The notes under the pieces: model-generated
The model's input: only the letters and a program-made list of their open reading frames with translations
Databases searched by the model: none
What the model was told of the DNA's origin: nothing
Program-made: the position numbers and the translations under genes
Origin: Gammaproteobacteria bacterium
GTDB lineage: Bacteria; Pseudomonadota; Gammaproteobacteria; Ga0077536
Direction of reading: 5' to 3'
Assembly: GCA_020849475.1 (NCBI GenBank)
Contig: JADLGE010000034.1
Span: 21,286-85,285, forward strand
DNA: 64,000 bases
In this document: piece after piece, positions 1 to 64,000 of the stretch
Layout: every line of letters begins with the position of its first letter
How positions within the stretch are numbered: position 1 is the first letter of the stretch

Positions 1-1078
1 CCGCGCGCGGCACTGCCGGCAGCGTTTGCGCGGGGCCCTGCAAGCTGACGGCCAGCACTTCGCCGGGCGCATGTTGCGTGAGGCCCGCGACCACGATGCG
101 CACGCCATAGGCCTGTGCGCGCGGATTGAACACCGCGTCGCGCACATCGAGGGCAAAGAGCGTGCTGTCTTGTTCGACACGCAATTCGACCGGCGCGGCG
201 AGCGTGGCGCGCTGCCTGGGACTCAGCATCACATCCAGCACCGCGCTGTCAGTGTCGAGCAGACGATACAAGGCTTCGCCCGGCGCGACCGCCTGTCCGC
301 TGCGCGCATCCAGGGCCGTGACCTGACCGGCGCTGGTCGCGACCACCGTCAAGGTATCGCTGACGCGGCGCAGACGTTCAATGTCGTCCAATGACGCGCG
401 TGCGATTCCGAGCAGCACGAACTGTTCGCGCAGACGCAGGCGTTCACGCGCGAGGCTGGCGAGCAACTGACCGTTCTGGCCGTCCATGCTGGTGAGCGTG
501 GCCAGCATCTGGTCGCGGCGATTGAGCGTGTCGATGTAATCCCGCTGCCGCTGTTGCAGCTCGGGCGCGTAGATCTCGAACAGCGGCGTGCCAGCCGTGA
601 CGCGCATGCCGACGCGGTCGATATGCATGGCGCGTATCCAGCCTTCGGCCGGCGCCGACACGATGCGCTCGTTGCTGCTGTCCGCCACCGTGCGTGCCCA
701 GGTGCTCACGCGCGGTGCAATCGCGCGCGTCACGACCGGCGCGGTGCGCAGGCTCAACACTTGCGCGGCATGGGCGGTGACGCTCACCGCCGGCGCTGGC
801 GGCGCCGCTGTGTCGTGAGTGTCGGGGCCGGTGTCGCCATTCGGGGCAAGCGCGAGATCCATGCCGCATATCGGGCAGCGGCCGGGCGTCGGGCTTTGGA
901 CCTGCGGATGCATGGGGCAGGTGTAACGCGCGGCCGCTTGCTCGCTGCCGTGCGTGTGTTCGTGCATTGACAGCGCTTGCTCGGGCGCCGCCGTCAGGGA
1001 AGGCGCCGTGCCCAACAACAGGCACAGCGCCAGCAGCGGCGCACAGGCGGGATGTCTTGCCCCGTCTCTACGCCACAT
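1..1078 (-). CDS. RND efflux periplasmic adaptor (membrane-fusion protein), CusB-like, with N-terminal Cys-pair heavy-metal-binding module; 3' end runs off the window
   Basis: I translated the minus frame from ATG at 1078-1076 and checked every codon down to position 2 with no in-frame stop. It is absent from the ORF track because it is open at the edge. It has a signal-like start MWRRDGARHPACAPLLALCLLLGTAPSLTAAP, then YTCPMHPQVQSPTPGRCPICGMDL (CPMH...CPICGM metal module), then ERIVSAPAEGWIRAMHIDRVGMRVTAGTPLFEIYAPELQQRQRDYI, typical of the CusB/HlyD-family barrel-sandwich and hairpin region. Confidence 0.75.
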   Translation of the reverse strand, partial: MWRRDGARHPACAPLLALCLLLGTAPSLTAAPEQALSMHEHTHGSEQAAARYTCPMHPQVQSPTPGRCPICGMDLALAPNGDTGPDTHDTAAPPAPAVSVTAHAAQVLSLRTAPVVTRAIAPRVSTWARTVADSSNERIVSAPAEGWIRAMHIDRVGMRVTAGTPLFEIYAPELQQRQRDYIDTLNRRDQMLATLTSMDGQNGQLLASLARERLRLREQFVLLGIARASLDDIERLRRVSDTLTVVATSAGQVTALDARSGQAVAPGEALYRLLDTDSAVLDVMLSPRQRATLAAPVELRVEQDSTLFALDVRDAVFNPRAQAYGVRIVVAGLTQHAPGEVLAVSLQGPAQTLPAVPRA

Positions 1079-1084
1079 GGGAGC

Positions 1085-2017
1085 TCAGCGCACCACTATC
1101 TGTTCGCCGTGACCCATGTTGGGATCGGCATCGTCGCTGAACATGATGACCGCGATGGCGCCGGTCAACGCCTGCTTCAGCGAGTGACTGACGATGGCGT
1201 TGGCGCCGGCCTTGGGCGAGATCAAATCGAATACTGCCGCATCGCCGGGCCCGACCGTGAAGCTCTGCATCCCGGTCATTTCATTGGCGGGGTTGCCGCT
1301 CGGCCAGACTTTGTCCCAGATGCCGGCGATGGGGTGGAAAGACGAGAACTCGTTGGGCCCGGCGTTGACGAAATACACGCGCACCCGTTCACCGGGCTTG
1401 GCCTGCAGCCAGCGCGTGGCATTGGAATCATGCACCGGGTCGTATTTGAACACGCCGCCGTTGAACATCACGTTGGACCATTTGTTGGCCATCATGGCCT
1501 CACGGTCCTCGGGATTGGGGTAGAGCTCGGACTGCACCAGCACGTATTCGCGATCGGGCTTGGGCATCGCCGCGGGGTCTTTAGGATCGACGATGATCAA
1601 TCCGAACATGCCGCGCGCGATGTGCTGCATCATCGGATCGGCGCCACAGTGATAGAAGAAAGCACCGGGATAGTCGGCGCTGAAAGTGAACTGCTTGGTC
1701 TCGCCGGGCTTGATCGGCGCGAAGTCAGTCACCACGTCGGCGCGCGCGGCGTGAAAGTCCATCGAATGGGAGTTCTTGTTGGACTTGTCGTTGATGAGCG
1801 TGAACTCGACGGTGTCGCCTTGCTTCACACGCACCACCGGCCCCGGGATCTTGCCCTCGAAGGTCCAGGCCTTGTAGGTGGTGCCCTTGTTGTCTATCGG
1901 CAGGTCGACTTCCTTGCTGGTCAAGGTGACCTTGACCACTTCGGCCTGCGTCACCACCGGCGCCGCGAACAGCACCGCCAGGCCCGCCGCCAAAGTCAGT
2001 TGCAAATATCGATTCAT
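1085..2017 (-). CDS. nirK: Copper-containing nitrite reductase family protein (short NirK-type two-cupredoxin-domain protein), signal peptide
   Basis: 310-aa ORF. NSHSMDFHAA supplies the T1/T2 His pair, and YHCGADPMMQHIARGMFG matches the His-Cys...His...Met pattern of NirK. The second domain has SSFHPIAG and IVSHSL. The N-terminal signal is MNRYLQLTLAAGLAVLFAAPVVTQA. Confidence 0.7.
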   Translation of the reverse strand: MNRYLQLTLAAGLAVLFAAPVVTQAEVVKVTLTSKEVDLPIDNKGTTYKAWTFEGKIPGPVVRVKQGDTVEFTLINDKSNKNSHSMDFHAARADVVTDFAPIKPGETKQFTFSADYPGAFFYHCGADPMMQHIARGMFGLIIVDPKDPAAMPKPDREYVLVQSELYPNPEDREAMMANKWSNVMFNGGVFKYDPVHDSNATRWLQAKPGERVRVYFVNAGPNEFSSFHPIAGIWDKVWPSGNPANEMTGMQSFTVGPGDAAVFDLISPKAGANAIVSHSLKQALTGAIAVIMFSDDADPNMGHGEQIVVR

Positions 2018-2059
2018 GATTGCCCCTCTCTCTCGACTTGTGGAATGTTTGGACTGCCG

Positions 2060-2419
2060 TCACTTGCCGCACTTGCAGGTTTCACGCAGGTAGGCGACCA
2101 GCTCGTGTATCTCCGCGTCGCTCAAGACCTTGCCCCATACCGGCATGAGGATGGATTTGTTTACCGCCAGGCCGCCCTCTTTGATGGCCTTGAACATTTC
2201 GTCGTCCGGCACGTCGCTCATGGCCTTGCTGTCGGTGTGATCGCGCGGCTGCACGCTCATGTGCGCGGCGTTGATGCCTTTGCCATTGCGATGCACGCCG
2301 TGGCACTGCACGCAGTAGGTGTCGTAGTTGCGTTCCGCCTGCGGATGGGCGCTGCCGGCGTGAACGGCCAGCGGCGACAGGCACAGCGCCAGCGCCGAGT
2401 GTGCGATGAGTCGTTTCAT
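2060..2419 (-). CDS. Monohaem cytochrome c (NcgC-like position)
   Basis: I chose the internal ATG at 2419 (MKRLIAHSALALCLSPLAVHA signal) within ORF 2060..2638. There is a single CVQCH haem motif. The ATGA overlap with the upstream gene stop at 2416-2419 supports this start. Confidence 0.8.
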   Translation of the reverse strand: MKRLIAHSALALCLSPLAVHAGSAHPQAERNYDTYCVQCHGVHRNGKGINAAHMSVQPRDHTDSKAMSDVPDDEMFKAIKEGGLAVNKSILMPVWGKVLSDAEIHELVAYLRETCKCGK

Positions 2420-3090
2420 GGCTTCGCCCCGCTCTTGAGTTGCATGAGATAACCGGTCAGGCGTTGCAGATCGCTTTCGCCAAGACCCGCGTCGGGCATC
2501 CACACGTGGGCATCGAAAGCCTGGGGATGCTTGATGTAGCTGTAGACGTAATCGGCGTTGAGGCGGCTGCTGGCGGTGTAGAGCTCGGGGCCCGACATGC
2601 CACCTTTGCCGGGCGCGTCTTGATGGCAGGCGGCGCAACCGCGCAATTTGCCGAAGAACATCGCGCCCATGGTGGCGCTGACCGCCGCGCCCTTGTAGGC
2701 GCCGCTCTCGACCGGCGCCGGCGTATGCAGTGCCAGCAAGGCGTCCGCCACCGCTACCGCGCTGTCCTTATCCAGCTTGACGTGGGGCGTGAGCGTGGTT
2801 TCGTCTATCGCGTCGCCGTCGGCGCCATCCTTGAGATGGTGCCGATAGAATTCGCCGCCCGGCCGGATACGGACCGGCGCCTGCAGCCACGCCACCAGCC
2901 AGTTACGCTGAAATTTGTCTCCGGCGTAGTAAAGATCGGGGCCTTTGCGTGACCACAGGCGGTCGATACTGGTTTGTGGCGGCGCGCTGAGCGCATGGCA
3001 TTGGGCGCACTGTTGCTGCAGCAGCTGTGATCCGTCGGCGGCGAACGCCGTGGCCGACAGCAACAGCAGCGCGGACAGGAAATGACGCAT
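2416..3090 (-). CDS. Dihaem cytochrome c (NcgB-like position)
   Basis: 224-aa ORF with signal MRHFLSALLLLSATAFA and two CxxCH motifs (CAQCH, CAACH). Confidence 0.8.
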   Translation of the reverse strand: MRHFLSALLLLSATAFAADGSQLLQQQCAQCHALSAPPQTSIDRLWSRKGPDLYYAGDKFQRNWLVAWLQAPVRIRPGGEFYRHHLKDGADGDAIDETTLTPHVKLDKDSAVAVADALLALHTPAPVESGAYKGAAVSATMGAMFFGKLRGCAACHQDAPGKGGMSGPELYTASSRLNADYVYSYIKHPQAFDAHVWMPDAGLGESDLQRLTGYLMQLKSGAKP

Positions 3091-3107
3091 GGCGAGTCTC
3101 CTTCACA

Positions 3108-4187
3108 TCACTGGATGGCGGTGCCCTTGAACAGGGCGGGGGTGTGCAGGCCGTAGGGCGCCTTCAGTGACTCTTCGTAGAAGAAGTCCGGCTGTACCGG
3201 CTTGTTCTTCCATTCGTAGACGCTGTTGGTGGTGTCGATCTCGGCGTACTGGATGACGGTCATGATGCCGCCCATCGGCTTCTCACCGTTGACGGTGTGC
3301 GAGTCGACATGGTCGTGCACCATCCACAGGCCGGGGTTGTCGGCTTCGAAGATGAGGTCGTAGCGTTCGCCGGGCCCGACCAGGATGGTGTCGGCTTCAT
3401 AGGGCGCGGGCAGTGCATGACCGTCCTTGAACGCGACTTTGAACACATGCCCGTGAATGTGGATCGAGTGGATGAGTTCGCCGGCGCCAATCAGGCGCAG
3501 GCGCAGCACATCGCCCTTCTTCACACGCAGTGGCTGGGTGTCGGGATAGGCCTTGCCATTGATGGTGAAGTAATTGAAGACATCGCCCGGCACGCCACCA
3601 TAACCGGGCTTGTTCGCCCATTTGTCATCCCAGTCGGCGAGCATGAGGATGAAATCGCGAGTCACGGCTTTTTCTATCGGCTTGGGCTCGCGCGGGTCGA
3701 TGATCAATGGTCCCCACATGCCGCGCATGGCCACGTGTTCGTTGACGTTCACGTGACAGTGGTACCACATGGTGCCGGACGGCGCGGCGACGAAGTGATA
3801 GGTGTAATCCTCGCCGGGCTTGATCGCTTCCTGGGTGACACCCGGCACGCCATCGTTCTGCCAGGTGCCCCGCTGCAACAGGCCATGCCAATGGATGGTG
3901 TGCGGCAGAGAAGTGAGATTCATGACCTTGACCGTGATGTCGTCACCTTCCTTGACGTGAATGAGCGGACCGGGCACCTGGCCATTGAAGGCGAAGGTGT
4001 GGAAATCCTGCTTGTCGACCAAGGTCATGCGCGTGTCTTCGATGGTCATCTCGAACTCGCGCGCGTCGGCCCACGTCAGCGCGCTTGCCAGCGTGCAGGC
4101 GAGGGCGAGGGTCACCGTCAGTAGCGCCGTTGGGCGCCGTGTGCGCGCCGCTGTTGATGAATTGCCGTGAATCGAAAGAGCTGCCAT
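3108..4187 (-). CDS. Two-domain multicopper oxidase with twin-arginine signal (NcgA-like position)
   Basis: Copper motifs HTIHWHG, WYHCHVN, HSIHIHGH and HDHVDSH are present. I chose the start at ATG 4187 (MAALSIHGNSSTAARTRRPTALLTVTLALA, a Tat-like RR leader). The 430-aa track ORF extends upstream through the csrA-like gene in another frame. An alternative ATG lies at 4244. Confidence 0.75.
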   Translation of the reverse strand: MAALSIHGNSSTAARTRRPTALLTVTLALACTLASALTWADAREFEMTIEDTRMTLVDKQDFHTFAFNGQVPGPLIHVKEGDDITVKVMNLTSLPHTIHWHGLLQRGTWQNDGVPGVTQEAIKPGEDYTYHFVAAPSGTMWYHCHVNVNEHVAMRGMWGPLIIDPREPKPIEKAVTRDFILMLADWDDKWANKPGYGGVPGDVFNYFTINGKAYPDTQPLRVKKGDVLRLRLIGAGELIHSIHIHGHVFKVAFKDGHALPAPYEADTILVGPGERYDLIFEADNPGLWMVHDHVDSHTVNGEKPMGGIMTVIQYAEIDTTNSVYEWKNKPVQPDFFYEESLKAPYGLHTPALFKGTAIQ

Positions 4188-4236
4188 GGCGTATTTCCGA
4201 AGTGGGTATGGTGCGTGGGGTAGCAGGCGGCGCGAC

Positions 4237-4422
4237 TCAGTCATGCGCGCCGGCGGCAGGCAGACGTGGCGTTTTGCGCACGGCTTCCTCGCGATAAATG
4301 GGAATGCGCTGCGGCGACTCGATGCCGATGCGCACATGACGACCGGACACGCCGAGCACCGTGATGGCGACGTTTTCACCGACTCTGAGCTTCTCGCCAA
4401 TCTTTCTGGACAGTACCAACAT
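4237..4422 (-). CDS. csrA: CsrA/RsmA-family RNA-binding translational regulator (61 aa)
   Basis: MLVLSRKIGEKLRVGENVAITVLGVSGRHVRIGIESPQRIPIYREEAV aligns nearly position for position with E. coli CsrA ([47 protein letters not shown]). ATG at 4422 is preceded by AGGAGAG. Confidence 0.85.
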   Translation of the reverse strand: MLVLSRKIGEKLRVGENVAITVLGVSGRHVRIGIESPQRIPIYREEAVRKTPRLPAAGAHD

Positions 4423-4599
4423 CGGGTCTCTCCTGTGCGCTTTGTGCTCGATGGTGAGCGGTTTGTTTAAAAGATGAACGACAGATCTATCTTTAAGCGC
4501 AAAGCAAATCAAGCCTTTTGGAATTAGGGAAATTCATCGACGACCGAGAAGCGACCGGCGCGCTGCTTGCGCCAGGTGAGTCGCTGAGGTGATGTCAGC

Positions 4600-4643
4600 G
4601 GATCTGAAAAACCGTCGACCGCGTTGCCCGTTGCGGGCAACGC
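4600..4643 (-). terminator. Candidate intrinsic terminator after the XdhC-like gene
   Basis: A perfect 10-bp stem GCGTTGCCCG/CGGGCAACGC (4621-4643, 3-nt loop) begins 8 nt after the XdhC-like stop codon. On the minus strand it is followed by GGTCGACGGTTTTTCAG. The T-run is offset from the stem, so the call is only moderate. Confidence 0.4.
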
Positions 4644-4650
4644 ACACTGT

Positions 4651-5586
4651 TCAGCCCTGGCCGCGCCGCCTCACTTTGACGATTTGCCCGAGTATCGCCA
4701 AGGCGATCTCCGGTGGACTGCGCGCACCGAGATCGAGACCCACCGGCCCATGCAGCCGGGCGATGACATCGGCTGGCACGCCCATGTCGGCCAAGGTCTC
4801 GCGACGCGCCTCGGCCGTGCGTTTGCTGCCGAGCGCGCCCACATAGAAAGCGTGACTGGCGAGCGCCTTGGTGAGAATCGGCGCATCCCATTCGTGTTCG
4901 TGAAAGAGCGAGACGAACGCCGTCCACGGATCAAGCGGGCCGCAATCGAAGCCGTCGGCGGTGGTCAGGGCATGGGCTTGCGCGGCGTGGGGTCGCGCCA
5001 TGTCGAGGGTTTCCCGCTCTGACGAACAGGCAATGACTTCAAATTCCGCCGCGCTGCCGAGCGTGGCAATGAGCGGCACCAGCGGGCCCTTGCCCACGGC
5101 CCAGATGCGGATGGCCGGCTCGCACAGGCGCGCCCAGGTATCGCCGCTGTCGAGCGTGACTTCACCTGCTTCAACGTGACAGGCGCGCTGCGTGAGATTG
5201 AATACCAGTGAGGCGGGCTGGCGCGCGGCGTTGGCGTCCAGCACTTGATTGAGCGCGGCTTCGGCGAGCGTCACGTCAAAAAAAACATCGATGCCCGAGC
5301 CACAGGGCAGACGAATGTCGATATACGGCGAATCCTTGCCGTAGCGCACGATGCGATTGGCCCCTTGTGCGAGGCAATCCTGCGCTTCAGCGATGATGGC
5401 GGCTTCGGCGCAGCCACCGGTGAGATTGCCGACCGCCATGCCGTCGGCGCGTATCGCCATCTGACTGCCGCGCGGGCGCGGCGCGGAGCCGTCGACGAAC
5501 ACCAGGGTGGCAAGCGCGGCGCGGTGCCCGTCGCGTCGCCAGGCGGCGAGCGTGGGCAACACGTTGTTCATGTATACAGCAGGCAT
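4651..5586 (-). CDS. XdhC/CoxI-family accessory protein
   Basis: 311 aa. The N-terminal XdhC_CoxI-like segment is ALATLVFVDGSAPRPRGSQMAI...GNLTGGCAEAAI. The C-terminal Rossmann-like segment is IRIWAVGKGPLVPLIATL...FYVGALGSKRT...GPVGLDLGARSPPEIALAILGQIV. Confidence 0.75.
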   Translation of the reverse strand: MPAVYMNNVLPTLAAWRRDGHRAALATLVFVDGSAPRPRGSQMAIRADGMAVGNLTGGCAEAAIIAEAQDCLAQGANRIVRYGKDSPYIDIRLPCGSGIDVFFDVTLAEAALNQVLDANAARQPASLVFNLTQRACHVEAGEVTLDSGDTWARLCEPAIRIWAVGKGPLVPLIATLGSAAEFEVIACSSERETLDMARPHAAQAHALTTADGFDCGPLDPWTAFVSLFHEHEWDAPILTKALASHAFYVGALGSKRTAEARRETLADMGVPADVIARLHGPVGLDLGARSPPEIALAILGQIVKVRRRGQG

Positions 5587-5634
5587 GGGCAGGGTTATCG
5601 GTCCTTGAGGCCAAGCCGATGATGATAACGGCTT

Positions 5635-6105
5635 CTAGCCTTCGCGCGGTTCCATTGGATGGCGGCCGCCATCTTCATACCAGCGTCGATACTGGCCCCA
5701 CCACATCTCGGCGCGCAGCTGCGCGCGCCGGCGGCGCTGCTCGGTGACGGTGTTCTCGGTGCCGATGTAGAACTTCACTTCCAGAGGTTTGCCGTCCGGA
5801 CACTGTGCGCGGCAGATGATGGCGTGCTCGATGACGCCGTCCGCGCGGCGCTTCTGCTTGCGCTCATAGGGGCCACGACTGCGCAACTTGAAGCGGCGCC
5901 CGGCTTTGGTGCGCATGCGCCATTGCGCGGCGGCCTCGTGGGCGGCCTTCACGTCGCCATCGAAGTCGCTGTAGGCAAAATATTTTGAATGGCGCACACC
6001 GTTGACCGCGGCGCGGGCCTGCAGTCCGTGGTCGTCGGGATAGCTGATGCCGGGCCAATGCCCGTCGATTTCGGAAGGAGAGTGCTGCGGTCGTTTGCTT
6101 GTCAT
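5635..6105 (-). CDS. Hypothetical small basic protein, possibly with an AP2-like DNA-binding fold
   Basis: 156-aa ORF with GC3-rich codon usage. GISYPDDHGLQARAAVNGVRHSKYFAYSDFDGDVKAAHEAAAQWR resembles the bacterial AP2 pattern (G-I/V-s...A.v.G.r..k.F....A..A..W). The family call is a weak inference. Confidence 0.45.
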   Translation of the reverse strand: MTSKRPQHSPSEIDGHWPGISYPDDHGLQARAAVNGVRHSKYFAYSDFDGDVKAAHEAAAQWRMRTKAGRRFKLRSRGPYERKQKRRADGVIEHAIICRAQCPDGKPLEVKFYIGTENTVTEQRRRRAQLRAEMWWGQYRRWYEDGGRHPMEPREG

Positions 6106-6311
6106 ACGGGAGAATTCACATGCAGGCGTCCTTTGATTTTGAGAGGGGCATCCAATCCGGGCTGCATTCTAGCGGCGTCGCCGGCGCTGCACAGCCACTC
6201 GCATCACAAACACCACCGGCCGGGGCCCACCACCGAAAGTGGGTTGGCGCGCGACGGTCGTTTGGGCGATGCTCGGGCCGGCCGCACCAGGCACAACGAG
6301 GGGAAACACTC

Positions 6312-7316
6312 ATGGCGATAGTAGTCCTGAACGAGGACTGGCTGGCTCAATCCACCGAGCTTGCCATCGACACATCTCGGCGCATCATCGACCCGCATCA
6401 TCATTTTTTCAAAGACACCGAGCATTTTCCGGACTACGACCTCGACATGCTGTGGGCCGACACCGCCACCCACAAGGTCGAGAAGACCGTCTACCTGCAA
6501 TGCTGGGAAGGCTACCGCCAGGACGGTCCGGAGCATCTGCAGTGTGTCGGTGAAACCGAGGGCGTGGCGGCCATCGCCGCGCGTGCCGCACAGCGGCCGC
6601 AGGCGGCGCAGATCGGCGCCATGATGGGCGAAGCGGACCTGCGTCATCCGCGTGCACGCGAAGTGCTGGAAGCCCATTGCGCGGCGAGCCCGCTGTTCCG
6701 CGGCATTCGCCAGATAGTGGCCTGGGATGAGAGCAGCGAGGTGCTGTTCATCATGGACGGCGTGTCCCATCGCAACGTCTACGGAGAAAAGGATTTCCGC
6801 GCCGGCTTCAAGGTGTTGACCGACATGGGCCTGCGCTTCGACGCCTGGCATTACCATCCCCAGACCCCGCATCTGACCGCGCTGGCGCGCGACTTCCCCG
6901 ATACGCCCATCGTGCTCGACCACCTCGGTACGCCGGTCGGCATCGGCCAGTACGCCGGACATGAGGAAGAGGTCTACAGGATCTGGGCGCGCGATCTGGC
7001 GGAGCTCGCCACCTGCCCCAATGTTTCAATAAAACTCGGTGGCATGGCCATGCCGTGGAACGGCTTCCACTTCGAGCAGGCGGCGGCGCCGCCGAACTCA
7101 GACCTCCTGGTCGAGAAATGGGCGCGCTATTTCCACCACGCCATCGAACACTTCGGGCCCGAACGCTGCATGTTCGAAAGCAATTTTCCGGTCGACAAAT
7201 GCGCCGTGACCTATGCCTCGCTATGGAATGCCTACAAGAAGATGGCGGCGCGTTACAGCGAAGCCGAGCAGGACGCGATGTTCCGCGGCGCGGCGGCGCG
7301 GTTTTACGGGCTGTGA
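6312..7316 (+). CDS. Amidohydrolase-2 family metal-dependent hydrolase
   Basis: Internal ATG at 6312, preceded by GAGGGGA. IIDPHHHFF is the HxH metal motif, and DHLGTP and FESNFPVD are typical of PF04909-type lactonase/decarboxylase-like amidohydrolases. Confidence 0.75.
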   Translation: MAIVVLNEDWLAQSTELAIDTSRRIIDPHHHFFKDTEHFPDYDLDMLWADTATHKVEKTVYLQCWEGYRQDGPEHLQCVGETEGVAAIAARAAQRPQAAQIGAMMGEADLRHPRAREVLEAHCAASPLFRGIRQIVAWDESSEVLFIMDGVSHRNVYGEKDFRAGFKVLTDMGLRFDAWHYHPQTPHLTALARDFPDTPIVLDHLGTPVGIGQYAGHEEEVYRIWARDLAELATCPNVSIKLGGMAMPWNGFHFEQAAAPPNSDLLVEKWARYFHHAIEHFGPERCMFESNFPVDKCAVTYASLWNAYKKMAARYSEAEQDAMFRGAAARFYGL

Positions 7317-7325
7317 CTGCGATTC

Positions 7326-7347
7326 GAATGTGCGAATGAATTCGCAG
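7326..7347. repeat. REP-like palindromic intergenic repeat, family A (GTGCGAATGAATTCGCAC type)
   Basis: GAATGTGCGAATGAATTCGCAG lies between convergent genes. Confidence 0.7.
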
Positions 7348-7848
7348 CTACGAGGCCATGCCTGCAATTGCCGGCCCGGGCGAATAGTGGTGATGAATGA
7401 GGATGCTGCGTTCCTTGAAATACCAGCGCCCGCGTTCCTTGATCAGCACATCGTCATAGCGGCCGGCGAGTATGCGCACCGCGCCGCTCGCTTCGACGAA
7501 ATCAGAATCGAAATAACTGGTGGCCGTCACGCGGCCCTGTGTTTCGAGAATGCAGGGTTCGAACAATTTGTGGCGTGGAAAGCCGACCTTGCGCGGCGGC
7601 TCGTAAAAGAACTTTGAATACCAGGCGAGGATGGCGTCACGGCCGCTGTGGGATTTGACGCTGTCGAATGACACCGAGAACAGCGCGTCGCGATGATAGA
7701 GCGCCACCAGTTCATCGAGCCTGCCGCGGTCGATGAGTACGCAATAGTGGCTGAGTAACTGCCGTATCGCTTCAAAATCCAGCGGGCGAAGCTTGCGCGC
7801 GCGTGCGCTGACGGTATGCACGGCGTTTGCGTTGCGAACTGTGGCCAT
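7348..7848 (-). CDS. SnoaL-like / NTF2-fold protein
   Basis: 166 aa. IRQLLSHYCVLIDRGRLDELVALYHRDALF...GRYDDVLIKERGRWYFKERS is the typical SnoaL_4 pattern. Confidence 0.65.
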   Translation of the reverse strand: MATVRNANAVHTVSARARKLRPLDFEAIRQLLSHYCVLIDRGRLDELVALYHRDALFSVSFDSVKSHSGRDAILAWYSKFFYEPPRKVGFPRHKLFEPCILETQGRVTATSYFDSDFVEASGAVRILAGRYDDVLIKERGRWYFKERSILIHHHYSPGPAIAGMAS

Positions 7849-7923
7849 GGCTGGCTCCTGGCGGTGGGGGAGGAAGGCTTGCTGCCTCGACGCAGCTTAC
7901 CACCGCCTCCCACCCGTCCTGCC

Positions 7924-8694
7924 TCAGGACTTGCCCGCGCAACAGCTCCCGGCAGTCGCCTGCGGCGCGTAGCGGTCATGGTGACGCACCCATTCCATCT
8001 TGTGCGGCACATCGCGTTCATTGCGGCCCTTGGGGGCGAGGTCCAGCGCTTGATAGGTGCCGATCATGACCTCCACGCCGCGACCGAAAGTCGAGTAGGT
8101 GTGGAGCACTTCATCGGCGCCGTTGCGGTAGAAGAGGCTCACGCCCGGCGCTTCCTCGCTCGGGAAACTGGTCAGATGATAGTTGTAATAGATCTCGCCC
8201 CGGGCGCGTTCCTCGGGCGTGAAGCTGACGTGCATGTCGTAGTTGAACGGGCTGCCGTTCGATGACACCCAGTTGAAGCGCCAGCCCATGCGCTGGCGAA
8301 AGCGTTGAATCTCGGCGAGCGGTGCGCGCGACACCGCCACGAAGCTCACGTCGCGATCGGCGAGATGCACGGTCATGCCGTCGACATGGTCGGCCATGAA
8401 CGAGCAGCTCGGGCAGCCCTGTTCCCAGCCCGGCCCGAGCATGAAGTGCTGCACCATGAGTTGACTGCGGCCGGCGAACAATTCAGCCAGGCGGCGTTGG
8501 CCATCGAGCGTGTCGAATACGTAGTCCTTGGTGATGCGCACCCACGGCAGGGCGCGACGCAGAGCGGCCGTTTCATCGTGAAGCCGCGTCAATTCCTTTT
8601 CGCGCGCCAGCAGTTTTTTGCGTTCGCTCAGCCATTGATCGGGTGTGACCACGGCATGGTCACTGAAAGCAGTAGCAGCGTTGGGCGTGGTCAT
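7924..8694 (-). CDS. DUF899 thioredoxin-like family protein
   Basis: Start at ATG 8694 (AGGAGA RBS). EKELTRLHDETAALRRALPWVRITKDYVFDT...LMVQHFMLGPGWEQGCPSCSFMADH...HTYSTFGRG...YQALDLAPKGRNE matches conserved DUF899 blocks. Confidence 0.8.
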   Translation of the reverse strand: MTTPNAATAFSDHAVVTPDQWLSERKKLLAREKELTRLHDETAALRRALPWVRITKDYVFDTLDGQRRLAELFAGRSQLMVQHFMLGPGWEQGCPSCSFMADHVDGMTVHLADRDVSFVAVSRAPLAEIQRFRQRMGWRFNWVSSNGSPFNYDMHVSFTPEERARGEIYYNYHLTSFPSEEAPGVSLFYRNGADEVLHTYSTFGRGVEVMIGTYQALDLAPKGRNERDVPHKMEWVRHHDRYAPQATAGSCCAGKS

Positions 8695-8709
8695 GTCGTT
8701 CTCCTGTCG

Positions 8710-8765
8710 GTGCGAATGCGTTCGCACGTTGTTGGTCGGCTTTCAATGTGCGATTGAATTCGCAC
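8710..8765. repeat. Two family-A REP copies
   Basis: GTGCGAATGCGTTCGCAC (8710-8727) and GTGCGATTGAATTCGCAC (8748-8765). Confidence 0.7.
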
Positions 8766-8768
8766 CCA

Positions 8769-9428
8769 TCATGCGCGCTTTGGGCGGCGCACCGCGCGCA
8801 GCTTGCCGCTCGCGCCGCCGCCGGCGAAGAATAGCTCCGCGCCATCGGATTCGAGTCCGCTGACGCCACTGCCGGCCGGCATCTGCAATTGCTCCAGCAC
8901 CGCGCCGCTGTCGGGGTCGATGCGCCGTATGTCACTTTGATCGTCTTCCCAGGTGCCGTGCCAGAGTTCACCGTCCACCCAGGTCACGCCGGTCACGTAG
9001 CGGTTCGATTCGATGGTGCGCAGCACCGCGCCGTCGGCCGGATCGAGTTGGTAAATGCGGCGGTCGCGATAGGCGCCCACCCATAGGCTGCCTTCGGCCC
9101 AGGTCAGGCCGGAGTTGCCGTCCTGGCCGGGCGCGGGAATGGAACTGACTACCTGGCCGTCGTCGAGGCGAATCTTGTCGATGCGTCGCTCGACGAGCTG
9201 ATACAGAAATTCACCGTCGAAGGCGGTGCCGGCATCGTTGGCGCGTTCGATGCTGCGCACCGTGTCGCCGCTCGCCGGGTCGATGGCCAGCAGGCGCTGG
9301 TCGGTGGCGGCCCACACGCGCTGGCCATCGTGGGTCACGCCGTGGATGGGCGGTGCGCCGGCGAAGGGCCCGTATTCGCGCACGATTTCCGCGGCGTGAG
9401 TGGTGGGTGGGGCTATGGCTTGATTCAT
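8769..9428 (-). CDS. Beta-propeller repeat protein (glutamine-cyclotransferase-like)
   Basis: 219 aa with repeated ...DG..LW......I.RIDP.SG.V... blades, for example RIYQLDPADGAVLRTI and IRRIDPDSGAVLEQL. The family assignment is approximate. Confidence 0.55.
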   Translation of the reverse strand: MNQAIAPPTTHAAEIVREYGPFAGAPPIHGVTHDGQRVWAATDQRLLAIDPASGDTVRSIERANDAGTAFDGEFLYQLVERRIDKIRLDDGQVVSSIPAPGQDGNSGLTWAEGSLWVGAYRDRRIYQLDPADGAVLRTIESNRYVTGVTWVDGELWHGTWEDDQSDIRRIDPDSGAVLEQLQMPAGSGVSGLESDGAELFFAGGGASGKLRAVRRPKRA

Positions 9429-9473
9429 GTCGGCCTCGCTGGCGCGCCGTTCGAGTGGCGCCGTGGGGACACT

Positions 9474-10694
9474 CTAGACCGATGGCGCGACCGCCGGGAG
9501 TAACAAGATTGGCGTGAATCCCGCCAAGGGCGAGGCGAGCCAGCGCTGCGTGCGGGCGCGGCCGATGGAACGCACGCGCTGCTCGGCTTCGAGCTCCACC
9601 AACGCGCGTTGCACGCTGCGCTGACTCGCGCCCAGCGCCAGTGCCAGGGCGGATGTCGACCACGCCGCGCCGTCCGCCAGCAAGGCGGTCAGCGAGGCAC
9701 GTTCACCTTCCATGGGCGGCGCCAATACCACGACCTCGCGCTCGACTCGGAGCGCGAAGCCATGCTCGGTCGCCACCACCTGCGCCTGCGCTGACAACAG
9801 CGCGCGCAGACGGCCAATTTCCACGCGCAAGCGCGCACGGTGGCTGTCGTCCGCGTGTCGGGCATTGAACACCGTGGCAATCAAGACCTGGCGATCGACA
9901 GCGCGCGGCCACGCTTGCGCCAAGGCGCGGGCCAGCGCGAACAGCACCGGGCGTCGCGCCAGGTTGGTCCACTGGCCGGCGCAGTGGATGGCGTGGCGAC
10001 AGCCATCCAGCACCCAGGCATCGGACGCGAGCACGGCCGCGACTTCATCCAGCCGCACACGGTGTTCGACGCCGGCGGCGATCATGCGCGCCGCCGGCTG
10101 CGCCAGCGTGGCACGTAATGCCGCGACTTCCGCGAGGAGCGCAGGCACCGCCGCCGACTGCGCGGCGGATTCGGCATCCGCCAGCGCCGCGTGTGCGCGC
10201 TCCATGTGCAGCGAACGCAGCGCCAGTTCGCCTTCCAGCAGCGCCGCCACGGCGCGCAGGCTCGCGCCCAGGCCGCGCGTATCGACGCTCTGCAAGGCTT
10301 CGGCGGCGCCTTCCAGTTGACCGAGCAGCAACAGCCCGCGCGCAACGATGAGGCGTGCCTGCAGCGCATTGGCACGATCACCATGGGCGGCCAGCGTCGC
10401 GGCCGCGGCCTTGAGGCTGCGCGGGTCGTGGCTGAATTCACGCATCGCCAAAGCGACTTCGGCTTCGGCCACCACGCAACGCGCCCGTTCGAGCGCGGCG
10501 CGCGGGCCGAAACGGCGCGCGGCACGGCGCAGCAGGTCGCGTGCGCGGGTGTATTCGCCAAGCTGCGCCATGGCGATGCCACGCAGGGCGAGCGCCGCCG
10601 GCTCGTCACGCAGCGCGATGTGTTTCAGCGCGGTCAGTGAATCGCCGGCGGCAAGTGCGTGCGCGGCGGCGTCGATGGCGGCGTCCATGGCCAC
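9474..10694 (-). CDS. Putative transcriptional regulator: TPR-like helical N-domain plus C-terminal winged-helix
   Basis: 406 aa. The Ala/Leu-rich helical repeats resemble TPR. The C-terminal WSTSALALALGASQRSVQRALVELEAEQRVRSIGRARTQRW is wHTH-like. The first codon is GTG at 10694, with ATG two codons later. It is divergent from the amidase operon. Confidence 0.5.
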   Translation of the reverse strand: MAMDAAIDAAAHALAAGDSLTALKHIALRDEPAALALRGIAMAQLGEYTRARDLLRRAARRFGPRAALERARCVVAEAEVALAMREFSHDPRSLKAAAATLAAHGDRANALQARLIVARGLLLLGQLEGAAEALQSVDTRGLGASLRAVAALLEGELALRSLHMERAHAALADAESAAQSAAVPALLAEVAALRATLAQPAARMIAAGVEHRVRLDEVAAVLASDAWVLDGCRHAIHCAGQWTNLARRPVLFALARALAQAWPRAVDRQVLIATVFNARHADDSHRARLRVEIGRLRALLSAQAQVVATEHGFALRVEREVVVLAPPMEGERASLTALLADGAAWSTSALALALGASQRSVQRALVELEAEQRVRSIGRARTQRWLASPLAGFTPILLLPAVAPSV

Positions 10695-10802
10695 AGGCTA
10701 GCGCACCTGCAGCGGCCGCGACACGGCGCGCGGCACACGGGGTGGGCGCGCTGCCTCAACTGTGCAATTCTGCCGTCCACGCTAAACGGCACGGGGCGCA
10801 CC

Positions 10803-11078
10803 ATGACTCACGGCACAAATGATCGCAAAGGGACTGGGCAAACCAATAAGGCGGGTGCGACTTCCATCCCCAGCGTGACCGCCGACCACGTCGCGGCCCT
10901 GGCCGCGGCGGTGGGCCTGCCGCTGTCGCCGCAACGCGTCGCGGTGGTGCAGCCCATACTCGCCGTGTGGCTTGCCGACAGTGCGGCATTGAATAGTCTC
11001 ATGCAGGCCGAAGCCCATCGCGAAGTGGTGCCCGTCACGGTGTTGCGTCACACACCGAGCGACGCGGGGGACTGCTGA
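10803..11078 (+). CDS. Small GatC/AtzG-like subunit preceding the amidase
   Basis: ADHVAALAAAVGLPLSPQRVAVVQPILAVWLADSAALNSL resembles the GatC/AtzG (DUF4089-like) helical peptide. Its TGA is immediately followed by the amidase ATG (TGAATG, 11076-11081). The start is uncertain: ATG 10803, or an in-frame GTG at 10875. Confidence 0.5.
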   Translation: MTHGTNDRKGTGQTNKAGATSIPSVTADHVAALAAAVGLPLSPQRVAVVQPILAVWLADSAALNSLMQAEAHREVVPVTVLRHTPSDAGDC

Positions 11079-12497
11079 ATGGCTCTCACCCCGGATGTCT
11101 TGAATCTGTCCTTGCGCGAGGCCGCGCGCAAAGTACGCGACGGCAGCGTGTCGCCGGTAGAGCTGGTCGAGGCATCGCTGGCGCGTATCGCGGCCCTGGA
11201 TGGGAGCCTGCACGCTTTCATCAGCGTGTTCGCCGACCAGGCCACCGCGGTCGCGAAGGCGATGGAAGCCATGGCGCGCGCCGGCCATATCCTCGGACCC
11301 TTGCACGGCGTGCCGCTGGCCTTGAAGGACAACATCGCCGTGCAGGGTTTCGCCACCACCGCCGGCAGCAAGATTCTCGCCGATGCCATTTCGAGCGAAG
11401 ACGCCACTGTCGCGCAGCGCCTGCGTCAGGCCGGCGCGATTTTCGTCGGCAAGCTCAACATGCATGAATTCGCGTGGGGCGGCACCTCGGCCAACCCCCA
11501 TTACGGCACGGTGGCCAATCCGTGGAACACGAGTCGCTTCGCGGGCGGCTCGAGCGGCGGCTCCGGCGCGGCGCTCGCGGCGCGCATGTGCTACGGCACG
11601 CTCGGCACCGACACCGGCGGTTCGATTCGTCTGCCGTCGGCCATCAACGGCGTGGTGGGCATACGCCCGACCTATGGGCGGGTGAGCAACCACGGCATTA
11701 TTCCCTTGGCGTGGAGCATGGATACCGCAGGTCCCTTGGCCCGCGACGCGGCCGATTGCGCCTTGATGTTCCAGGTCATCGCCGGCCATGACCCGCGCGA
11801 TCCCGCCAGCGATGCCTGCGCGGTCAGCGATTACACGGCGCTGCGCGATGACATCCTGAGCGGCCTGCGTATCGGTGTGATCCCCGGCTACTTCGATGCC
11901 CATCTGCAAAAGCCGGTGCACGATGCCGTGTCACGCGCCCTGGCGCAGTTCGTGAATCTCGGTGCGCAGCTCGTCGAAGTCAGCATTCCCAATATCCAGG
12001 CCAATATCTCCGCGCAGTTGACCATCGAAGCCAGCGAGCCCAGCACCTATCACCAGCAATGGCTGCGTGAGCGCCCGCAGGATTACGGCGAAGACGTGCG
12101 CACCCTGCTCGAAGTCGGCGAGCTGCTGCCCGCCACTCACTACCTGCAGGCACAGCGCTATCGCAGCACTTTGCGCCGCGATTTTCTGGCCGCCTTCAAC
12201 AAGGTCGATGTGTTCATCTGCCCGACGCTGCCATTCACCGCCACGCCATTAGGCGCGACTGAAGTCGTGATCGAGCACGACACGCCGGAAGACATGCTCG
12301 GCGCCATCATGCGTTTCACCGGCATTCCAAGCCTGACCGGCCTGCCGGCGCTCAGCCTGCCCTGTGGTTTCGATGGTGACGGCATGCCGATAGGCATGCA
12401 GCTCATCGGCAAGCCTTTCGGCGAGCAGGCTCTGTTCAACATCGGCACGGCCTATCAGGCCGTGACCGATTTCCATACCCAATCACCACGGTTGTAG
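11079..12497 (+). CDS. Amidase-signature family hydrolase (GatA/AtzE-like)
   Basis: 472 aa. PLHGVPLALKDNI, the Gly/Ser-rich signature FAGGSSGGSGAALAA and GTDTGGSIRLPSA are present. Confidence 0.85.
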   Translation: MALTPDVLNLSLREAARKVRDGSVSPVELVEASLARIAALDGSLHAFISVFADQATAVAKAMEAMARAGHILGPLHGVPLALKDNIAVQGFATTAGSKILADAISSEDATVAQRLRQAGAIFVGKLNMHEFAWGGTSANPHYGTVANPWNTSRFAGGSSGGSGAALAARMCYGTLGTDTGGSIRLPSAINGVVGIRPTYGRVSNHGIIPLAWSMDTAGPLARDAADCALMFQVIAGHDPRDPASDACAVSDYTALRDDILSGLRIGVIPGYFDAHLQKPVHDAVSRALAQFVNLGAQLVEVSIPNIQANISAQLTIEASEPSTYHQQWLRERPQDYGEDVRTLLEVGELLPATHYLQAQRYRSTLRRDFLAAFNKVDVFICPTLPFTATPLGATEVVIEHDTPEDMLGAIMRFTGIPSLTGLPALSLPCGFDGDGMPIGMQLIGKPFGEQALFNIGTAYQAVTDFHTQSPRL

Positions 12498-12548
12498 GGG
12501 CGAATTCTTTCGCGCATTGAAAACGCGGCGCAGAACACCAACACAAAT

Positions 12549-12566
12549 GTGCGAATGAATTCGCAC
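12549..12566. repeat. Family-A REP copy
   Basis: GTGCGAATGAATTCGCAC is a perfect palindrome around GAATTC, preceded by AATGT as at other sites. Confidence 0.7.
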
Positions 12567-12583
12567 CGAGCAGGGGAACCACG

Positions 12584-14266
12584 ATGGCTTACGATTTATT
12601 GATCAAGAACGGCACGGTCGTTGACGGCACCGGCGCCGCGCCCATCCATGCCGATGTCGGCGTCAGGGACGGCATCATCGTCGAAGTCGGCAAGCTGTCC
12701 GGTGCGGCGACGCGCGTGGTCGATGCCAACGATCTCATCGTCGCGCCCGGCTTCGTCGATCCGCACACCCATTACGACGCGCAGATCTGCTGGGACGATG
12801 TCACATCGCCGTCGAGCTGGCACGGCGTGACGACCATCATGCTCGGCAACTGCGGCGTGGGGCTCGCGCCGTGTCGGCCCGAGGCGCGCGAAATGGCGGC
12901 CTGGGACTTGGTCAATGTCGAAGCGATTCCTTTCGACGTCTTGAAGCAGGGCGTGACCTGGGACTGGGAAAGTTTTCCCGAATACATGGCCGCCGCCGCG
13001 CGCCGTGGCAGCGGCCTCAACATGGGCTTTCTGTGTGCGCTGACGCCGTTCCGTCATTACGTGATGGGCGAGGAATCGATGGAGCGCGCCGCCAGCGTCG
13101 CGGAAATGAACGAAGTCACGCGGCTGTTGCGCGAAGCGATGGAGGCCGGCGCTTTCGGTTTCACCACCACCAGCGCGCCCCAGCACCTGGGCTACAAAGG
13201 TCGGCCGCTGGCCTGTCGCCTCGCGAGCCACGATGAACTGCGCAGCTATTCCCACGTGTTGCGTGACCTGGGGCGCGGGTCGATAGAAATCGCGCTGACC
13301 AGCCAGGCGTCCAAGGTCAATGCCGACGAACGCGCGCTGCTCGAACTGTTCCTGTCGGAATCCGGTCGGCCGGTGACGTGGCTGGCGCTGTTGAACCGCG
13401 ACGACGACCCGGACGCGGTGCAGAACACTCTGGTCGAGACCGCCGATCTCATTGCGCGCGGCGCGATTCCGCAATGCACCTGCCGGCCGTTCATTTTCCA
13501 GATCGACTGTTCCAAGCCCTTCATCCTCGCCAGCATGGCGTGCTGGGTGCCGGTCTTGAACCAGCCGGTCGAACGGCAGATAGAGATCCTGCGCTCGCCG
13601 AAATTCCGCGCCGAGTTTCGCGAGGCCTTGAAGCGGCCCTTGATCTTCACCGGTCGCTGGGAAGTGATGACGGTGCTGGAAACCATGAGCCCGCATCTCG
13701 AGAAATATCTCGGCCGCAACATTGCCGAGATTGCCCAGGAGCGTGGCGCCGATGCGCTCGACACCTTCCTCGATCTCGCCATCGAAGACGGGCTGGCCAT
13801 GCAGTTCAACTACATCCTGTTCAATGCCGACGAGAGCCGCATTCCGGAACTCATCACCGACAGTCGCACCATGATTGGTTTGTCTGACGGCGGCGCCCAT
13901 GTCGACAGCATCTGCGATGCCGGCTATGCCACTTACCTGCTTGGCACCTGGGTGCGCGAGCGCCAGGCGATGAGTCTGCAGCACGCCGTCAAACGCATCA
14001 CTTCCGAGCCGGCCGATTTCTTCGGCATTAGCAAGCGCGGCCGCATCGCGCCAGGCATGGCGGCGGACTTCGCTGTCTTCGATCTCGCCACCGTCGGCTC
14101 CGACGTGACCGGCACCATGCGCCGCGATCTGCCGGGCGGCGGTCGGCGCCTGGTGATGACCGCGCGGGGCGTCGAGTACACCATCGTCAACGGCCAGTTG
14201 CTGTTCGAGCATGGCGTGGACAGCGGTGCGCGCGCGGGCCGCGTGCTGCATTCGGCGACGGCGTGA
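12584..14266 (+). CDS. N-acyl-D-amino-acid deacylase (D-aminoacylase) family amidohydrolase
   Basis: 560 aa. YDLLIKNGTVVDGTGAAPIHADVGVRDGIIVEVG...VAPGFVDPHTHYD is the typical Amidohydro_3/D-aminoacylase N-terminus. GLSDGGAHVD occurs near the C-terminus. Confidence 0.8.
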   Translation: MAYDLLIKNGTVVDGTGAAPIHADVGVRDGIIVEVGKLSGAATRVVDANDLIVAPGFVDPHTHYDAQICWDDVTSPSSWHGVTTIMLGNCGVGLAPCRPEAREMAAWDLVNVEAIPFDVLKQGVTWDWESFPEYMAAAARRGSGLNMGFLCALTPFRHYVMGEESMERAASVAEMNEVTRLLREAMEAGAFGFTTTSAPQHLGYKGRPLACRLASHDELRSYSHVLRDLGRGSIEIALTSQASKVNADERALLELFLSESGRPVTWLALLNRDDDPDAVQNTLVETADLIARGAIPQCTCRPFIFQIDCSKPFILASMACWVPVLNQPVERQIEILRSPKFRAEFREALKRPLIFTGRWEVMTVLETMSPHLEKYLGRNIAEIAQERGADALDTFLDLAIEDGLAMQFNYILFNADESRIPELITDSRTMIGLSDGGAHVDSICDAGYATYLLGTWVRERQAMSLQHAVKRITSEPADFFGISKRGRIAPGMAADFAVFDLATVGSDVTGTMRRDLPGGGRRLVMTARGVEYTIVNGQLLFEHGVDSGARAGRVLHSATA

Positions 14267-14318
14267 ATGCCTGCGCTGCATTGCCTATTAACCATCAACC
14301 CATAGCAAGAGGTGCGCC

Positions 14319-14612
14319 ATGACCTGTCTCGTGCATATCGAATTTCGTGCCAAGCCTGAAAGCGTCGACACCCTGCTCGGCTGGCTGCGCCAGATCCTGC
14401 CGGATACGCGCTGCCGTGAAGGCTGCGTGTCGGTGTCGGTCACGCGCAACCAGGACGACCCCAACAATTTCGCCTTTGTCGAACTGTGGGACAGCCGCCA
14501 GCATTACGAGCGCTATTTCGCATGGCGCGAGCGCGAAGGTGTGCTGACCGAACTGGCGAAGTTCGTCGACGGCGAAGCGCAGTTCCGCTTTTTCGATATT
14601 GTCGGGCTGTAG
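14319..14612 (+). CDS. Antibiotic-biosynthesis-monooxygenase (ABM) domain protein
   Basis: 97 aa. HIEFRAKPESVDTLLGWL...FAFVELWDSRQHYERY is the ferredoxin-like ABM pattern. Confidence 0.7.
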   Translation: MTCLVHIEFRAKPESVDTLLGWLRQILPDTRCREGCVSVSVTRNQDDPNNFAFVELWDSRQHYERYFAWREREGVLTELAKFVDGEAQFRFFDIVGL

Positions 14613-14622
14613 GCGCGTGGCG

Positions 14623-15501
14623 CTAATGCGCTGGCGGCGCCGACTCCACGCGCCAGCGCAGTAACTGGAAACAGGCGAGCAGCGCGGTAAACAGCATGGT
14701 GAATATGCTGACCAGCATCATCGTTTCCAGAAGATCCGCGGCCTGCCAGGCGTGTCCCGTTGGGTCGCTGATCTTGAAGTCCGGCACGATCGCGAACAGC
14801 AGCGGAAACTGCAGCGCTATCAGCGTCCAGAACACGATGGGCTGCAGCCAGTAGCCGTAGCCTTGCGGCGTGGGCGGTCGTGCCGACTGACGCTCGAGGT
14901 AGAGAGCGAACAGCGTGAAGATGGTGAACATGGTCAGCATCCAGCCAAAGAAATTCATCCAGCCCACACCGAAATAGCCGCCGCCTTCGGCCCAGATCCA
15001 ATCGCGATTCATGGTGCCGCCGATGGGGTCGACGCACAGATCCCAGGCGCTGGTAATGAAGGCCGCGATCAGCGGCCGCGCGATCAAGGGCGCCAGGCGC
15101 CGCGCGCTGAAGGCATCGCCGAGCAAGAGGCCAGCCAGCGCCCAGCCGAGATAGCCGGCCACCGCGAAAATCGGCCCGACCAGCAGCGGCGCCTTGAGGA
15201 GCTGTGGCCCCATGTGGGCGGTGTGTTCATAGTGACCAAACGGAAAGCCGGTGAAGATGCTGGCGTTCTCGGTGACATAGGTCACCGCCATAGCGATCAG
15301 AAAATAAATGGCGATGCCACGCTGGCCGTAGCGCGCCCCACCATGGGCGAGGGTGAAGGCGCTCATCAAGGCCACGTTGATGTAACGCGAGGTATCGAAG
15401 CTGAGCAGCGCGGGTGCGAACAGACTGGTGAGCGTGACCACCAACCATGCAGCTATCAGCAGCCAGCACAGGCCCTGGGGTGGACGGGTATCTTCAGTCA
15501 T
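14623..15501 (-). CDS. Polytopic membrane protein, DUF422/'carotenoid biosynthesis protein'-like
   Basis: 292 aa with about 8 hydrophobic segments. The GFPFGHYEHT and WDLCVDP motifs recall DUF422. The family call is tentative. Confidence 0.55.
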   Translation of the reverse strand: MTEDTRPPQGLCWLLIAAWLVVTLTSLFAPALLSFDTSRYINVALMSAFTLAHGGARYGQRGIAIYFLIAMAVTYVTENASIFTGFPFGHYEHTAHMGPQLLKAPLLVGPIFAVAGYLGWALAGLLLGDAFSARRLAPLIARPLIAAFITSAWDLCVDPIGGTMNRDWIWAEGGGYFGVGWMNFFGWMLTMFTIFTLFALYLERQSARPPTPQGYGYWLQPIVFWTLIALQFPLLFAIVPDFKISDPTGHAWQAADLLETMMLVSIFTMLFTALLACFQLLRWRVESAPPAH

Positions 15502-15696
15502 GGTCAGGGCTCCTGGCGGGCGTGGTGTGCGGTGGGTGTTTCAGCTTCGGCATGATGAGCAATCCGCCGACGCCCGACAACGTCGCGCGACCATGGTCGG
15601 CACGCGCTTGGTTCGGCGGTCTCGACATGCTGCAATGAAGCGCCGCTGCGTTGCTGAACATTCGGCGCCCCGCGCGCCTCGCAAATGAGGTAAATC

Positions 15697-16635
15697 ATGA
15701 CCACCGTGCCCCCCATCGATCACCGCGTGCCGAGCAGCCGTGCCGGCCTCTCGGTGATGCTCCGAAACAAGTGCGGAGGGCGGCGCGCGCCGCCGCTGCT
15801 GTTCGTGCATGGCGCCACCTATCCATCGACCGTGACCTTCGACTACGCCATCGACGGCGCATCGTGGATGGACGTGCTCGCGGCCGGCGGCTTCGACGTG
15901 TGGTGCATCGACCTGCTGGGCTATGGCGAGGCGGACCGCCCGCCGCAGATGAGTGTGGCCGCCGATGAGCACGGGCCGATGGTCGACACTGCGGAGGCGG
16001 TGGCCGATGTGAAGCTTGCCGTTGATTTCATATGCGCTGCCCGCGACTGCGCGATGGTCGACCTCATTGGCTATTCGTGGGGCACGGCCATCGGCGGACA
16101 GGTGGCAACGGAGTGTCCGGCGCGCGTGCGGCGCCTGGTGCTGGCCGGCGCTCTGTGGATCCCGGAAGGGCCGATGCAGGTGGCGGCCGAAGGGACCCTG
16201 GGGGCCTATCGGCTGGTGACCGAAGAGGCCACGGCCCGACGCTGGACGGTGGGACTGAACGATATGCAGAAAGCCGCCATCGGCAGCGCCGCGAGTCGCG
16301 CGCAATGGGCGCAGGCGGCTGTCGCCTCCGACCCGCAATCGTGCCGCCACACGCCCGCCCTGCTGCGTGCCCCTACCGGCGTGGTGAAAGATGTCACCGA
16401 ATGCTGGATGCAGGGCCGTCCGACCTGGGAGCCGTCGCTCGTGCGCTGCCCGACCTTGGTGGTGGTCGGCGAATGGGATCACGAGACCACCCCCGCGCAG
16501 GGTCGCGAAGTATTCGCGCGTCTGAGCGGCACGGACATTCGCCGCTTCGTGGTGATAGGCGGCGCCACCCATCTCATGCTGCTGGAGCGTCAAAGGCAGC
16601 AGTTGTACGAGGTGGTGGCGGCTTTCCTGTCCTGA
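15697..16635 (+). CDS. Alpha/beta-fold hydrolase
   Basis: 312 aa. LLFVHGATYPS is followed by the nucleophile elbow IGYSWGT, and a C-terminal GGATHLMLLE carries the His. Confidence 0.75.
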   Translation: MTTVPPIDHRVPSSRAGLSVMLRNKCGGRRAPPLLFVHGATYPSTVTFDYAIDGASWMDVLAAGGFDVWCIDLLGYGEADRPPQMSVAADEHGPMVDTAEAVADVKLAVDFICAARDCAMVDLIGYSWGTAIGGQVATECPARVRRLVLAGALWIPEGPMQVAAEGTLGAYRLVTEEATARRWTVGLNDMQKAAIGSAASRAQWAQAAVASDPQSCRHTPALLRAPTGVVKDVTECWMQGRPTWEPSLVRCPTLVVVGEWDHETTPAQGREVFARLSGTDIRRFVVIGGATHLMLLERQRQQLYEVVAAFLS

Positions 16636-16643
16636 TTTTGATG

Positions 16644-16685
16644 GGTGAATGAATTCACAGTGTGTAGGTCCGATTTCAATCGGCC
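16644..16685. repeat. Degenerate family-A REP plus a second hairpin
   Basis: GGTGAATGAATTCACAG is followed by TGTAGGTCCGATTTCAATCGGCC. Confidence 0.5.
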
Positions 16686-16724
16686 ATTCAATGGCGCGCC
16701 CCATCGCCACCCACACGCAATGAC

Positions 16725-17480
16725 TCACCCCGACAACAAATCGATCATGTCCTGCAGCAACACTGCAACCTGCGCGTGATCGTCGAGAAAATAATGCGCC
16801 GCTGAACGCATCGCCGGATTGCCCACCCGCACTGTCAGCCAATGCCGTTCGGCGACCGCGAACGCCGATTCGTCGTTGACGTCGTCGCCAAGAAACACCG
16901 CCGCCGCGGCCCCTTCCATCGCCACCAGCCGCTTCAGCGCCGCGCCTTTGTCGGGTGCATGGGCGGGCGTGACATTGACCACGCATTTGCCGAAGGACAA
17001 GGTCAGTGGTGCGTCGATAGGCGCCAGCAGGGTGCGGATCCACGCCGCCGCTTCATCGCGGTCGCGTGCCATGCGGTAGTGCAGCGCGATGGACAAACCC
17101 TTGTCTTCGAGTTGTATACCGTGCTCGCGTAATTGCTCCTGGTGCAAGGCCAGCAGGGCGCGCGGTGCATCGAGAACGTTGCGATAGAGATCCCGTGACT
17201 GCTCTTCCAAGCCTTCGGCGCCGTGATTGCCGATCACATAGCGCGGCTCGAAGCCGAGTCGCGTACTGACATCGCTGACCGTGCGCCCGGTGATGATGGC
17301 GACCGGCAACAGCGCCGCGAGCCGTGAGATGCGCCGCATCACGCTGAGCGGCATGACGGCGTCCTGTGGATTGGTGACGAGCGGCGCGAGCGTGCCGTCG
17401 AAGTCGAAGGCCAGCAGCGGCGTGTGGGCGATCACGCGTCGCAATGCGGCTTTGCCGTCGGCGCTGAAGATATGCTTCAT
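16725..17480 (-). CDS. otsB: Trehalose-6-phosphate phosphatase
   Basis: 251 aa. HAD motif I is LLAFDFDGTLAP and motif IV is FLGDDVNDESAF. It shares an ATGA overlap with the upstream otsA. Confidence 0.85.
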   Translation of the reverse strand: MKHIFSADGKAALRRVIAHTPLLAFDFDGTLAPLVTNPQDAVMPLSVMRRISRLAALLPVAIITGRTVSDVSTRLGFEPRYVIGNHGAEGLEEQSRDLYRNVLDAPRALLALHQEQLREHGIQLEDKGLSIALHYRMARDRDEAAAWIRTLLAPIDAPLTLSFGKCVVNVTPAHAPDKGAALKRLVAMEGAAAAVFLGDDVNDESAFAVAERHWLTVRVGNPAMRSAAHYFLDDHAQVAVLLQDMIDLLSG

Positions 17481-19744
17481 GACAGGCCGGTGTGACGTTG
17501 CACGCGCGCTTCGACCCGCTGGCGCAGCCGCGCGCGGCTGGCGTCAGTCAACATGCGCCCGGCCCAGCGGAACACGTTGTACTCGCGCACGATGGTGCGC
17601 AGGCTGAGCATGCGCTCGCGCTGTTCACCGTCCGGCATGGTCAAGGCGCGCGCCAGCGCGTCGGCGGTTTCCTCGATGTGATAGGGGTTGACCACCAGCG
17701 CCTCGGTCATCTCACGCGCGGCGCCGGCGAAGCGGCTCAGGATCAATACGCCACGTTCGTCATCGCGTGCCGCCACGAACTCTTTACACACGAGATTCAT
17801 GCCGTCGTGCAGGCTGGTGACAAGACACACGTCGGCGGCGCGATAGAGCTCGGTCACCGCCTCCTGATCGTGATGGCGCGTCACCAGCACCACCGGCTGG
17901 TAAGCATCGCGACCAAAGCGTGCGTTGATATGCGCGGTGTGTTCGCGCAGGCGCGTTTCAAAGTTGCGGTATTCATCGAGAGAACTGCGCGACGGCGCGG
18001 CAATCTGCACCAGCACGAACTGGCCCTGCCATTGCGGATATTTCTCCAGCAGGCGCTCGACGGCGTTGAGACGTTCGAGTATGCCCTTGGTGTAATCGAG
18101 GCGGTCGATGCCGAGCGCGATGCGTGCGTCGGGCGGCAGGCCGAGACGTGCCACGACCGCGGCGCGACAGGCAGCGGGGCTAGTCTGTGCCGCGTCTTGT
18201 TCGGCGCTCGGCCACGCAATCGAGATGGGATAACTTTCGACGCGGGTTTCGTCGTTCTGATGCGAAATGGTCGAATGCTCGTGTTCGATGCGCGCTTCGA
18301 GATAGCGGTCGACGGTCTCGAGAAAATTCTTGCAATGAAAGCGCGTGTGAAAGCCGACGATGGTGCTGCCCAACATGCCCTGCAGCAGCTCGCGCCGCCA
18401 CGGGCAGATGCCGAAGGATTCGGGGTTGGGCCACGGAATGTGCCAGAAGATGAGAATGGTGGCGCGCGGCAGGCGTTCGCGGATGAGGGCCGGCAGCAGC
18501 GCGAAATGATAGTCCTGCACCAGCACCAGGGGATTGTCGTCGCGCGCTTCGCGCACCACCGCGTCGGCGAAGATCTGGTTGACCTCGCGATAGCGCGCCC
18601 AGTCGTCCTCGCGAAACACTGGCCGCACATGGGCAACATGGCACAAGGGCCACAGGCCTTCGTTGGCGAAGCCATAGTAATAGCCTTGCTCCTGCGCGGG
18701 CGTCAGCCACACGCGCCGCAGGCTGTAGTCGTCGGTGCCGGGGGGGACGCGAATGCAGTCGTGCTCGTCCACCACCGCGCGGTCTGCATCGCCGCTGCCA
18801 TGTGCAATCCAGGTGCCGGCGCAGGCGCGCATGACCGGCTCGATGGCGGTCACGAGGCCGCTGGCCGGTCGCCGCACCGTGATGCGCTCACCCTGGTATT
18901 CATGAATATAGGGTTCGCGATTGGACACCACGATGACCTGCTCACCGTGCAACTGCGTGGTCAGCAGCGAGCGCAGGCGGTCTGGTGTCCATTCCGCTTC
19001 GGGACCAAGCGCACGGCGGAATTCGTCCTCCAGATCGCGCAGTCGCGCGCGCAGGTCGTCCGCCAGCGGCGCGAGTTCCGGCGCCACGTCAGCGGCGGCC
19101 GGCGCACGCGGGTCGCCACCCAGCAGGGCGCGTGTGCCTTTTATCCAGTCGTCCCAACTGGCGCGCGCCACCAGCACGGTGATGATCGAGGTGAGGATGC
19201 CGAGCCCCGCAAGCATGGCAACCAGATAGCGTTTGGTGGTGCGACTGCGATGGGCGACGAAGCTGAGATCGTGCAGCGTGACGAGTGCCGCGAGGTGTTG
19301 GCCATCGCTGACGACCGCATGGTGGCCAACATGTACGCGCCCGCCCGCGACCTTGAAGCGCGCGTTGGGCTCGCTGCTCAATGTTGCCGCGCGCGCGCAC
19401 GTCAAGCTGTCAGGGTAGGCGTCGGTGCGGACTAGCAACTGCCCGTCGCGTGAGCACAGTGCCAGCGCGACCAGGCGTTCGTCGTGCAGTACGCGATCGA
19501 AAGCCGCGTGCAGACGCGGCAGATCGTCGACCGACAGCGCGTCGGCGATGGAATCGGCCATCGAGTTCGCAATCAACTCGTCACGCAGATTCAAGTCGCG
19601 CACGAACCAGCGCAGCGTCAGCTTGTCCATCAAGGGCAAGGTGAGATACGCCACACCGATGAGCATCACCAGCAAAGGTGTGATAAAGCGCAGTTGCAGT
19701 CTTAATTTCGTCATGCCATATCGCAGCGACGCGTCTGGCGTCAC
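17477..19744 (-). CDS. otsA: Alpha,alpha-trehalose-phosphate synthase (GT20) with a ~270-aa N-terminal two-TM sensor-like extension
   Basis: The C-terminal ~480 aa is classic OtsA ([11 protein letters not shown]..., [45 protein letters not shown]). The N-terminus has TM1 ([16 protein letters not shown]), a ~150-aa loop and TM2 ([21 protein letters not shown]). The track start is GTG at 19744, with an alternative ATG at 19714. Confidence 0.85.
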
Positions 19745-19867
19745 GTCATTGGAACCCTAGCGTCATGCGCGGCGAGGTGCAAGTCGTGGCGATCATTGTT
19801 GCGATTGTGGTAGGCAAGATGGAGATGAAAGCTTGCGCGATACGATGATTCGACTAGCCTCAAGATC

Positions 19868-21691
19868 ATGACCACGCAAATGCAGCAGTCTTGCGCGCAG
19901 CGACATGCGTCGCTCGATCTGGCGATAATCGGCAATTGCACCATCAGTGCGCTTGTCGACCGCTGTGCACGCCTCATATGGTGTTGCCTGCCGCGTTTCG
20001 ATGCTGATCCGATATTCCATGCGCTGCTCGATTCGCGACACGAACTGCCGCGTGATGGCAGCTTTGCGGTGGAACTGCTCGACCTTCAACGCAGCGAGCA
20101 GGACTACGATGCCGGCACCGCGGTGTTGCGTACGCGTTTGTTCGATGCCACGGGACAAGGAGTGGAAGTAACGGACTTCGCGCCACGCTTTGCTGATCAC
20201 GGCCGCACTTTTCGTCCTGCGCAGCTCATAAGACGCATACGACCGCTGCACGGCGCGCCGCGCATACGCGTGATCCTGCGGCCGCGCCATGATTGGGGGC
20301 GCGGCGTTCCAACGGTCACGCGCGGCAGCAATCATCTGCGCTTCGTGATGCCCGACGGGGTATTGCGCGTGACCACCAATCTGCCCTTGACCTATCTCGT
20401 CGGCGAAACTTGGTTCGCGTTGCGCGATGGCGTGAGCATGGTGCTCGGGCAGGATGAAACGCTGGAGGGTGGCCTGGAGGACACCACGCGCGCTTTCGAG
20501 GAACTGACCTGCCGCTACTGGCGACGCTGGACGCGACGACTGGCCTTGCCGCTCGAATGGCAGGACGCGGTCATTCGCGCGGCCATCACTCTTAAGCTGT
20601 GCCAGTACGAAGATACCGGCGCGATTGTCGCGGCCATGACTACCAGCATTCCCGAGGCGCCCGATACCGCGCGCACCTGGGATTATCGGTATTGCTGGCT
20701 GCGTGACGCGTTCTTCGTGGTGCGCGCGCTCAACAGTCTTTCGGAAGTCGGCACCATGGAGACTTATCTTGGCTGGTTGTACGACGTTGCCCAGGACAGC
20801 GCCGGCGGGCACATCCAGCCCTTGTTCGGAATCGGCCTCGAGAAAGATCTGCCCGAGCGCGTCATCGAGCACCTGGCGGGCTATCGCGGCATGGGCCCGG
20901 TGCGGGTCGGCAACCAGGCACAGCAGCATTTTCAGCATGACGTCTATGGCAATATCGTGCTCGGCGCGGCGCAGGCGTTTCACGATCATCGTCTGTTCCG
21001 GCGCGGCAACCTCGACGACTTCAAGCTGCTTGAAAGCATCGGCGACCAGGCCTGGCGGCTGCACGACCAGCCCGACGCCGGCATGTGGGAACTGCGTACA
21101 CGCGCGCGAGTGCACACTTCGTCGGCCATCATGTGCTGGGCGGCCTGTGATCGATTGGCCAAGGTCGCGGCCAGCCTCAAGGCGCCGGCGCGCGTGGCCC
21201 ATTGGCGTGAACGCGCCGATGCCATCAAGGCGCGCGTGCTGGCGGCGAGCTGGAATGACCGGCGCCAGTGCTTTGTCGAAAGCTTCGGAGGCGAGCATCT
21301 CGATGCCAGCGTGCTGCTGATGCCAGAGGTGGGCTTTCTCGACGCGCGCGATGAGCGCTTCAGCAAGACCTTCGCCTGCCTGGAACGCACGCTGTGCGAC
21401 GGCCCCTTCATGCGCCGCTACGAAGGAGCCGATGACTTCGGGCTGCCGGAGACGGCCTTCAATGTCTGCACTTTCTGGCGCATCGATGTGCTTGCGCGCC
21501 AGGGCCGCAGCGCCGAGGCGCGCGAAATCTTCGAAGTGATGCTGGCGCACAGCAACGCCGCCGGACTGTTATCCGAAGACCTGCGGCCCGAGGACGGCGA
21601 ACTGTGGGGCAACTTTCCGCAGACCTACTCCATGGTCGGCATCATCAACGGCGCGGTGCGTCTGTCACGTGGATGGGATCAGGTGGTGTGA
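19868..21691 (+). CDS. Glycoside hydrolase family 15 (glucoamylase/trehalase-like)
   Basis: 607 aa. LDLAIIGNCTISALVDRCARLIWCCLPRFDADPIFHALL, YRYCWLRDA and QHDVYG are typical GH15 blocks. Confidence 0.8.
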   Translation: MTTQMQQSCAQRHASLDLAIIGNCTISALVDRCARLIWCCLPRFDADPIFHALLDSRHELPRDGSFAVELLDLQRSEQDYDAGTAVLRTRLFDATGQGVEVTDFAPRFADHGRTFRPAQLIRRIRPLHGAPRIRVILRPRHDWGRGVPTVTRGSNHLRFVMPDGVLRVTTNLPLTYLVGETWFALRDGVSMVLGQDETLEGGLEDTTRAFEELTCRYWRRWTRRLALPLEWQDAVIRAAITLKLCQYEDTGAIVAAMTTSIPEAPDTARTWDYRYCWLRDAFFVVRALNSLSEVGTMETYLGWLYDVAQDSAGGHIQPLFGIGLEKDLPERVIEHLAGYRGMGPVRVGNQAQQHFQHDVYGNIVLGAAQAFHDHRLFRRGNLDDFKLLESIGDQAWRLHDQPDAGMWELRTRARVHTSSAIMCWAACDRLAKVAASLKAPARVAHWRERADAIKARVLAASWNDRRQCFVESFGGEHLDASVLLMPEVGFLDARDERFSKTFACLERTLCDGPFMRRYEGADDFGLPETAFNVCTFWRIDVLARQGRSAEAREIFEVMLAHSNAAGLLSEDLRPEDGELWGNFPQTYSMVGIINGAVRLSRGWDQVV

Positions 21692-21772
21692 GACCGTCGT
21701 CGGTCGGCATTTGATCGGCGGAATTCACCCGCGCATTACTACCGGTCAGGCGCTTTCGCCGCGCCAATGAAT

Positions 21773-21868
21773 GTCAGACTGAAGTCTGACCCACAAAGGG
21801 AAGAGCTGCTTCTGTGGGTCAGACTGCGGTCTGACATTTCGAATGTGCGAATGACTTCGCACCTACAG
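21773..21868. repeat. Composite REP array: inverted pair of family B (GTCAGACTGAAGTCTGACCCACA) plus one family-A copy
   Basis: GTCAGACTGAAGTCTGACCCACA (21773-21795), TGTGGGTCAGACTGCGGTCTGAC (21813-21835) and GTGCGAATGACTTCGCACCTACAG (21845-21868). Confidence 0.75.
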
Positions 21869-21891
21869 ATGCTGCGGTCTAGAATGCCCGC

Positions 21892-22404
21892 ATGTCGCGC
21901 CCATCCGCCGATCCAGACTCCGCAGCGTCCCATACGATGGTGGTCGGCTGGCGTGAGTGGGTGTCGTTGCCGGGTCTCGGCATCGCACGCATCAAGGCCA
22001 AGCTCGATACCGGCGCGCGCACCTCGGCGCTGCATGCCTTGCGCATGGAACGCTATACTGAGCGAGGCGCACCCCATGTGCGATTACATGTGCAGCCACG
22101 CCAGCGTGATGAGGGACGGGTGCTGGTGGTCGAGACCGCCATTATCGACGAACGCACGGTGTCCGATTCCAGCGGTCACCGCGAACGGCGCATCGTCATC
22201 GCCTCGGAGCTCGCCATGGGCGGCGTGCGATGGCCCATTGAACTGACCATCACCAATCGCGACTCATTACGGTTTCGCATGCTGCTCGGGCGCAGCGCCA
22301 TGCACGGCCATCTCAGCATCGACCCGGACCGTTCCTACGTGCTGGGCAAACCGGACAAGGCAAAACTCAAAGCCGCGCGCCGCGCGCGGCCGGCACATTC
22401 ATGA
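21892..22404 (+). CDS. RimB-like retropepsin-fold / 'ATP-dependent zinc protease' (DUF785) protein
   Basis: [33 protein letters not shown] is the conserved DUF785 core. It shares an ATGA overlap with rimK. Confidence 0.75.
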
Positions 22405-23306
22405 AAATCGGCATCCTGTCTCGCAATCCCAAACTCTATTCCACGCAACGCCTGGTGGAAGCCGCGCGTGCGCGCGGCCACTCGGTGCGCGTCATCGACG
22501 TACTGCGTTGCTACATGGATATCACGTCCCACAATCCGACCATCCATTACAAAGGCGAGGAACTGACGGAGTTCGACGCCGTGATTCCGCGCATCGGCGC
22601 TTCGGTCACTTATTACGGCACGGCGGTGGTCAGGCAATTCGAAATGATGGGCACCTACTCGGTGAACGAGTCGGTGGCCATCACCCGCTCGCGCGACAAG
22701 CTGCGCTCCTTGCAGTTGCTGTCGCGCGAAGGCATTGGACTGCCCATCACGACCTTCGCCCATTCACTGGACGATGTGGATGGCCTCATCGATGAAGTCG
22801 GCGGTGCGCCGCTGGTGATCAAGTTGCTTGAAGGCACCCAGGGCCTGGGCGTGGTGCTGGCGGAGACCAAGAACGCCGCGAAAAGCGTCATCGAAGCTTT
22901 CATGGGGCTCGACGCCAATATCCTCGTGCAGGAATTCATCAAGGAATCGGCGGGCTGCGATATCCGCTGCCTCGTGATCGGCGGCAAGGTGGTGGCGGCC
23001 ATGCAGCGCTCCGGAGCGCCGGGTGAGTTCCGCTCCAATCTGCATCGTGGTGGCGCCGCCAGCGCGGTCAAGATCTCGCCCGAAGAACGTTCCACCGCAC
23101 AGCGTGCGGCCAAGACCCTGGGGCTGAATGTCTGCGGTGTCGACCTGTTACGGTCCAATCACGGCCCGGTGATCATGGAGGTCAATTCCTCGCCCGGTCT
23201 GCGCGGTATCGAACAGGTATCTGGCAAGGACATCGCCGGCCTCATCATCGAATTCCTGGAAGGGCAGGGTGCGGGCTGCACCACCCGCACCCGTGGGCGC
23301 GGCTGA
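22401..23306 (+). CDS. rimK: Ribosomal protein S6 L-glutamate ligase (ATP-grasp)
   Basis: 301 aa, near-colinear with E. coli RimK: [18 protein letters not shown]..., [62 protein letters not shown]. Confidence 0.9.
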
Positions 23307-23310
23307 AGCG

Positions 23311-24363
23311 ATGAGCGCGGCGCCGCTACTGATAGCCGGCACCCACGTCAGCGCCGGTACGCGCGTCAAAATCGAATTCCCGCTCGCCGATCTGTATACC
23401 TATGGGCCGCTGGCAATGCCCATAGAAGTGGTGCGCGGGCGCCTGGAAGGGCCGACGGTGTTCGTGTCGGCGGCGATTCATGGCGACGAAATCAACGGCA
23501 TCGAGATCATTCATCGTCTGCTGCGTCAGCACAGCGCACTGCGACAACTGCGCGGCACGCTGGTCTGCATTCCCATCGTCAACGTCTTTGGTTTCATCAA
23601 CCAGACGCGCTACCTGCCCGATGGGCGCGACCTCAACCGATCTTTTCCCGGCTCCGAAAGGGGCTCGCTGACGTCGCGGGTGGCCCATCTGTTCCTGCGC
23701 GAAATCGCCGCCAAATGCGATTACGGCATCGATTTGCATACCGCCGCCGCGCATCGCAACAACCTGCCGCATATCCGCGCCAATCTCGACGACAAGGAAA
23801 CGCTGCGCATTGCGCGCAGTTTCCAGGTGCCGGTATTGCTCAATTCAAATACGCGTGATGGATCGCTGCGCCAGGCGGCCGGCGAACTGGGTGTGAAAGT
23901 GGTGCTGTTCGAGGGCGGCGAACGCTTGCGTTTCAATGAGCATGTGATTCGCATTGGTCTCGCGGGCGTGATGAATGCCTTGCGCACGCTCGGCATGCTG
24001 CCAGCACGCGGCGCGCGTGAAGCGTCGCCGAAACCGGTGGTGGCGCGACATACGCGCTGGCTGCGCGCAGCGCGCAGCGGCATTCATCGCATCGAAGTAG
24101 AGCTTGGTCAGCGCGTGCGTCGCGGCGATCGCCTGGGCGTGATCTCCGATCCGTTTGGCGCGGTCGAGGACGAGGTGCGTTCCGAGCTCGACGGCATCGT
24201 CATCGGTCAGACCAGTCTGCCCCTGGTCAATGAAGGCGATGCCTTGTTCCATCTCGCCCGATTTGACAGGCTGAGCGCCGCCGAGCGTACTGCCGAAGGC
24301 AAGAAAAACCTGATCGACAATGCCGACAACCAACTGCCCGATACCGAGCCGCCGACCTATTGA
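23311..24363 (+). CDS. Succinylglutamate desuccinylase/aspartoacylase (AstE/AspA) family zinc deacylase
   Basis: VFVSAAIHGDEINGIEIIHRLL is the HxxE zinc motif, and LNRSFPG and GIDLHTA are also present. I chose ATG 23311, 4 nt after the rimK stop. The track ORF begins earlier at 23269 inside rimK. Confidence 0.75.
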   Translation: MSAAPLLIAGTHVSAGTRVKIEFPLADLYTYGPLAMPIEVVRGRLEGPTVFVSAAIHGDEINGIEIIHRLLRQHSALRQLRGTLVCIPIVNVFGFINQTRYLPDGRDLNRSFPGSERGSLTSRVAHLFLREIAAKCDYGIDLHTAAAHRNNLPHIRANLDDKETLRIARSFQVPVLLNSNTRDGSLRQAAGELGVKVVLFEGGERLRFNEHVIRIGLAGVMNALRTLGMLPARGAREASPKPVVARHTRWLRAARSGIHRIEVELGQRVRRGDRLGVISDPFGAVEDEVRSELDGIVIGQTSLPLVNEGDALFHLARFDRLSAAERTAEGKKNLIDNADNQLPDTEPPTY

Positions 24364-24659
24364 GCGCGTTCGCGCCGCCTCACGAAAAACTAACTCCGCA
24401 ATGCGCTTGTGAGCTTTTTGTGGCACTGCACAATTGATACTGATCACTTGTCGCGCACGCCAACGCAAACGATGATTCAACACTGGCTCGCACGCGCCGT
24501 GGGGCGGTTGCGCGGCTGGTAACTATAAAGTCTAATTGGTACCGAATAGTCATCTGCCTACATTGTTTGGGTGTGTTTGCTCACACCAACTCATACCGCC
24601 TCGTTCTCGGCCTGGCAGCACAACACGGCATCGTTTTATTGGGGAGGAATGCGCACGCC

Positions 24660-26585
24660 ATGGGCATCTTGGTCAACATCGACAACGGTGGCACATTCAC
24701 CGATGTCTGTATCAGCGATGGAAACAAGGTCGTGCACGCGAAGTCGCCGACCACACCCCACGATCTGACGCAGTGTTTTCTGGAAGTACTGAAGCGCGGA
24801 TCGCGCGAACTGTTCGGCGAGGACGATGCCGCGCGGCTGATTCGTGAAGCCGACTGCCTGCGCTACTCGACGACCTCCGGCACCAACGCGGTGGTCGAGC
24901 ACAAGGGCACGGCGGTCGCGCTGCTGGTCGACGCCGGCCAGGAACAAAGTGTCTACGGCGCGGCCACCAGCCTCGGTGACAACTCGCTGTGGAACGCGAT
25001 GGTGCCGCAGGCGCCGGTCGGCATCAAAGTTGGCAAGGACGGCGCCATCGATGCCGGCGAACTGACTTCCATCATCAACCAACTTTTGGCCCAGGGCGCG
25101 CTGCGCCTGGTGGTGGCCTTGAGTTCGGAGGCCGCCGAGCAGAACATCAAATCGGCGCTGCTCGACCGCTATCCGCGCCACCTGCTGGGCGCCATCCCGT
25201 TCCTGATCTCCTCCGAGCTCGCGCAGGATGCCAATCTTGCCCGCCGCACCGTCACGGCGGTGGTCAACTCCTACCTGCATCCCGGCATGGAGCACTTCCT
25301 GTACGGCGCGGAAAACATCTGCAAAGAGCAGCATCTGCGTCGCCCGCTGCTGATCTTCCGCAACGATGGCGACTCTGCGCGCGTCGCCAAGACCACCGCC
25401 ATCAAGACCTGGGGCTCCGGCCCGCGCGGTGGTCTGGAAGGCTCGCTGGCCTATGCCCGCCATTACGACCTGGACGCAGTGGTGGCGATGGACGTCGGCG
25501 GCACCACCACCGACATCTCGGTAGTGCTGGACAAGACCGTCAAGCAACTCGCCTACGGCGAAATCGAGGGTGCGGCGACGTCCTTCGCGCTGCCGACCAT
25601 CCACAGCTTCGGCGTCGGCGGCAGCTCGGTGCTGCGCGTCGCCAATGGCGCCATCACGATTGGTCCTGACAGCGTCGGCGCCGCCCCCGGGCCGGCCTGT
25701 TTCGGTCGCGGTGGCACCTCGGCGACCTTGACCGACGCCTTGCTGGTGGCCGGTGTACTGGACGCCAACAAGTACCTCGGAGGCGAGCTGGTGCTCGACA
25801 AGGCGCGTGCTGAGCAGGCCATTCGCACCCACGTTGCCGAGCCGCTCAAGCTCGACATCGATCAGGCGGTGGCGGCCATCATCAGCGCCTTCCAGGCCAC
25901 TGCCGGTCGCCATGTCAGCGACGCCATCAAGGCCTCGGGACGCGACCCGGCCAAGGCCGTGTTGCTGGCTTTCGGCGGCGGCGGCCCGATCATCGCTTCC
26001 GGCATCGCCAACGCGGCGGGCATGAAGCGCGTGCTGATCCCGCGCCTGTCGTCGGTGTTCTCCGCTTTCGGCATCGGCTTCAGCCATCTCGCCCACGAAT
26101 ACCAGGCGCCGGTGGCGGCTAATAGCGACATCGCCGCGGTGCGCACCGATCTGCGCCGTCGCGTCGAGCGCGACATGTATGGCGAAGGCGTCGACCCGGC
26201 CAAGTGCCGTTACGACGTGACGCTGTGGGCGGCGGCCGGTGAGTTCGCGGTCGAACGGCCGCAGAGCGGCGACAAAGCCAGTGTCGGCGCCGGCGAAACC
26301 GATCCGCGCCTGACCGTGCGCGCGATTTTCGAACTGCCGACCACCCAGCTGCTGGCCGACACCGTCAAGACCTATACGCCGGTCAAGGGCGGCGCCACGG
26401 TCGACATCAACCTCGATGGCAAGGGCGCCGTGAAGCTCGCGCTGGTTGACGACGCGGCACTCAAGCCGGGCGACGAAGTGGCGGGCCCGGCACTGGTCCG
26501 TGGCAGTTATCTGACCTGCGTGGTCGCCGCCGACTGGCGCCTGCGTGTTTCGAGCAATGGCGATCTCTTCGTCGAGAGCAAGTAA
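24660..26585 (+). CDS. Hydantoinase/oxoprolinase A-type (HyuA) ATP-binding subunit, paralog 1 (641 aa)
   Basis: ATG at 24660 is preceded by GGGGAGGA. MGILVNIDNGGTFTDVCI is the ASKHA phosphate-1 motif, and VAMDVGGTTTDISVV starts the second ATPase half. Confidence 0.8.
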   Translation: MGILVNIDNGGTFTDVCISDGNKVVHAKSPTTPHDLTQCFLEVLKRGSRELFGEDDAARLIREADCLRYSTTSGTNAVVEHKGTAVALLVDAGQEQSVYGAATSLGDNSLWNAMVPQAPVGIKVGKDGAIDAGELTSIINQLLAQGALRLVVALSSEAAEQNIKSALLDRYPRHLLGAIPFLISSELAQDANLARRTVTAVVNSYLHPGMEHFLYGAENICKEQHLRRPLLIFRNDGDSARVAKTTAIKTWGSGPRGGLEGSLAYARHYDLDAVVAMDVGGTTTDISVVLDKTVKQLAYGEIEGAATSFALPTIHSFGVGGSSVLRVANGAITIGPDSVGAAPGPACFGRGGTSATLTDALLVAGVLDANKYLGGELVLDKARAEQAIRTHVAEPLKLDIDQAVAAIISAFQATAGRHVSDAIKASGRDPAKAVLLAFGGGGPIIASGIANAAGMKRVLIPRLSSVFSAFGIGFSHLAHEYQAPVAANSDIAAVRTDLRRRVERDMYGEGVDPAKCRYDVTLWAAAGEFAVERPQSGDKASVGAGETDPRLTVRAIFELPTTQLLADTVKTYTPVKGGATVDINLDGKGAVKLALVDDAALKPGDEVAGPALVRGSYLTCVVAADWRLRVSSNGDLFVESK

Positions 26586-26587
26586 TC

Positions 26588-26959
26588 ATGGCCAAGCACT
26601 CCGTCGCAATCACCGAATATCTCGAGATCGATCTGGATGCCGAGCGCTGGCACTGCCGGCGCTGCGGCCACGACATCGGCTCGGCCCGTTCACCTTATAA
26701 AGAAGGGCTGTTGGTCTACGAGCGCGACCCGCGCGAAATCCATCGGCCGATACTGGATCCGGACAAATACGAGTTTACTTACGCGCCCGACCCGAGCTGG
26801 TGCCGCATCATCGAATTCTATTGCCCAAGCTGCGGCACGATGATGGAAAACGAATATCTGCCACCGGGCCATCCTTTGACCAACGATATCGAACTCGACA
26901 TCGACAAGTTGAAGCAACGTCACGCACAAGGGGAGGGGAAGAGCGATGCGGCGGGTTAG
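26588..26959 (+). CDS. Acetone/acetophenone-carboxylase gamma-type small Zn-ribbon subunit (123 aa)
   Basis: Four Cys fall in two pairs (WHCRRCGH ... FYCPSCG). LEIDLDAERWHC...REIHRPILDPDKYEF...EFYCPSCGTMMENEYLPPGHP matches the Acetone_carb_G-type pattern. Confidence 0.75.
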   Translation: MAKHSVAITEYLEIDLDAERWHCRRCGHDIGSARSPYKEGLLVYERDPREIHRPILDPDKYEFTYAPDPSWCRIIEFYCPSCGTMMENEYLPPGHPLTNDIELDIDKLKQRHAQGEGKSDAAG

Positions 26960-29072
26960 TGTTGATATCGGCGGAACGTTTACCGATTGCTTTCTCGCCT
27001 ACGACGGCAAGTACATCGAAGCGAAGGCGCTTACCACCCATCACAATCTGGCCTCGGGCTTCATGGAAGCCTTGGGCAATGCCTGTGGTGAATTGAATCT
27101 GTCGGTGCGCGACGTGTTGTCCTCGGTGGACGCCGTGCGCTACGCCACCACCTTGGGCACCAATGCGCTCATCGAGCGTAACGGTCCGCGCGTGGGTCTG
27201 GTGACGACCGCCGGCTACGAATCCTCGGTGCCGCTGATGCGTGCGCGGGGTTACGGCGACGGTCTCGACCACGCTGGTCAGACCGATCTGCCGGGCGCCG
27301 ACCGTCCGGTGCCGCTGGTGCCGATCCCGATGATCGTCGGCATCATGGAACGCATCGACTACAAGGGCGCGGTGTGCATGGAAGTCGACGACGAGGACGT
27401 GCGCAAAGCGGTGCGCAAGCTCGTCGACCAGGGCTGCCAGGCGTTCGTGGTGGCGCTCGTCAATGCGGTCGTCAACCCGGCCCATGAAAAGGAAGTCGAG
27501 CGCATCATCTTGAACGAGTACCCGACCCACGTGCTCGGTGCATTGCCGATCGTGTTGTCGCATCGCGTGGCCGGCCGCAAGGCGGAATATTCGCGCACCA
27601 TGTCGGCGATTCTGGATGCCTACCTGCATGACCAGATGTACCACGGCATGTCGACGCTCGAAGTCGCGCTGCGTGCCAACGGCTACTCGCGCCCGATGCT
27701 GCTGGTGCATAACACCTCGGGCATGGCGCAGTTGAATTCGACGCACTCGCTGCAGACCATTCATTCCGGTCCGGTCGCGGGCCTCGAAGCGACCGGCTAC
27801 CTGGCCGGCCAATTCAAGGAACCGAACGTCATCGCCACGGACATGGGCGGCACATCGTTCGACATCGGTCTCGTGACCTCGGACGGCGTCAAGTTCTACG
27901 ACTTCAACCCGGTCATCGACAGGTGGCTGGTGTCGACGCCGATGACCTATCTGCACACGCTCGGCGCCGGCGGTGGTTCCATCGCGCGTTATGACCGTCT
28001 GTGGGGCGCGGTGGAAGTCGGGCCGGAGTCAGCGGGTTCCGATCCGGGGCCGGCGTGCTACGCGCGTGGCGGCAAGCTGCCGACCACCACCGACGCCAAC
28101 CTCGTGCTCGGCTATCTCGATGAAGAGAACTACGCCGGCGGCACCATCAAGCTCAATCGTCGTCGCGCCGAGCGCGCCATCGAAGAGTATGTGGCCAAGC
28201 CGGCGGGGCTTTCCCTCATCGACGCGGCCAAGGCCATCAAGCGCAAAGTCGACGCCAACATGGCCTCGGCCATCTTCAAGGAAGTGGCGGTCAAGGGTTA
28301 CAACCCCAAGGACTTCGTGATCCTGTCCTATGGCGGCGGCGGACCGATTCATGCGTGCGGTTATGCCGCCGAGATCGGCGTGGCAAAGGTCTTGATTCCG
28401 CCGTTCAGCTCGGTGTTCTCCGCACTCGGCGCCGGCAACATGAACCAGCTGCACATCCATGAGAAATCGCTGTATCTCATGCTCTACGATGCGACCTTCC
28501 GCACCGTGCTGTCGGACTACACGACCTTCAATGAAACGGTGGTGGAACTCGAAGAGCGCGGTCGCGAAGATCTCATTCGCCAGAACGTGCCGGTGGAGAA
28601 GATCCAGACCCGTGTCGAACTCGACATGCGTTATGGCAACCAGCTTGCGCAGATCAGCGTCACCAGCCCGATTGCGCGTCTGACCACGCCGCACGACATC
28701 ATCACGCTGCTCGACCGTTTCAGCACCAACTACGCCCAACGCTTTGGCGAGGGCAGCCAGGCGCCGGAAGCGGGCGTGCGCATCAACGTGATTCGCGTGG
28801 TGTCTTTCGTCGAACACGACAAGCTGAGCCTGGAACGCTCGACTGCCTCTGACGCAGCCAAGCCGGTTGCGCGCAGCGAGCGGCCCTGCCACTTCCCGCA
28901 GCTTGCCGAACCGATGATGACGCCGGTCTACGATCACACGGCGGTGACCGATGGCATGACCGTGCCCGGCCCGGCCTTGATCGAAACGCCGCGCACGACC
29001 TATCTGGTCGAACCCGGCTGGACCTTGACCATGGGGCTGCTCGGCTCCGCGGTCATGGTCAAGAACGCTTGA
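26946..29072 (+). CDS. Hydantoinase/oxoprolinase A-type (HyuA) subunit, paralog 2 (708 aa)
   Basis: RVSVDIGGTFTDCFL and IATDMGGTSFDIGLV are present. It overlaps the end of the gamma gene by 14 nt. Confidence 0.8.
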   Translation: MRRVSVDIGGTFTDCFLAYDGKYIEAKALTTHHNLASGFMEALGNACGELNLSVRDVLSSVDAVRYATTLGTNALIERNGPRVGLVTTAGYESSVPLMRARGYGDGLDHAGQTDLPGADRPVPLVPIPMIVGIMERIDYKGAVCMEVDDEDVRKAVRKLVDQGCQAFVVALVNAVVNPAHEKEVERIILNEYPTHVLGALPIVLSHRVAGRKAEYSRTMSAILDAYLHDQMYHGMSTLEVALRANGYSRPMLLVHNTSGMAQLNSTHSLQTIHSGPVAGLEATGYLAGQFKEPNVIATDMGGTSFDIGLVTSDGVKFYDFNPVIDRWLVSTPMTYLHTLGAGGGSIARYDRLWGAVEVGPESAGSDPGPACYARGGKLPTTTDANLVLGYLDEENYAGGTIKLNRRRAERAIEEYVAKPAGLSLIDAAKAIKRKVDANMASAIFKEVAVKGYNPKDFVILSYGGGGPIHACGYAAEIGVAKVLIPPFSSVFSALGAGNMNQLHIHEKSLYLMLYDATFRTVLSDYTTFNETVVELEERGREDLIRQNVPVEKIQTRVELDMRYGNQLAQISVTSPIARLTTPHDIITLLDRFSTNYAQRFGEGSQAPEAGVRINVIRVVSFVEHDKLSLERSTASDAAKPVARSERPCHFPQLAEPMMTPVYDHTAVTDGMTVPGPALIETPRTTYLVEPGWTLTMGLLGSAVMVKNA

Positions 29073-29105
29073 AACAACTGAAGGTCCCGCGCGGGAGGAT
29101 TAGAC

Positions 29106-31340
29106 ATGGGTGGCGATAAAGAAAAATCAGTCATCGAGAAGTTTCTCGAAGACAACGTACTTTTTCTCGGCCCCGATCCGGAAATCATGGAAAGCCACAA
29201 GATGGCGCCGATTTCGGAGCGTGAAGAAAAGGCGATGGCAGGCTTCAGCAATGCTGACCAGATCAACCTGGTCCGGCACAAGCTGCAGACCGCGTGCAAC
29301 GAATCGTTCGACATGGTCGAGCAGATGGGTGCGGCGCCGGGCGCCAAATGGGGCGATTTGATCTCAGGCGTGTGGACCATGCATGGCGATCTCGCCATGG
29401 CGTCCATGGGCGGCGTGCTGATCTTCTCGGTGCTGACCCAGCATCCGGTGAAGTTCATCCTGAAATACTGGAAAGATGATCCGACGGTCGGCATCCGCCC
29501 CGGCGACATCTTCATGCACAACGATGCGCGCTACGGCAACATCCACAACACCGATCAGAGCCTGATCATTCCGGTCTTCCATGAAGGCGAACTGATCTGC
29601 TTCACCGGCGCCATCGTGCACGAAGGCGAGAACGGCGCCTGCGAACCGGGCGGCATGCCGTCGGCGGCGGAATCGCCGTTCGATGAAGGACTCAAGATGT
29701 CGCCGTTCAAGGTCGGCGAGAACTACGAGTTCCGTCGCGACATCATGACCTTCCTGCAGAACTCGGTGCGCGAGCCCAAGCTGCAGCTCGAAGGCATGAA
29801 ATCGAAGCTGTTCGCCGCCATGCGCATGGAAGTGCGCGTGCGCGACGCGATTGCGGAATACGGCGTCGATGCGGTGGTCGCGACCCTGCGCAAGACGCTG
29901 GTCGACACCGAGCAGGAGACCCGCCGTCGCCTTTCCACCTGGCCCGATGGCACGGTGCGCACCAATCTCTTCGCCGACGGCACGCTGCGCGAGAATTGTC
30001 TGATCAAGATTCGCTGCGAACTCGAAAAGCGTGGCGATGAATTGATCATCGATTTCCGCGGCTCGTCTCCAGAGTTTTTGAACCGCGCCAACAATACCGT
30101 GCTGGCGTCGTTGAAGGGCATGCTGGCGCAGGAGTTCCTGAGTTTCGTATGGCCGGATCTGCCGCGCAACCAGGCGGTGTTCGCGCCCATCAGCCTCAGG
30201 ACCGACAGGCGTTCGGCCCTGCATTGCTCGCCTGACGCGCCGAATGCGCAGAGCATGATGACCTTCTTTCCGAGCTTCACCGCCGTGCAGATAGGCGTGC
30301 CGAAGTTCCTTTACAGCGCCGGTCATCGCGCCACCGACGTTATCGCCGGCTGGTACAACATGATCGTCACCTTCCTCTATGGTGGCGTGAATCAGTACGG
30401 TGAACTGGTAGGCAACGTGTGCGCCGATTTGAACGGCATGGGTGGCGCCGCGCGCTGGAACCGCGACGGTGAGCATTCAATCGCGCCGATCTTCGCGCCG
30501 ATGGCGGACATCGGTGAGCAGGAGCTCATCGAAGAAGAAGTGCCGCTCATGAAGATCGTGCCGCACAAGCTCATGCGTGATGCCAACGGCTACGGCAAGT
30601 TCCGTGGTGGCCACGGCTATCAGCAGATAGCGACCATGAAAGACAGTTCCATGTGGGGCTACATGTGCTGCTCCATCGGCTCGAAATTCCCGTCGACCAT
30701 GGGCATCTTCGGCGGCTACGCACCGGGCTGCTACCCGCTGTGCAAGGTCAAGGGCGTCAACGTTTTTGAAGAGATGAAAGATCATCGTGATCTGCTGCGC
30801 TTCACGGTCGAGGAGATCATGAACGAGCAGCCCTTCAAGGGCGCCAAGTACTCCACTCATCACATGGGCCTGCAGCTCGAATTCGCGCAGCCGGGCGAAC
30901 TGTACATGATCACCCAAGGTTCGGGTGGCGGTTACGGCGACGTGCTGGAGCGTGAACCGGAAGCGGTGTCGCGTGAGTATCTGGACGATCTCATTTCGAT
31001 GAATACCGTGACCAACATCTACCACGTCGTGCTCGATGCCGAGAGCGGCGCCGTGGATGTGGCCGCCACCACCGCCAAGCGCGAAGCAGAGCGCGCCAAG
31101 CGCAAGAAGCTCGGCAAGCCATATAAGGAGTTTGTGAAGGGCTGGGAAACCGAGCATCCGCCGGAAGGCGTGCCGTATTACGGTTCGTGGAAGGATCGCA
31201 GCCTCATCTATCGTGGCTCGAAAGACGATACCTGCCCGGCCGACAATATCGTGGCGGTCATGATGCGTGACCCCAAGGATGTGCGTATCGAGAAGCTCGA
31301 GGCAGAACTCGCGGCGGCTCGCGCGCAGGCCAAGGGCTGA
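29106..31340 (+). CDS. Hydantoinase B / acetone-carboxylase-alpha-type catalytic subunit (744 aa)
   Basis: PGDIFMHNDARYGNIHNTDQSLIIPVFHEGELICFTGAIVHEGENG is the HyuB core, and KFRGGHGY occurs near the C-terminal third. Confidence 0.8.
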   Translation: MGGDKEKSVIEKFLEDNVLFLGPDPEIMESHKMAPISEREEKAMAGFSNADQINLVRHKLQTACNESFDMVEQMGAAPGAKWGDLISGVWTMHGDLAMASMGGVLIFSVLTQHPVKFILKYWKDDPTVGIRPGDIFMHNDARYGNIHNTDQSLIIPVFHEGELICFTGAIVHEGENGACEPGGMPSAAESPFDEGLKMSPFKVGENYEFRRDIMTFLQNSVREPKLQLEGMKSKLFAAMRMEVRVRDAIAEYGVDAVVATLRKTLVDTEQETRRRLSTWPDGTVRTNLFADGTLRENCLIKIRCELEKRGDELIIDFRGSSPEFLNRANNTVLASLKGMLAQEFLSFVWPDLPRNQAVFAPISLRTDRRSALHCSPDAPNAQSMMTFFPSFTAVQIGVPKFLYSAGHRATDVIAGWYNMIVTFLYGGVNQYGELVGNVCADLNGMGGAARWNRDGEHSIAPIFAPMADIGEQELIEEEVPLMKIVPHKLMRDANGYGKFRGGHGYQQIATMKDSSMWGYMCCSIGSKFPSTMGIFGGYAPGCYPLCKVKGVNVFEEMKDHRDLLRFTVEEIMNEQPFKGAKYSTHHMGLQLEFAQPGELYMITQGSGGGYGDVLEREPEAVSREYLDDLISMNTVTNIYHVVLDAESGAVDVAATTAKREAERAKRKKLGKPYKEFVKGWETEHPPEGVPYYGSWKDRSLIYRGSKDDTCPADNIVAVMMRDPKDVRIEKLEAELAAARAQAKG

Positions 31341-31380
31341 CAGGCAAGCGCCGCCCGCGGGCGGCAAGGCGGATAGGGCG

Positions 31381-32190
31381 ATGGCGACAGGACTGCTGAA
31401 AACCTGGCTGGCGCAGCGTGATTCAACGCTGCGCTGGATTGAATTCGAGGCCTATGCGCGTCGCGTGTTCGCCAACAATCCTGCTGATTGGTACCGCGAC
31501 CCGGTGCGTTATGCAGCGACCTTGATTCAAGCCCAGGGCGTGGTCGGCAGTCACTGCGTGAGTATCGACATCACCGCACCGTTCATGGCGGCGCACGATG
31601 GTGGCGAACTGCCTGCGCTGTTCGCCGCGAGTGCGCCCTTCGACTTCGTCAGCGAAGCTTTGAACGCCTTGACGCACCGCTTTGAGGGGCGCCTCGACTT
31701 GGTGTTGAAGATGACTGCGCCGTGGGATCTGCTGGGCGGCGGCGACGACGCCTCGTTCGATGCAATGGACGACCTCGGTACGGCGCTCGCGGCCTGCATG
31801 CGGCGTTTCTCTGACCGGCCGGTCGCCGGACTGCTGCTGGAAACGGCGCGTATCGAAACGCTGTCCGCCGACGAAATCGATGCCTACGAACCTTTGGTCA
31901 GCGCCGCTCGCCACTACGGGTGGGTGACGGCCATGGCCCTGCCTGCTGACCGCCACGGCGCAGTGGCGTCGGTGGGGCTCGATCTCGATGTATTGCTGTG
32001 GCCGCAACTGGCGCTCGACGCGATTCCTGCCGCTGGCGGCAAGCCGGCCCACGGCGGTGGGCTGAATGACGATGTGTGGTCGGCTGCCGCGGTAGTGCCC
32101 ACAGGCGCGCAAGCGCTGCTCTACGGCGTCATTCCCGCGACTGCCACCCCCGAAACCATCATCTCAATCACCGGCGCGTTCAAAGCCTGA
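31381..32190 (+). CDS. Hypothetical 269-aa protein, fifth gene of the carboxylase cluster
   Basis: ATG at 31381 lies 41 nt after the HyuB stop. Codon usage is GC3-rich and I recognised no domain. The 3' end overlaps the convergent TetR gene by 27 nt. Confidence 0.55.
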   Translation: MATGLLKTWLAQRDSTLRWIEFEAYARRVFANNPADWYRDPVRYAATLIQAQGVVGSHCVSIDITAPFMAAHDGGELPALFAASAPFDFVSEALNALTHRFEGRLDLVLKMTAPWDLLGGGDDASFDAMDDLGTALAACMRRFSDRPVAGLLLETARIETLSADEIDAYEPLVSAARHYGWVTAMALPADRHGAVASVGLDLDVLLWPQLALDAIPAAGGKPAHGGGLNDDVWSAAAVVPTGAQALLYGVIPATATPETIISITGAFKA

Positions 32191-32826
32191 GGCCTCGCGT
32201 CGGCTGACAGTCTCCCGGGCGTGCTCGTCGAACGGCGTCAAGGCCGCCAGCAGCATGCTGTACAACTCGTCGAAAGCCTCTGAGATCGTCAGATCGGTCG
32301 ACTCGTAGAAGTCCGGTTCGCGCAGGCGATTGATGCTTGCGAAAACCACTTCCGCCACGAACGCTGGCGGTATCTCACGGAACACGCCGGCGCGGGTGCC
32401 GCTGTCGATCAGTTTCGAGAGCCCTTCGACACGTAGCCGCACATGGTCTTGCCAGATGGCGCGGGCCGGCGGCCAGCGATGGATGTCCGTGACCGTCGTG
32501 GCGCTCAGATTTTCGGCGGCGCGCACGCCGGCCTGGAGGTAGGCGTAGATGCGCTGCTGGGCATCGGACGCGTGCTCGCATGCGTTCGCCGCATCGCGTC
32601 GAATGCGCGCAAAAAAGCGTTGCAGTACCAGTAGCACCAGTTCCCGTTTACTCGGCGCAAGCTCGTAGAGCGTTCGCTTCGAACAACTCAGGCGGGTGGC
32701 GATCTCCGACACGCCGAGGTCGGCGAATCCTTCGCGCAACACCATGTCCTCGAGCGCGTCAAGCAGTTCACAGCCGCGTTTGCTCAGCGTGACCGGCAGC
32801 GTCGTTGATAGCGGAGTAGTAGACAC
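32164..32826 (-). CDS. TetR-family transcriptional regulator
   Basis: The HTH region is LREGFADLGVSEIATRLSCSKRTLYELAPSKRELV, followed by a helical ligand domain. There is no in-frame ATG upstream of the HTH, so I chose GTG at 32826 (residue 151 of the 370-aa track ORF). The start is uncertain. Confidence 0.7.
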   Translation of the reverse strand: MSTTPLSTTLPVTLSKRGCELLDALEDMVLREGFADLGVSEIATRLSCSKRTLYELAPSKRELVLLVLQRFFARIRRDAANACEHASDAQQRIYAYLQAGVRAAENLSATTVTDIHRWPPARAIWQDHVRLRVEGLSKLIDSGTRAGVFREIPPAFVAEVVFASINRLREPDFYESTDLTISEAFDELYSMLLAALTPFDEHARETVSRREASGFERAGD

Positions 32827-33004
32827 CGTCGTTTGCAATGGTGATTGTGGACAGATGATAGCCCATCGTGACGGCAGTCCTGTGTGTACCGTGATCCCTG
32901 TGTGCACGAATCCGGCACACGGTTCGCGAGAGTTCTGGCCAGCGCTCTCCGGCACGCCCTCGTGTGTGCCGTAGGTCGTTAAATTGTTTACGAAAATTAG
33001 TTGA

Positions 33005-33033
33005 TTGACACGTGTATCCCCCACCCCTATATT
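33005..33033 (+). promoter_or_regulatory. Strong sigma70-type promoter candidate facing the BNR/DUF1302 cluster
   Basis: TTGACA (33005-33010), an exact 17-nt spacer, then TATATT (33028-33033). It sits in a locally AT-richer tract of the tetR-BNR divergent intergenic region and implies a leader of about 370 nt before ATG 33411. Confidence 0.5.
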
Positions 33034-33410
33034 CGCCCGGATAGTGCTTTGCAGGGGAACTTGTCTTACATCCATTCCGGTATCTGACGGGCGCCGTTGA
33101 ATCTGTGATAATCCGGACGGGATGGTCGTGGGTGCGCGAGTAGACCCGGTGCCATGCCGGGATGGTCGTGACGGCGAACACACGATGCTGCGTGTCGTGG
33201 AAGATATCGAATCACAAGGTTTCGCCCGGTCGCCGGTTCTTGCAGGACCACGGACTGTCGGGCACAGGGGAGTCAATCACAATGTATAGCCCAAGCTTCA
33301 TTCGAAGCGGCTGCGGGTGCGAGCAATGCACCGACCAAATTTCCGCCGTTGCCGCGCCGCGCGCGCGCCACGCTCTATAAATCCAATTATTTCAGCCGAG
33401 TCCAAACACA

Positions 33411-34475
33411 ATGAACAAGCTCATTCGTTCTTGCCGTCGTTACGCATCGCTGGCGGCTGTTCTGTCCTGCTCCGCCATGCTGGCCATGCCAGCCCTGGCC
33501 GAAGAGGCGCCGGCCGCAGCAGCGCCGGAAGCAGCCGCCCAGGAGCAGCCCGCCGCTGACCAGACCGTTGAAGTGGTGCGCACCGGCATTCCGCATGACG
33601 CGCTGTTTGCACTGGACATGAAGGGCCCGTGGGGTCTCGCCGTCGGCAACTTCGGCCTCATGCTCGAGACCAAGGACGCTGGCGCCAAATGGGAAACCTT
33701 GCCGGCCAAGACCTCACTCGGCTTGCTCGGCGCCAAGCGCGCCGGTGACCACCAGGTGGTGGTCGGTCAGCAGGGTCTGGTCATGACCCGCAACGGCGAC
33801 GGCGAATGGACCGAAGTGAAGAGCGGCTTCGACAAGCGTCTGCTCAACGTCGACATGAACGAAGCTGGCCTCGCCGTCACCGTCGGTGAATTCGGTTTCG
33901 TCGGGCGTTCCAAGGACTTCGGTGCGACCTGGGAACCGGTCACCATCAACTGGTCCGATTTCAACAATGAAGGCTACGAGCCGCACCTGTACGGCGTCAT
34001 CGTCACCGCCGAGGGTGCGATCATGGTGGCCGGCGAGTTCGGCCTGATCCTGCGCTCCGATGACGGCGGCGACACCTGGCACGTGGTTAACAAGGGTGAA
34101 GAATCGATTTTCTACATGGCGTTGGCGCGCGACGGCAGCAATTCCGGTTACGCGGTTGGCCAGGAAGGCTTGATTCTCAAGACCACCGACGGTGGTGCGA
34201 CCTGGGCCCGCATCAAGGCGGACACCAATGCCAACCTGTTGGGCGTGTGGTCGGGCAATGGCGAGGTCGTGATTGTCGGCATCCGCCAGATGCTTCGCAG
34301 CAGCGATGATGGCGCGACCTTCAGCACCTCGACGGACGTCGGCATCGTGCGCACCTGGTTCCAGGGCATCGCCGCGGGCGTGTCCGAAACCAAGGCCGGT
34401 GAGAAGGGTTTCCTGCGCCAGCAGAACGTCTTCGTGGCAGGCTATCGCGGCACCATCGCGCGCGTCGTGAAGTAA
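33411..34475 (+). CDS. Secreted BNR/Asp-box beta-propeller (YCF48 / photosystem-II-assembly-factor-like)
   Basis: Signal peptide ...SAMLAMPALAEE. Repeated Asp-box motifs are present: KDAGAKW, KDFGATW, DDGGDTW, TDGGATW, SDDGATF. Confidence 0.8.
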   Translation: MNKLIRSCRRYASLAAVLSCSAMLAMPALAEEAPAAAAPEAAAQEQPAADQTVEVVRTGIPHDALFALDMKGPWGLAVGNFGLMLETKDAGAKWETLPAKTSLGLLGAKRAGDHQVVVGQQGLVMTRNGDGEWTEVKSGFDKRLLNVDMNEAGLAVTVGEFGFVGRSKDFGATWEPVTINWSDFNNEGYEPHLYGVIVTAEGAIMVAGEFGLILRSDDGGDTWHVVNKGEESIFYMALARDGSNSGYAVGQEGLILKTTDGGATWARIKADTNANLLGVWSGNGEVVIVGIRQMLRSSDDGATFSTSTDVGIVRTWFQGIAAGVSETKAGEKGFLRQQNVFVAGYRGTIARVVK

Positions 34476-34500
34476 TCAATCCCGCACATAGCTCTCCGCT

Positions 34501-34529
34501 CGACGCGGCCGGCGACCCCGGCCGCGTCG
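34501..34529 (+). terminator. Hairpin after the BNR gene (possible terminator or attenuator)
   Basis: A perfect 12-bp stem CGACGCGGCCGG/CCGGCCGCGTCG with a 5-nt loop lies 26 nt after the stop. The trailing T-tract is weak (TCGTTTCC). Confidence 0.45.
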
Positions 34530-34679
34530 TCGTTTCCACACCCTGAAAATCCCGTTCTGCCTGGTACCGGGCACCCTGGTTGGCGCGCCTGCCCGTCTCC
34601 TCTTTCAATTCCTGTCCGATTTTCGCAACAAATAACCTGCATTAGCGGTGCGAATTTCCAACTTACTGGCCGATAAGCA

Positions 34680-34710
34680 TTGACAGCTATTTTGAAATGG
34701 CTCGTAATAT
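34680..34710 (+). promoter_or_regulatory. Sigma70-type promoter candidate for DUF1302 copy 1
   Basis: TTGACA (34680-34685) with CGTAAT at 17 nt or TAATAT at 19 nt (34703-34710). It is followed by the direct repeat TCTGAATA (34717-34724 and 34736-34743) and a perfect 12-bp palindrome GAATAATTATTC (34739-34750). Confidence 0.35.
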
Positions 34711-34848
34711 CAGATGTCTGAATAGTCATTCGAATTCTGAATAATTATTCTATTTTCTGAGTGCGTTGCGAATTTGCCACAGCAAAGCCGCAGTCCGAGC
34801 ACAGCGGGGGTTCCGCAGCAGACTTATCGCGTTACAGAGGAGAGTGGA

Positions 34849-37134
34849 GTGAAGAAACAAACAATCGCCAGGGTTCTGATGGCGGGAGGCATGGCCGGTG
34901 GCGTTCTGTTCGCCGGGACAGCCTCTGCCATCGACTGGAACATCACCGGTTTCGTCCGTCAGGAAATTGCCTACAGCCTGAACTCGGACGGCAATCCCAA
35001 CAACACGATGGACGACGTGTTCAACGATCGCATCACGCCGAACGTCACGCACGTGAACTACGGCAGCGCGGCGTCAACCGCCGCCGTGACCGCGGCCAAC
35101 CCTGAGCTGTACCTGCCCGGCGCAGGCTTCTCGAACTTCCGCGCGCGCGCTCATGCCGACCATGCCGGCCCGGGCGTCACTGCCGTTGGCGGCGAGCTGT
35201 TCTCGCTGGCCGGTGCGGAGACCAGCTCGCCGGTCGACTGCCAGTTCAGCCAGCAGCGCGCCATCGCCTCCGGCTCCGCCGGTCGCGGACCGAACATCGG
35301 TGGATTTGCCACGTTCCCGGGCGCTCTCTGCCCTGGCGGCGGTGGCTCCCCGCAGGCCGGAGGCAACCAGTTTGCCAAGGCCGGTCTGGTGCCGAACGGC
35401 GACTTCTCGCTGAAGAACAATGATTCGTTGAACTTCAACATGTTCAACTCGCGTCTCGAGTTCGACGTCCAGGCGAAGATCAGCGACGAGTTCTCCGCTT
35501 ACGTGAAGACCCGCGTGTACTACGACGGTACGCGTCATTTCACCGACGGCAAGATTGGTGACAGCTTCGGTCCCGGCCAGTCGGGCAGCGGCGTGTGGAG
35601 TCATCGCCGCAACACCCTGCTGGAATACAACACCCCTGACGCCATCCTGGATTTGCCGGCGTTCTACCTGGACTGGAATCGTGGCCCACTGTGGGTGCGC
35701 GTAGGCAACCAGGTCATCGCCTGGGGTGAAGCCTACTTCTTCCGCACCATGGACGTGGCCAACGGCCTCGACCTGCGTCGCCATCTGACCCTTGGCCCGG
35801 GCGCCGAGGAATACCAGGACCAGCGTATTGCCTCGCCGGGCGTGCGTCTGTCCTACACCTTCAGCAACGGCTTTGAACTCGATGCGTTCGCGCAGATGTT
35901 CTCGCCGACCCTGCTGCCGGGTCAGAACACGCCTTACAACCTCGTCAACGATGACGTCTACGTCAACGAATCGGCGGGTTTCAAGGATGCACGTGGTTCG
36001 ATGAACTTCGGTGCGCGCATGACCATGCCGATCACCGAGCAGCTGACCGCGATCGTGGGCGTCGTCAATCGTCGCAATCCCGATGGCGTGCTGCGCAACG
36101 TCGATGCGCCGAGCTACTGGGACGGTCACATCAACACCGGTTGCGTGAATCAGTTCAACGATACGCTGAACTTCCTGAACGGTGGCAAGGGTCTGCAGGG
36201 TGCCGCGGCATTCGGCTTCCCGACTTTCGACAAGCGTGCGCGCACCATGGAGAACGGTTGCGGTTCGGCGTTCTCGCCTGATCACAACGCCGCAAGCTCG
36301 ATCAACTACTGGTCGAACATTGCTTCGGGTCGTATCGACAACGGCAATTACCTGCGTCACATCATCAACGACTTCCCGGCTTCCAAGTGGGCGGTCCGCA
36401 ATATTTTCAATTTCGGCGACGAAATGAATTTTGTGGATTCGATGCGCACGCTGGAAGGTTTCCGTTCGTCCTTCGGACCGTTCACGCAGTGGGTTGGCCG
36501 CGAGTTCAAGCGTGAAACCATCGCCATGGTCGGCGGCAACTACGTGGTCGAATCGGAAAATGAACTGCTTGACCAGTTGATCATCCGTGGTGAAGTTTCG
36601 GTGACGCCGAACAAGCGCCTGACCACCGACCTGTCGTGGGATTACAAGGAAGTCACCGACGTGGTGTCGGCCTTGATCCTCGAGAAGTACATGCGCTTCT
36701 CCGAAGCATTCCCGGCCACCTACATGGTGTTCCAGTGGATGCATCGCACGTCGACCGACATGTTCGGCCGCGATCTGGACAAGAACAACATGCCGACCAT
36801 CGGCCACTTCATCGATTCGAAGACCGGCGCCTTCAAGCCCGCGGCTTTCGATCCTGAAGAACTCAAGCCGCGCGGCAGCGACAATGCCGACTACGTGGTG
36901 TTCGCGTTCCAGCAGCCGTTCCCGAACCTGATCTGGCGCTTTGACATGTCCCTGCTGATCGACACTGCCGGTGGTTACCTGATCCAGCCGGGTGTCCGCT
37001 ACCGTCCGTCCGCCAACTGGCAGTGGGATGTGTACGCGACGGTCATCGCTTCGCCGGGTGGTACCAACGACACCATCACCGAGACGCTCGACTTCGCCGA
37101 CGAAATGTTCGTCCGCGCGACCTACTTCTTCTAA
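34849..37134 (+). CDS. DUF1302-family outer-membrane beta-barrel protein, copy 1
   Basis: GTG at 34849 follows GAGGAGAG. The signal is VKKQTIARVLMAGGMAGGVLFAGTASA. The conserved core is AFYLDWNRGPLWVRVGNQVIAWGEAYFFRTMDV, and the protein ends in an aromatic residue (...RATYFF), as is typical of OM barrels. Confidence 0.8.
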   Translation: MKKQTIARVLMAGGMAGGVLFAGTASAIDWNITGFVRQEIAYSLNSDGNPNNTMDDVFNDRITPNVTHVNYGSAASTAAVTAANPELYLPGAGFSNFRARAHADHAGPGVTAVGGELFSLAGAETSSPVDCQFSQQRAIASGSAGRGPNIGGFATFPGALCPGGGGSPQAGGNQFAKAGLVPNGDFSLKNNDSLNFNMFNSRLEFDVQAKISDEFSAYVKTRVYYDGTRHFTDGKIGDSFGPGQSGSGVWSHRRNTLLEYNTPDAILDLPAFYLDWNRGPLWVRVGNQVIAWGEAYFFRTMDVANGLDLRRHLTLGPGAEEYQDQRIASPGVRLSYTFSNGFELDAFAQMFSPTLLPGQNTPYNLVNDDVYVNESAGFKDARGSMNFGARMTMPITEQLTAIVGVVNRRNPDGVLRNVDAPSYWDGHINTGCVNQFNDTLNFLNGGKGLQGAAAFGFPTFDKRARTMENGCGSAFSPDHNAASSINYWSNIASGRIDNGNYLRHIINDFPASKWAVRNIFNFGDEMNFVDSMRTLEGFRSSFGPFTQWVGREFKRETIAMVGGNYVVESENELLDQLIIRGEVSVTPNKRLTTDLSWDYKEVTDVVSALILEKYMRFSEAFPATYMVFQWMHRTSTDMFGRDLDKNNMPTIGHFIDSKTGAFKPAAFDPEELKPRGSDNADYVVFAFQQPFPNLIWRFDMSLLIDTAGGYLIQPGVRYRPSANWQWDVYATVIASPGGTNDTITETLDFADEMFVRATYFF

Positions 37135-37154
37135 GGAAGTCCGTCGAGTTGCTG

Positions 37155-37185
37155 AAGAGCCGGCCCAGTGCCGGCTCTTTTTTTT
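37155..37185 (+). terminator. Rho-independent terminator after DUF1302 copy 1
   Basis: AAGAGCCGGC-CCAGT-GCCGGCTCTT forms a 10-bp stem, followed by a run of T's (to 37185). It begins about 20 nt after TAA at 37134. Confidence 0.85.
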
Positions 37186-37574
37186 GGGGCGCCGCCGACT
37201 CCGGCAGGCACGCCCAAACCCCGCCCTTCATCCACCCCGAAAGTGCTCCATTCGACCGCTGGCTGACAGCATTCGACTTCCGCCTTGCCCGTCGCCGCAG
37301 GCAACGCAACATTTCGCGTTCTTCACATTCTTGCGCCCGCTCAGCGGCTTAAGACGTTACTCCCGCAATGCACCAAAAATTGCAGCTCCCAGAGTACGGT
37401 TTTCCAACCCCTACGCCACCGTATTCGCCGAGCACCCAACCCCCTTTGGGGAGTGCGCGAAAGGTCAATTCGGGGAGCTGATTTGTGGCCTGATCTGTCC
37501 ATCGCTGTTGTGTCCTTGCAACAACAACAGGCTATGGCGGGTCGGCCGATGTTCGTCCCAACTCGCGAAAATGA

Positions 37575-37606
37575 TTGACAGGGCCATGAAAAGCGCGGCG
37601 TAATGC
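37575..37606 (+). promoter_or_regulatory. Sigma70-type promoter candidate for DUF1302 copy 2
   Basis: TTGACA (37575-37580) with CGTAAT at 18 nt or TAATGC at 20 nt. The -35 hexamer and CGTAAT element are the same as in the copy-1 candidate. Confidence 0.3.
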
Positions 37607-37727
37607 CTCCCTGGCCGGGGTACCGGCAGACAATTTTCCATCTGTACCAGATAGACAACGCCAGATTGTCGTCTTGGTACTACTGGGGTTCCAAAAAAGA
37701 CACATGGTTTTACAGAGGAGAGCGGGA

Positions 37728-40105
37728 GTGAAGAAATACACAATCGCCCAATATCTGATGGCCGGAGGCATGGTCGGCGGCGTACTGTTCGCCGATACCG
37801 CATCCGCCATCGATTGGAATATCACGGGTTTCGTCAGACAAGAAATTGCCTATAGCCTGAATTCGGACGGCAATCCGAACAACGACATGGACAACCCGTT
37901 CAATGATCGGATCCAGCCCAACATCACGCATCACGAATTCGGTAGCAAGACCACGCCGACAGCCAATCCGGGTGATTATTTCCCGACCATGGATGCCGTT
38001 GGTCTCGTGCCGTTTCCGGCAGGCCAGGCCGCGGGCTCCAACGCTCGCGCCCATGCGCATACTTATTGGGGGCAAAAGACCGACGGCACAGATCTGGTGC
38101 CGGCGCCCGTCGGCCCCAACCCGCTTGGCATCAGCCTGAACACGGAGTTCATGACCGCGGGTAACAACACCAACTCGCCAGTTGATTGCCATTACAGCCA
38201 ACTGCGCGCACTTGCCGCCGGATCGCCCGGTATCGGCGCAAACGTAGGCGCCGTCAACGGTATCCCCAACCCGGCCGGCATCCCGATCTTTCCGGGCGCA
38301 CTGTGCCCCGGCGGCGGCGGTTCGAACTTCATTCCGGGTGCGAAGAACAACGCCAAGGGCAGCATCGTGCCGCCCGGCGATATCGCGTTGAACGACGAGG
38401 ACAGCCTCGATTTCAACCTCTTCAACTCCCGCCTTGAGTTCGACGTCCAAGCCAAGATCAGCGACGAGTTCTCGGCCTATGTCAAAACTCGTATCTACTA
38501 CGACGGTACGCGCCACTTCACCGACGGCAAGATCGGTGACAGCTTTGGTCCCGGCCGTTGGGGTGCTGGCATGTGGAGCAGCCGTCGTCAGACCCTGCTC
38601 GAAGCCAACACGCCTGATGCGATCCTCGACCTGCCGGCGTTCTATCTCGACTGGAACCGCGGCCCGCTGTGGGTGCGTGTGGGTAACCAGGTCATCGCCT
38701 GGGGTGAAGCCTACTTCTTCCGTACCATGGACGTGGCCAACGGCCTCGATCTGCGTCGTCACCTGACCTTGGGGCCGGGCGCCGAAGAGTACCAGGATCA
38801 GCGCGTTGCCTCGCCGGGCGTGCGTCTGTCCTATACCTTCAGCAACGGCTTTGAGCTCGATGCGTTCGCGCAGATGTTCTCGCCGACCATTCTGCCGGCG
38901 CAGAACACCGCTTATAACTTGATTCCCACCTATGGTGCGCGTGTCAACGACGAAGCCGGCTATCACGACGCTCGCGGTTCGATGAACTTCGGTGCGCGCA
39001 TGACCATGCCGATCACCGAGCAGTTGACCGGTATCATCGGTGTGGTGAATCGTCGTAACCAGGACGGTGTGTTCCGTAACGTTGACGCCCCGGCGGCCAA
39101 CAACGGTCGCATCAACACCGGTTGCGTCAACCAGTACAACGACACCCTGAACTTCCTGGGTGGTGCTGGCGCCGCGGCGGCCGTGGGTTTCCCGACCCTC
39201 GACACGCGCATGCGCAGCATGGAGAACGGTTGCGGTTCGACCTTCGCGCCGGACCCGACGGGCACTCCGTCGTTGCAGTACTGGAAGACCATCCAGAGCG
39301 CGCGTCTCAACAACCAGAACTATCTGCGTCACGTTATCGATGATTTCCCGGCCGCCAAGTGGGCCGTGCGTAACATCTTCAACTTCGGTGACGAGCAGAA
39401 CTTCGTTGATACCTATCGCACCCTGGAAGGTTTCCGCTCCTCGTTCGGTCCGTTCATCCAGTGGGTGGGCCGCGAGTTCAAGCGCGAAAACGTGTTCATG
39501 GTGGGTGGCAACTATGTCGTCAACTCGGAAAATCCGCTGCTCGACCAGTTGATCATCCGTGGTGAAGTGTCGGTGACCCCGAACAAGCGCATCACCCATG
39601 ACCTCGAGTTCAAGTACAAGGAAGTGGATGACATCGTGTCTTCCATGATCTTGGAGAAGTACTACCGCTTCTCCGATGCGTTCCCGGCCACCTACATGGT
39701 GTTCCAGTGGATGCACCGTACGGCGACCGACATGTTCGGTCGTGACCTCGACAACAACAACACCCCTGGCATCGAAAACTTCATCGATGGCAAGACCGGC
39801 CAGTTCCTGCCGGCAGCCTTCGAGAAGGGCGCGATGGATCCCAGGGCAGCCCGATGGCCGACTACGTCGTGTTCGCCTTCCAGCAGCCGTTCCCGAACCT
39901 GATCTGGCGCCTCGACATGGCGGTGCTGATCGATACCGCGGGCGGTTACCTGGTGCAGCCGGGTGTGCGCTACCGTCCGTCTGCCAAGTGGCAGTGGGAC
40001 GTCTACGCGACTGTCATTGGCTCGCCGGGCGGTAACAACGACACCATCACCGAGACCCTCGATTTCGCAGACGAAATGTTCGTCCGCGCGACCTACTTCT
40101 TCTAA
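37728..40105 (+). pseudogene. DUF1302-family outer-membrane protein, copy 2, interrupted by a -1 frameshift in a G-run (39844-39846)
   Basis: GTG at 37728 has the same GAGGAGAG context as copy 1. ORF 37674..39902 carries the N-terminal ~700 aa. The conserved C-terminus (ADYVVFAFQQPFPNLIW...DEMFVRATYFF) is in ORF 39854..40105 in another frame. Restoring one G (GGG to GGGG) gives ...DPRGSPMADYVVF, matching copy 1 ...KPRGSDNADYVVF. Confidence 0.75.
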
Positions 40106-40125
40106 GCAGGCTCGTCGAGTTTGAG

Positions 40126-40156
40126 AAGAGCCGGCCCAGTGCCGGCTCTTTTTTTT
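40126..40156 (+). terminator. Rho-independent terminator after DUF1302 copy 2
   Basis: The stem-loop AAGAGCCGGC-CCAGT-GCCGGCTCTT plus T-run is identical to the one at 37155-37185. Confidence 0.85.
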
Positions 40157-40479
40157 GGCGCCCGTAAAGCCACGTGGATGAATGCTGAGCAGAGCACCTC
40201 GATGCCGCACTGCACTCAACTTCCCAAGCTGCCACTCTTTGCTATCATGCCGAACATACCCGAAGGGCGGGGCATGCTGCGGGAGAATGGAATGCATGCG
40301 CCGTCATTGCGGTCAAACCTTATAACAACAGCCGAGCGGACCACGACTCAGCAGGCGTCCATGAGCTCTTCAGCGCACCATTCCCGTGTGGCCAACCTTT
40401 GGCAGTCGATGCCGACAGTGGAGACATTCACGGTGGGCGCACATCGCCGCGTCGTCCGGCAAGCCGCGAATACCCTGTA

Positions 40480-41625
40480 ATGGAACGCGGCCGCCGTATC
40501 GTCCTGTGGGTATGCTTTCTGGCGTTCTCCGCGATTATTCACGCCATCGTGTCGGGCGGTGTCGGTCACCAGATCGAGCGCAATCTCGGGCTCGTCACGC
40601 CCGAAGAGAAAATTGAAATCAAGGTGCCGCCGGCGCCACAGAAACTGGTCGAGCGCGAACCGCCGCCGGAAGATGAACTCGAGTTCGAGAAAGAACTGGA
40701 ACTCGAACCGCCGGAGGTGCTCATCGCGCCCAAGGCCGTGGCGCCACCGCCGCCCAATGTCACGGTCGCCTTGAAAGCCCAGGCCGGCGGCGCGGGCGGA
40801 GATGAAAATGCCGAGGGCACGCCGCAGATCCAGATAGCGGGCGGTTTGAGTCTCGGCGCGATTCCCGGTACCGCCGGCAGTGGCTTCGGGGGTTTCAAAT
40901 CCGGCATAGGCAACGGCTTCGGCGACGGCACTTCGCGCTTCGCGGCCTATATTTCCGGCCTGCGTGAAGCGGGCCTCGACGTGGTGTTCTGTGTCGATGC
41001 CACCGGCTCCATGGGCTGGGTGCTGGCGGAGGTCAAAGACCGCATTGAAGATATCGCCAAGTTCGTGCGCACGCTGGTGCCCATCGCGCGCTTCGGCTTC
41101 GTCGCCTATCGCGACACCGACAATCCCGAATTCACCACCCGCGTGCAGCCGCTGACCTACAGCAGCACCAAGCTCAATCGTTTCCTCGGTGCTTTGAAAG
41201 CCGATGGTGGCGGTGACTGGTATGAAGCGGTGGACGAAGGCATACGCGCCGCCATCGATGAATCGGGTTGGCGGCCGGGCGCGCGCAGAATCATCATCGT
41301 CATCGGCGATGCGCCGATGCGTGAAGGGCAGGTCAAGAAGGTCGCGCGCCTGATCGGCAACTTCAAACACAACGGTGGCACCTTGTCGGCGCTCGATGTC
41401 AGCGACCAGGCCAATCCCCATTTGCTCGAAGCTAAACTCGGACGCGCCGTGCCGCGCGAGATGTATCGCAACGCACCGATGGCCGACTGGCTGGTGCTCG
41501 GCGAGGCGGGCGGCGGCGATACCGCCACGCTCGACGGCGACACCAAGCTCACACGGCGCCTGGTCAAGCTCATCATGGGCGACCAGTTCGCAAATGAAAT
41601 GCAAGCGCTGCTGGACGTCTTATGA
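40480..41625 (+). CDS. Inner-membrane-anchored periplasmic vWA (von Willebrand factor A) domain protein with Pro/Glu-rich spacer
   Basis: ATG at 40480. The N-terminus MERGRRIVLWVCFLAFSAIIHAIV is positive-inside with one TM. The spacer is VPPAPQKLVEREPPPEDELEFEKELELEPPEV...APPPPN, followed by a Gly-rich tract. The vWA domain has the MIDAS-like VVFCVDATGSM, GGGDWYEA and IIIVIGDAP motifs. Confidence 0.75.
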   Translation: MERGRRIVLWVCFLAFSAIIHAIVSGGVGHQIERNLGLVTPEEKIEIKVPPAPQKLVEREPPPEDELEFEKELELEPPEVLIAPKAVAPPPPNVTVALKAQAGGAGGDENAEGTPQIQIAGGLSLGAIPGTAGSGFGGFKSGIGNGFGDGTSRFAAYISGLREAGLDVVFCVDATGSMGWVLAEVKDRIEDIAKFVRTLVPIARFGFVAYRDTDNPEFTTRVQPLTYSSTKLNRFLGALKADGGGDWYEAVDEGIRAAIDESGWRPGARRIIIVIGDAPMREGQVKKVARLIGNFKHNGGTLSALDVSDQANPHLLEAKLGRAVPREMYRNAPMADWLVLGEAGGGDTATLDGDTKLTRRLVKLIMGDQFANEMQALLDVL

Positions 41626-43892
41626 GCAGGCTCAAGTTCATGAATGCCGTGCGTCCGCTGTGCGTGCTGGTCATGCTCGGGCTGTTCGCACCTGCACAGG
41701 CCGCCGACAAGGCAGTGGCGGCGACGCCCGCCACTGCCGTCATCAATCCGGCCACCGACATGGCCAAGCTCGCGGCCCTGGTCGCGCGACTGCAGGCCGC
41801 CAGCGCCGGCTCCGAGGAATACGCCGCGGTCGCCAACGAAGTCGGGCCGGTGGTGGATGAGTTACGTCAGGCGGGCCTCGATGCCAAGCAACTCGATGCC
41901 ATTCGGCGCCAGCTCGAACAGATGCGCGTACTGGCCGATCAGCGTCTCGATCAATACGAAGCCGCTACCAACGAAAACGAAGGCGCACTCGAAAACATGT
42001 ATCGCTCGCGCGTGTGGGACGACATGAGTTTCGCGCTCGCGGCATTCCCGTATTGGCGCGCGTGGATCGATCTTGAACTCGCGCGCATGGTGAACGGCCA
42101 GGGCGAGAAGAGCCAAGCCTTGAAGCCCGCCCGAGACGGTTTCAAAGCGGCCTCGGTGCAGCTGTTCAAACCTGGCCTCGTGTATGGCGGCTGGTTGGGC
42201 CTGGGCTATGTCGAGCTCGAAGGTGGACGTAAGGACCGCGCCAAGGAAATCTTCAAGAAGCTCGAAGAAGCCCTCGCCAGCGAACCGGATTCACCGGTGC
42301 GACAGGCGGTCAGCATGGAGCTGCGCAATATCGACGCGAAGCAGGGTACGGTGTCGAGCTTCGCCAGCAAAGGCGGCAAATATTCAGACAACGATGCGCC
42401 GGTCATCAAGAACGAAGCTTTCGCCATGCTGCAGCAGAGTCGCAAGACCGGCGGGCGGCCGCTGGAAGCCGCCGCGCGTCTCAAGTCGCTCATCGATGCC
42501 GGCAAAATCGACGACCAGTTGCTGAGTAACATGATGACTTACGCGCAGGAGCTGTCGGGCGTCGACGTCGGCCCCTATACCGACCTCGCCGGCGCCGAGT
42601 TCGCGATGGCCAACGAGCATTGGTATAACGCGATGCAGAAATACGCGGCCTTCTTCAAGGCCGTGCAGCCGCCGCCCGATCTCGATCTCAACAACTACCG
42701 ATATCGCTGGGCGCTGGCCGCCTACAAGAGCGACATCTTCGAGCCGGCCATCGATGTGCTGAACAAGCTGCTGGCCCAACCGCGTCTTTCAGGCGAACTG
42801 GATGAAGCGGGTTCCAAGCTGCTGTACGCCATCTATGCCACCCGTGAGCAGAAGGGTGGCTCGCAGGCCAATCACCAGAAGCTGCGGGAAGCGGCGGCGC
42901 GCTTTGTATCACGCAGCCCGCACGATCCGGCCGCCGATGCGGCGCGGCTCATGATTGCGCAGACGGCCACCAGCGCCGGTGCGGCCTTGCAGCAGCTCGG
43001 GCAGGCGAGTTCGGCCGAGGCCAAGGCCCAAATCGGACGCACCGCTTTCGGCATCATCGCTCGGGATTTCAGCACCGCGGTCGCGCGCGGCAAAACCGCG
43101 CAGGGCGCCGGTCTCGCGCGACAAGGCATCGATGCATGGCAGACGCTGCCGGCCGAAGACAAGAAAGACCAGTTCAATTTCGCCGTGCTGCTGGAAATGC
43201 GCGCGCTGGTCGACCCCGAGCCCGATGCGGTATTGAAGGCGCTCGACCAGATTGAACAGAAGGGCAAGCTCAACAACGACATCGAACGCGCGCTGGTGTG
43301 GTCGCGTCTGCAGCTGCTCGACCGCATGAAAGATCCGGCCAGGAGCGAGGCCTATGTGCGCAAGCTCGCCGGCAGCGGCATCCCGGCCTGGCAGGTCGAA
43401 TATCTCTATCCATGGATCAAGGATGGCAAGGACGTCGAGCAGCGCATGAAGCTCGCGACGCTGGTGCGCCCGGCGGTCAAGGACCAACCTGAGATGGACC
43501 GTCGCTTTGCGATGTTGATCATCGAAGACCTGTTGGTCAAAAAGGACGCCACCGGCGCCAACGAACAGGCGCGCGCATTCTTGAAGCAGTATCCGAAATC
43601 CGGCGATGCCTGGCGCCTGGTGGCGCGCAGCTCGGAAGCGGTCAACCAGCCGTTCGAAGCCGACCGTGCATGGAATGTCATCACCGACAAGGCCGTGCCG
43701 ACCATGCCCATCTGGTGGGAAGGCATGTTGAGTCGGGTGCGCATTCGCACCCAGTCCAATCGCCCTGACGAAGCCTGTCCCTTGCTCAAACAGTTGCTGA
43801 AACAGCAGCAATACGTGCCGGCGGACTTCAAGGACGAATTCAATGCGGCGCGCGGCAGCGCACGGTGCGCGACCGCGCAGGCGGCAAATTGA
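41622..43892 (+). CDS. Secreted 756-aa all-helical (TPR-like) repeat protein, no recognisable family
   Basis: Signal MSRLKFMNAVRPLCVLVMLGLFAPAQA. The composition is helical-repeat throughout. It shares an ATGA overlap with the vWA gene. Confidence 0.7.
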   Translation: MSRLKFMNAVRPLCVLVMLGLFAPAQAADKAVAATPATAVINPATDMAKLAALVARLQAASAGSEEYAAVANEVGPVVDELRQAGLDAKQLDAIRRQLEQMRVLADQRLDQYEAATNENEGALENMYRSRVWDDMSFALAAFPYWRAWIDLELARMVNGQGEKSQALKPARDGFKAASVQLFKPGLVYGGWLGLGYVELEGGRKDRAKEIFKKLEEALASEPDSPVRQAVSMELRNIDAKQGTVSSFASKGGKYSDNDAPVIKNEAFAMLQQSRKTGGRPLEAAARLKSLIDAGKIDDQLLSNMMTYAQELSGVDVGPYTDLAGAEFAMANEHWYNAMQKYAAFFKAVQPPPDLDLNNYRYRWALAAYKSDIFEPAIDVLNKLLAQPRLSGELDEAGSKLLYAIYATREQKGGSQANHQKLREAAARFVSRSPHDPAADAARLMIAQTATSAGAALQQLGQASSAEAKAQIGRTAFGIIARDFSTAVARGKTAQGAGLARQGIDAWQTLPAEDKKDQFNFAVLLEMRALVDPEPDAVLKALDQIEQKGKLNNDIERALVWSRLQLLDRMKDPARSEAYVRKLAGSGIPAWQVEYLYPWIKDGKDVEQRMKLATLVRPAVKDQPEMDRRFAMLIIEDLLVKKDATGANEQARAFLKQYPKSGDAWRLVARSSEAVNQPFEADRAWNVITDKAVPTMPIWWEGMLSRVRIRTQSNRPDEACPLLKQLLKQQQYVPADFKDEFNAARGSARCATAQAAN

Positions 43893-43902
43893 GAGCACTA
43901 TC

Positions 43903-44886
43903 GTGAAAGGCAAGACCCCCGTCGCGCTGCTGACCGGATTTCTGGGCAGCGGCAAAACCACGCTCCTGTCGCGGGTGCTGGCCCAGGGCGGCTTCAAGGA
44001 CACCGCCGTCATCGTCAACGAGTTTGGCGAAGTCAGTATCGATCACCTGGTGGTGGCCGACCTGGCGGAAAACATCCTCGAGCTGCGCGACGGCTGTCTG
44101 TGCTGCACCATCCGCGGCGATCTGGCGATGACGCTGCGCGATCTCAACCGCCGTCGTTACCTCGAAGAGATACCCCATTTCAGCCGCGTGATCGTCGAAA
44201 CCACCGGCCTCGCCGATCCGGTGCCGCTGGTGCATACCATGATGGCCAACGCACCGATTCAAAGCGCCTACCGGCTCGATGCCGTGGTGTGCGTGGTCGA
44301 CGGTGAACATGGTCTGGCGACGCTCGCCGAACATGACACCGCGCAAGACCAGGTGGCGATGGCCGACATCCTTGTCATCAGCAAAATCGACATTGCGAGC
44401 CGCGAGAACGTGGCGTCATTGCGCGCGAGGCTGGCCGCCATCAATGTTGGCGCCGAAGTCGTGGAGGTGGCGAATGGCGATATCGACGCCACCCATCTGT
44501 TTGGCCGCTCGCTGTTTCAGCCCGGCGCACGCGATGAGGCGCTGGCGCGCTGGATGGCCAATGAGCATGCCCATCACGACCATGGCGCGCGCTATGGCGC
44601 CCATGTCATTCGACACGATGGCGTGTTGAGTCTGGCGGGCACCAGTGTGTTTCTCAATCGCATCGTCAACGAGATGAAAGATGACATCCTGCGCATCAAG
44701 GGCATCGCTGCCTTCCGTGAAAAAGGCGGCAAGCCGGCCGTGATGCATGCGGTGCAGAACAAATTCTACCCGGTCAGCTACCTTGAAGACTGGCCGGACG
44801 ACGATCACACGAGTCGCCTGGTGTTCATCGGGCGCCATCTCAACACACAACGTATCGACGAATTATTCGCGGCACTGTGTGTCTGA
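43903..44886 (+). CDS. COG0523 (CobW/ZigA/YeiR-type) G3E-family metallochaperone GTPase
   Basis: GTG at 43903 lies 10 nt after the upstream stop. The P-loop is LLTGFLGSGKTTLL, the CxCC metal motif is GCLCCTIRGD, ETTGLADP is switch-like, ISKID matches NKxD, and there is a His-rich stretch NEHAHHDHGARYGAH. Confidence 0.85.
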   Translation: MKGKTPVALLTGFLGSGKTTLLSRVLAQGGFKDTAVIVNEFGEVSIDHLVVADLAENILELRDGCLCCTIRGDLAMTLRDLNRRRYLEEIPHFSRVIVETTGLADPVPLVHTMMANAPIQSAYRLDAVVCVVDGEHGLATLAEHDTAQDQVAMADILVISKIDIASRENVASLRARLAAINVGAEVVEVANGDIDATHLFGRSLFQPGARDEALARWMANEHAHHDHGARYGAHVIRHDGVLSLAGTSVFLNRIVNEMKDDILRIKGIAAFREKGGKPAVMHAVQNKFYPVSYLEDWPDDDHTSRLVFIGRHLNTQRIDELFAALCV

Positions 44887-44917
44887 ACGCCGTCAACCGG
44901 CATTGAGGGAATACGCC

Positions 44918-46300
44918 ATGGCACACATTCGCAAATACACCGCCGACTACAGCCGCCGCAAATTTCTCGAGCAGACCGCCGCCGGTTTCTTCGGCGCAGG
45001 TGTGCTGGCGCCGGTGTGGAGCACCGCCGCCGAGAACGGCGACTTCACCAAGTCCTATCCCGCTGAACTGCTGTCCATCGAGGACTACACCAAGGGCGCG
45101 CTCAAAGCCGGCGACATCATCGACGCCAACAATGTCGACCTCGTGCAGGATCTCATCGACGGCGTGCGCTACATGCAGATCAAGCAGATGGGCCGCAAGA
45201 TCGAGTTGGTGCCATCCACCACCGAGATGACCAAGCTGAGTCCGGTCGAATACATCGAGGCAACCCTGCGCAACAAGGGCGTGGCGAAGTTCGACGCCGA
45301 TGGCAATGTGGTGACGCAGGACGGCAAGCCGTGGATAGGCGGCAATCCGTTTCCCGAGCCGACCAATGGCCTTGAGATCTTCGCCGGCGTCACCCTGAGC
45401 TGGGGCCGGCATGATGTGTCCTTCTACCCGGTCAAGAGCTTCGAGCTCGATGTCACTGGCAAGGTGCTCTACAACTACGAACTCGCGTGGTGTGAATTCG
45501 CGCCGACCGGACGTGTGGTGGTCGACCCCAAGCCCTATTGGCCCGGACATGAAGACCGGCTGCGTTACCAGTCGGTGTTCTTCACCATTCCCAATGACTA
45601 CAAGGGCACTTCGTTTCTCAACAGCTGGTATTACGACCAGCGCAAGTTTCCCGATCTGGACGGCTACCTGCCGCAGTTCAAGCGCGTGCGAAAATTCCCG
45701 ACCAACCAGCGTTTCGAGCCTTTGATTCCAGGTTCGAGCCTGTATCTGTCCGACGCCTGGACGGCGGGCGATCCGTATCTCACCTGGGGCAACTACAAGA
45801 TTATCGGCCGTGCGCCGTTCCTTGCGGGCCTGACCGAGAACTGGGATTCGGACGATGAGAACTGGGAAGGCAAGACCCACGGCGGGCCACTGGGCTCGAC
45901 GTTCTGGGACACCAAGGTCGAGCTCATTCCCGAAACCATCATCGTCGAGGCCGAGCCTACCGGCTACGCCCGTGCGCCCATCAGCAAAAAACGCGTGTGG
46001 TTCGATGCGCGCACCGGTCTGCCGGTATGCATGGTGACCTACGACCGCCGCGGCGAAATGTTCAAGTCCTTCGACGGCGCCTATTCGTTGTACGACAACA
46101 AGGGCAAGCAGGTCATGGACGGCGCCAACCCCTATTGGTCATGGACCCACGTGCACGCCCACGACGTGCAGACCAACCGCATGACGCGCCTGAAGCAGGT
46201 CAAGCGCATTGCTGGCGGTTACGAAATGTTCGTCAACCAGGGCGTCGAGGTGTACGACAAGTACCTGACCGTCGCGGCGTTGCGGCGCTTGGGAACCTGA
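44918..46300 (+). CDS. DUF1329-family (LolA-like, outer-membrane lipoprotein-sorting-fold) protein with twin-arginine leader
   Basis: ATG at 44918 follows GAGGGA. The leader MAHIRKYTADYSRRKFLEQTAAGFFGAGVLAPVWS carries the SRRxFLx Tat motif. The DUF1329 core includes GGNPFPEPTNGLEI. Confidence 0.8.
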   Translation: MAHIRKYTADYSRRKFLEQTAAGFFGAGVLAPVWSTAAENGDFTKSYPAELLSIEDYTKGALKAGDIIDANNVDLVQDLIDGVRYMQIKQMGRKIELVPSTTEMTKLSPVEYIEATLRNKGVAKFDADGNVVTQDGKPWIGGNPFPEPTNGLEIFAGVTLSWGRHDVSFYPVKSFELDVTGKVLYNYELAWCEFAPTGRVVVDPKPYWPGHEDRLRYQSVFFTIPNDYKGTSFLNSWYYDQRKFPDLDGYLPQFKRVRKFPTNQRFEPLIPGSSLYLSDAWTAGDPYLTWGNYKIIGRAPFLAGLTENWDSDDENWEGKTHGGPLGSTFWDTKVELIPETIIVEAEPTGYARAPISKKRVWFDARTGLPVCMVTYDRRGEMFKSFDGAYSLYDNKGKQVMDGANPYWSWTHVHAHDVQTNRMTRLKQVKRIAGGYEMFVNQGVEVYDKYLTVAALRRLGT

Positions 46301-46324
46301 CACGACGAAGCGCAGGCCTGGAAT

Positions 46325-46342
46325 GTGCGAATGACTTTGCAC
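46325..46342. repeat. Family-A REP copy
   Basis: GTGCGAATGACTTTGCAC flanked by GAAT...ATTC, between the convergent DUF1329 and uup genes. Confidence 0.65.
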
Positions 46343-46358
46343 ATTCAACGGGCCGAAC

Positions 46359-48287
46359 TCACACCCCGTCGCGCTGCAGCGTCTCCAATTCGTCCCAGCG
46401 CTCCATGGCTGCATCCAGCGCTTCGCGCCTGGCGGCCAGGGCATCGAGCACGGGCTGAATTTCTTCAAACGGCCGGCCGTAGAAGTCCTCGGCCGAGGAT
46501 TCTTTCTCGAGCGCCGTAATCTCACTCTCTATCGCTTCGATGCGCGCCGGCAGTTGGTCGAGTTCCAACTGCAGTTTGTAGCTGAGCTTGCCCGCGCGCT
46601 TCGGCGCTTCATTGGTCGCTGCAGCAGCGACTGCCTTGGGGGATGCCTCACGCCTTGGCGCCGTGTCACGGGTCGGCAGCGGTTCATCCTTGGCCGCCAG
46701 GCGCTTGCCCTGCCGCAGCCAGTCCGAATAGCCGCCCGGGTAGCGCAACACCTCGCCGTTCTCTTCAAACACCAGGGTGCTGGTCACGACGTTGTCCCGA
46801 AACGCGCGATCGTGGCTGACCACGATGATGGTGCCCTGGTAGTCAGCCAGCTGCTCTTCCAGTACTTCCAGGGTCTCGACGTCGAGATCGTTGGTCGGCT
46901 CGTCGAGAATCATGAGATTGGTCGGGCGCGTGAAGAGCTTGGCCAGGATCACGCGATTGCATTCGCCGCCCGACAGAAAGCCCACCGGCGTCATGGCGCG
47001 CTTGGCGCTGAACAAGAAGCCGCGCAGATAGCCGACCACGTGCACCTCGCGGCCATTGACGATGACGTGGTCGCGACCGTCGCCCACCACTTCGGCCACG
47101 GTCTTGTTAGGGTCGAGCTGTTGACGAAGCTGATCGAAGTAGCCGATTTCGAGATGCTCGCCGAATTTGATCGAACCCTCGCTGGGCTCGAGTTTGCCCA
47201 GCAGCAGGCGCAGCAACGTACTCTTGCCGACGCCGTTGTTGCCTATCATGCCGATGCGCTCTCCGCGCATGATCTTGACCGACAGCTCCTTGATGATGGG
47301 CGTGTCGCCATAGGCATAGGAGATCTTGCGCGCTTCGACCACGCGGCGACTCGAGCGCTCAGCTTCCTGCACGGCAATCTTCGCGCGCCCCTCGCGCTTG
47401 TTGCGGCCGGCAAATTCGACGCGCATGCGCTCGAGCGCCCGCACCCGTCCTTCGTTGCGCGTGCGCCGCGCCTTGATGCCCTGGCGTATCCACACCTCTT
47501 CTTCAGCGAGCTTCTTGTCGAACAGCGCGTTCTGGCGCGACTCGGCCTCGAGCGTCGCTTCCTTCAATTCGAGATAACGCTGGTAATCGCCGGGCCAGCT
47601 TTTCAGCTGGCCGCGATCGATATCGACGATGCGCGTCGCCAGCGCCTGCAGGAAAGCGCGGTCGTGGGTGATGAACAACACGCTGCCCTTGAATGCGCGG
47701 ATGCGTTTCTCCAGCCATTCAATTGCAGCGAGATCAAGATGGTTGGTGGGCTCGTCGAGCAACAGGATGTCGGGTTGACTGACCAGCGCACGGGCCAGGC
47801 ACACGCGTCGCTGCCAGCCGCCGGAGAGTTCCGCGAGCCGCCGTTCGCCGGGCAGATCCAGCGCCGTGATCACGGACGCAATCTGCGACTCGACGTCCCA
47901 GCCGCCGTGAGCTTCGATGTCGCGATGCAGTGCTTCCACGGCGCGCATGCCGTCTTCGTCAAGGGCGCTGGCGGTGAGCTCGCTGTAACGCTTGATGAGA
48001 TTGATGTGGGTGGCCAATCCATCCGCCACGAAATCATGCACCGAAATCTCAAGGTCGCCCGGCAGCGTCTGCTCGAGCTGCGCGATGTGCACATCGCCAT
48101 GACGCCGGATCGCGCCGCTGTCGGGGATTACCGCGCCGGTGATGACTTTGAACAGCGTCGATTTGCCTGCGCCATTGCGGCCAATCAGGCACACCCGTTC
48201 ACCGGCTTCGAGCGTGAAGTCGGCGTGGTCGAAGATCAGCTGATCGCCGAAGTCGAGATTGATGTCGTTGAGCGTGAGCAGGGACAT
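46359..48287 (-). CDS. uup: ABC-F family ATPase Uup
   Basis: 642 aa, colinear with E. coli Uup. It has two ABC cassettes (GRNGAGKST, GNNGVGKST, two LSGG signatures), a linker EEVWIRQGIKARRTRNEGRVRAL identical to that in E. coli, and a C-terminal coiled coil KLSYKLQLELDQLP. Confidence 0.9.
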   Translation of the reverse strand: MSLLTLNDINLDFGDQLIFDHADFTLEAGERVCLIGRNGAGKSTLFKVITGAVIPDSGAIRRHGDVHIAQLEQTLPGDLEISVHDFVADGLATHINLIKRYSELTASALDEDGMRAVEALHRDIEAHGGWDVESQIASVITALDLPGERRLAELSGGWQRRVCLARALVSQPDILLLDEPTNHLDLAAIEWLEKRIRAFKGSVLFITHDRAFLQALATRIVDIDRGQLKSWPGDYQRYLELKEATLEAESRQNALFDKKLAEEEVWIRQGIKARRTRNEGRVRALERMRVEFAGRNKREGRAKIAVQEAERSSRRVVEARKISYAYGDTPIIKELSVKIMRGERIGMIGNNGVGKSTLLRLLLGKLEPSEGSIKFGEHLEIGYFDQLRQQLDPNKTVAEVVGDGRDHVIVNGREVHVVGYLRGFLFSAKRAMTPVGFLSGGECNRVILAKLFTRPTNLMILDEPTNDLDVETLEVLEEQLADYQGTIIVVSHDRAFRDNVVTSTLVFEENGEVLRYPGGYSDWLRQGKRLAAKDEPLPTRDTAPRREASPKAVAAAATNEAPKRAGKLSYKLQLELDQLPARIEAIESEITALEKESSAEDFYGRPFEEIQPVLDALAARREALDAAMERWDELETLQRDGV

Positions 48288-48358
48288 GGTGGCGGTCTGT
48301 CGGGCGTGCGGCGGGTGGCGGGACTCCGCGCCGCCGTGGTCCGGCGGCGCAGGGCAGA

Positions 48359-48664
48359 TTAGAGGCTGAGATCGGTGCCGTTGAAGAACACTTTACGCCA
48401 GCGCTGGATTTCGACTTTCTCGAACACCCCGGCGAGAGTGAACGGATCGTTGGCAATGAGCTGTTCGGCTTCGGCGCGCTCGTCGGTGTCGAGGATGATC
48501 ATGCCGCCCTTGCCGACGCTGCCGTCGTCATTCAGGAAGCCGCCGGCGGCGAGGATGCGTGAAGTGTAGCCGCGCAGATAGTCCAGGTGCGCGGCGCGCG
48601 TCGCGGCGCGCAGCTCCGCGGCGTCGGGCTTGTCGGTGGTGCGAATCATGTAAGGCATGGTCAA
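48359..48664 (-). CDS. YciI-like protein
   Basis: 101 aa. RAAHLDYLRGY...GGFLNDDGSVGKGGMIILDTDERAEAEQLIANDPF is the YCII pattern. Confidence 0.7.
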   Translation of the reverse strand: MTMPYMIRTTDKPDAAELRAATRAAHLDYLRGYTSRILAAGGFLNDDGSVGKGGMIILDTDERAEAEQLIANDPFTLAGVFEKVEIQRWRKVFFNGTDLSL

Positions 48665-48676
48665 AGACTCCGTTGT

Positions 48677-49261
48677 TCAGGGCGCGAGCACGGTCGCGCT
48701 CTTGATGACGATGGGCTGCGCCGGCACATCGGTCATCGGCCCGACGCTGGTGGTGGTGGCAGCGGCAATCTTGTCGACCACTTCCATGCCGTCCGTGACA
48801 TGGCCGAACACCGCGTAGCCGAAGCCGGCTGGCGCATCGCTTTGATGATCGAGAAAATCATTGCCGGTCAGATTGATGAAGAACTGCGCGGTGGCGCTGT
48901 CCGGTTCGCCGCGGCGCGCCATGGCGATGGTGCCACGTTCGTTCTTGAGGCCGTTGCCGGCTTCATTCTTGATGGTGCCGCGGGTTTCCTTCTGATCGAG
49001 CGTAGCGGTGAAGCCGCCACCCTGGATCATGAAATTCGGGATGACGCGATGAAACACCGTGCCGTTGTAGAAGCCGGCCTTTACGTACTCGAGGAAATTG
49101 GCGACCGACACCGGCGCGTCCTTGGCCGCGAGCTCGATGGTGATCTTGCCTTCGGAAGTCTCCAGCAGCACGCGCGGATTGGCGGCGCCGTTATCGGCGG
49201 CATGCACCGCGCCGCTGGCGAGGGCGAACATCAGCACTATCAGACGAGCAAACATGGGCAA
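48677..49261 (-). CDS. ppiA: Periplasmic cyclophilin-type peptidyl-prolyl cis-trans isomerase
   Basis: Signal peptide followed by [47 protein letters not shown]. Confidence 0.9.
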
Positions 49262-49351
49262 TCTCCAGGCAGAAGTGGACAGGGGCAGAAAGCCATCACG
49301 GCCTGACGGCCTGCTGGCGGGGTGAATAGCGCAGGCCGGTCAAGCCGGCGC

Positions 49352-50134
49352 TCATGGCTCTGGCGCCGTGCGTCGCAGAAATACCGGTGCCTCGGGCGTC
49401 GAGCTGGCCGCGTCGTAAGCATAGCCACCGCTCGTGAAGTCCAGCAGGTCGGCGTGCTTGCGGCAGCGTCGCTCGAGCATATAACGCACCATCATGCCGC
49501 GCGCGCGCTTGGCAAAGAAACTCAGGATGCGGTACTCGCCGCGAGCCCAGTCCTTGAACACCGGCGTGATGACAGTCAGCCCCAGCGCCTGCTGGTCGAC
49601 CGCGCGGAAATATTCCTGCGAGGCAAGGTTGACCAGCAGCTTGGTGCGCAGTTGGCGCGCCTGTTCGGCCAGGGCGCGGGCCGGCGTATCGGCCCAGTAA
49701 GCATAAAGATTGCCGCCACGGGGGTTCTTGAGACGAGTGCCCATCTCCAGGCGATAGGGCTGGATGTTGTCCAGCGGTCGCAGCAGGCCGTAAAGCCCCG
49801 ACAGAATGCGCAGATGGGTTTGCGCGTAGTCGAGCTCGCGCGTCGTCAGTGTGTCGGCGTCCAGGCCTTGATAGACATCGCCGCGGAACGCGAACAGCGC
49901 TGGCCGCACGCTTGCGGGCGGCGGTGTGACGGACCATTCCTGAAAGCGCGCATGGTTGAGCGTCGCGAGGTCGTCGCTGATCGACATCAGCGATTTCAAT
50001 TGCGCGGGCTTCTTGCGCGCCATGAGGGTCGCCAGCGCCGCGGCTTCGCCCAGGAACTCAGGTTCGGTGGCCTTGGCCGTCAGCGCGCGGCATTCGAAAT
50101 CCAGGGTTTTGGCAGGCGAGATGACGGCGAGCAT
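49352..50134 (-). CDS. yaaA: Peroxide stress protein YaaA (UPF0246)
   Basis: MLAVISPAKTLDF... matches the conserved YaaA start and the length is right (260 aa). Confidence 0.85.
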   Translation of the reverse strand: MLAVISPAKTLDFECRALTAKATEPEFLGEAAALATLMARKKPAQLKSLMSISDDLATLNHARFQEWSVTPPPASVRPALFAFRGDVYQGLDADTLTTRELDYAQTHLRILSGLYGLLRPLDNIQPYRLEMGTRLKNPRGGNLYAYWADTPARALAEQARQLRTKLLVNLASQEYFRAVDQQALGLTVITPVFKDWARGEYRILSFFAKRARGMMVRYMLERRCRKHADLLDFTSGGYAYDAASSTPEAPVFLRRTAPEP

Positions 50135-50209
50135 GAGCAGCGGCGATGACGGTAAACGACTGGTATTGTCGTGATTTACGCCAGACTTGGGAAGCCGCGG
50201 CGCATGGCC

Positions 50210-50902
50210 TCAGTCAATCTCAAGGCGATAGCCGATACCGTAAACGGCGTGAATCACCGGTTGGCCCGGCAGCGCCACTTCAATCTTGCGGCGCAGATTC
50301 TTGACGTGGCTGTCGATGGTGCGATCAGAGATCTCGCGGTAATCGTCGTAGACCAGATCGAGCAATTCGTCGCGGCGATAGACCCGGCCCGGGTGGCGCA
50401 GCAGTGTCGCCAGCAACCGGTATTCGACCGGCGTGAGGTCGAGGCGTTGACCGTTGACGGTGGCGCGCATGCGCTGCTCGTCGATTTCGAAGCGCGGCGT
50501 GCCGCCATTGCCGGCCACCTGCGGCGCACTGCGCCGAAGCACGGCCTTGACCCGGGCCACCAGTTCGCGCGGGCTGAAGGGCTTGCACAGGTAGTCATCC
50601 GCGCCGAGTTCCAAGCCCAGCAGCCGATCGATTTCCTCGGCACGCGCGGTCAGCATGATGACCGGCAAAGTGCTGCTCTGGCGTAGCTCACGGCAGATGC
50701 TCATGCCATCGCGATGGGGCAGCATCACGTCCAGCACCAGCGCCGCCGGCGCGAGGCGCGCCACCGCCGGCAAGACGTCCATGCCGTCGCTGACCACGCT
50801 CACCTGCATGCCGGCGGCGCCCAGGTAGTCGGCCACCAGGGCGGCAATTTTCGGCTCATCTTCAGCGACCAGGATATGGGTGTGCATGGCTGTGTCCGTC
50901 AT
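50210..50902 (-). CDS. OmpR-family response regulator, BaeR-like
   Basis: ILVAEDEPKIAALVADYL...LVLDVMLPHRDGMSICRELR...PVIMLTARAEEIDRLLGLELGADDYLCKPFSPRELVARVKAVLRR closely parallels E. coli BaeR. It has a winged-helix C-terminus and shares an ATGA overlap with the kinase. Confidence 0.85.
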   Translation of the reverse strand: MTDTAMHTHILVAEDEPKIAALVADYLGAAGMQVSVVSDGMDVLPAVARLAPAALVLDVMLPHRDGMSICRELRQSSTLPVIMLTARAEEIDRLLGLELGADDYLCKPFSPRELVARVKAVLRRSAPQVAGNGGTPRFEIDEQRMRATVNGQRLDLTPVEYRLLATLLRHPGRVYRRDELLDLVYDDYREISDRTIDSHVKNLRRKIEVALPGQPVIHAVYGIGYRLEID

Positions 50903-52326
50903 TGCACCAGAGGCAAATGAATGTGGATGGCGAGGCCGCCGAGCGATGCCGCCTTGGCTTCGATGCGTCCGCCGTGGGCGGTGACGATGCGTTTGCAGAT
51001 GGCAAGGCCGAGCCCCGAGCCACCGTGGGTGCGACTGCGCGAACGCTCGGCGCGGTGCAAGGGTTCGAACAACAGCGGCAATTCATCCGCGACGACGCCC
51101 GGGCCACTGTCGGCGATGATCAATTCGGCTTCACCGTTCACGCGCCGTGCCGTGATCTCGATGCGCCCCGGCGCGTCGGTGTAGCGGCTCGAATTCTCGA
51201 ACAGATTTTCCAGCAATTGCAGGATGCGCCGACTGTCGACATGCGCGCACAGATCAGCGTCGATGTCATGGGCATATTGAATGCCCGATTGCTGCCAGCG
51301 GTGGGCAAAGTGGCTCACGCACTCGGTCAGCAAGGCGCCCAGCGAGGCGCGTGAAAATTCATAATCGAGCGCGCCGATATCGGCGCGCGCCAGTTGATAA
51401 AGATCATCAACCAGATGGGCGAGGCGCGCTGTTTCCTGGCTCAAGGATTCCACCAAGGCCGCATTGATCGGACGGATGCCGTCGCTGGCCGCTTCGAGTT
51501 CACCGCGCATGATGGTGAGTGGCGTGCGCAGTTCATGGGAAACATCGGCGAACCAGCGGCGGCGCGCCGACTCGTTGTCTTCGAGGGTGCGGGCCAGCAC
51601 GTTGAAGTCGTCGACCAGGGTGCCGATTTCGTCATTGGAATGGGCCGCCAGCCGCGTTTCGAAATGGCCGGAGGCGAGCGCGCGGGCGCCCGCGCCCAGC
51701 TCGATGATAGGGCGCGACTGACGGCGCGCGAGCCACGCCGCGACCAGCAGCGACAGCACCATCGCGACCAATGCGCCGCCCAATACCATGCGCCCGAGGC
51801 GTCGCGCAAAGCGCACGTCGCGCGCATCGGCGGGGTTACGCAGCGGCGGCATGCCGACATAGGCGAGGGTGCGGCCGTCTTCGCTGATCGGATGCAGGCG
51901 CAGGTCGTTACGGTAAGGCGTGGCGCCGACGATGATGCGAAAGTCAGTGTCGTAAAGCGTGGCGTCAATATGCGGCCCGCCGAACAAATTTCGAGGGCCA
52001 CGACCACCATGTGCGCCGTCGTGCATGTGCAAGGGCGGCGGCGGTGCAGGCCGCTCATCGTCCAGCACGGTGGGCCGCATCGCTTCGCGCAGCAGGCGGC
52101 GCCACGCGCGTCCGTCGTCACGTAACGACCGCCAGTCGCCGTCGCGGCCATGGATGACCAGCAGCTGTTCACTCAAGGCGCTCAGGCGCGCCTCGCGTTC
52201 ATCATTGAGATAGCGCAGGAAGCTGCGCTGCGCATACCAGTGGGCGAAGCTTGCGAACAACAGCAGGCTGCACACGCTGGTGCCGACCAGTACCAGGAAC
52301 AGTTTGTGGAATATCTTCAGTCGCAT
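50899..52326 (-). CDS. Sensor histidine kinase (two TM, HAMP, HisKA, HATPase_c), BaeS-like
   Basis: 475 aa. The H-box is FADVSHELRTPLT, the N-box is ENLFENSSRY, and the G-boxes are DSGPGV and GGSGLGLAICK. Confidence 0.85.
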   Translation of the reverse strand: MRLKIFHKLFLVLVGTSVCSLLLFASFAHWYAQRSFLRYLNDEREARLSALSEQLLVIHGRDGDWRSLRDDGRAWRRLLREAMRPTVLDDERPAPPPPLHMHDGAHGGRGPRNLFGGPHIDATLYDTDFRIIVGATPYRNDLRLHPISEDGRTLAYVGMPPLRNPADARDVRFARRLGRMVLGGALVAMVLSLLVAAWLARRQSRPIIELGAGARALASGHFETRLAAHSNDEIGTLVDDFNVLARTLEDNESARRRWFADVSHELRTPLTIMRGELEAASDGIRPINAALVESLSQETARLAHLVDDLYQLARADIGALDYEFSRASLGALLTECVSHFAHRWQQSGIQYAHDIDADLCAHVDSRRILQLLENLFENSSRYTDAPGRIEITARRVNGEAELIIADSGPGVVADELPLLFEPLHRAERSRSRTHGGSGLGLAICKRIVTAHGGRIEAKAASLGGLAIHIHLPLVQ

Positions 52327-52372
52327 GGCCGTGACAATGATGGTGCGTCACGGGACAAGCACTCGGCAAGCG

Positions 52373-52414
52373 TTCTGCACACTCTGGCGCGCTTCTGCAC
52401 ATTCTCTCCATCAT
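52373..52414 (+). promoter_or_regulatory. Candidate BaeR-type operator upstream of the Spy/CpxP-like gene
   Basis: The direct repeat TTCTGCACA occurs at 52373-52381 and 52393-52401 (20-nt periodicity). It is immediately followed by TTCTCTCCATCAT (52402-52414), which resembles my recollection of the E. coli BaeR box core TTCTCCATDAT. Confidence 0.35.
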
Positions 52415-52551
52415 GTCTTCGTCATCGCCGACGGCTCTTCATTCTTGTTGCGTATTGCGCCGTGACACTGTGCACCGTCCGGACCCGTCGAGCGCGCGAC
52501 ACGCGTCGTCATCGCACGCAGGTCCATAGTCACCACTGCGAGGAACAAGAC

Positions 52552-52995
52552 ATGAAATCATCGAAATCTCACCGCTCCTGGTTGCTGAGCATCTGCCTGC
52601 TCTGTCTGCTCAGCCTTGGCACTTACGCGTGGGCCGGTCCCGGCGGCGCGGAGGGACCTTTCGGCCACGACCTGTTCTCAGCCGAACGTCTAGCGAGCGA
52701 CCTCGAGCTCAGCGATACCCAGCGCGCCGCCGTTGAGCAGTTGCTGGATGACACGCGCGCCAAGGCACGTCCTTACGTGCGCACCCTCATGGCTCAGCAC
52801 AAGGCCATGCGCGCCGTGGGCGAGGCCGACACCTTCGACGAGGCCGCGGCGCGCAGCCAGGCCGCGCAGGGCGCAGCCGCCATGACCGAGCTGGCGGTGA
52901 TACACGCGCGCAGTGGCTTCGAATTGCGTAAATTGCTGACGGTGGCGCAGCGCGAGAAGTTGCACGACATGCACGGCCGCCATCGTCACCGCTAA
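52552..52995 (+). CDS. Spy/CpxP-family periplasmic chaperone (LTxxQ motif protein)
   Basis: ATG at 52552 follows GAGGAA. It has a signal peptide, two LTxxQ-like motifs (LELSDTQRAAV, LLTVAQREKL) and a His-rich C-terminal tail. Confidence 0.75.
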   Translation: MKSSKSHRSWLLSICLLCLLSLGTYAWAGPGGAEGPFGHDLFSAERLASDLELSDTQRAAVEQLLDDTRAKARPYVRTLMAQHKAMRAVGEADTFDEAAARSQAAQGAAAMTELAVIHARSGFELRKLLTVAQREKLHDMHGRHRHR

Positions 52996-53073
52996 TGGAC
53001 TGAGTGGCTGACGGAAAAAGGATGCCCGGCGATGACGCGTGAGCGCCGCCGCCGGGCGTGAGTGGGAGAAGCG

Positions 53074-53547
53074 TTACTGCTTCACACCCTGCCAGATGAA
53101 CTGCGCCAGGCCGGTGATGGCGGAGTCCTTGTTGCCGGTCGCGGTGAAGGTGCTCTTGCCCTTGTCGAGCGCCATCGAGTCAACCGTGAAGGTTGTCGTC
53201 GGCTGGCCGGTCACGAACACCTTCATCGGAAAGGCCTTGACGGTGCAGGTCTTGCCGACAATCTCCATCTTGCCAGAGATGGTCGACGCGCCCACCGACG
53301 AGGTGCAGCTCGAGGACTTCTTGGCAAATGCGCCATTGTTGCCGACCACGACCTTACAGAACGTGGTGAACGACGCCTCCGAATGATTGACCGGATCGAA
53401 AGTGACGGTCGACAGACCGCTCACCAGCCATGTGCCTGCCAGATCCCGCTGCACGCATTCGGCCTGACTGGCAATCGAAGCGGTGCTGAGCAGGGCTGCC
53501 AGCGCATAGCGCGCCAGCGGTTTGTACGCGATGTTGTGGTTACGCAT
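53074..53547 (-). CDS. Small secreted hypothetical protein (157 aa, beta-rich, 4 Cys)
   Basis: ATG at 53547 has an AAGGAG RBS. The signal is ...AALLSTASIASQA. I recognised no family. Confidence 0.6.
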   Translation of the reverse strand: MRNHNIAYKPLARYALAALLSTASIASQAECVQRDLAGTWLVSGLSTVTFDPVNHSEASFTTFCKVVVGNNGAFAKKSSSCTSSVGASTISGKMEIVGKTCTVKAFPMKVFVTGQPTTTFTVDSMALDKGKSTFTATGNKDSAITGLAQFIWQGVKQ

Positions 53548-53750
53548 CGTAATCTCCTTGGTTTCCTGATCTAGGGTTTTTATGGCGCTGCCCGCTTGCC
53601 ATTGCAGCAAGCGATCAGCGTCAGGCTTAGCCTGGACCAGGCACCGCAGAGTGCGCTGTGAGAATACCCACCATGAATCGCCTCGCTGCGCACGAATTTC
53701 CATTCAACGTGAGATTTGCCACTAAAAGAATTCCAACTCACGCGCGCTCG

Positions 53751-54683
53751 TCACTGGTGTTTGCAATCACCGTGATCGAAATCGCATGCCGAAACATCGC
53801 AGGCGCTGTCGCAGAACCCGTCGCCAAGGCTCGCCGCTTCACAGGTCGGTGCGCACATGCCTGCTTCGCGCTGCTTGGCGCGTTCGACATAGGCAGCGCT
53901 GCAATCACCGGCATCGAAGCCGCACAGACTGTTGGCGCAGGCCGACTCGCAGATGTGGTCGCCAAGATAGGGAAGGTAGCAACCGAGAGCGCATTCCGGC
54001 GTGTCGGCGGGCAGGTCGGCGCCGATGCCGGCTTCGTCGACCATGGCTTTGCGTGCGGGCGCGCGCGCCGCTGACGTTGCGCTCTGTGCCGTCGCAATGT
54101 TCTTCATCTGCACACGCACCGGGCCCGCGTATTGATTGGCGAAGCCGCTGACGGCGGTCTGATTGAGGACCAGAGGATAAACCCGCGCGCGCTTGTGCAA
54201 GGCCACGCAGGTGTAGCCGTCGCGCGCGCGCTGGCGTTCCGAGCCCACTTCCATGTCGCGCAATCCGGCGTCGGCCGGCACGTTGAAAACCTGCGCGGGC
54301 GCGCCGAAGGCAAACACATAGGCCGGCACCGGCAGCGGACCGCCGGCAACGCTAGACTGCTCGATGGCGGGCGCGCCGCTGCAGTCGGCGCTGGCAAAGA
54401 CCAGCGACATCACCTGGCCGAGTGCGCCGGACGGCAGGACGTCGGCAAAATAGCCGCGCGTGCTGACCACGCCGTAGGCGCCGATGATGGCGGCGTTGCC
54501 ATCGAAACCGCTGCTGCGGCCGCCGACCGTGCCGATCATTTCGCCACGCGCGCTGACGAGTTCGGCGCTGGTCCCGGCGGCGCCGGCGCTTGCGGCGCCG
54601 GCCAGGCCGAGCACACATGCGCACAGCACGCGGCAAAAGAAGCGCAGCGCGCTGCCCGCGCGATTAACCGGGGTGGTAGCCAT
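53751..54683 (-). CDS. Secreted protein with two C-terminal Notch/LNR-type Cys-rich modules
   Basis: The N-terminus is signal-like. The C-terminus contains CALGCYLPYLGDHICESACANSLCGFDAGDC and CAPTCEAASLGDGFCDSACDVSACDFDHGDC. Both fit the LNR pattern C-x3-C-x(5-6)-GDxxCDxxC-x4-C-xxD-xGDC. Confidence 0.7.
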   Translation of the reverse strand: MATTPVNRAGSALRFFCRVLCACVLGLAGAASAGAAGTSAELVSARGEMIGTVGGRSSGFDGNAAIIGAYGVVSTRGYFADVLPSGALGQVMSLVFASADCSGAPAIEQSSVAGGPLPVPAYVFAFGAPAQVFNVPADAGLRDMEVGSERQRARDGYTCVALHKRARVYPLVLNQTAVSGFANQYAGPVRVQMKNIATAQSATSAARAPARKAMVDEAGIGADLPADTPECALGCYLPYLGDHICESACANSLCGFDAGDCSAAYVERAKQREAGMCAPTCEAASLGDGFCDSACDVSACDFDHGDCKHQ

Positions 54684-54883
54684 GTCAGAGCCCTCAATCG
54701 ATGAATTGCCGGGCTACGATTCTTGCCACGACGAGGACCGTGGGCAACGGCACTCTTCACGCAATTGGCGGCATGGAAGGACTTTCTTGCACGGTTCGTG
54801 GCATTTGCCACCTTGGGCGCGCGTTGCTCGCCGCTCTGCCGTCGCGGTTGTACACTGCAGACGTCAGTCCAGCAGCTCTCATC

Positions 54884-55882
54884 ATGCGTAACAGTCCATC
54901 CGCCGCCAGTCTGCTCACACCCGCGCAACTCAGCGCCGTGCGCACGCGTTCGGACGGGTGGGGCCTGGCGCTCGTCGCTCATGCCTGGGGCGTGATGCTC
55001 GGCGCGGCGGCGGTGTTCGTGTGGTGGCCCAATGTGTTGACCTTCGTGCTGGCGGTGGTGCTGATCGGCAGTCGCCAGCTCGGGCTCCTGATTCTCATGC
55101 ATGACGGCGCGCACGGCTCGCTGTGCCATACCCCGTGGCTGAATCGCCTGCTGGCCCAACTGTTCTGCGCGTGGCCGACCTTCGCCGACACCGACGTCTA
55201 TCGTGCCTATCACCTCAAGCATCACACCCGCACCCAGCAAAGCGACGACCCGGACATCATCCTGACCGGCTACTACCCCATCAGTCGCGCCAGCCTGCGG
55301 CGCAAGCTGACGCGCGATCTCATCGGGCGCACCGGCCTTGCGCAACGTCGCGCGCAACTGCGCCAGGCATGGGGGCCGCAGGAGCTGTCGGCGCTTGCGC
55401 GCGTGCGGCACTACTGGCGCGCGCTCGGGCCACAAACCGTCACCAATCTCGCGATGGCATGGCTGGCCCATGCGGCGGGTCATGGCTGGTTATATCTCAC
55501 GCTGTGGCTGCTGCCCTTGCTGACCTGGCAGCAACTGGTGCTGCGGGTGCGCAATATCGCCGAGCATGCGGTGGTGCGCGCGCCCGACGACATGTTCGGC
55601 AATGCACGCACCACGCTCGCCAATGTTCTCGAGCGTGCACTGGTGGCGCCGTACTGGGTCAACCTGCATCTCGAGCATCATCTCCTGATGTGGGTGCCGT
55701 GCTATCGCCTCGCGCTGCTGAGCGCTTATCTCATCGACAATGGCCACGCTGACAAGATTGAAACCGAGCACGGTTATCTCGCGGTATTGCGCAAGGTCAC
55801 GGTCGCGCGCGACGACGACCCGGGCGGCGCGCCGCGCAAGCGCGCCACTGGCACCTTTGCCAACGGCTTCGAGGCGGTCTAG
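54884..55882 (+). CDS. Membrane fatty-acid-desaturase-family di-iron enzyme
   Basis: ATG at 54884. The three His boxes are HDGAHG, HLKHH and HLEHH, with TM segments between them. Confidence 0.75.
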   Translation: MRNSPSAASLLTPAQLSAVRTRSDGWGLALVAHAWGVMLGAAAVFVWWPNVLTFVLAVVLIGSRQLGLLILMHDGAHGSLCHTPWLNRLLAQLFCAWPTFADTDVYRAYHLKHHTRTQQSDDPDIILTGYYPISRASLRRKLTRDLIGRTGLAQRRAQLRQAWGPQELSALARVRHYWRALGPQTVTNLAMAWLAHAAGHGWLYLTLWLLPLLTWQQLVLRVRNIAEHAVVRAPDDMFGNARTTLANVLERALVAPYWVNLHLEHHLLMWVPCYRLALLSAYLIDNGHADKIETEHGYLAVLRKVTVARDDDPGGAPRKRATGTFANGFEAV

Positions 55883-55897
55883 GCGCGTGCGCTGCCC

Positions 55898-56374
55898 GTG
55901 ACGACGCTCGTGCCTTCGCTGCTGGCGCGCGTGCTCGATGTCGAGCCGGTGGCGCGACTGGCGGTGCTGGACGATGACGGCGCGCCGGAAGTCATGCCTA
56001 TCGTGTTCGCGCGCGTCGGCACGCAGCTGTTCTCGCCGATCGACGGCAAACCCAAGAGTCACGCACGCCTGGCGCGACTGCGTCATATCGAAGCGCGGCC
56101 GCGCGTGGCGCTGGTGATAGACCGTTACAGCGCCGACTGGCAGGCGCTGTGGTGGATACGCATTGCCGCCACCGCGCGTATCGCGGTCGGTGAGCACCCT
56201 GACTGGCAGGCGGCGGTGACCGCGCTGCTGGCGAAATATCCGCAATATCAGCACACGCCCTTGTTCATGGGCGAGCCGACCTTGATCTGTTTCGAACCGC
56301 TGACGGTGCGCGCATGGGCAGCGGCCGGACCAGAGGCCATTGCCACCTGTCTGACGGCGGACAGCGCCGTGTGA
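55898..56374 (+). CDS. PPOX-class (pyridoxamine-5'-phosphate-oxidase fold) oxidoreductase, TIGR03668-like putative F420/FMN-dependent
   Basis: GTG start at 55898. ARLAVLDDDGAPEVMPIVFA...IDGKPKSHARLARLRHIEARPRVALVIDRYSADWQALWWIRI matches the split-barrel PPOX pattern. Confidence 0.65.
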   Translation: MTTLVPSLLARVLDVEPVARLAVLDDDGAPEVMPIVFARVGTQLFSPIDGKPKSHARLARLRHIEARPRVALVIDRYSADWQALWWIRIAATARIAVGEHPDWQAAVTALLAKYPQYQHTPLFMGEPTLICFEPLTVRAWAAAGPEAIATCLTADSAV

Positions 56375-56392
56375 GCGTGTGCGTGCGCCGTC

Positions 56393-57214
56393 ATGGTCGT
56401 GTTGACGACCTCTTTCGATCATTCATTGAGACACTTGCCCATGTACGACACCCTGCTGTTCAGCGCCGCGCGGGTCTGGACCTTCATCAACAAGGACATG
56501 CTGACCTCGGCCAGCGGCTTTTTCTATGAGGTCGGTCCGCGCCTGTTCCTGGTGACCAGCCGCCATGTCTTGCTGGATGCCGACAGCGATCATCATCCCA
56601 ATCGCATCGAGATAGAGCTGCATACCGACGTCGACAATCTCGCTGCCTCCATCGGCTTTTCCATGCCGCTCTATCAGCACGGCAAGAGCGTGTGGCGCGA
56701 CGGGCGCGACAGCGAAGGGCCGGTCGATGTCGCGGTGCTGGAAATCGACCGCGCGGCATTGCCAAAAGGCGCAGTGGTGCAGGCCTTCACGCCCGCCCAT
56801 CTACCCGCCGCCTCGGATGTCATCGAAATCGGCAGTTCACTGCTGGTGGTCGGCTTCCCGCTTGGATTTCATGACACCCTGCACCACATGCCGGTAGTGC
56901 GGCACGCGGTGCTGGCCTCCGCTTTCGGCCTGCGCTTCGACGGTCGCGGCTATTTCCTCACTGACGCCCGCACCCATCGCGGCACCAGCGGCGCGCCGGT
57001 GGTGATGCGCGTGGCCGGCGAGCGGGAGCGCCACGGCGCCCTGCCGTGGCTGTTGCTCGGCGTGCATTCGGCGCGCCTGGATATCGGTTCGCGCGACTTG
57101 GAACAGGATGAGGCCTTGGGGCTCAACTGTGCGTGGTACAGCAATATCCTGCCGACCTTGGTGGCGCCGCGAACGGCCGCGGCGGAGGATGAAGGCGACG
57201 GAAATTCTGCCTGA
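56393..57214 (+). CDS. Trypsin-like (S1/chymotrypsin-fold) serine peptidase without signal peptide
   Basis: The catalytic triad context is TSRHVL (His), VDVAVLEI (Asp) and HRGTSGAPVV (Ser). There is an alternative ATG at 56441. Confidence 0.65.
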   Translation: MVVLTTSFDHSLRHLPMYDTLLFSAARVWTFINKDMLTSASGFFYEVGPRLFLVTSRHVLLDADSDHHPNRIEIELHTDVDNLAASIGFSMPLYQHGKSVWRDGRDSEGPVDVAVLEIDRAALPKGAVVQAFTPAHLPAASDVIEIGSSLLVVGFPLGFHDTLHHMPVVRHAVLASAFGLRFDGRGYFLTDARTHRGTSGAPVVMRVAGERERHGALPWLLLGVHSARLDIGSRDLEQDEALGLNCAWYSNILPTLVAPRTAAAEDEGDGNSA

Positions 57215-57215
57215 G

Positions 57216-58079
57216 CTAGCTACGTGCTCCGCGCATGCGCGCACTCAAGTCAGCCAGCTCGTCCAACACCGTCAGCATTTCATGCTGTCGCGCCGGTGGC
57301 ACCAGAAACACGAAGCCGTCGCAGCCACGCGCGATGAAGTCTTCGAGTATCGCAGCCTCGGTCGGCGCGCCGAACAGCAGTACCGTCATCTCGTTGAAGT
57401 CGCGGCCTGCATCATCGCAGGCGCGGCGCAGGTCGGTGAGCGGGTCGCCCGCGTAGCGGTCGTAAATCGGCATCCAGCCATCGGCGTAGTCGGCGACCCG
57501 CGCCGGCACCGCGTCGGAATTGGAGCCGATGTATAGCGGCGGACCGCCGGGCTGCAAAGGTTTGGGGTAAGACCAGGACGGGCCGAAGTCGACGTAGGTG
57601 CCGTGAAATTCCACCGGGTCTTCGCGCCACAGCGCGCGAATCGCCAGCGCGCGTTCGCGCACGATGGCCCAGCGTTCTTTGAAGGAACTGCCGTGGTGCT
57701 CGATGGCTTCCTTGATCCAGCCACCGGCCACGCCGAACAGCACCCGTCCGCCGGACAAATGATCGAGACTGGCGATGGCCTTGGCGGTGATGAGTGGATC
57801 GCGTTCCGTCAGCAGACACACGCCGGTGCCGAGTTGAATGCGCTCGGTGACGGCCGCGCAGGCGGCCAGCGCCGTGATCGAATCGTGCATGCGCGCGAAC
57901 GGTTCGATGATGTCGCTGCGGTGATAGCTGTTCTTGCGATGCTTGACCGGCACGTGGCTGTTCTCGGCGAAGAACAGCATGTCCAGGTCACGCTCCTCGA
58001 CCGCGCGCGCCAGCGCCGGCGGCGACAGCGTCTGGTCTGTCGGTAACAGGCAGACGCCGAAGCGCGGCGGCGTGTTCAC
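57216..58079 (-). CDS. Luciferase-like monooxygenase (LLM) class oxidoreductase
   Basis: GTG at 58079 overlaps the SDR stop (GTGA). FGVCLLPTDQ..., GRVLFGVAGGW and ADGWMPI are typical of the LLM (F420/FMN-dependent) family. The longer track ORF (to 58430) is Arg/Gly-rich junk overlapping the SDR gene. Confidence 0.7.
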   Translation of the reverse strand: MNTPPRFGVCLLPTDQTLSPPALARAVEERDLDMLFFAENSHVPVKHRKNSYHRSDIIEPFARMHDSITALAACAAVTERIQLGTGVCLLTERDPLITAKAIASLDHLSGGRVLFGVAGGWIKEAIEHHGSSFKERWAIVRERALAIRALWREDPVEFHGTYVDFGPSWSYPKPLQPGGPPLYIGSNSDAVPARVADYADGWMPIYDRYAGDPLTDLRRACDDAGRDFNEMTVLLFGAPTEAAILEDFIARGCDGFVFLVPPARQHEMLTVLDELADLSARMRGARS

Positions 58080-58879
58080 ACCCGTGCTGGGTGCAGTTCG
58101 CGGATGAAGGGCGGCTGCTTGCGCCACATGCGGCCGGCCATCAGACCTCCGTCGACCACCAGCGCATGGCCAGTCACATAGCTTGCCGCGTCGCTTGCCA
58201 GCCACACCACCGCTTCGCCGATCTCTTCCGGCTCGCCCATGCGCGGCATGGGCTGGTCGTCGACCGCGCCTTCGCGAATCTTGGCGATGCGCTCGATCCA
58301 GCGCGCGTCCTTGACGCCGGTGTGGATGGGGGTGGCGATGTTGCCGGGGCATACCGCGTTGATACGCACGCCGTCTTCGGCAAGTTCCAGCGCCACCGAG
58401 GAAGTGAAGTTCACCACCGCCGCCTTGCACGCCGCGTACACATGGGGCGAATAGCCGCCGGTCAGGCCCGCCACGCTCGCGACATTGACGATGCTGCCGG
58501 ACTTCTGCGTCTGCATGATGCGCGCCGCGTGCTTGGTGCCGAGCACCACGCTGCGCTGGATGATCTCCTGGGAATAGTCGTATTGCTCGAGCGGCAGGCT
58601 CGCTATCGGCCCCATCACGCCGACGATGGCGGCATTGTTCACCATCGCATCGAGACGCCCGTGACGCTCCATGATACGTGCGAAGGCGCGTTCGAACTGC
58701 GCTTCTTCACGCACGTTGAGATCGATGAATTCCGCGTCGCCCAATTCATGCGCGAGCTCACGACCCTTGTCGCCCTGTACATCGCCGATGTAGACGAAGC
58801 AGCCCTGGGCTTTGAACAAGCGGGCAGTGGCTGCGCCGATGCCACTGGCGCCGCCGGTGACGAATGCGATTCTGTTCAT
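58076..58879 (-). CDS. Short-chain dehydrogenase/reductase
   Basis: FVTGGASGIG is the cofactor motif and YAACKAA is the catalytic YxxxK. The protein is 267 aa. Confidence 0.85.
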   Translation of the reverse strand: MNRIAFVTGGASGIGAATARLFKAQGCFVYIGDVQGDKGRELAHELGDAEFIDLNVREEAQFERAFARIMERHGRLDAMVNNAAIVGVMGPIASLPLEQYDYSQEIIQRSVVLGTKHAARIMQTQKSGSIVNVASVAGLTGGYSPHVYAACKAAVVNFTSSVALELAEDGVRINAVCPGNIATPIHTGVKDARWIERIAKIREGAVDDQPMPRMGEPEEIGEAVVWLASDAASYVTGHALVVDGGLMAGRMWRKQPPFIRELHPARV

Positions 58880-58897
58880 GGATGCCTCTGCAATCTC

Positions 58898-58964
58898 TGT
58901 GGGTCAGACTTCAGTCTGACATTCATCGAACCATTGCAAGTGTCAGACTGAAGTCTGACCCACA
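58898..58964. repeat. Inverted pair of family-B REPs
   Basis: TGTGGGTCAGACTTCAGTCTGAC (58898-58920) and GTCAGACTGAAGTCTGACCCACA (58942-58964). Confidence 0.75.
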
Positions 58965-58980
58965 ATGTGCCGGGGTCGTA

Positions 58981-60477
58981 TTACTTACAGCCCTCGTCGC
59001 AACACTGTCCGGGCTGCGCGCAGTCGGACTTGTCCTTCGTCAGCACGCCGCGCTCCATCAAACGCGTGACGAGCTTCTTCTTGTCGTCGACAGGATAGCG
59101 CCGGAAGATCTCGGCCTTCATGGCCGCCGGCGAACCACCGCCATGCAGGCTTATGAGTGACATCCAGCCAGCCGCGTCGGAGGCGGTGAGGTCTTCGATG
59201 AAACGCGCCACCTGGGCGCGCTTGTCGTAGGGGATGTCGGCGCGACCGCGCAAGACATCGCTGAGCAGGGCGCGGGTCTCGGGATTGTGATCTTCATCGG
59301 GCCCCGGCAGGGCGACGATGAGACCGCCCGACACTTCGTGGGCGAGGCGGTGCATGTCGTAGATTTGCGTCGCCAGCAACAGCTTGCCAATGTTGGAAAA
59401 CACCGGCTCCGGTTCGACCACGCCCGACGGGTCTTCGGTCGGATAGACCGAGGCCGCCACGCCGCAGGCATAAAAGCCTTCGACGGTCTTGATGAGTTCG
59501 ACCATGGTGTCGCGCAGGTGCGAGTTGCGCAGCAGGTTCAAGCCATTCGCTTCGACCATCATCGCACCGGCGCCGATCAAGAGATCGCCGAAGCCCGCGC
59601 GCGCACCGATGCAAGTATGGCGGTGATGGGTGGCGTAGCTCTTGGTCAGGAATTCCGAGTGTTCGTATTCGCCGCACAGGAACACTTTGTCCCACGGCAC
59701 GAACACCTGGTCGAACACGCACACCGCGGTGGTCTGGCCGTACTTGTTGCTGAAGATGGCCTTGTCGGAGCCGGGCCGGCCGGCCGGTCGCGCGATGATG
59801 GTCAGACCCTTGGCGTCTATCGGCACCGCGCAGGCGATGGCGAAGTCGCGGTCATTGGCGGTCATGGCGCGGCCCGGCAGCACCAGCAGTTCGTGCACAT
59901 AGGGCGCCGACGTGACGATGGCCTTGGTGCCCGAGATCAACACGCCGCCCGGCTGGCGACCGACCACGTGCACGTAGGCATTCGGATTGTCCTGCTCATG
60001 GGGACGCAGGCTGCGATCACCCTTGGCATCGGTCATGGCGATGCCGACCGTCAGGTCCTGGTCCTGCACGTGTTCAAGATAGGCGCGCAGACGCGCGTGG
60101 TATTCACCACCGACCGCGGCGTCGAGACGGTGCGTCAACTGCCACGCCGCGTTCAAGCCGTCCATCGACAGATAACGCATCGCGCAGCCGGTTTCCTGGC
60201 AGGTCAGGCGTGTGAATTCGAGCTTGGCCAGCAGGTCGTCGCTGTTGTGATTGAGCGCGATGAAGCGATTGACCTGGCCGGCGCGCGAGGCGTGGGGTGC
60301 GAGCGCGAGCGCGGCGTGGGCCGGGTCCAGCGCGTAGTCGTAGGTGACGCCGATGGCATTGATGCCGGGCGCGAGGCGCGGCTCGTCGGCGACACTGGCG
60401 ATGGCGTCGCCATCAACGAACACGCGCGGCTTGTAGGCGCGCAAGGATTCCCGGTACTCGGCGGCGCTCATCAGCAT
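58981..60477 (-). CDS. HpaB / 4-hydroxybutyryl-CoA-dehydratase (AbfD)-family flavoprotein with Cys-rich C-terminal tail
   Basis: ATG at 60477. MLMSAAEYRESLRAYKPRVFVDGDAI... and MTDAKGDRSLRP resemble the AbfD/HpaB N-terminal and middle domains. It ends in DKSDCAQPGQCCDEGCK. Confidence 0.65.
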   Translation of the reverse strand: MLMSAAEYRESLRAYKPRVFVDGDAIASVADEPRLAPGINAIGVTYDYALDPAHAALALAPHASRAGQVNRFIALNHNSDDLLAKLEFTRLTCQETGCAMRYLSMDGLNAAWQLTHRLDAAVGGEYHARLRAYLEHVQDQDLTVGIAMTDAKGDRSLRPHEQDNPNAYVHVVGRQPGGVLISGTKAIVTSAPYVHELLVLPGRAMTANDRDFAIACAVPIDAKGLTIIARPAGRPGSDKAIFSNKYGQTTAVCVFDQVFVPWDKVFLCGEYEHSEFLTKSYATHHRHTCIGARAGFGDLLIGAGAMMVEANGLNLLRNSHLRDTMVELIKTVEGFYACGVAASVYPTEDPSGVVEPEPVFSNIGKLLLATQIYDMHRLAHEVSGGLIVALPGPDEDHNPETRALLSDVLRGRADIPYDKRAQVARFIEDLTASDAAGWMSLISLHGGGSPAAMKAEIFRRYPVDDKKKLVTRLMERGVLTKDKSDCAQPGQCCDEGCK

Positions 60478-60595
60478 GACGGCACTCCGAAAATGAGACG
60501 GAAATCGGGTTGCAAGAAATGGAATGGGCGGCCCATCGGGGCTCCTCTGCGTGTCGAGATGGCAAGCCCCGAGATTACCACGGTGGTCGTCTCCT

Positions 60596-60680
60596 CTGTA
60601 GGTGCGCATTCATTGGCACATTCAATCGCGTGGCGAGGCGGCGCATTCCCATCAATGTGCGATTGAAATCGCACCTACAG
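60596..60680. repeat. Inverted pair of family-A REPs with CTGTAGG flanks
   Basis: CTGTAGGTGCGCATTCATTGGCAC (60596-60619) and GTGCGATTGAAATCGCACCTACAG (60657-60680). The right copy contains the TAG stop of the response-regulator gene (60675-60677 on the minus strand). Confidence 0.7.
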
Positions 60681-61358
60681 GCGTACCCCGCCCTCCGGCG
60701 CGGCGAAATCCACCAGGTCGACCACTTCCAGGCGCAGCGCCAGGCGCACCAGTTCGATGTCGTCGCGCACTTCGAGTTTGCGCTTGATGGCGTAATGCAG
60801 ATTGCGCACGGTCTTGACCGACAGCTTGAGGTCGCGCGCGATGTCCTCGACCGTGCGCGCGGCCAGCAGCAGGCGCAGCACTTCGAATTCACGCACCGAC
60901 AGGCTGTCGAGGCGGCCATGGGCCGAACCGAAACGTTCCCAGGCCAGGAGCTGCGCGATATCGGCGCTGAGATAGCGCTGACCGCGCGCCACGCTGGCGA
61001 TGGCTTCAAGCAAGGTCTCGGGCGGACTCGACTTGGTGACGAAGCCGAGTGCGCCGGCGGCGAAGGCCTGTACCGCGTAGCTCGGATGGGCGTGCATGGT
61101 GAAGATCAGCAGGCGTGGTTTGGCATCGCGCTGCGCGATATGCGCGGCGGCGGCGAGGCCGCCCTGGCCGGGCATGCTCAAATCCATCACCAGCACGTCG
61201 AGGTCGCCGTCACGCGCGCGCGCATAGGCGCTTTCGCCGTCACCGGCTTCGGCCACCACCACGAAGCGCGGGTCGGTTTCCAGCAGCGCGCGATAGCCGG
61301 CGCGCACCACCGCGTGGTCGTCGACCAGCATGACGCGCAGCGGCGCTGTGCCGCTCAT
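60675..61358 (-). CDS. NarL/LuxR-family response regulator
   Basis: ATG at 61358. The REC domain is RVMLVDDHAVVRAGY...DVLVMDLSMPG and the LuxR HTH is LSVREFEVLRLLLAARTVEDIARDLKLSVKTVRNLHYAIKRKL. Confidence 0.85.
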   Translation of the reverse strand: MSGTAPLRVMLVDDHAVVRAGYRALLETDPRFVVVAEAGDGESAYARARDGDLDVLVMDLSMPGQGGLAAAAHIAQRDAKPRLLIFTMHAHPSYAVQAFAAGALGFVTKSSPPETLLEAIASVARGQRYLSADIAQLLAWERFGSAHGRLDSLSVREFEVLRLLLAARTVEDIARDLKLSVKTVRNLHYAIKRKLEVRDDIELVRLALRLEVVDLVDFAAPEGGVRL

Positions 61359-62701
61359 GTCGCACGCTCGATATTGGCGGCCGGGATGCGTACGCGCACA
61401 CGCAGCCCACCGCTTGCCAGGTGCTCGATGGCGAGCGTGCCGGCGCAGGCCGCGGCGCGTTCGCCGAGGCCCGTCAGGCCATGGCCTGCGACGCTCGCTC
61501 CGGCGCCGCGGCCGTCGTCGCAAATCTCGATTTCAAAGCAATCATCGACACGCGCGAGGCTCACGACCACGCGCTGCGCCGCGGCGTGCCGCACGGCATT
61601 GGTCAGCGCTTCCTGCACGATGCGCAGGATCTCGGCGGCGAGCGGCGCCGGCAAAGCGTCGAAGCGCGGATCGCAATGGGCGTTGATGCGCGGCGCGTCG
61701 GCGCAGCGTCGATTCCAGTCGGCCACCAGCGCCTGCACGGCGGCGCACAGGCCGAGTTCATCGAGGCCCGGTGGACGCAGCCGCGTCAGCACGTCACGCA
61801 CCAGGGTGTGCAGATGCGCGATGCTGTCGGCGCTGCGTTCGAGCGCGCGCTGCAATGGCTCATCATCGTCCGCCACGCTGCGCCTGAGGGTGGCGGTGGT
61901 GGCGGCCAGCGCGGTCAGGTGCTGGCCGAACTCGTCGTGCAGATCGCGCGCCAGTTGCCGGCGCTCGTGTTCCTGCACTTCGAGCAGACGCAGACTGAGC
62001 TGCGCGCGCTGCTGTTCGAGGGCGGCGAGTGTGGCGGCCAGCGAATCACAGGCCTCGGCGATGCGCTGCATCTCGGTATGGCGCTGCGCGCCGAGACGTG
62101 CGTGGCGTGAACCGGCTGCCAGGGATTCAAGATGGGCCACCACCGCCGCGAGCGGGCGCAGCGCACGCGTCATGAACCATGCCAGCACCAGGCACAGACT
62201 CGCCACCAGCGCCGCGCTGAGTGCCGCCATGCGCCGGCTTTCGGCCCAGCTGCGCGCGATCTCGGCTTCGCCGTCGACGCTCAGCGCGAGGCGCGCGTGG
62301 AGGTCGTGACCACGGGCGATGTCGCGCGTCACGCGCCGCGCTGGCGCGAACAGCACGCGATAGGTGGCGGCAAACCATGGCGGCACGTCGCCGTTGGCGG
62401 CGGCGCCGCGACAATCGCTGCGCCACGGTTGGCCATTGGGATGTTCGAGCTTGAAGCAACTGCCGTCGCCGCGCGCCACCACGCTCAAGGCACTCCAGTC
62501 GGGAAAGCGCGCATCGAGCGTCACACTTTCACGCAGCCCCATGAGTTGCCCGCGCAGGATGCGCTCGCCGGTATCGGCGATGTGCTCGAGCTGGCGCATC
62601 GAAGCGCGGTGTTCGAGGGTCAGCAGCACCGCCATGGCCAGCACGAAGGCGAGCAGGGCGCAGCCGGCGGTGGTGATCAGCAGATGGGTGGTGAGACGCA
62701 C
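61355..62701 (-). CDS. Sensor histidine kinase, HisKA_3 (NarX/DesK-type)
   Basis: GTG start at 62701. It has two TM segments around a ~140-aa periplasmic domain, a HAMP-like linker, the H-box ERRQLARDLHDEFGQHLTAL and the HATPase motifs EALTNAVRHA and DDGRG. Confidence 0.85.
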   Translation of the reverse strand: MRLTTHLLITTAGCALLAFVLAMAVLLTLEHRASMRQLEHIADTGERILRGQLMGLRESVTLDARFPDWSALSVVARGDGSCFKLEHPNGQPWRSDCRGAAANGDVPPWFAATYRVLFAPARRVTRDIARGHDLHARLALSVDGEAEIARSWAESRRMAALSAALVASLCLVLAWFMTRALRPLAAVVAHLESLAAGSRHARLGAQRHTEMQRIAEACDSLAATLAALEQQRAQLSLRLLEVQEHERRQLARDLHDEFGQHLTALAATTATLRRSVADDDEPLQRALERSADSIAHLHTLVRDVLTRLRPPGLDELGLCAAVQALVADWNRRCADAPRINAHCDPRFDALPAPLAAEILRIVQEALTNAVRHAAAQRVVVSLARVDDCFEIEICDDGRGAGASVAGHGLTGLGERAAACAGTLAIEHLASGGLRVRVRIPAANIERAT

Positions 62702-62896
62702 GCCTCGGCGCTCGCGGGTGAAGATGGTCCGGCAGTGTAAACGAGCCTGGCAGGGGCGGCGTCGTGCGGCCGCGACGCGGGCAATTTGCCCGTGAATGGG
62801 CGGGCTTGCTGCCGTAGAGCGGCAGCGGTGGTAAGGCTAGTCTGGCTCGCGCTCATGACGGGCATGTCGCCCGCCGTGCCTTACAGGAGTCAGACC

Positions 62897-64000
62897 ATGC
62901 TCGATGCCCGCAGCCCCTTGAACGCCGCCGCGCTCGCGCGGTGCGCCACGCGCCTGGCGCAAGGCCAGCCGCCCGAGATTGCCGCCTGGCGGCATCTGCA
63001 TATCGACAGCGGCAGCGCGCCGTGGCAGGACAGCGGCCTGGCTGTCCGCGCTGGCCAGGCGCTCAGTTATTTCGTCCATGGCGCCACGCGCCTCAAGGCG
63101 TTGCATGCGGTCAGCGTGCCGGCGCGCTTTCAACTGTGGGCGCGGGTCGGCGCAGGAGACGTGCTGCGCGGCACGCGCGACAGTCACAGTTTCGTCGCCT
63201 CTTCAGACGGCTCTTTGCAATTGGGCAATTATTTTCCCGGCGAGTGGAGCAGCCGCCACGGCGACAACGCCGTGCCCGACGCCGCCTATGCACTGGTCGA
63301 AGGCGGCATCGACGTGCTGGTGATTGCATGGGCGCCCGGCCTCGATGCGCGGCGCGGCCTTGCGGCGTTGATGCAGCTTGACGACACGCTCGCCAGTGCA
63401 GAACTCGCGCGCCTCGATGCACTGCCGGCCACGCCGGCCGGCTGGGACTACCTGTGGTTCCTGGGCCCTTCGGAAACCTTTCACGCTCATCACGACGGCG
63501 CCGCAGCCTGCATCCAGTGCACCACCAGCGCCGATGCCGCCATCGTCCATCATGAAGCCGAACTGCCGCTGCTGCCCGGCACGCAACTCCAATGGCGCTG
63601 GTGCGTCGATGCCCTGCCGTCGGCGGTGGCGGAAGACAGCCTGCCCACCCACGATTACCTCAGCATCGCGGTCGAGTTCGACAATGGTCTCGATCTGACT
63701 TACATGTGGAGCGTCAACTTACCGGTGGGCACGGTGTTTCGCTGTCCGCTGCCGAACTGGGACCAGCGCGAGACCCATGCGGTGGTGCGCAGCGGCAGCG
63801 CCGAACTCGGACAGTGGCTCACCGAACAGCGCGATGTGTTCGACGACTATCAAACCATGATCGCGCCAAGCGCCACCGCGCCAGCGCCGACCCGTGTGCT
63901 GCGCGTGTGGTTGATTGCGGTCAGCCTGTTTCAACGTGGCGTCGGCGCCTGCCGTTACGGTCCCATCACGCTCGACAACGCGGCGGGTCGCAGACACATC
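62897..64000 (+). CDS. DUF3047-family protein with ~170-aa N-terminal extension; 3' end runs off the window
   Basis: I translated from ATG 62897 (AGGAG 8 nt upstream) and found 368 codons with no stop to the window end. It is absent from the ORF track because it is open-ended. The C-terminal half, LQWRWCVDALP...HDYLSIAVEFDNGLDLTYMWS...RETHAVVRSG...WLTEQRDVFDDY...VWLIAVS, fits the DUF3047 pattern. Confidence 0.65.
   Translation, partial: MLDARSPLNAAALARCATRLAQGQPPEIAAWRHLHIDSGSAPWQDSGLAVRAGQALSYFVHGATRLKALHAVSVPARFQLWARVGAGDVLRGTRDSHSFVASSDGSLQLGNYFPGEWSSRHGDNAVPDAAYALVEGGIDVLVIAWAPGLDARRGLAALMQLDDTLASAELARLDALPATPAGWDYLWFLGPSETFHAHHDGAAACIQCTTSADAAIVHHEAELPLLPGTQLQWRWCVDALPSAVAEDSLPTHDYLSIAVEFDNGLDLTYMWSVNLPVGTVFRCPLPNWDQRETHAVVRSGSAELGQWLTEQRDVFDDYQTMIAPSATAPAPTRVLRVWLIAVSLFQRGVGACRYGPITLDNAAGRRHI

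What the first reader, a model, noticed from the sequence alone, without database searches (positions are those of the whole stretch)
40480..46300. vWA / TPR-like / COG0523 GTPase module inserted between the DUF1302 barrels and a Tat-leader DUF1329: candidate undescribed envelope-spanning system
Seen in sequence: four co-directional genes are packed as one apparent operon, with an ATGA overlap at 41622-41625, a 10-nt gap at 43893-43902 and a 31-nt gap at 44887-44917. The first product is an inner-membrane-anchored protein whose periplasmic part is a Pro/Glu-rich spacer (VPPAPQKLVEREPPPEDELEFEKELELEPPEV...APPPPN, reminiscent of the TonB spacer) followed by a vWA domain with a MIDAS-like DATGSM. 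The second is a 756-aa secreted all-helical repeat protein with no family I can name. The third is a cytoplasmic COG0523 metallochaperone GTPase (GSGKTT, CLCC, His-rich loop). The fourth is a DUF1329 (LolA-fold) protein. Directly upstream on the same strand are a BNR propeller and two DUF1302 OM barrels. From memory, DUF1302 and DUF1329 normally travel together, often with a BNR/YCF48-like protein and an RND/HAE3-type exporter, and have been linked to use of hydrophobic esters and alkanes. Here no RND partner is visible in the window, and the vWA/helical/GTPase trio sits where it would be. vWA plus TPR membrane proteins are otherwise known from Bat/MoxR-type operons, but no MoxR AAA+ gene is present. 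Inference: the set could form one OM-periplasm-IM assembly, with the barrel, LolA-like carrier and propeller as OM and periplasmic components, the helical protein as scaffold and the vWA protein as IM tether. The GTPase would replace MoxR as the nucleotide-driven or metal-inserting component.
Basis: partly seen in the sequence, partly recalled or inferred. Interest (0 to 1): 0.7.

Follow-up and report, generated by a model that had tools for sequence, protein, structure and literature searches.

The report
TonB-like vWA transducer in DUF1302/DUF1329 cluster
The vWA protein and its 756-aa helical partner are the TonB-like arm and the TPR scaffold of a proton-motor module that, in about 60 related genomes, sits inside the poorly understood DUF1302/DUF1329/BNR/RND envelope gene cluster. 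This window holds a reduced copy that has lost the motor and RND genes, and the GTPase is an optional extra rather than the engine.

Summary

The vWA and 756-aa (HEL) genes are an obligate pair: vWA lies directly upstream of HEL in 58 of 59 loci. They are linked to DUF1302 (31/36), BNR (29/33) and DUF1329 (32/38) down to 35% identity, and also in remote, rearranged relatives.

The trio does not stand in for the RND pump, and the GTPase is not the energiser. Most relatives carry RND–BNR–DUF1302–ExbB–ExbD–ExbD–vWA–HEL–[acyl-CoA-ligase-like]–[COG0523]–DUF1329.

The vWA protein has a transmembrane helix with invariant Ser17 and His21, a strand-like segment, a Pro/acidic linker and a vWA head. This is the architecture of the "vWA motor-driven force transducers" predicted in 2025 (PMC12204202), whose function is unknown.

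COG0523 is present in only 18 of 38 loci.

In the window's lineage the RND gene is gone and a second, frameshifted DUF1302 occupies the motor position. The remaining genes are still under purifying selection (dN/dS 0.03–0.3).

The new element is the link between the two systems. It implies PMF-driven force acting on a porin-like barrel and a LolA-like carrier.

The parts
33411..34475 (+). BNR / Ycf48-like beta-propeller, secreted. This is the AmeC-type component.
   Evidence: Pfam PSII_BNR 1.4e-16 and BNR. Found upstream of the cluster in 29/33 relatives.
34849..37134 (+). DUF1302a outer-membrane barrel. The ORF opens at 34774; the likely start is GTG 34849.
   Evidence: Pfam DUF1302 7.8e-22. 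AF2 model has pLDDT 82 and pTM 0.79: a porin-like barrel with two large inserts. Foldseek finds MOMP, OmpF, chitoporin and AlgE, with no TBDT or plug.
37154..37186 (+). Intrinsic terminator after DUF1302a.
   Evidence: 11-bp stem with 7 GC pairs, followed by a T-run.
37728..40105 (+). DUF1302b, a second barrel copy, frameshifted at about 39842-39851. It lies where relatives carry exbB-exbD-exbD.
   Evidence: tblastn with DUF1302a matches residues 12-702 in one frame (69% id) and 700-786 in another (88.5% id). Pfam DUF1302 3e-21. Relatives' gene order.
40126..40157 (+). Intrinsic terminator after DUF1302b. Its sequence is the same as the one after DUF1302a.
   Evidence: AAGAGCCGGC-CCAGT-GCCGGCTCTT followed by T8, read. 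Conserved in 6 of 7 relatives aligned.
40221..40248 (+). Promoter-like site of the four-gene unit (TTCCCA, 16 nt, TG-n-TATCAT).
   Evidence: Found by the scan. The block CTTTGcTATcATGCC is invariant across 7 related loci.
40480..41625 (+). vWA force-transducer-like protein, 381 aa. Layout: transmembrane helix (res. 7-28, S17/H21), strand-like segment (~44-49), Pro/acidic linker with the conserved PPPEDxLEFExELELEPP...PPPP (61-92), Gly-rich segment, vWA domain (~165-345, DATGSM).
   Evidence: Pfam VWA_4, VWA and VWA_2. S17 and H21 are invariant in 55 and in 20 sequences. It lies directly upstream of HEL in 58/59 loci. dN/dS 0.06-0.17.
41622..43892 (+). HEL: a secreted 756-aa all-alpha TPR-like solenoid, the obligate partner of the vWA protein.
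   Evidence: AF2 pLDDT 86.7 with 38 helices. Foldseek gives only generic TPR solenoids at TM ~0.2. The family has 145 representatives among 1.84 billion proteins. C719 and C749 are invariant.
43903..44886 (+). COG0523 GTPase (YjiA-like), an accessory gene always placed just upstream of DUF1329.
   Evidence: Pfam cobW 3e-49 and CobW_C 1.4e-17. NCBIfam scores are below every equivalog cut-off. Present in 18/38 loci: 18/32 with DUF1329 and 0/6 without.
44918..46300 (+). DUF1329 (LolA-like), with a twin-arginine leader.
   Evidence: Pfam DUF1329 2.8e-55 and LolA_like. An RR leader is present in 42/46 orthologues whether or not COG0523 is present. dN/dS 0.03-0.12.
46321..46347 (.). Hairpin between the convergent DUF1329 and ABC-F genes. 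It marks the end of the unit.
   Evidence: GAATGTGC...GCACATTC, read.
32164..32760 (-). TetR-family regulator, divergent from the cluster. It lies where relatives carry the HAE3 RND gene.
   Evidence: Pfam TetR_N and TetR_C_27. L066 has the same layout. The RND gene occupies this position in L067 and 24/30 loci.

Best explanation
The vWA protein is a TonB/TolA-type periplasmic force transducer whose C-terminal head is a vWA domain instead of a TonB C-terminal domain. The 756-aa protein is its dedicated periplasmic TPR-like scaffold.

In the ancestral and still most common arrangement, both genes are co-transcribed with an ExbB-like pentamer gene and two unlike ExbD-like genes, which encode a proton-driven 5:2 motor. 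The whole module is embedded in an AmeABCD-type cluster: HAE3 RND pump, BNR propeller, DUF1302 porin-like barrel and LolA-like DUF1329.

Inferred mechanism:
- The motor docks on the Ser17/His21 face of the transducer helix.
- The Pro/acidic linker spans the periplasm, probably held by the TPR scaffold.
- The vWA head (DxTxS metal site) grips an acidic residue on an outer-membrane-proximal partner, either DUF1329 or the DUF1302 barrel.
- Proton-motive force can therefore drive a step in moving a hydrophobic substrate through a barrel that has no TonB plug.
- I favour uptake of a hydrophobic carbon source.

The window holds a reduced derivative. The RND gene has been replaced by a TetR gene, and the three motor genes by a duplicated, now frameshifted DUF1302. 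The retained vWA–HEL–COG0523–DUF1329 operon is still under selection, so it must borrow a motor encoded elsewhere.

COG0523 is a facultative cytoplasmic accessory tied to DUF1329. It may metallate DUF1329 before Tat export. It is not the engine.
For: Shown:
- Gene order RND–BNR–DUF1302–ExbB–ExbD–ExbD–vWA–HEL–(AMP-ligase)–(COG0523)–DUF1329 across 65 species-level genomes. Counts are 58/59, 40/48, 31/36, 29/33, 24/30 and 32/38.
- The linkage recurs in remote HEL relatives with different gene orders: L072, L075, and L077 with another LolA-like gene.
- S17 and H21 are invariant. A strand-like segment follows the transmembrane helix. The linker motif is conserved and the vWA head matches Pfam.
- ExbD1 keeps the transmembrane Asp and ExbD2 has Asn, so the pair is heterologous. 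ExbB keeps the LGTVxGM and TTAxGL motifs.
- The same architecture and synteny (TPR, tolQ-like, two tolR-like genes) is described as a new class of vWA force transducers of unknown function in PMC12204202.
- dN/dS is 0.03-0.31 for all cluster genes within the motor-less clade.
- The barrel is porin-like, not a TBDT.
- In 11/38 loci an AMP-binding ligase sits inside the operon. Acetone-carboxylase-like genes are syntenic.
- DUF1302/DUF1329 mutants fail on Tween 20, butyl stearate and monoterpenes (10.1101/2020.07.04.188060, PMC6394551).

Inferred: the physical contacts, the direction of transport, trans-energisation in the window's organism, and the role of COG0523.
Against: - No motor or RND gene lies in the window, so the key energising parts are absent from the sequence actually under study.
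- The motor/vWA/HEL module also occurs alone (L068), and bare vWA–HEL pairs occur in unrelated contexts (L043, L052, L063, L074). The link to DUF1302/DUF1329 is therefore frequent but not obligatory.
- The Ser/His spacing is S-x3-H-x3-S. The Leu and Ser of the canonical SHLS motif were not matched.
- No complex was modelled.
- AmeABCD has been interpreted as an exporter, so the direction of transport is open.
- The Tat leader on DUF1329 is kept where COG0523 is absent (18 loci). This weakens the metallation idea.
Confidence: 0.68

Rival explanations
1. A Bat/MoxR-like vWA–TPR membrane assembly in which the COG0523 GTPase replaces MoxR as the nucleotide-driven or metal-inserting engine, and the trio substitutes for the missing RND pump.
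For: The window has no RND, MoxR or motor gene. COG0523 sits inside the operon and is under purifying selection. All six motor-less loci that carry DUF1329 also carry COG0523.
Against: COG0523 is absent from 20/38 loci that keep vWA–HEL, and it co-occurs with ExbBD in many others. It is cytoplasmic, whereas the vWA head and HEL are periplasmic. RND and the trio coexist in 24/30 loci. No MoxR or DUF58 gene appears in any locus. The six motor-less loci represent only about 2-3 independent events.
Confidence: 0.05
2. Two independent systems that are merely neighbours. The ExbBD–vWA–HEL module does something of its own, such as envelope tethering or adhesion. The DUF1302/DUF1329/BNR/RND system works without it, and the co-location reflects shared regulation or inheritance in one gammaproteobacterial lineage.
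For: Stand-alone modules and pairs exist (L068, L043, L052, L063, L074). Classical DUF1302/DUF1329 clusters in Pseudomonas, Shewanella and Castellaniella lack the module. Terminators separate the barrels from the vWA unit in the window.
Against: DUF1329 is transcribed in the same tight unit, downstream of HEL, so the module is inserted between two genes of the four-gene system. The linkage survives to 35% identity and reappears in rearranged form in remote relatives (L072, L075), and with a different LolA-like protein in L077. The family is small and nearly always in this context.
Confidence: 0.17
3. In this window the vWA–HEL genes are decaying leftovers of a system that stopped working when the motor and RND genes were lost.
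For: The motor and RND genes are missing. The DUF1302 copy that replaced the motor is frameshifted.
Against: The reading frames are intact. All family-invariant residues are kept (S17, H21, DATGSM, C719/C749). dN/dS is 0.06-0.22 against four motor-less relatives at dS about 0.8-1.8. The promoter-like block is conserved.
Confidence: 0.07

Closest known systems
vWA motor-driven force transducers (TolQ-like + two TolR-like + TMH-linker-vWA + TPR), predicted in 'Origin and Evolution of Bacterial Periplasmic Force Transducers', Mol Biol Evol 2025 (PMC12204202)
   Same: Three-domain layout: a transmembrane helix with conserved Ser/His, a disordered Pro-rich linker with a strand after the helix, and a vWA head. 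An adjacent TPR gene. In relatives, one ExbB/TolQ-like gene and two unlike ExbD/TolR-like genes.
   Different: Here the module is embedded in a DUF1302/DUF1329/BNR/HAE3-RND cluster, a context the paper does not mention; it states the function is unknown. The gene order puts the TPR gene after vWA. The window's own copy lacks the motor genes. Sequence homology to the paper's Tichowtungia exemplar was not tested.
AmeABCD-type four-component system: DUF1302 barrel, DUF1329 LolA-like protein, BNR/COG4447 propeller, HAE3 RND (Castellaniella AmeABCD; Shewanella Sama_1588-1591; P. putida PP_0765/0766 with PP_2018/2019)
   Same: DUF1302, DUF1329 and BNR are all present and co-directional. Relatives also carry the HAE3 RND gene. 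The genomic setting includes catabolic genes for hydrophobic substrates.
   Different: The window has no RND gene. The barrels are about 760 aa against about 600. DUF1329 carries a Tat leader. Five extra genes (motor, transducer, scaffold) lie between DUF1302 and DUF1329 in relatives, with an optional COG0523 and an optional acyl-CoA ligase.
TonB–ExbB–ExbD with TonB-dependent transporters, and TolQRA–Pal
   Same: An inner-membrane anchor helix with Ser-x3-His, a proline-rich periplasmic spacer, and a 5:2 proton motor encoded alongside (in relatives).
   Different: There is no TonB/TolA C-terminal domain. The associated barrel is porin-like, with no plug or TonB box. The motor scores far below the ExbB/TolQ equivalog cut-offs.
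Bat/MoxR aerotolerance-type vWA–TPR operons
   Same: Membrane-anchored vWA proteins encoded next to TPR proteins.
   Different: No MoxR AAA+ gene and no DUF58 gene. The transmembrane helix carries motor-docking residues, and a proton motor is the conserved neighbour.
PflA/PflB periplasmic TPR scaffold of the Campylobacter flagellar motor (PDB 9hmf)
   Same: A large periplasmic TPR solenoid associated with a MotA/ExbB-class stator. It is among the best bacterial Foldseek hits for HEL.
   Different: TM-score is only about 0.2, which is generic solenoid similarity. There is no sequence relationship and no flagellar context.

Membership tests
vWA motor-driven force transducers (PMC12204202) | N-terminal transmembrane helix with the motor-binding Ser/His of the SHLS motif | tested here: met
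   S17 and H21 are invariant in 55 locus-derived and 20 database sequences. The continuation is S-x3-H-x3-S rather than the canonical Leu/Ser spacing.
vWA motor-driven force transducers (PMC12204202) | Disordered, proline-rich linker with a beta-strand 'motor box' just after the transmembrane helix | tested here: inconclusive
   An alternating hydrophobic segment (IEIKV, IVID, IHITL, VVIEV) precedes the PP-rich spacer in all members. P89-P92 are invariant. No structure was predicted for this protein.
vWA motor-driven force transducers (PMC12204202) | C-terminal vWA fold in place of the TonB/TolA C-terminal domain | tested here: met
   Pfam VWA_4 6e-10, VWA 2e-8 and VWA_2 1e-7, with no TonB_C hit. 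D173, A174 and T175 of DATGSM are invariant.
vWA motor-driven force transducers (PMC12204202) | Synteny with one tolQ/exbB-like and two heterologous tolR/exbD-like genes | tested here: not met
   Absent from the whole 64-kb window. Present directly upstream of the orthologue in 40/48 related loci, with an Asp/Asn ExbD pair.
vWA motor-driven force transducers (PMC12204202) | Co-occurring TPR gene | tested here: met
   HEL is adjacent in 58/59 loci and folds as a TPR-like solenoid.
vWA motor-driven force transducers (PMC12204202) | Sequence homology to the published exemplars (Tichowtungia family) | not tested
AmeABCD-type DUF1302/DUF1329/BNR/HAE3-RND system | DUF1302 outer-membrane barrel | tested here: met
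   Two copies, Pfam 8e-22 and 3e-21. The model is a porin-like barrel.
AmeABCD-type DUF1302/DUF1329/BNR/HAE3-RND system | DUF1329 LolA-like periplasmic protein | tested here: met
   Pfam DUF1329 3e-55 and LolA_like 6e-8.
AmeABCD-type DUF1302/DUF1329/BNR/HAE3-RND system | BNR/COG4447 propeller | tested here: met
   Pfam PSII_BNR 1.4e-16.
AmeABCD-type DUF1302/DUF1329/BNR/HAE3-RND system | HAE3-family RND (MMPL) pump in the cluster | tested here: not met
   No MMPL or ACR_tran ORF and no tblastn hit in the window. Present in 24/30 relatives with enough upstream sequence.
Bat/MoxR vWA–TPR operon | MoxR AAA+ ATPase and DUF58 genes adjacent to the vWA genes | tested here: not met
   Neither was seen in the window or in the annotated relatives.
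TonB-dependent transport system | TonB C-terminal domain and a 22-strand plugged receptor | tested here: not met
   No TonB_C domain. The DUF1302 model matches 16-18-strand porins and AlgE, not TBDTs.
COG0523 metallochaperone GTPases | cobW P-loop domain, CxCC motif and CobW_C domain | tested here: met
   Pfam 3e-49 and 1.4e-17. C65, C67 and C68 are invariant. Scores are below the cut-offs for YjiA, CobW and ZigA equivalogs.

The most novel reading that the evidence does not exclude
A third kind of Ton/Tol-like machine. A proton-driven ExbB–ExbD1–ExbD2 motor pulls, through a vWA-headed transducer held by a dedicated TPR scaffold, on a LolA-like carrier (DUF1329) or a plug-less porin-like barrel (DUF1302). 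This would move hydrophobic molecules across the outer membrane, and it would give both the orphan vWA transducers and the DUF1302/DUF1329 system their missing mechanism. In the window's lineage the transducer works without its own motor, by hijacking another motor of the cell.
Probability: 0.3. Interest if true: 0.8.

Novelty: new variant of a known kind. Interest (0 to 1): 0.58.

Why it matters
There are two open problems. Nobody knows what the recently predicted vWA force transducers do. Nobody knows how the widespread DUF1302/DUF1329/BNR/RND system works; export of a cell-wall component, an esterase role and efflux have all been proposed.

Finding the two systems fused in one conserved cluster gives each a testable partner. 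It suggests that proton-motive force can be delivered to a porin-like barrel and a LolA-like carrier, not only to TonB-dependent receptors or Pal. The motor-less, RND-less version in this window is a natural reduction experiment, showing which parts are kept when the energy modules are removed.

Tried and rejected
1. Correlation between the Tat leader on DUF1329 and the presence of COG0523. There is none: the RR leader is present in 24 loci with COG0523 and in 18 without it.
2. A plug or TonB-box-type feature in the DUF1302 barrel. The AF2 model and Foldseek show a porin/AlgE-like barrel with two large inserts, and no TBDT similarity.
3. A named family for HEL. Pfam gives only a sub-threshold TPR_6 hit, NCBIfam gives nothing, and Foldseek gives only generic TPR solenoids at TM about 0.2.
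4. Assigning COG0523 to the CobW, ZigA or YjiA equivalogs. All scores are below the cut-offs.
5. ExbB, ExbD or RND elsewhere in the window. None was found by tblastn or by Pfam on nearly all ORFs of at least 100 aa.
6. 'COG0523 compensates for motor loss.' All six motor-less loci with DUF1329 have COG0523, but they amount to only about 2-3 independent events, so this was not pursued.
7. A Zur-type or other obvious operator in 40157-40479. Only the promoter-like block and the terminator are conserved.
8. Searching the complete chromosome of a motor-less relative (OZ257136.1) for a motor elsewhere.


Full report
**1. Observation**

The region reads as the first-stage reader described.
- The vWA gene runs from ATG 40480 to TGA 41625. 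Its stop overlaps the start of the 756-aa gene (HEL, 41622-43892) in ATGA.
- A 10-nt gap precedes a GTG-started COG0523 gene (43903-44886).
- A 31-nt gap precedes DUF1329 (44918-46300). DUF1329 opens with a twin-arginine leader (YSRRKFLE).

Pfam confirms the domain assignments: VWA_4/VWA/VWA_2, cobW with CobW_C, and DUF1329 with LolA_like. Upstream it finds a BNR/Ycf48-like propeller and two DUF1302 genes. HEL gets only a sub-threshold TPR_6 hit, and nothing in NCBIfam.

There are two refinements.
- The second DUF1302 is frameshifted at about 39842-39851.
- Both DUF1302 genes end in the same strong intrinsic terminator (37154-37186 and 40126-40157). The four-gene unit has its own promoter-like site at 40221-40248, and seven related loci conserve it.

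So the barrels and the vWA–HEL–COG0523–DUF1329 unit are separate transcription units.

**2. Neighbourhood test**

HEL has 96 database clusters at 35-100% identity. All are unnamed, and nearly all come from gammaproteobacterial MAGs. A profile of the family finds only 145 representatives among 1.84 billion proteins. HEL is therefore a small, specific family and not a generic TPR protein.

A scan of species-representative genomes returned 65 loci. tblastn with the window's proteins, and with proteins from a distant relative, shows a common gene order:

RND(HAE3/MMPL) – BNR – DUF1302 – ExbB – ExbD – ExbD – vWA – HEL – [AMP-binding ligase] – [COG0523] – DUF1329

The counts below use only loci with enough flanking sequence.

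| Feature | Loci |
|---|---|
| vWA directly upstream of HEL | 58/59 |
| ExbB plus both ExbD | 40/48 |
| DUF1302 | 31/36 |
| BNR | 29/33 |
| RND | 24/30 |
| DUF1329 downstream | 32/38 |
| COG0523 | 18/38 |
| AMP-binding ligase | 11/38 |

COG0523 always sits immediately before DUF1329. It is never present where DUF1329 is absent (0/6).

The linkage returns in remote HEL relatives that have other gene orders.
- L072: RND–DUF1329–BNR–DUF1302–ExbB–ExbD–ExbD–vWA–HEL.
- L075: vWA–HEL beside DUF1329, with a divergent DUF1302/RND/BNR set.
- L077: vWA–ExbB–ExbD–ExbD–HEL followed by a different LolA-like gene.

Exceptions exist.
- L068 has a stand-alone motor–vWA–HEL module.
- Bare vWA–HEL pairs occur as second copies in genomes that also hold a full cluster.

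**3. What the parts are**

*vWA protein.* It has a single N-terminal helix in which Ser17 and His21 are invariant. This is the Ser-x3-His signature by which TonB and TolA dock on ExbB/TolQ (PMC12204202). The rest of the protein follows this order:
- a short strand-like segment;
- a conserved Pro/acidic stretch, PPPEDxLEFExELELEPP…PPPP;
- a Gly-rich segment;
- a vWA domain with the conserved DATGSM.

*Motor genes in relatives.* They encode an ExbB-like protein with the usual transmembrane motifs, one ExbD with the transmembrane Asp, and one ExbD with Asn in its place.

*HEL.* It models confidently (pLDDT 86.7) as a 38-helix solenoid. Foldseek returns only generic TPR matches, including the periplasmic scaffold of the Campylobacter flagellar motor. 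Two invariant C-terminal cysteines fit a periplasmic location.

*DUF1302a.* It models (pLDDT 82, pTM 0.79) as a porin/AlgE-like barrel with two large inserts. It has no TonB-dependent-receptor features.

*COG0523.* It is YjiA-like but scores below every equivalog cut-off.

**4. What is known**

[quoted passage not shown] Its features are:
- a transmembrane helix with the SHLS motif;
- a disordered linker with a motor box;
- a vWA C-terminal domain;
- neighbouring genes for a TPR protein, a tolQ-like protein and two heterologous tolR-like proteins.

The paper states that their function is unknown. I found no follow-up.

Separately, DUF1302, DUF1329, BNR and an HAE3 RND pump form a cofit four-gene system whose mechanism is unresolved. 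The relevant results and proposals are:
- export of a cell-wall component (10.1101/072470);
- ester use in P. putida (10.1101/2020.07.04.188060);
- monoterpene tolerance as AmeABCD (PMC6394551);
- a predicted DUF1302–DUF1329 complex (PMC13499233).

None of these papers links the two systems.

**5. The window's version**

Downstream synteny (ABC-F, YCII, cyclophilin, YaaA) matches full clusters such as L070/L071, so this is the orthologous locus. The window's subclade (L001, L003-L006, L013/L066) differs from the full clusters in two ways.
- The RND gene is replaced by a divergent TetR gene.
- In the window and L005, a second DUF1302 copy takes the place of the three motor genes.

No ExbB, ExbD, TonB or HAE3 RND gene is present anywhere in the 64 kb.

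The remaining genes are still under purifying selection against four motor-less relatives. dN/dS is 0.06-0.17 for vWA, 0.09-0.22 for HEL, 0.09-0.21 for COG0523 and 0.03-0.12 for DUF1329. Ser17 and His21 are kept. The simplest reading is that the transducer is energised in trans by a motor encoded elsewhere. This has a precedent: TonB and TolA can use each other's motors (cited in PMC12204202).

**6. Mechanism, and how sure**

I commit to the following model, with confidence about 0.68 for the assignment.
- vWA–HEL is the force-transducing arm and scaffold of a proton-motor module.
- This module belongs functionally to the DUF1302/DUF1329/BNR/RND system.
- The vWA head binds an outer-membrane-proximal partner, most likely DUF1329 or the barrel.

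The direction of transport is less certain. I lean towards uptake of a hydrophobic carbon source, for three reasons:
- an acyl-CoA-ligase-like gene sits inside the operon in 11/38 loci;
- acetone-carboxylase-like genes are conserved next door;
- the published mutants show growth defects.

AmeABCD, however, was interpreted as an exporter.

COG0523 is an accessory tied to DUF1329. The Tat leader suggests that DUF1329 folds or is loaded in the cytoplasm. But the leader is just as conserved where COG0523 is absent, so the metallation idea remains speculative.

**7. Verdict**

The core intuition is supported: an envelope-spanning assembly with vWA as the inner-membrane tether and the helical protein as scaffold, linked to DUF1302 and DUF1329.

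The specific claims that the trio replaces the RND pump and that the GTPase replaces MoxR as the engine are not supported. The module itself was described in silico in 2025. What appears new is its systematic embedding in DUF1302/DUF1329 clusters, and the existence of motor-less, RND-less derivatives such as this one.

I classify it as a new variant of a known kind, with interest 0.58.

Noticed in passing
window 39842-39851 (DUF1302b, 37728-40105): The second DUF1302 gene changes reading frame about 87 codons before its end. The stretch CCCAGGGCAGCCCG could be a sequencing or assembly error, or the gene could be a recent pseudogene. L005 has an apparently intact second copy.
   Followed up: partly
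window 37154-37186 and 40126-40157; DUF1302a/b C-termini: Both DUF1302 copies are followed by the same terminator sequence. Their last 87 residues are 88.5% identical, against 69% for the rest. This suggests gene conversion, or a duplication boundary at the 3' end.
   Followed up: partly
window 24567-32190: An acetone/acetophenone-carboxylase-like set (Hydantoinase_A, Acetone_carb_G, Hydantoinase_A, Hydantoinase_B) is followed by a conserved ~270-aa protein with no family. The set stays syntenic with the cluster in distant relatives (L066, L067, L027-L033). In relatives the ~270-aa gene directly precedes the RND gene.
   Followed up: partly
L029, L032, L035-L038, L041, L042, L045, L046, L050, L057 (e.g. 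L038:12122-13681): A ~520-aa AMP-binding (acyl-CoA-ligase-like) gene is inserted between HEL and COG0523/DUF1329 in 11/38 loci. It points to activation of a carboxylic-acid substrate.
   Followed up: partly
L067:7912-8876; L068:9136-10011; L070:9194-10017: The two ExbD-like genes are unlike each other. One keeps the transmembrane Asp (TPLIDCVF) and the other has Asn (PMINIIF), which implies a heterodimeric stator plug.
   Followed up: partly
window, L001, L005, L006, L013, L034: Every locus that lacks ExbB/ExbD but keeps DUF1329 also has COG0523 (6/6, against roughly half elsewhere). This amounts to only about 2-3 independent events, so it may be chance.
   Followed up: partly
L043/L049, L052/L030, L063/L027: Some MAGs carry a second, stand-alone vWA–HEL pair (~36% identity) in an unrelated context, in addition to the full cluster. 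These are transducer/scaffold paralogues that may share one motor.
   Followed up: partly
window 40660-40755 (vWA residues 61-92): The 'spacer' is not free-evolving. PPPEDxLEFExELELEPP…PPPP is nearly invariant across the family, so it is likely a docking peptide, possibly for the TPR groove of HEL.
   Followed up: no
window 44918-45010 and orthologues: The DUF1329 subfamily has a conserved N-terminus, M-x-IRKY-x-x-D[YF]SRR-x-F. This is a twin-arginine leader with an unusually conserved n-region. Three His (H165, H321, H413) and many acidic residues are invariant in the mature part.
   Followed up: partly
window 53751-54683 (-): A secreted 310-aa protein has two Notch LNR domains (Pfam 9e-13), an uncommon domain in bacteria.
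   Followed up: no
window 2-4400 (-): A CusB-like membrane-fusion protein with a heavy-metal-binding domain lies at the left edge, next to two multicopper oxidases and a cytochrome c. This is a copper-handling locus. Any RND partner would lie just outside the window and would be unrelated to the HAE3 type.
   Followed up: no
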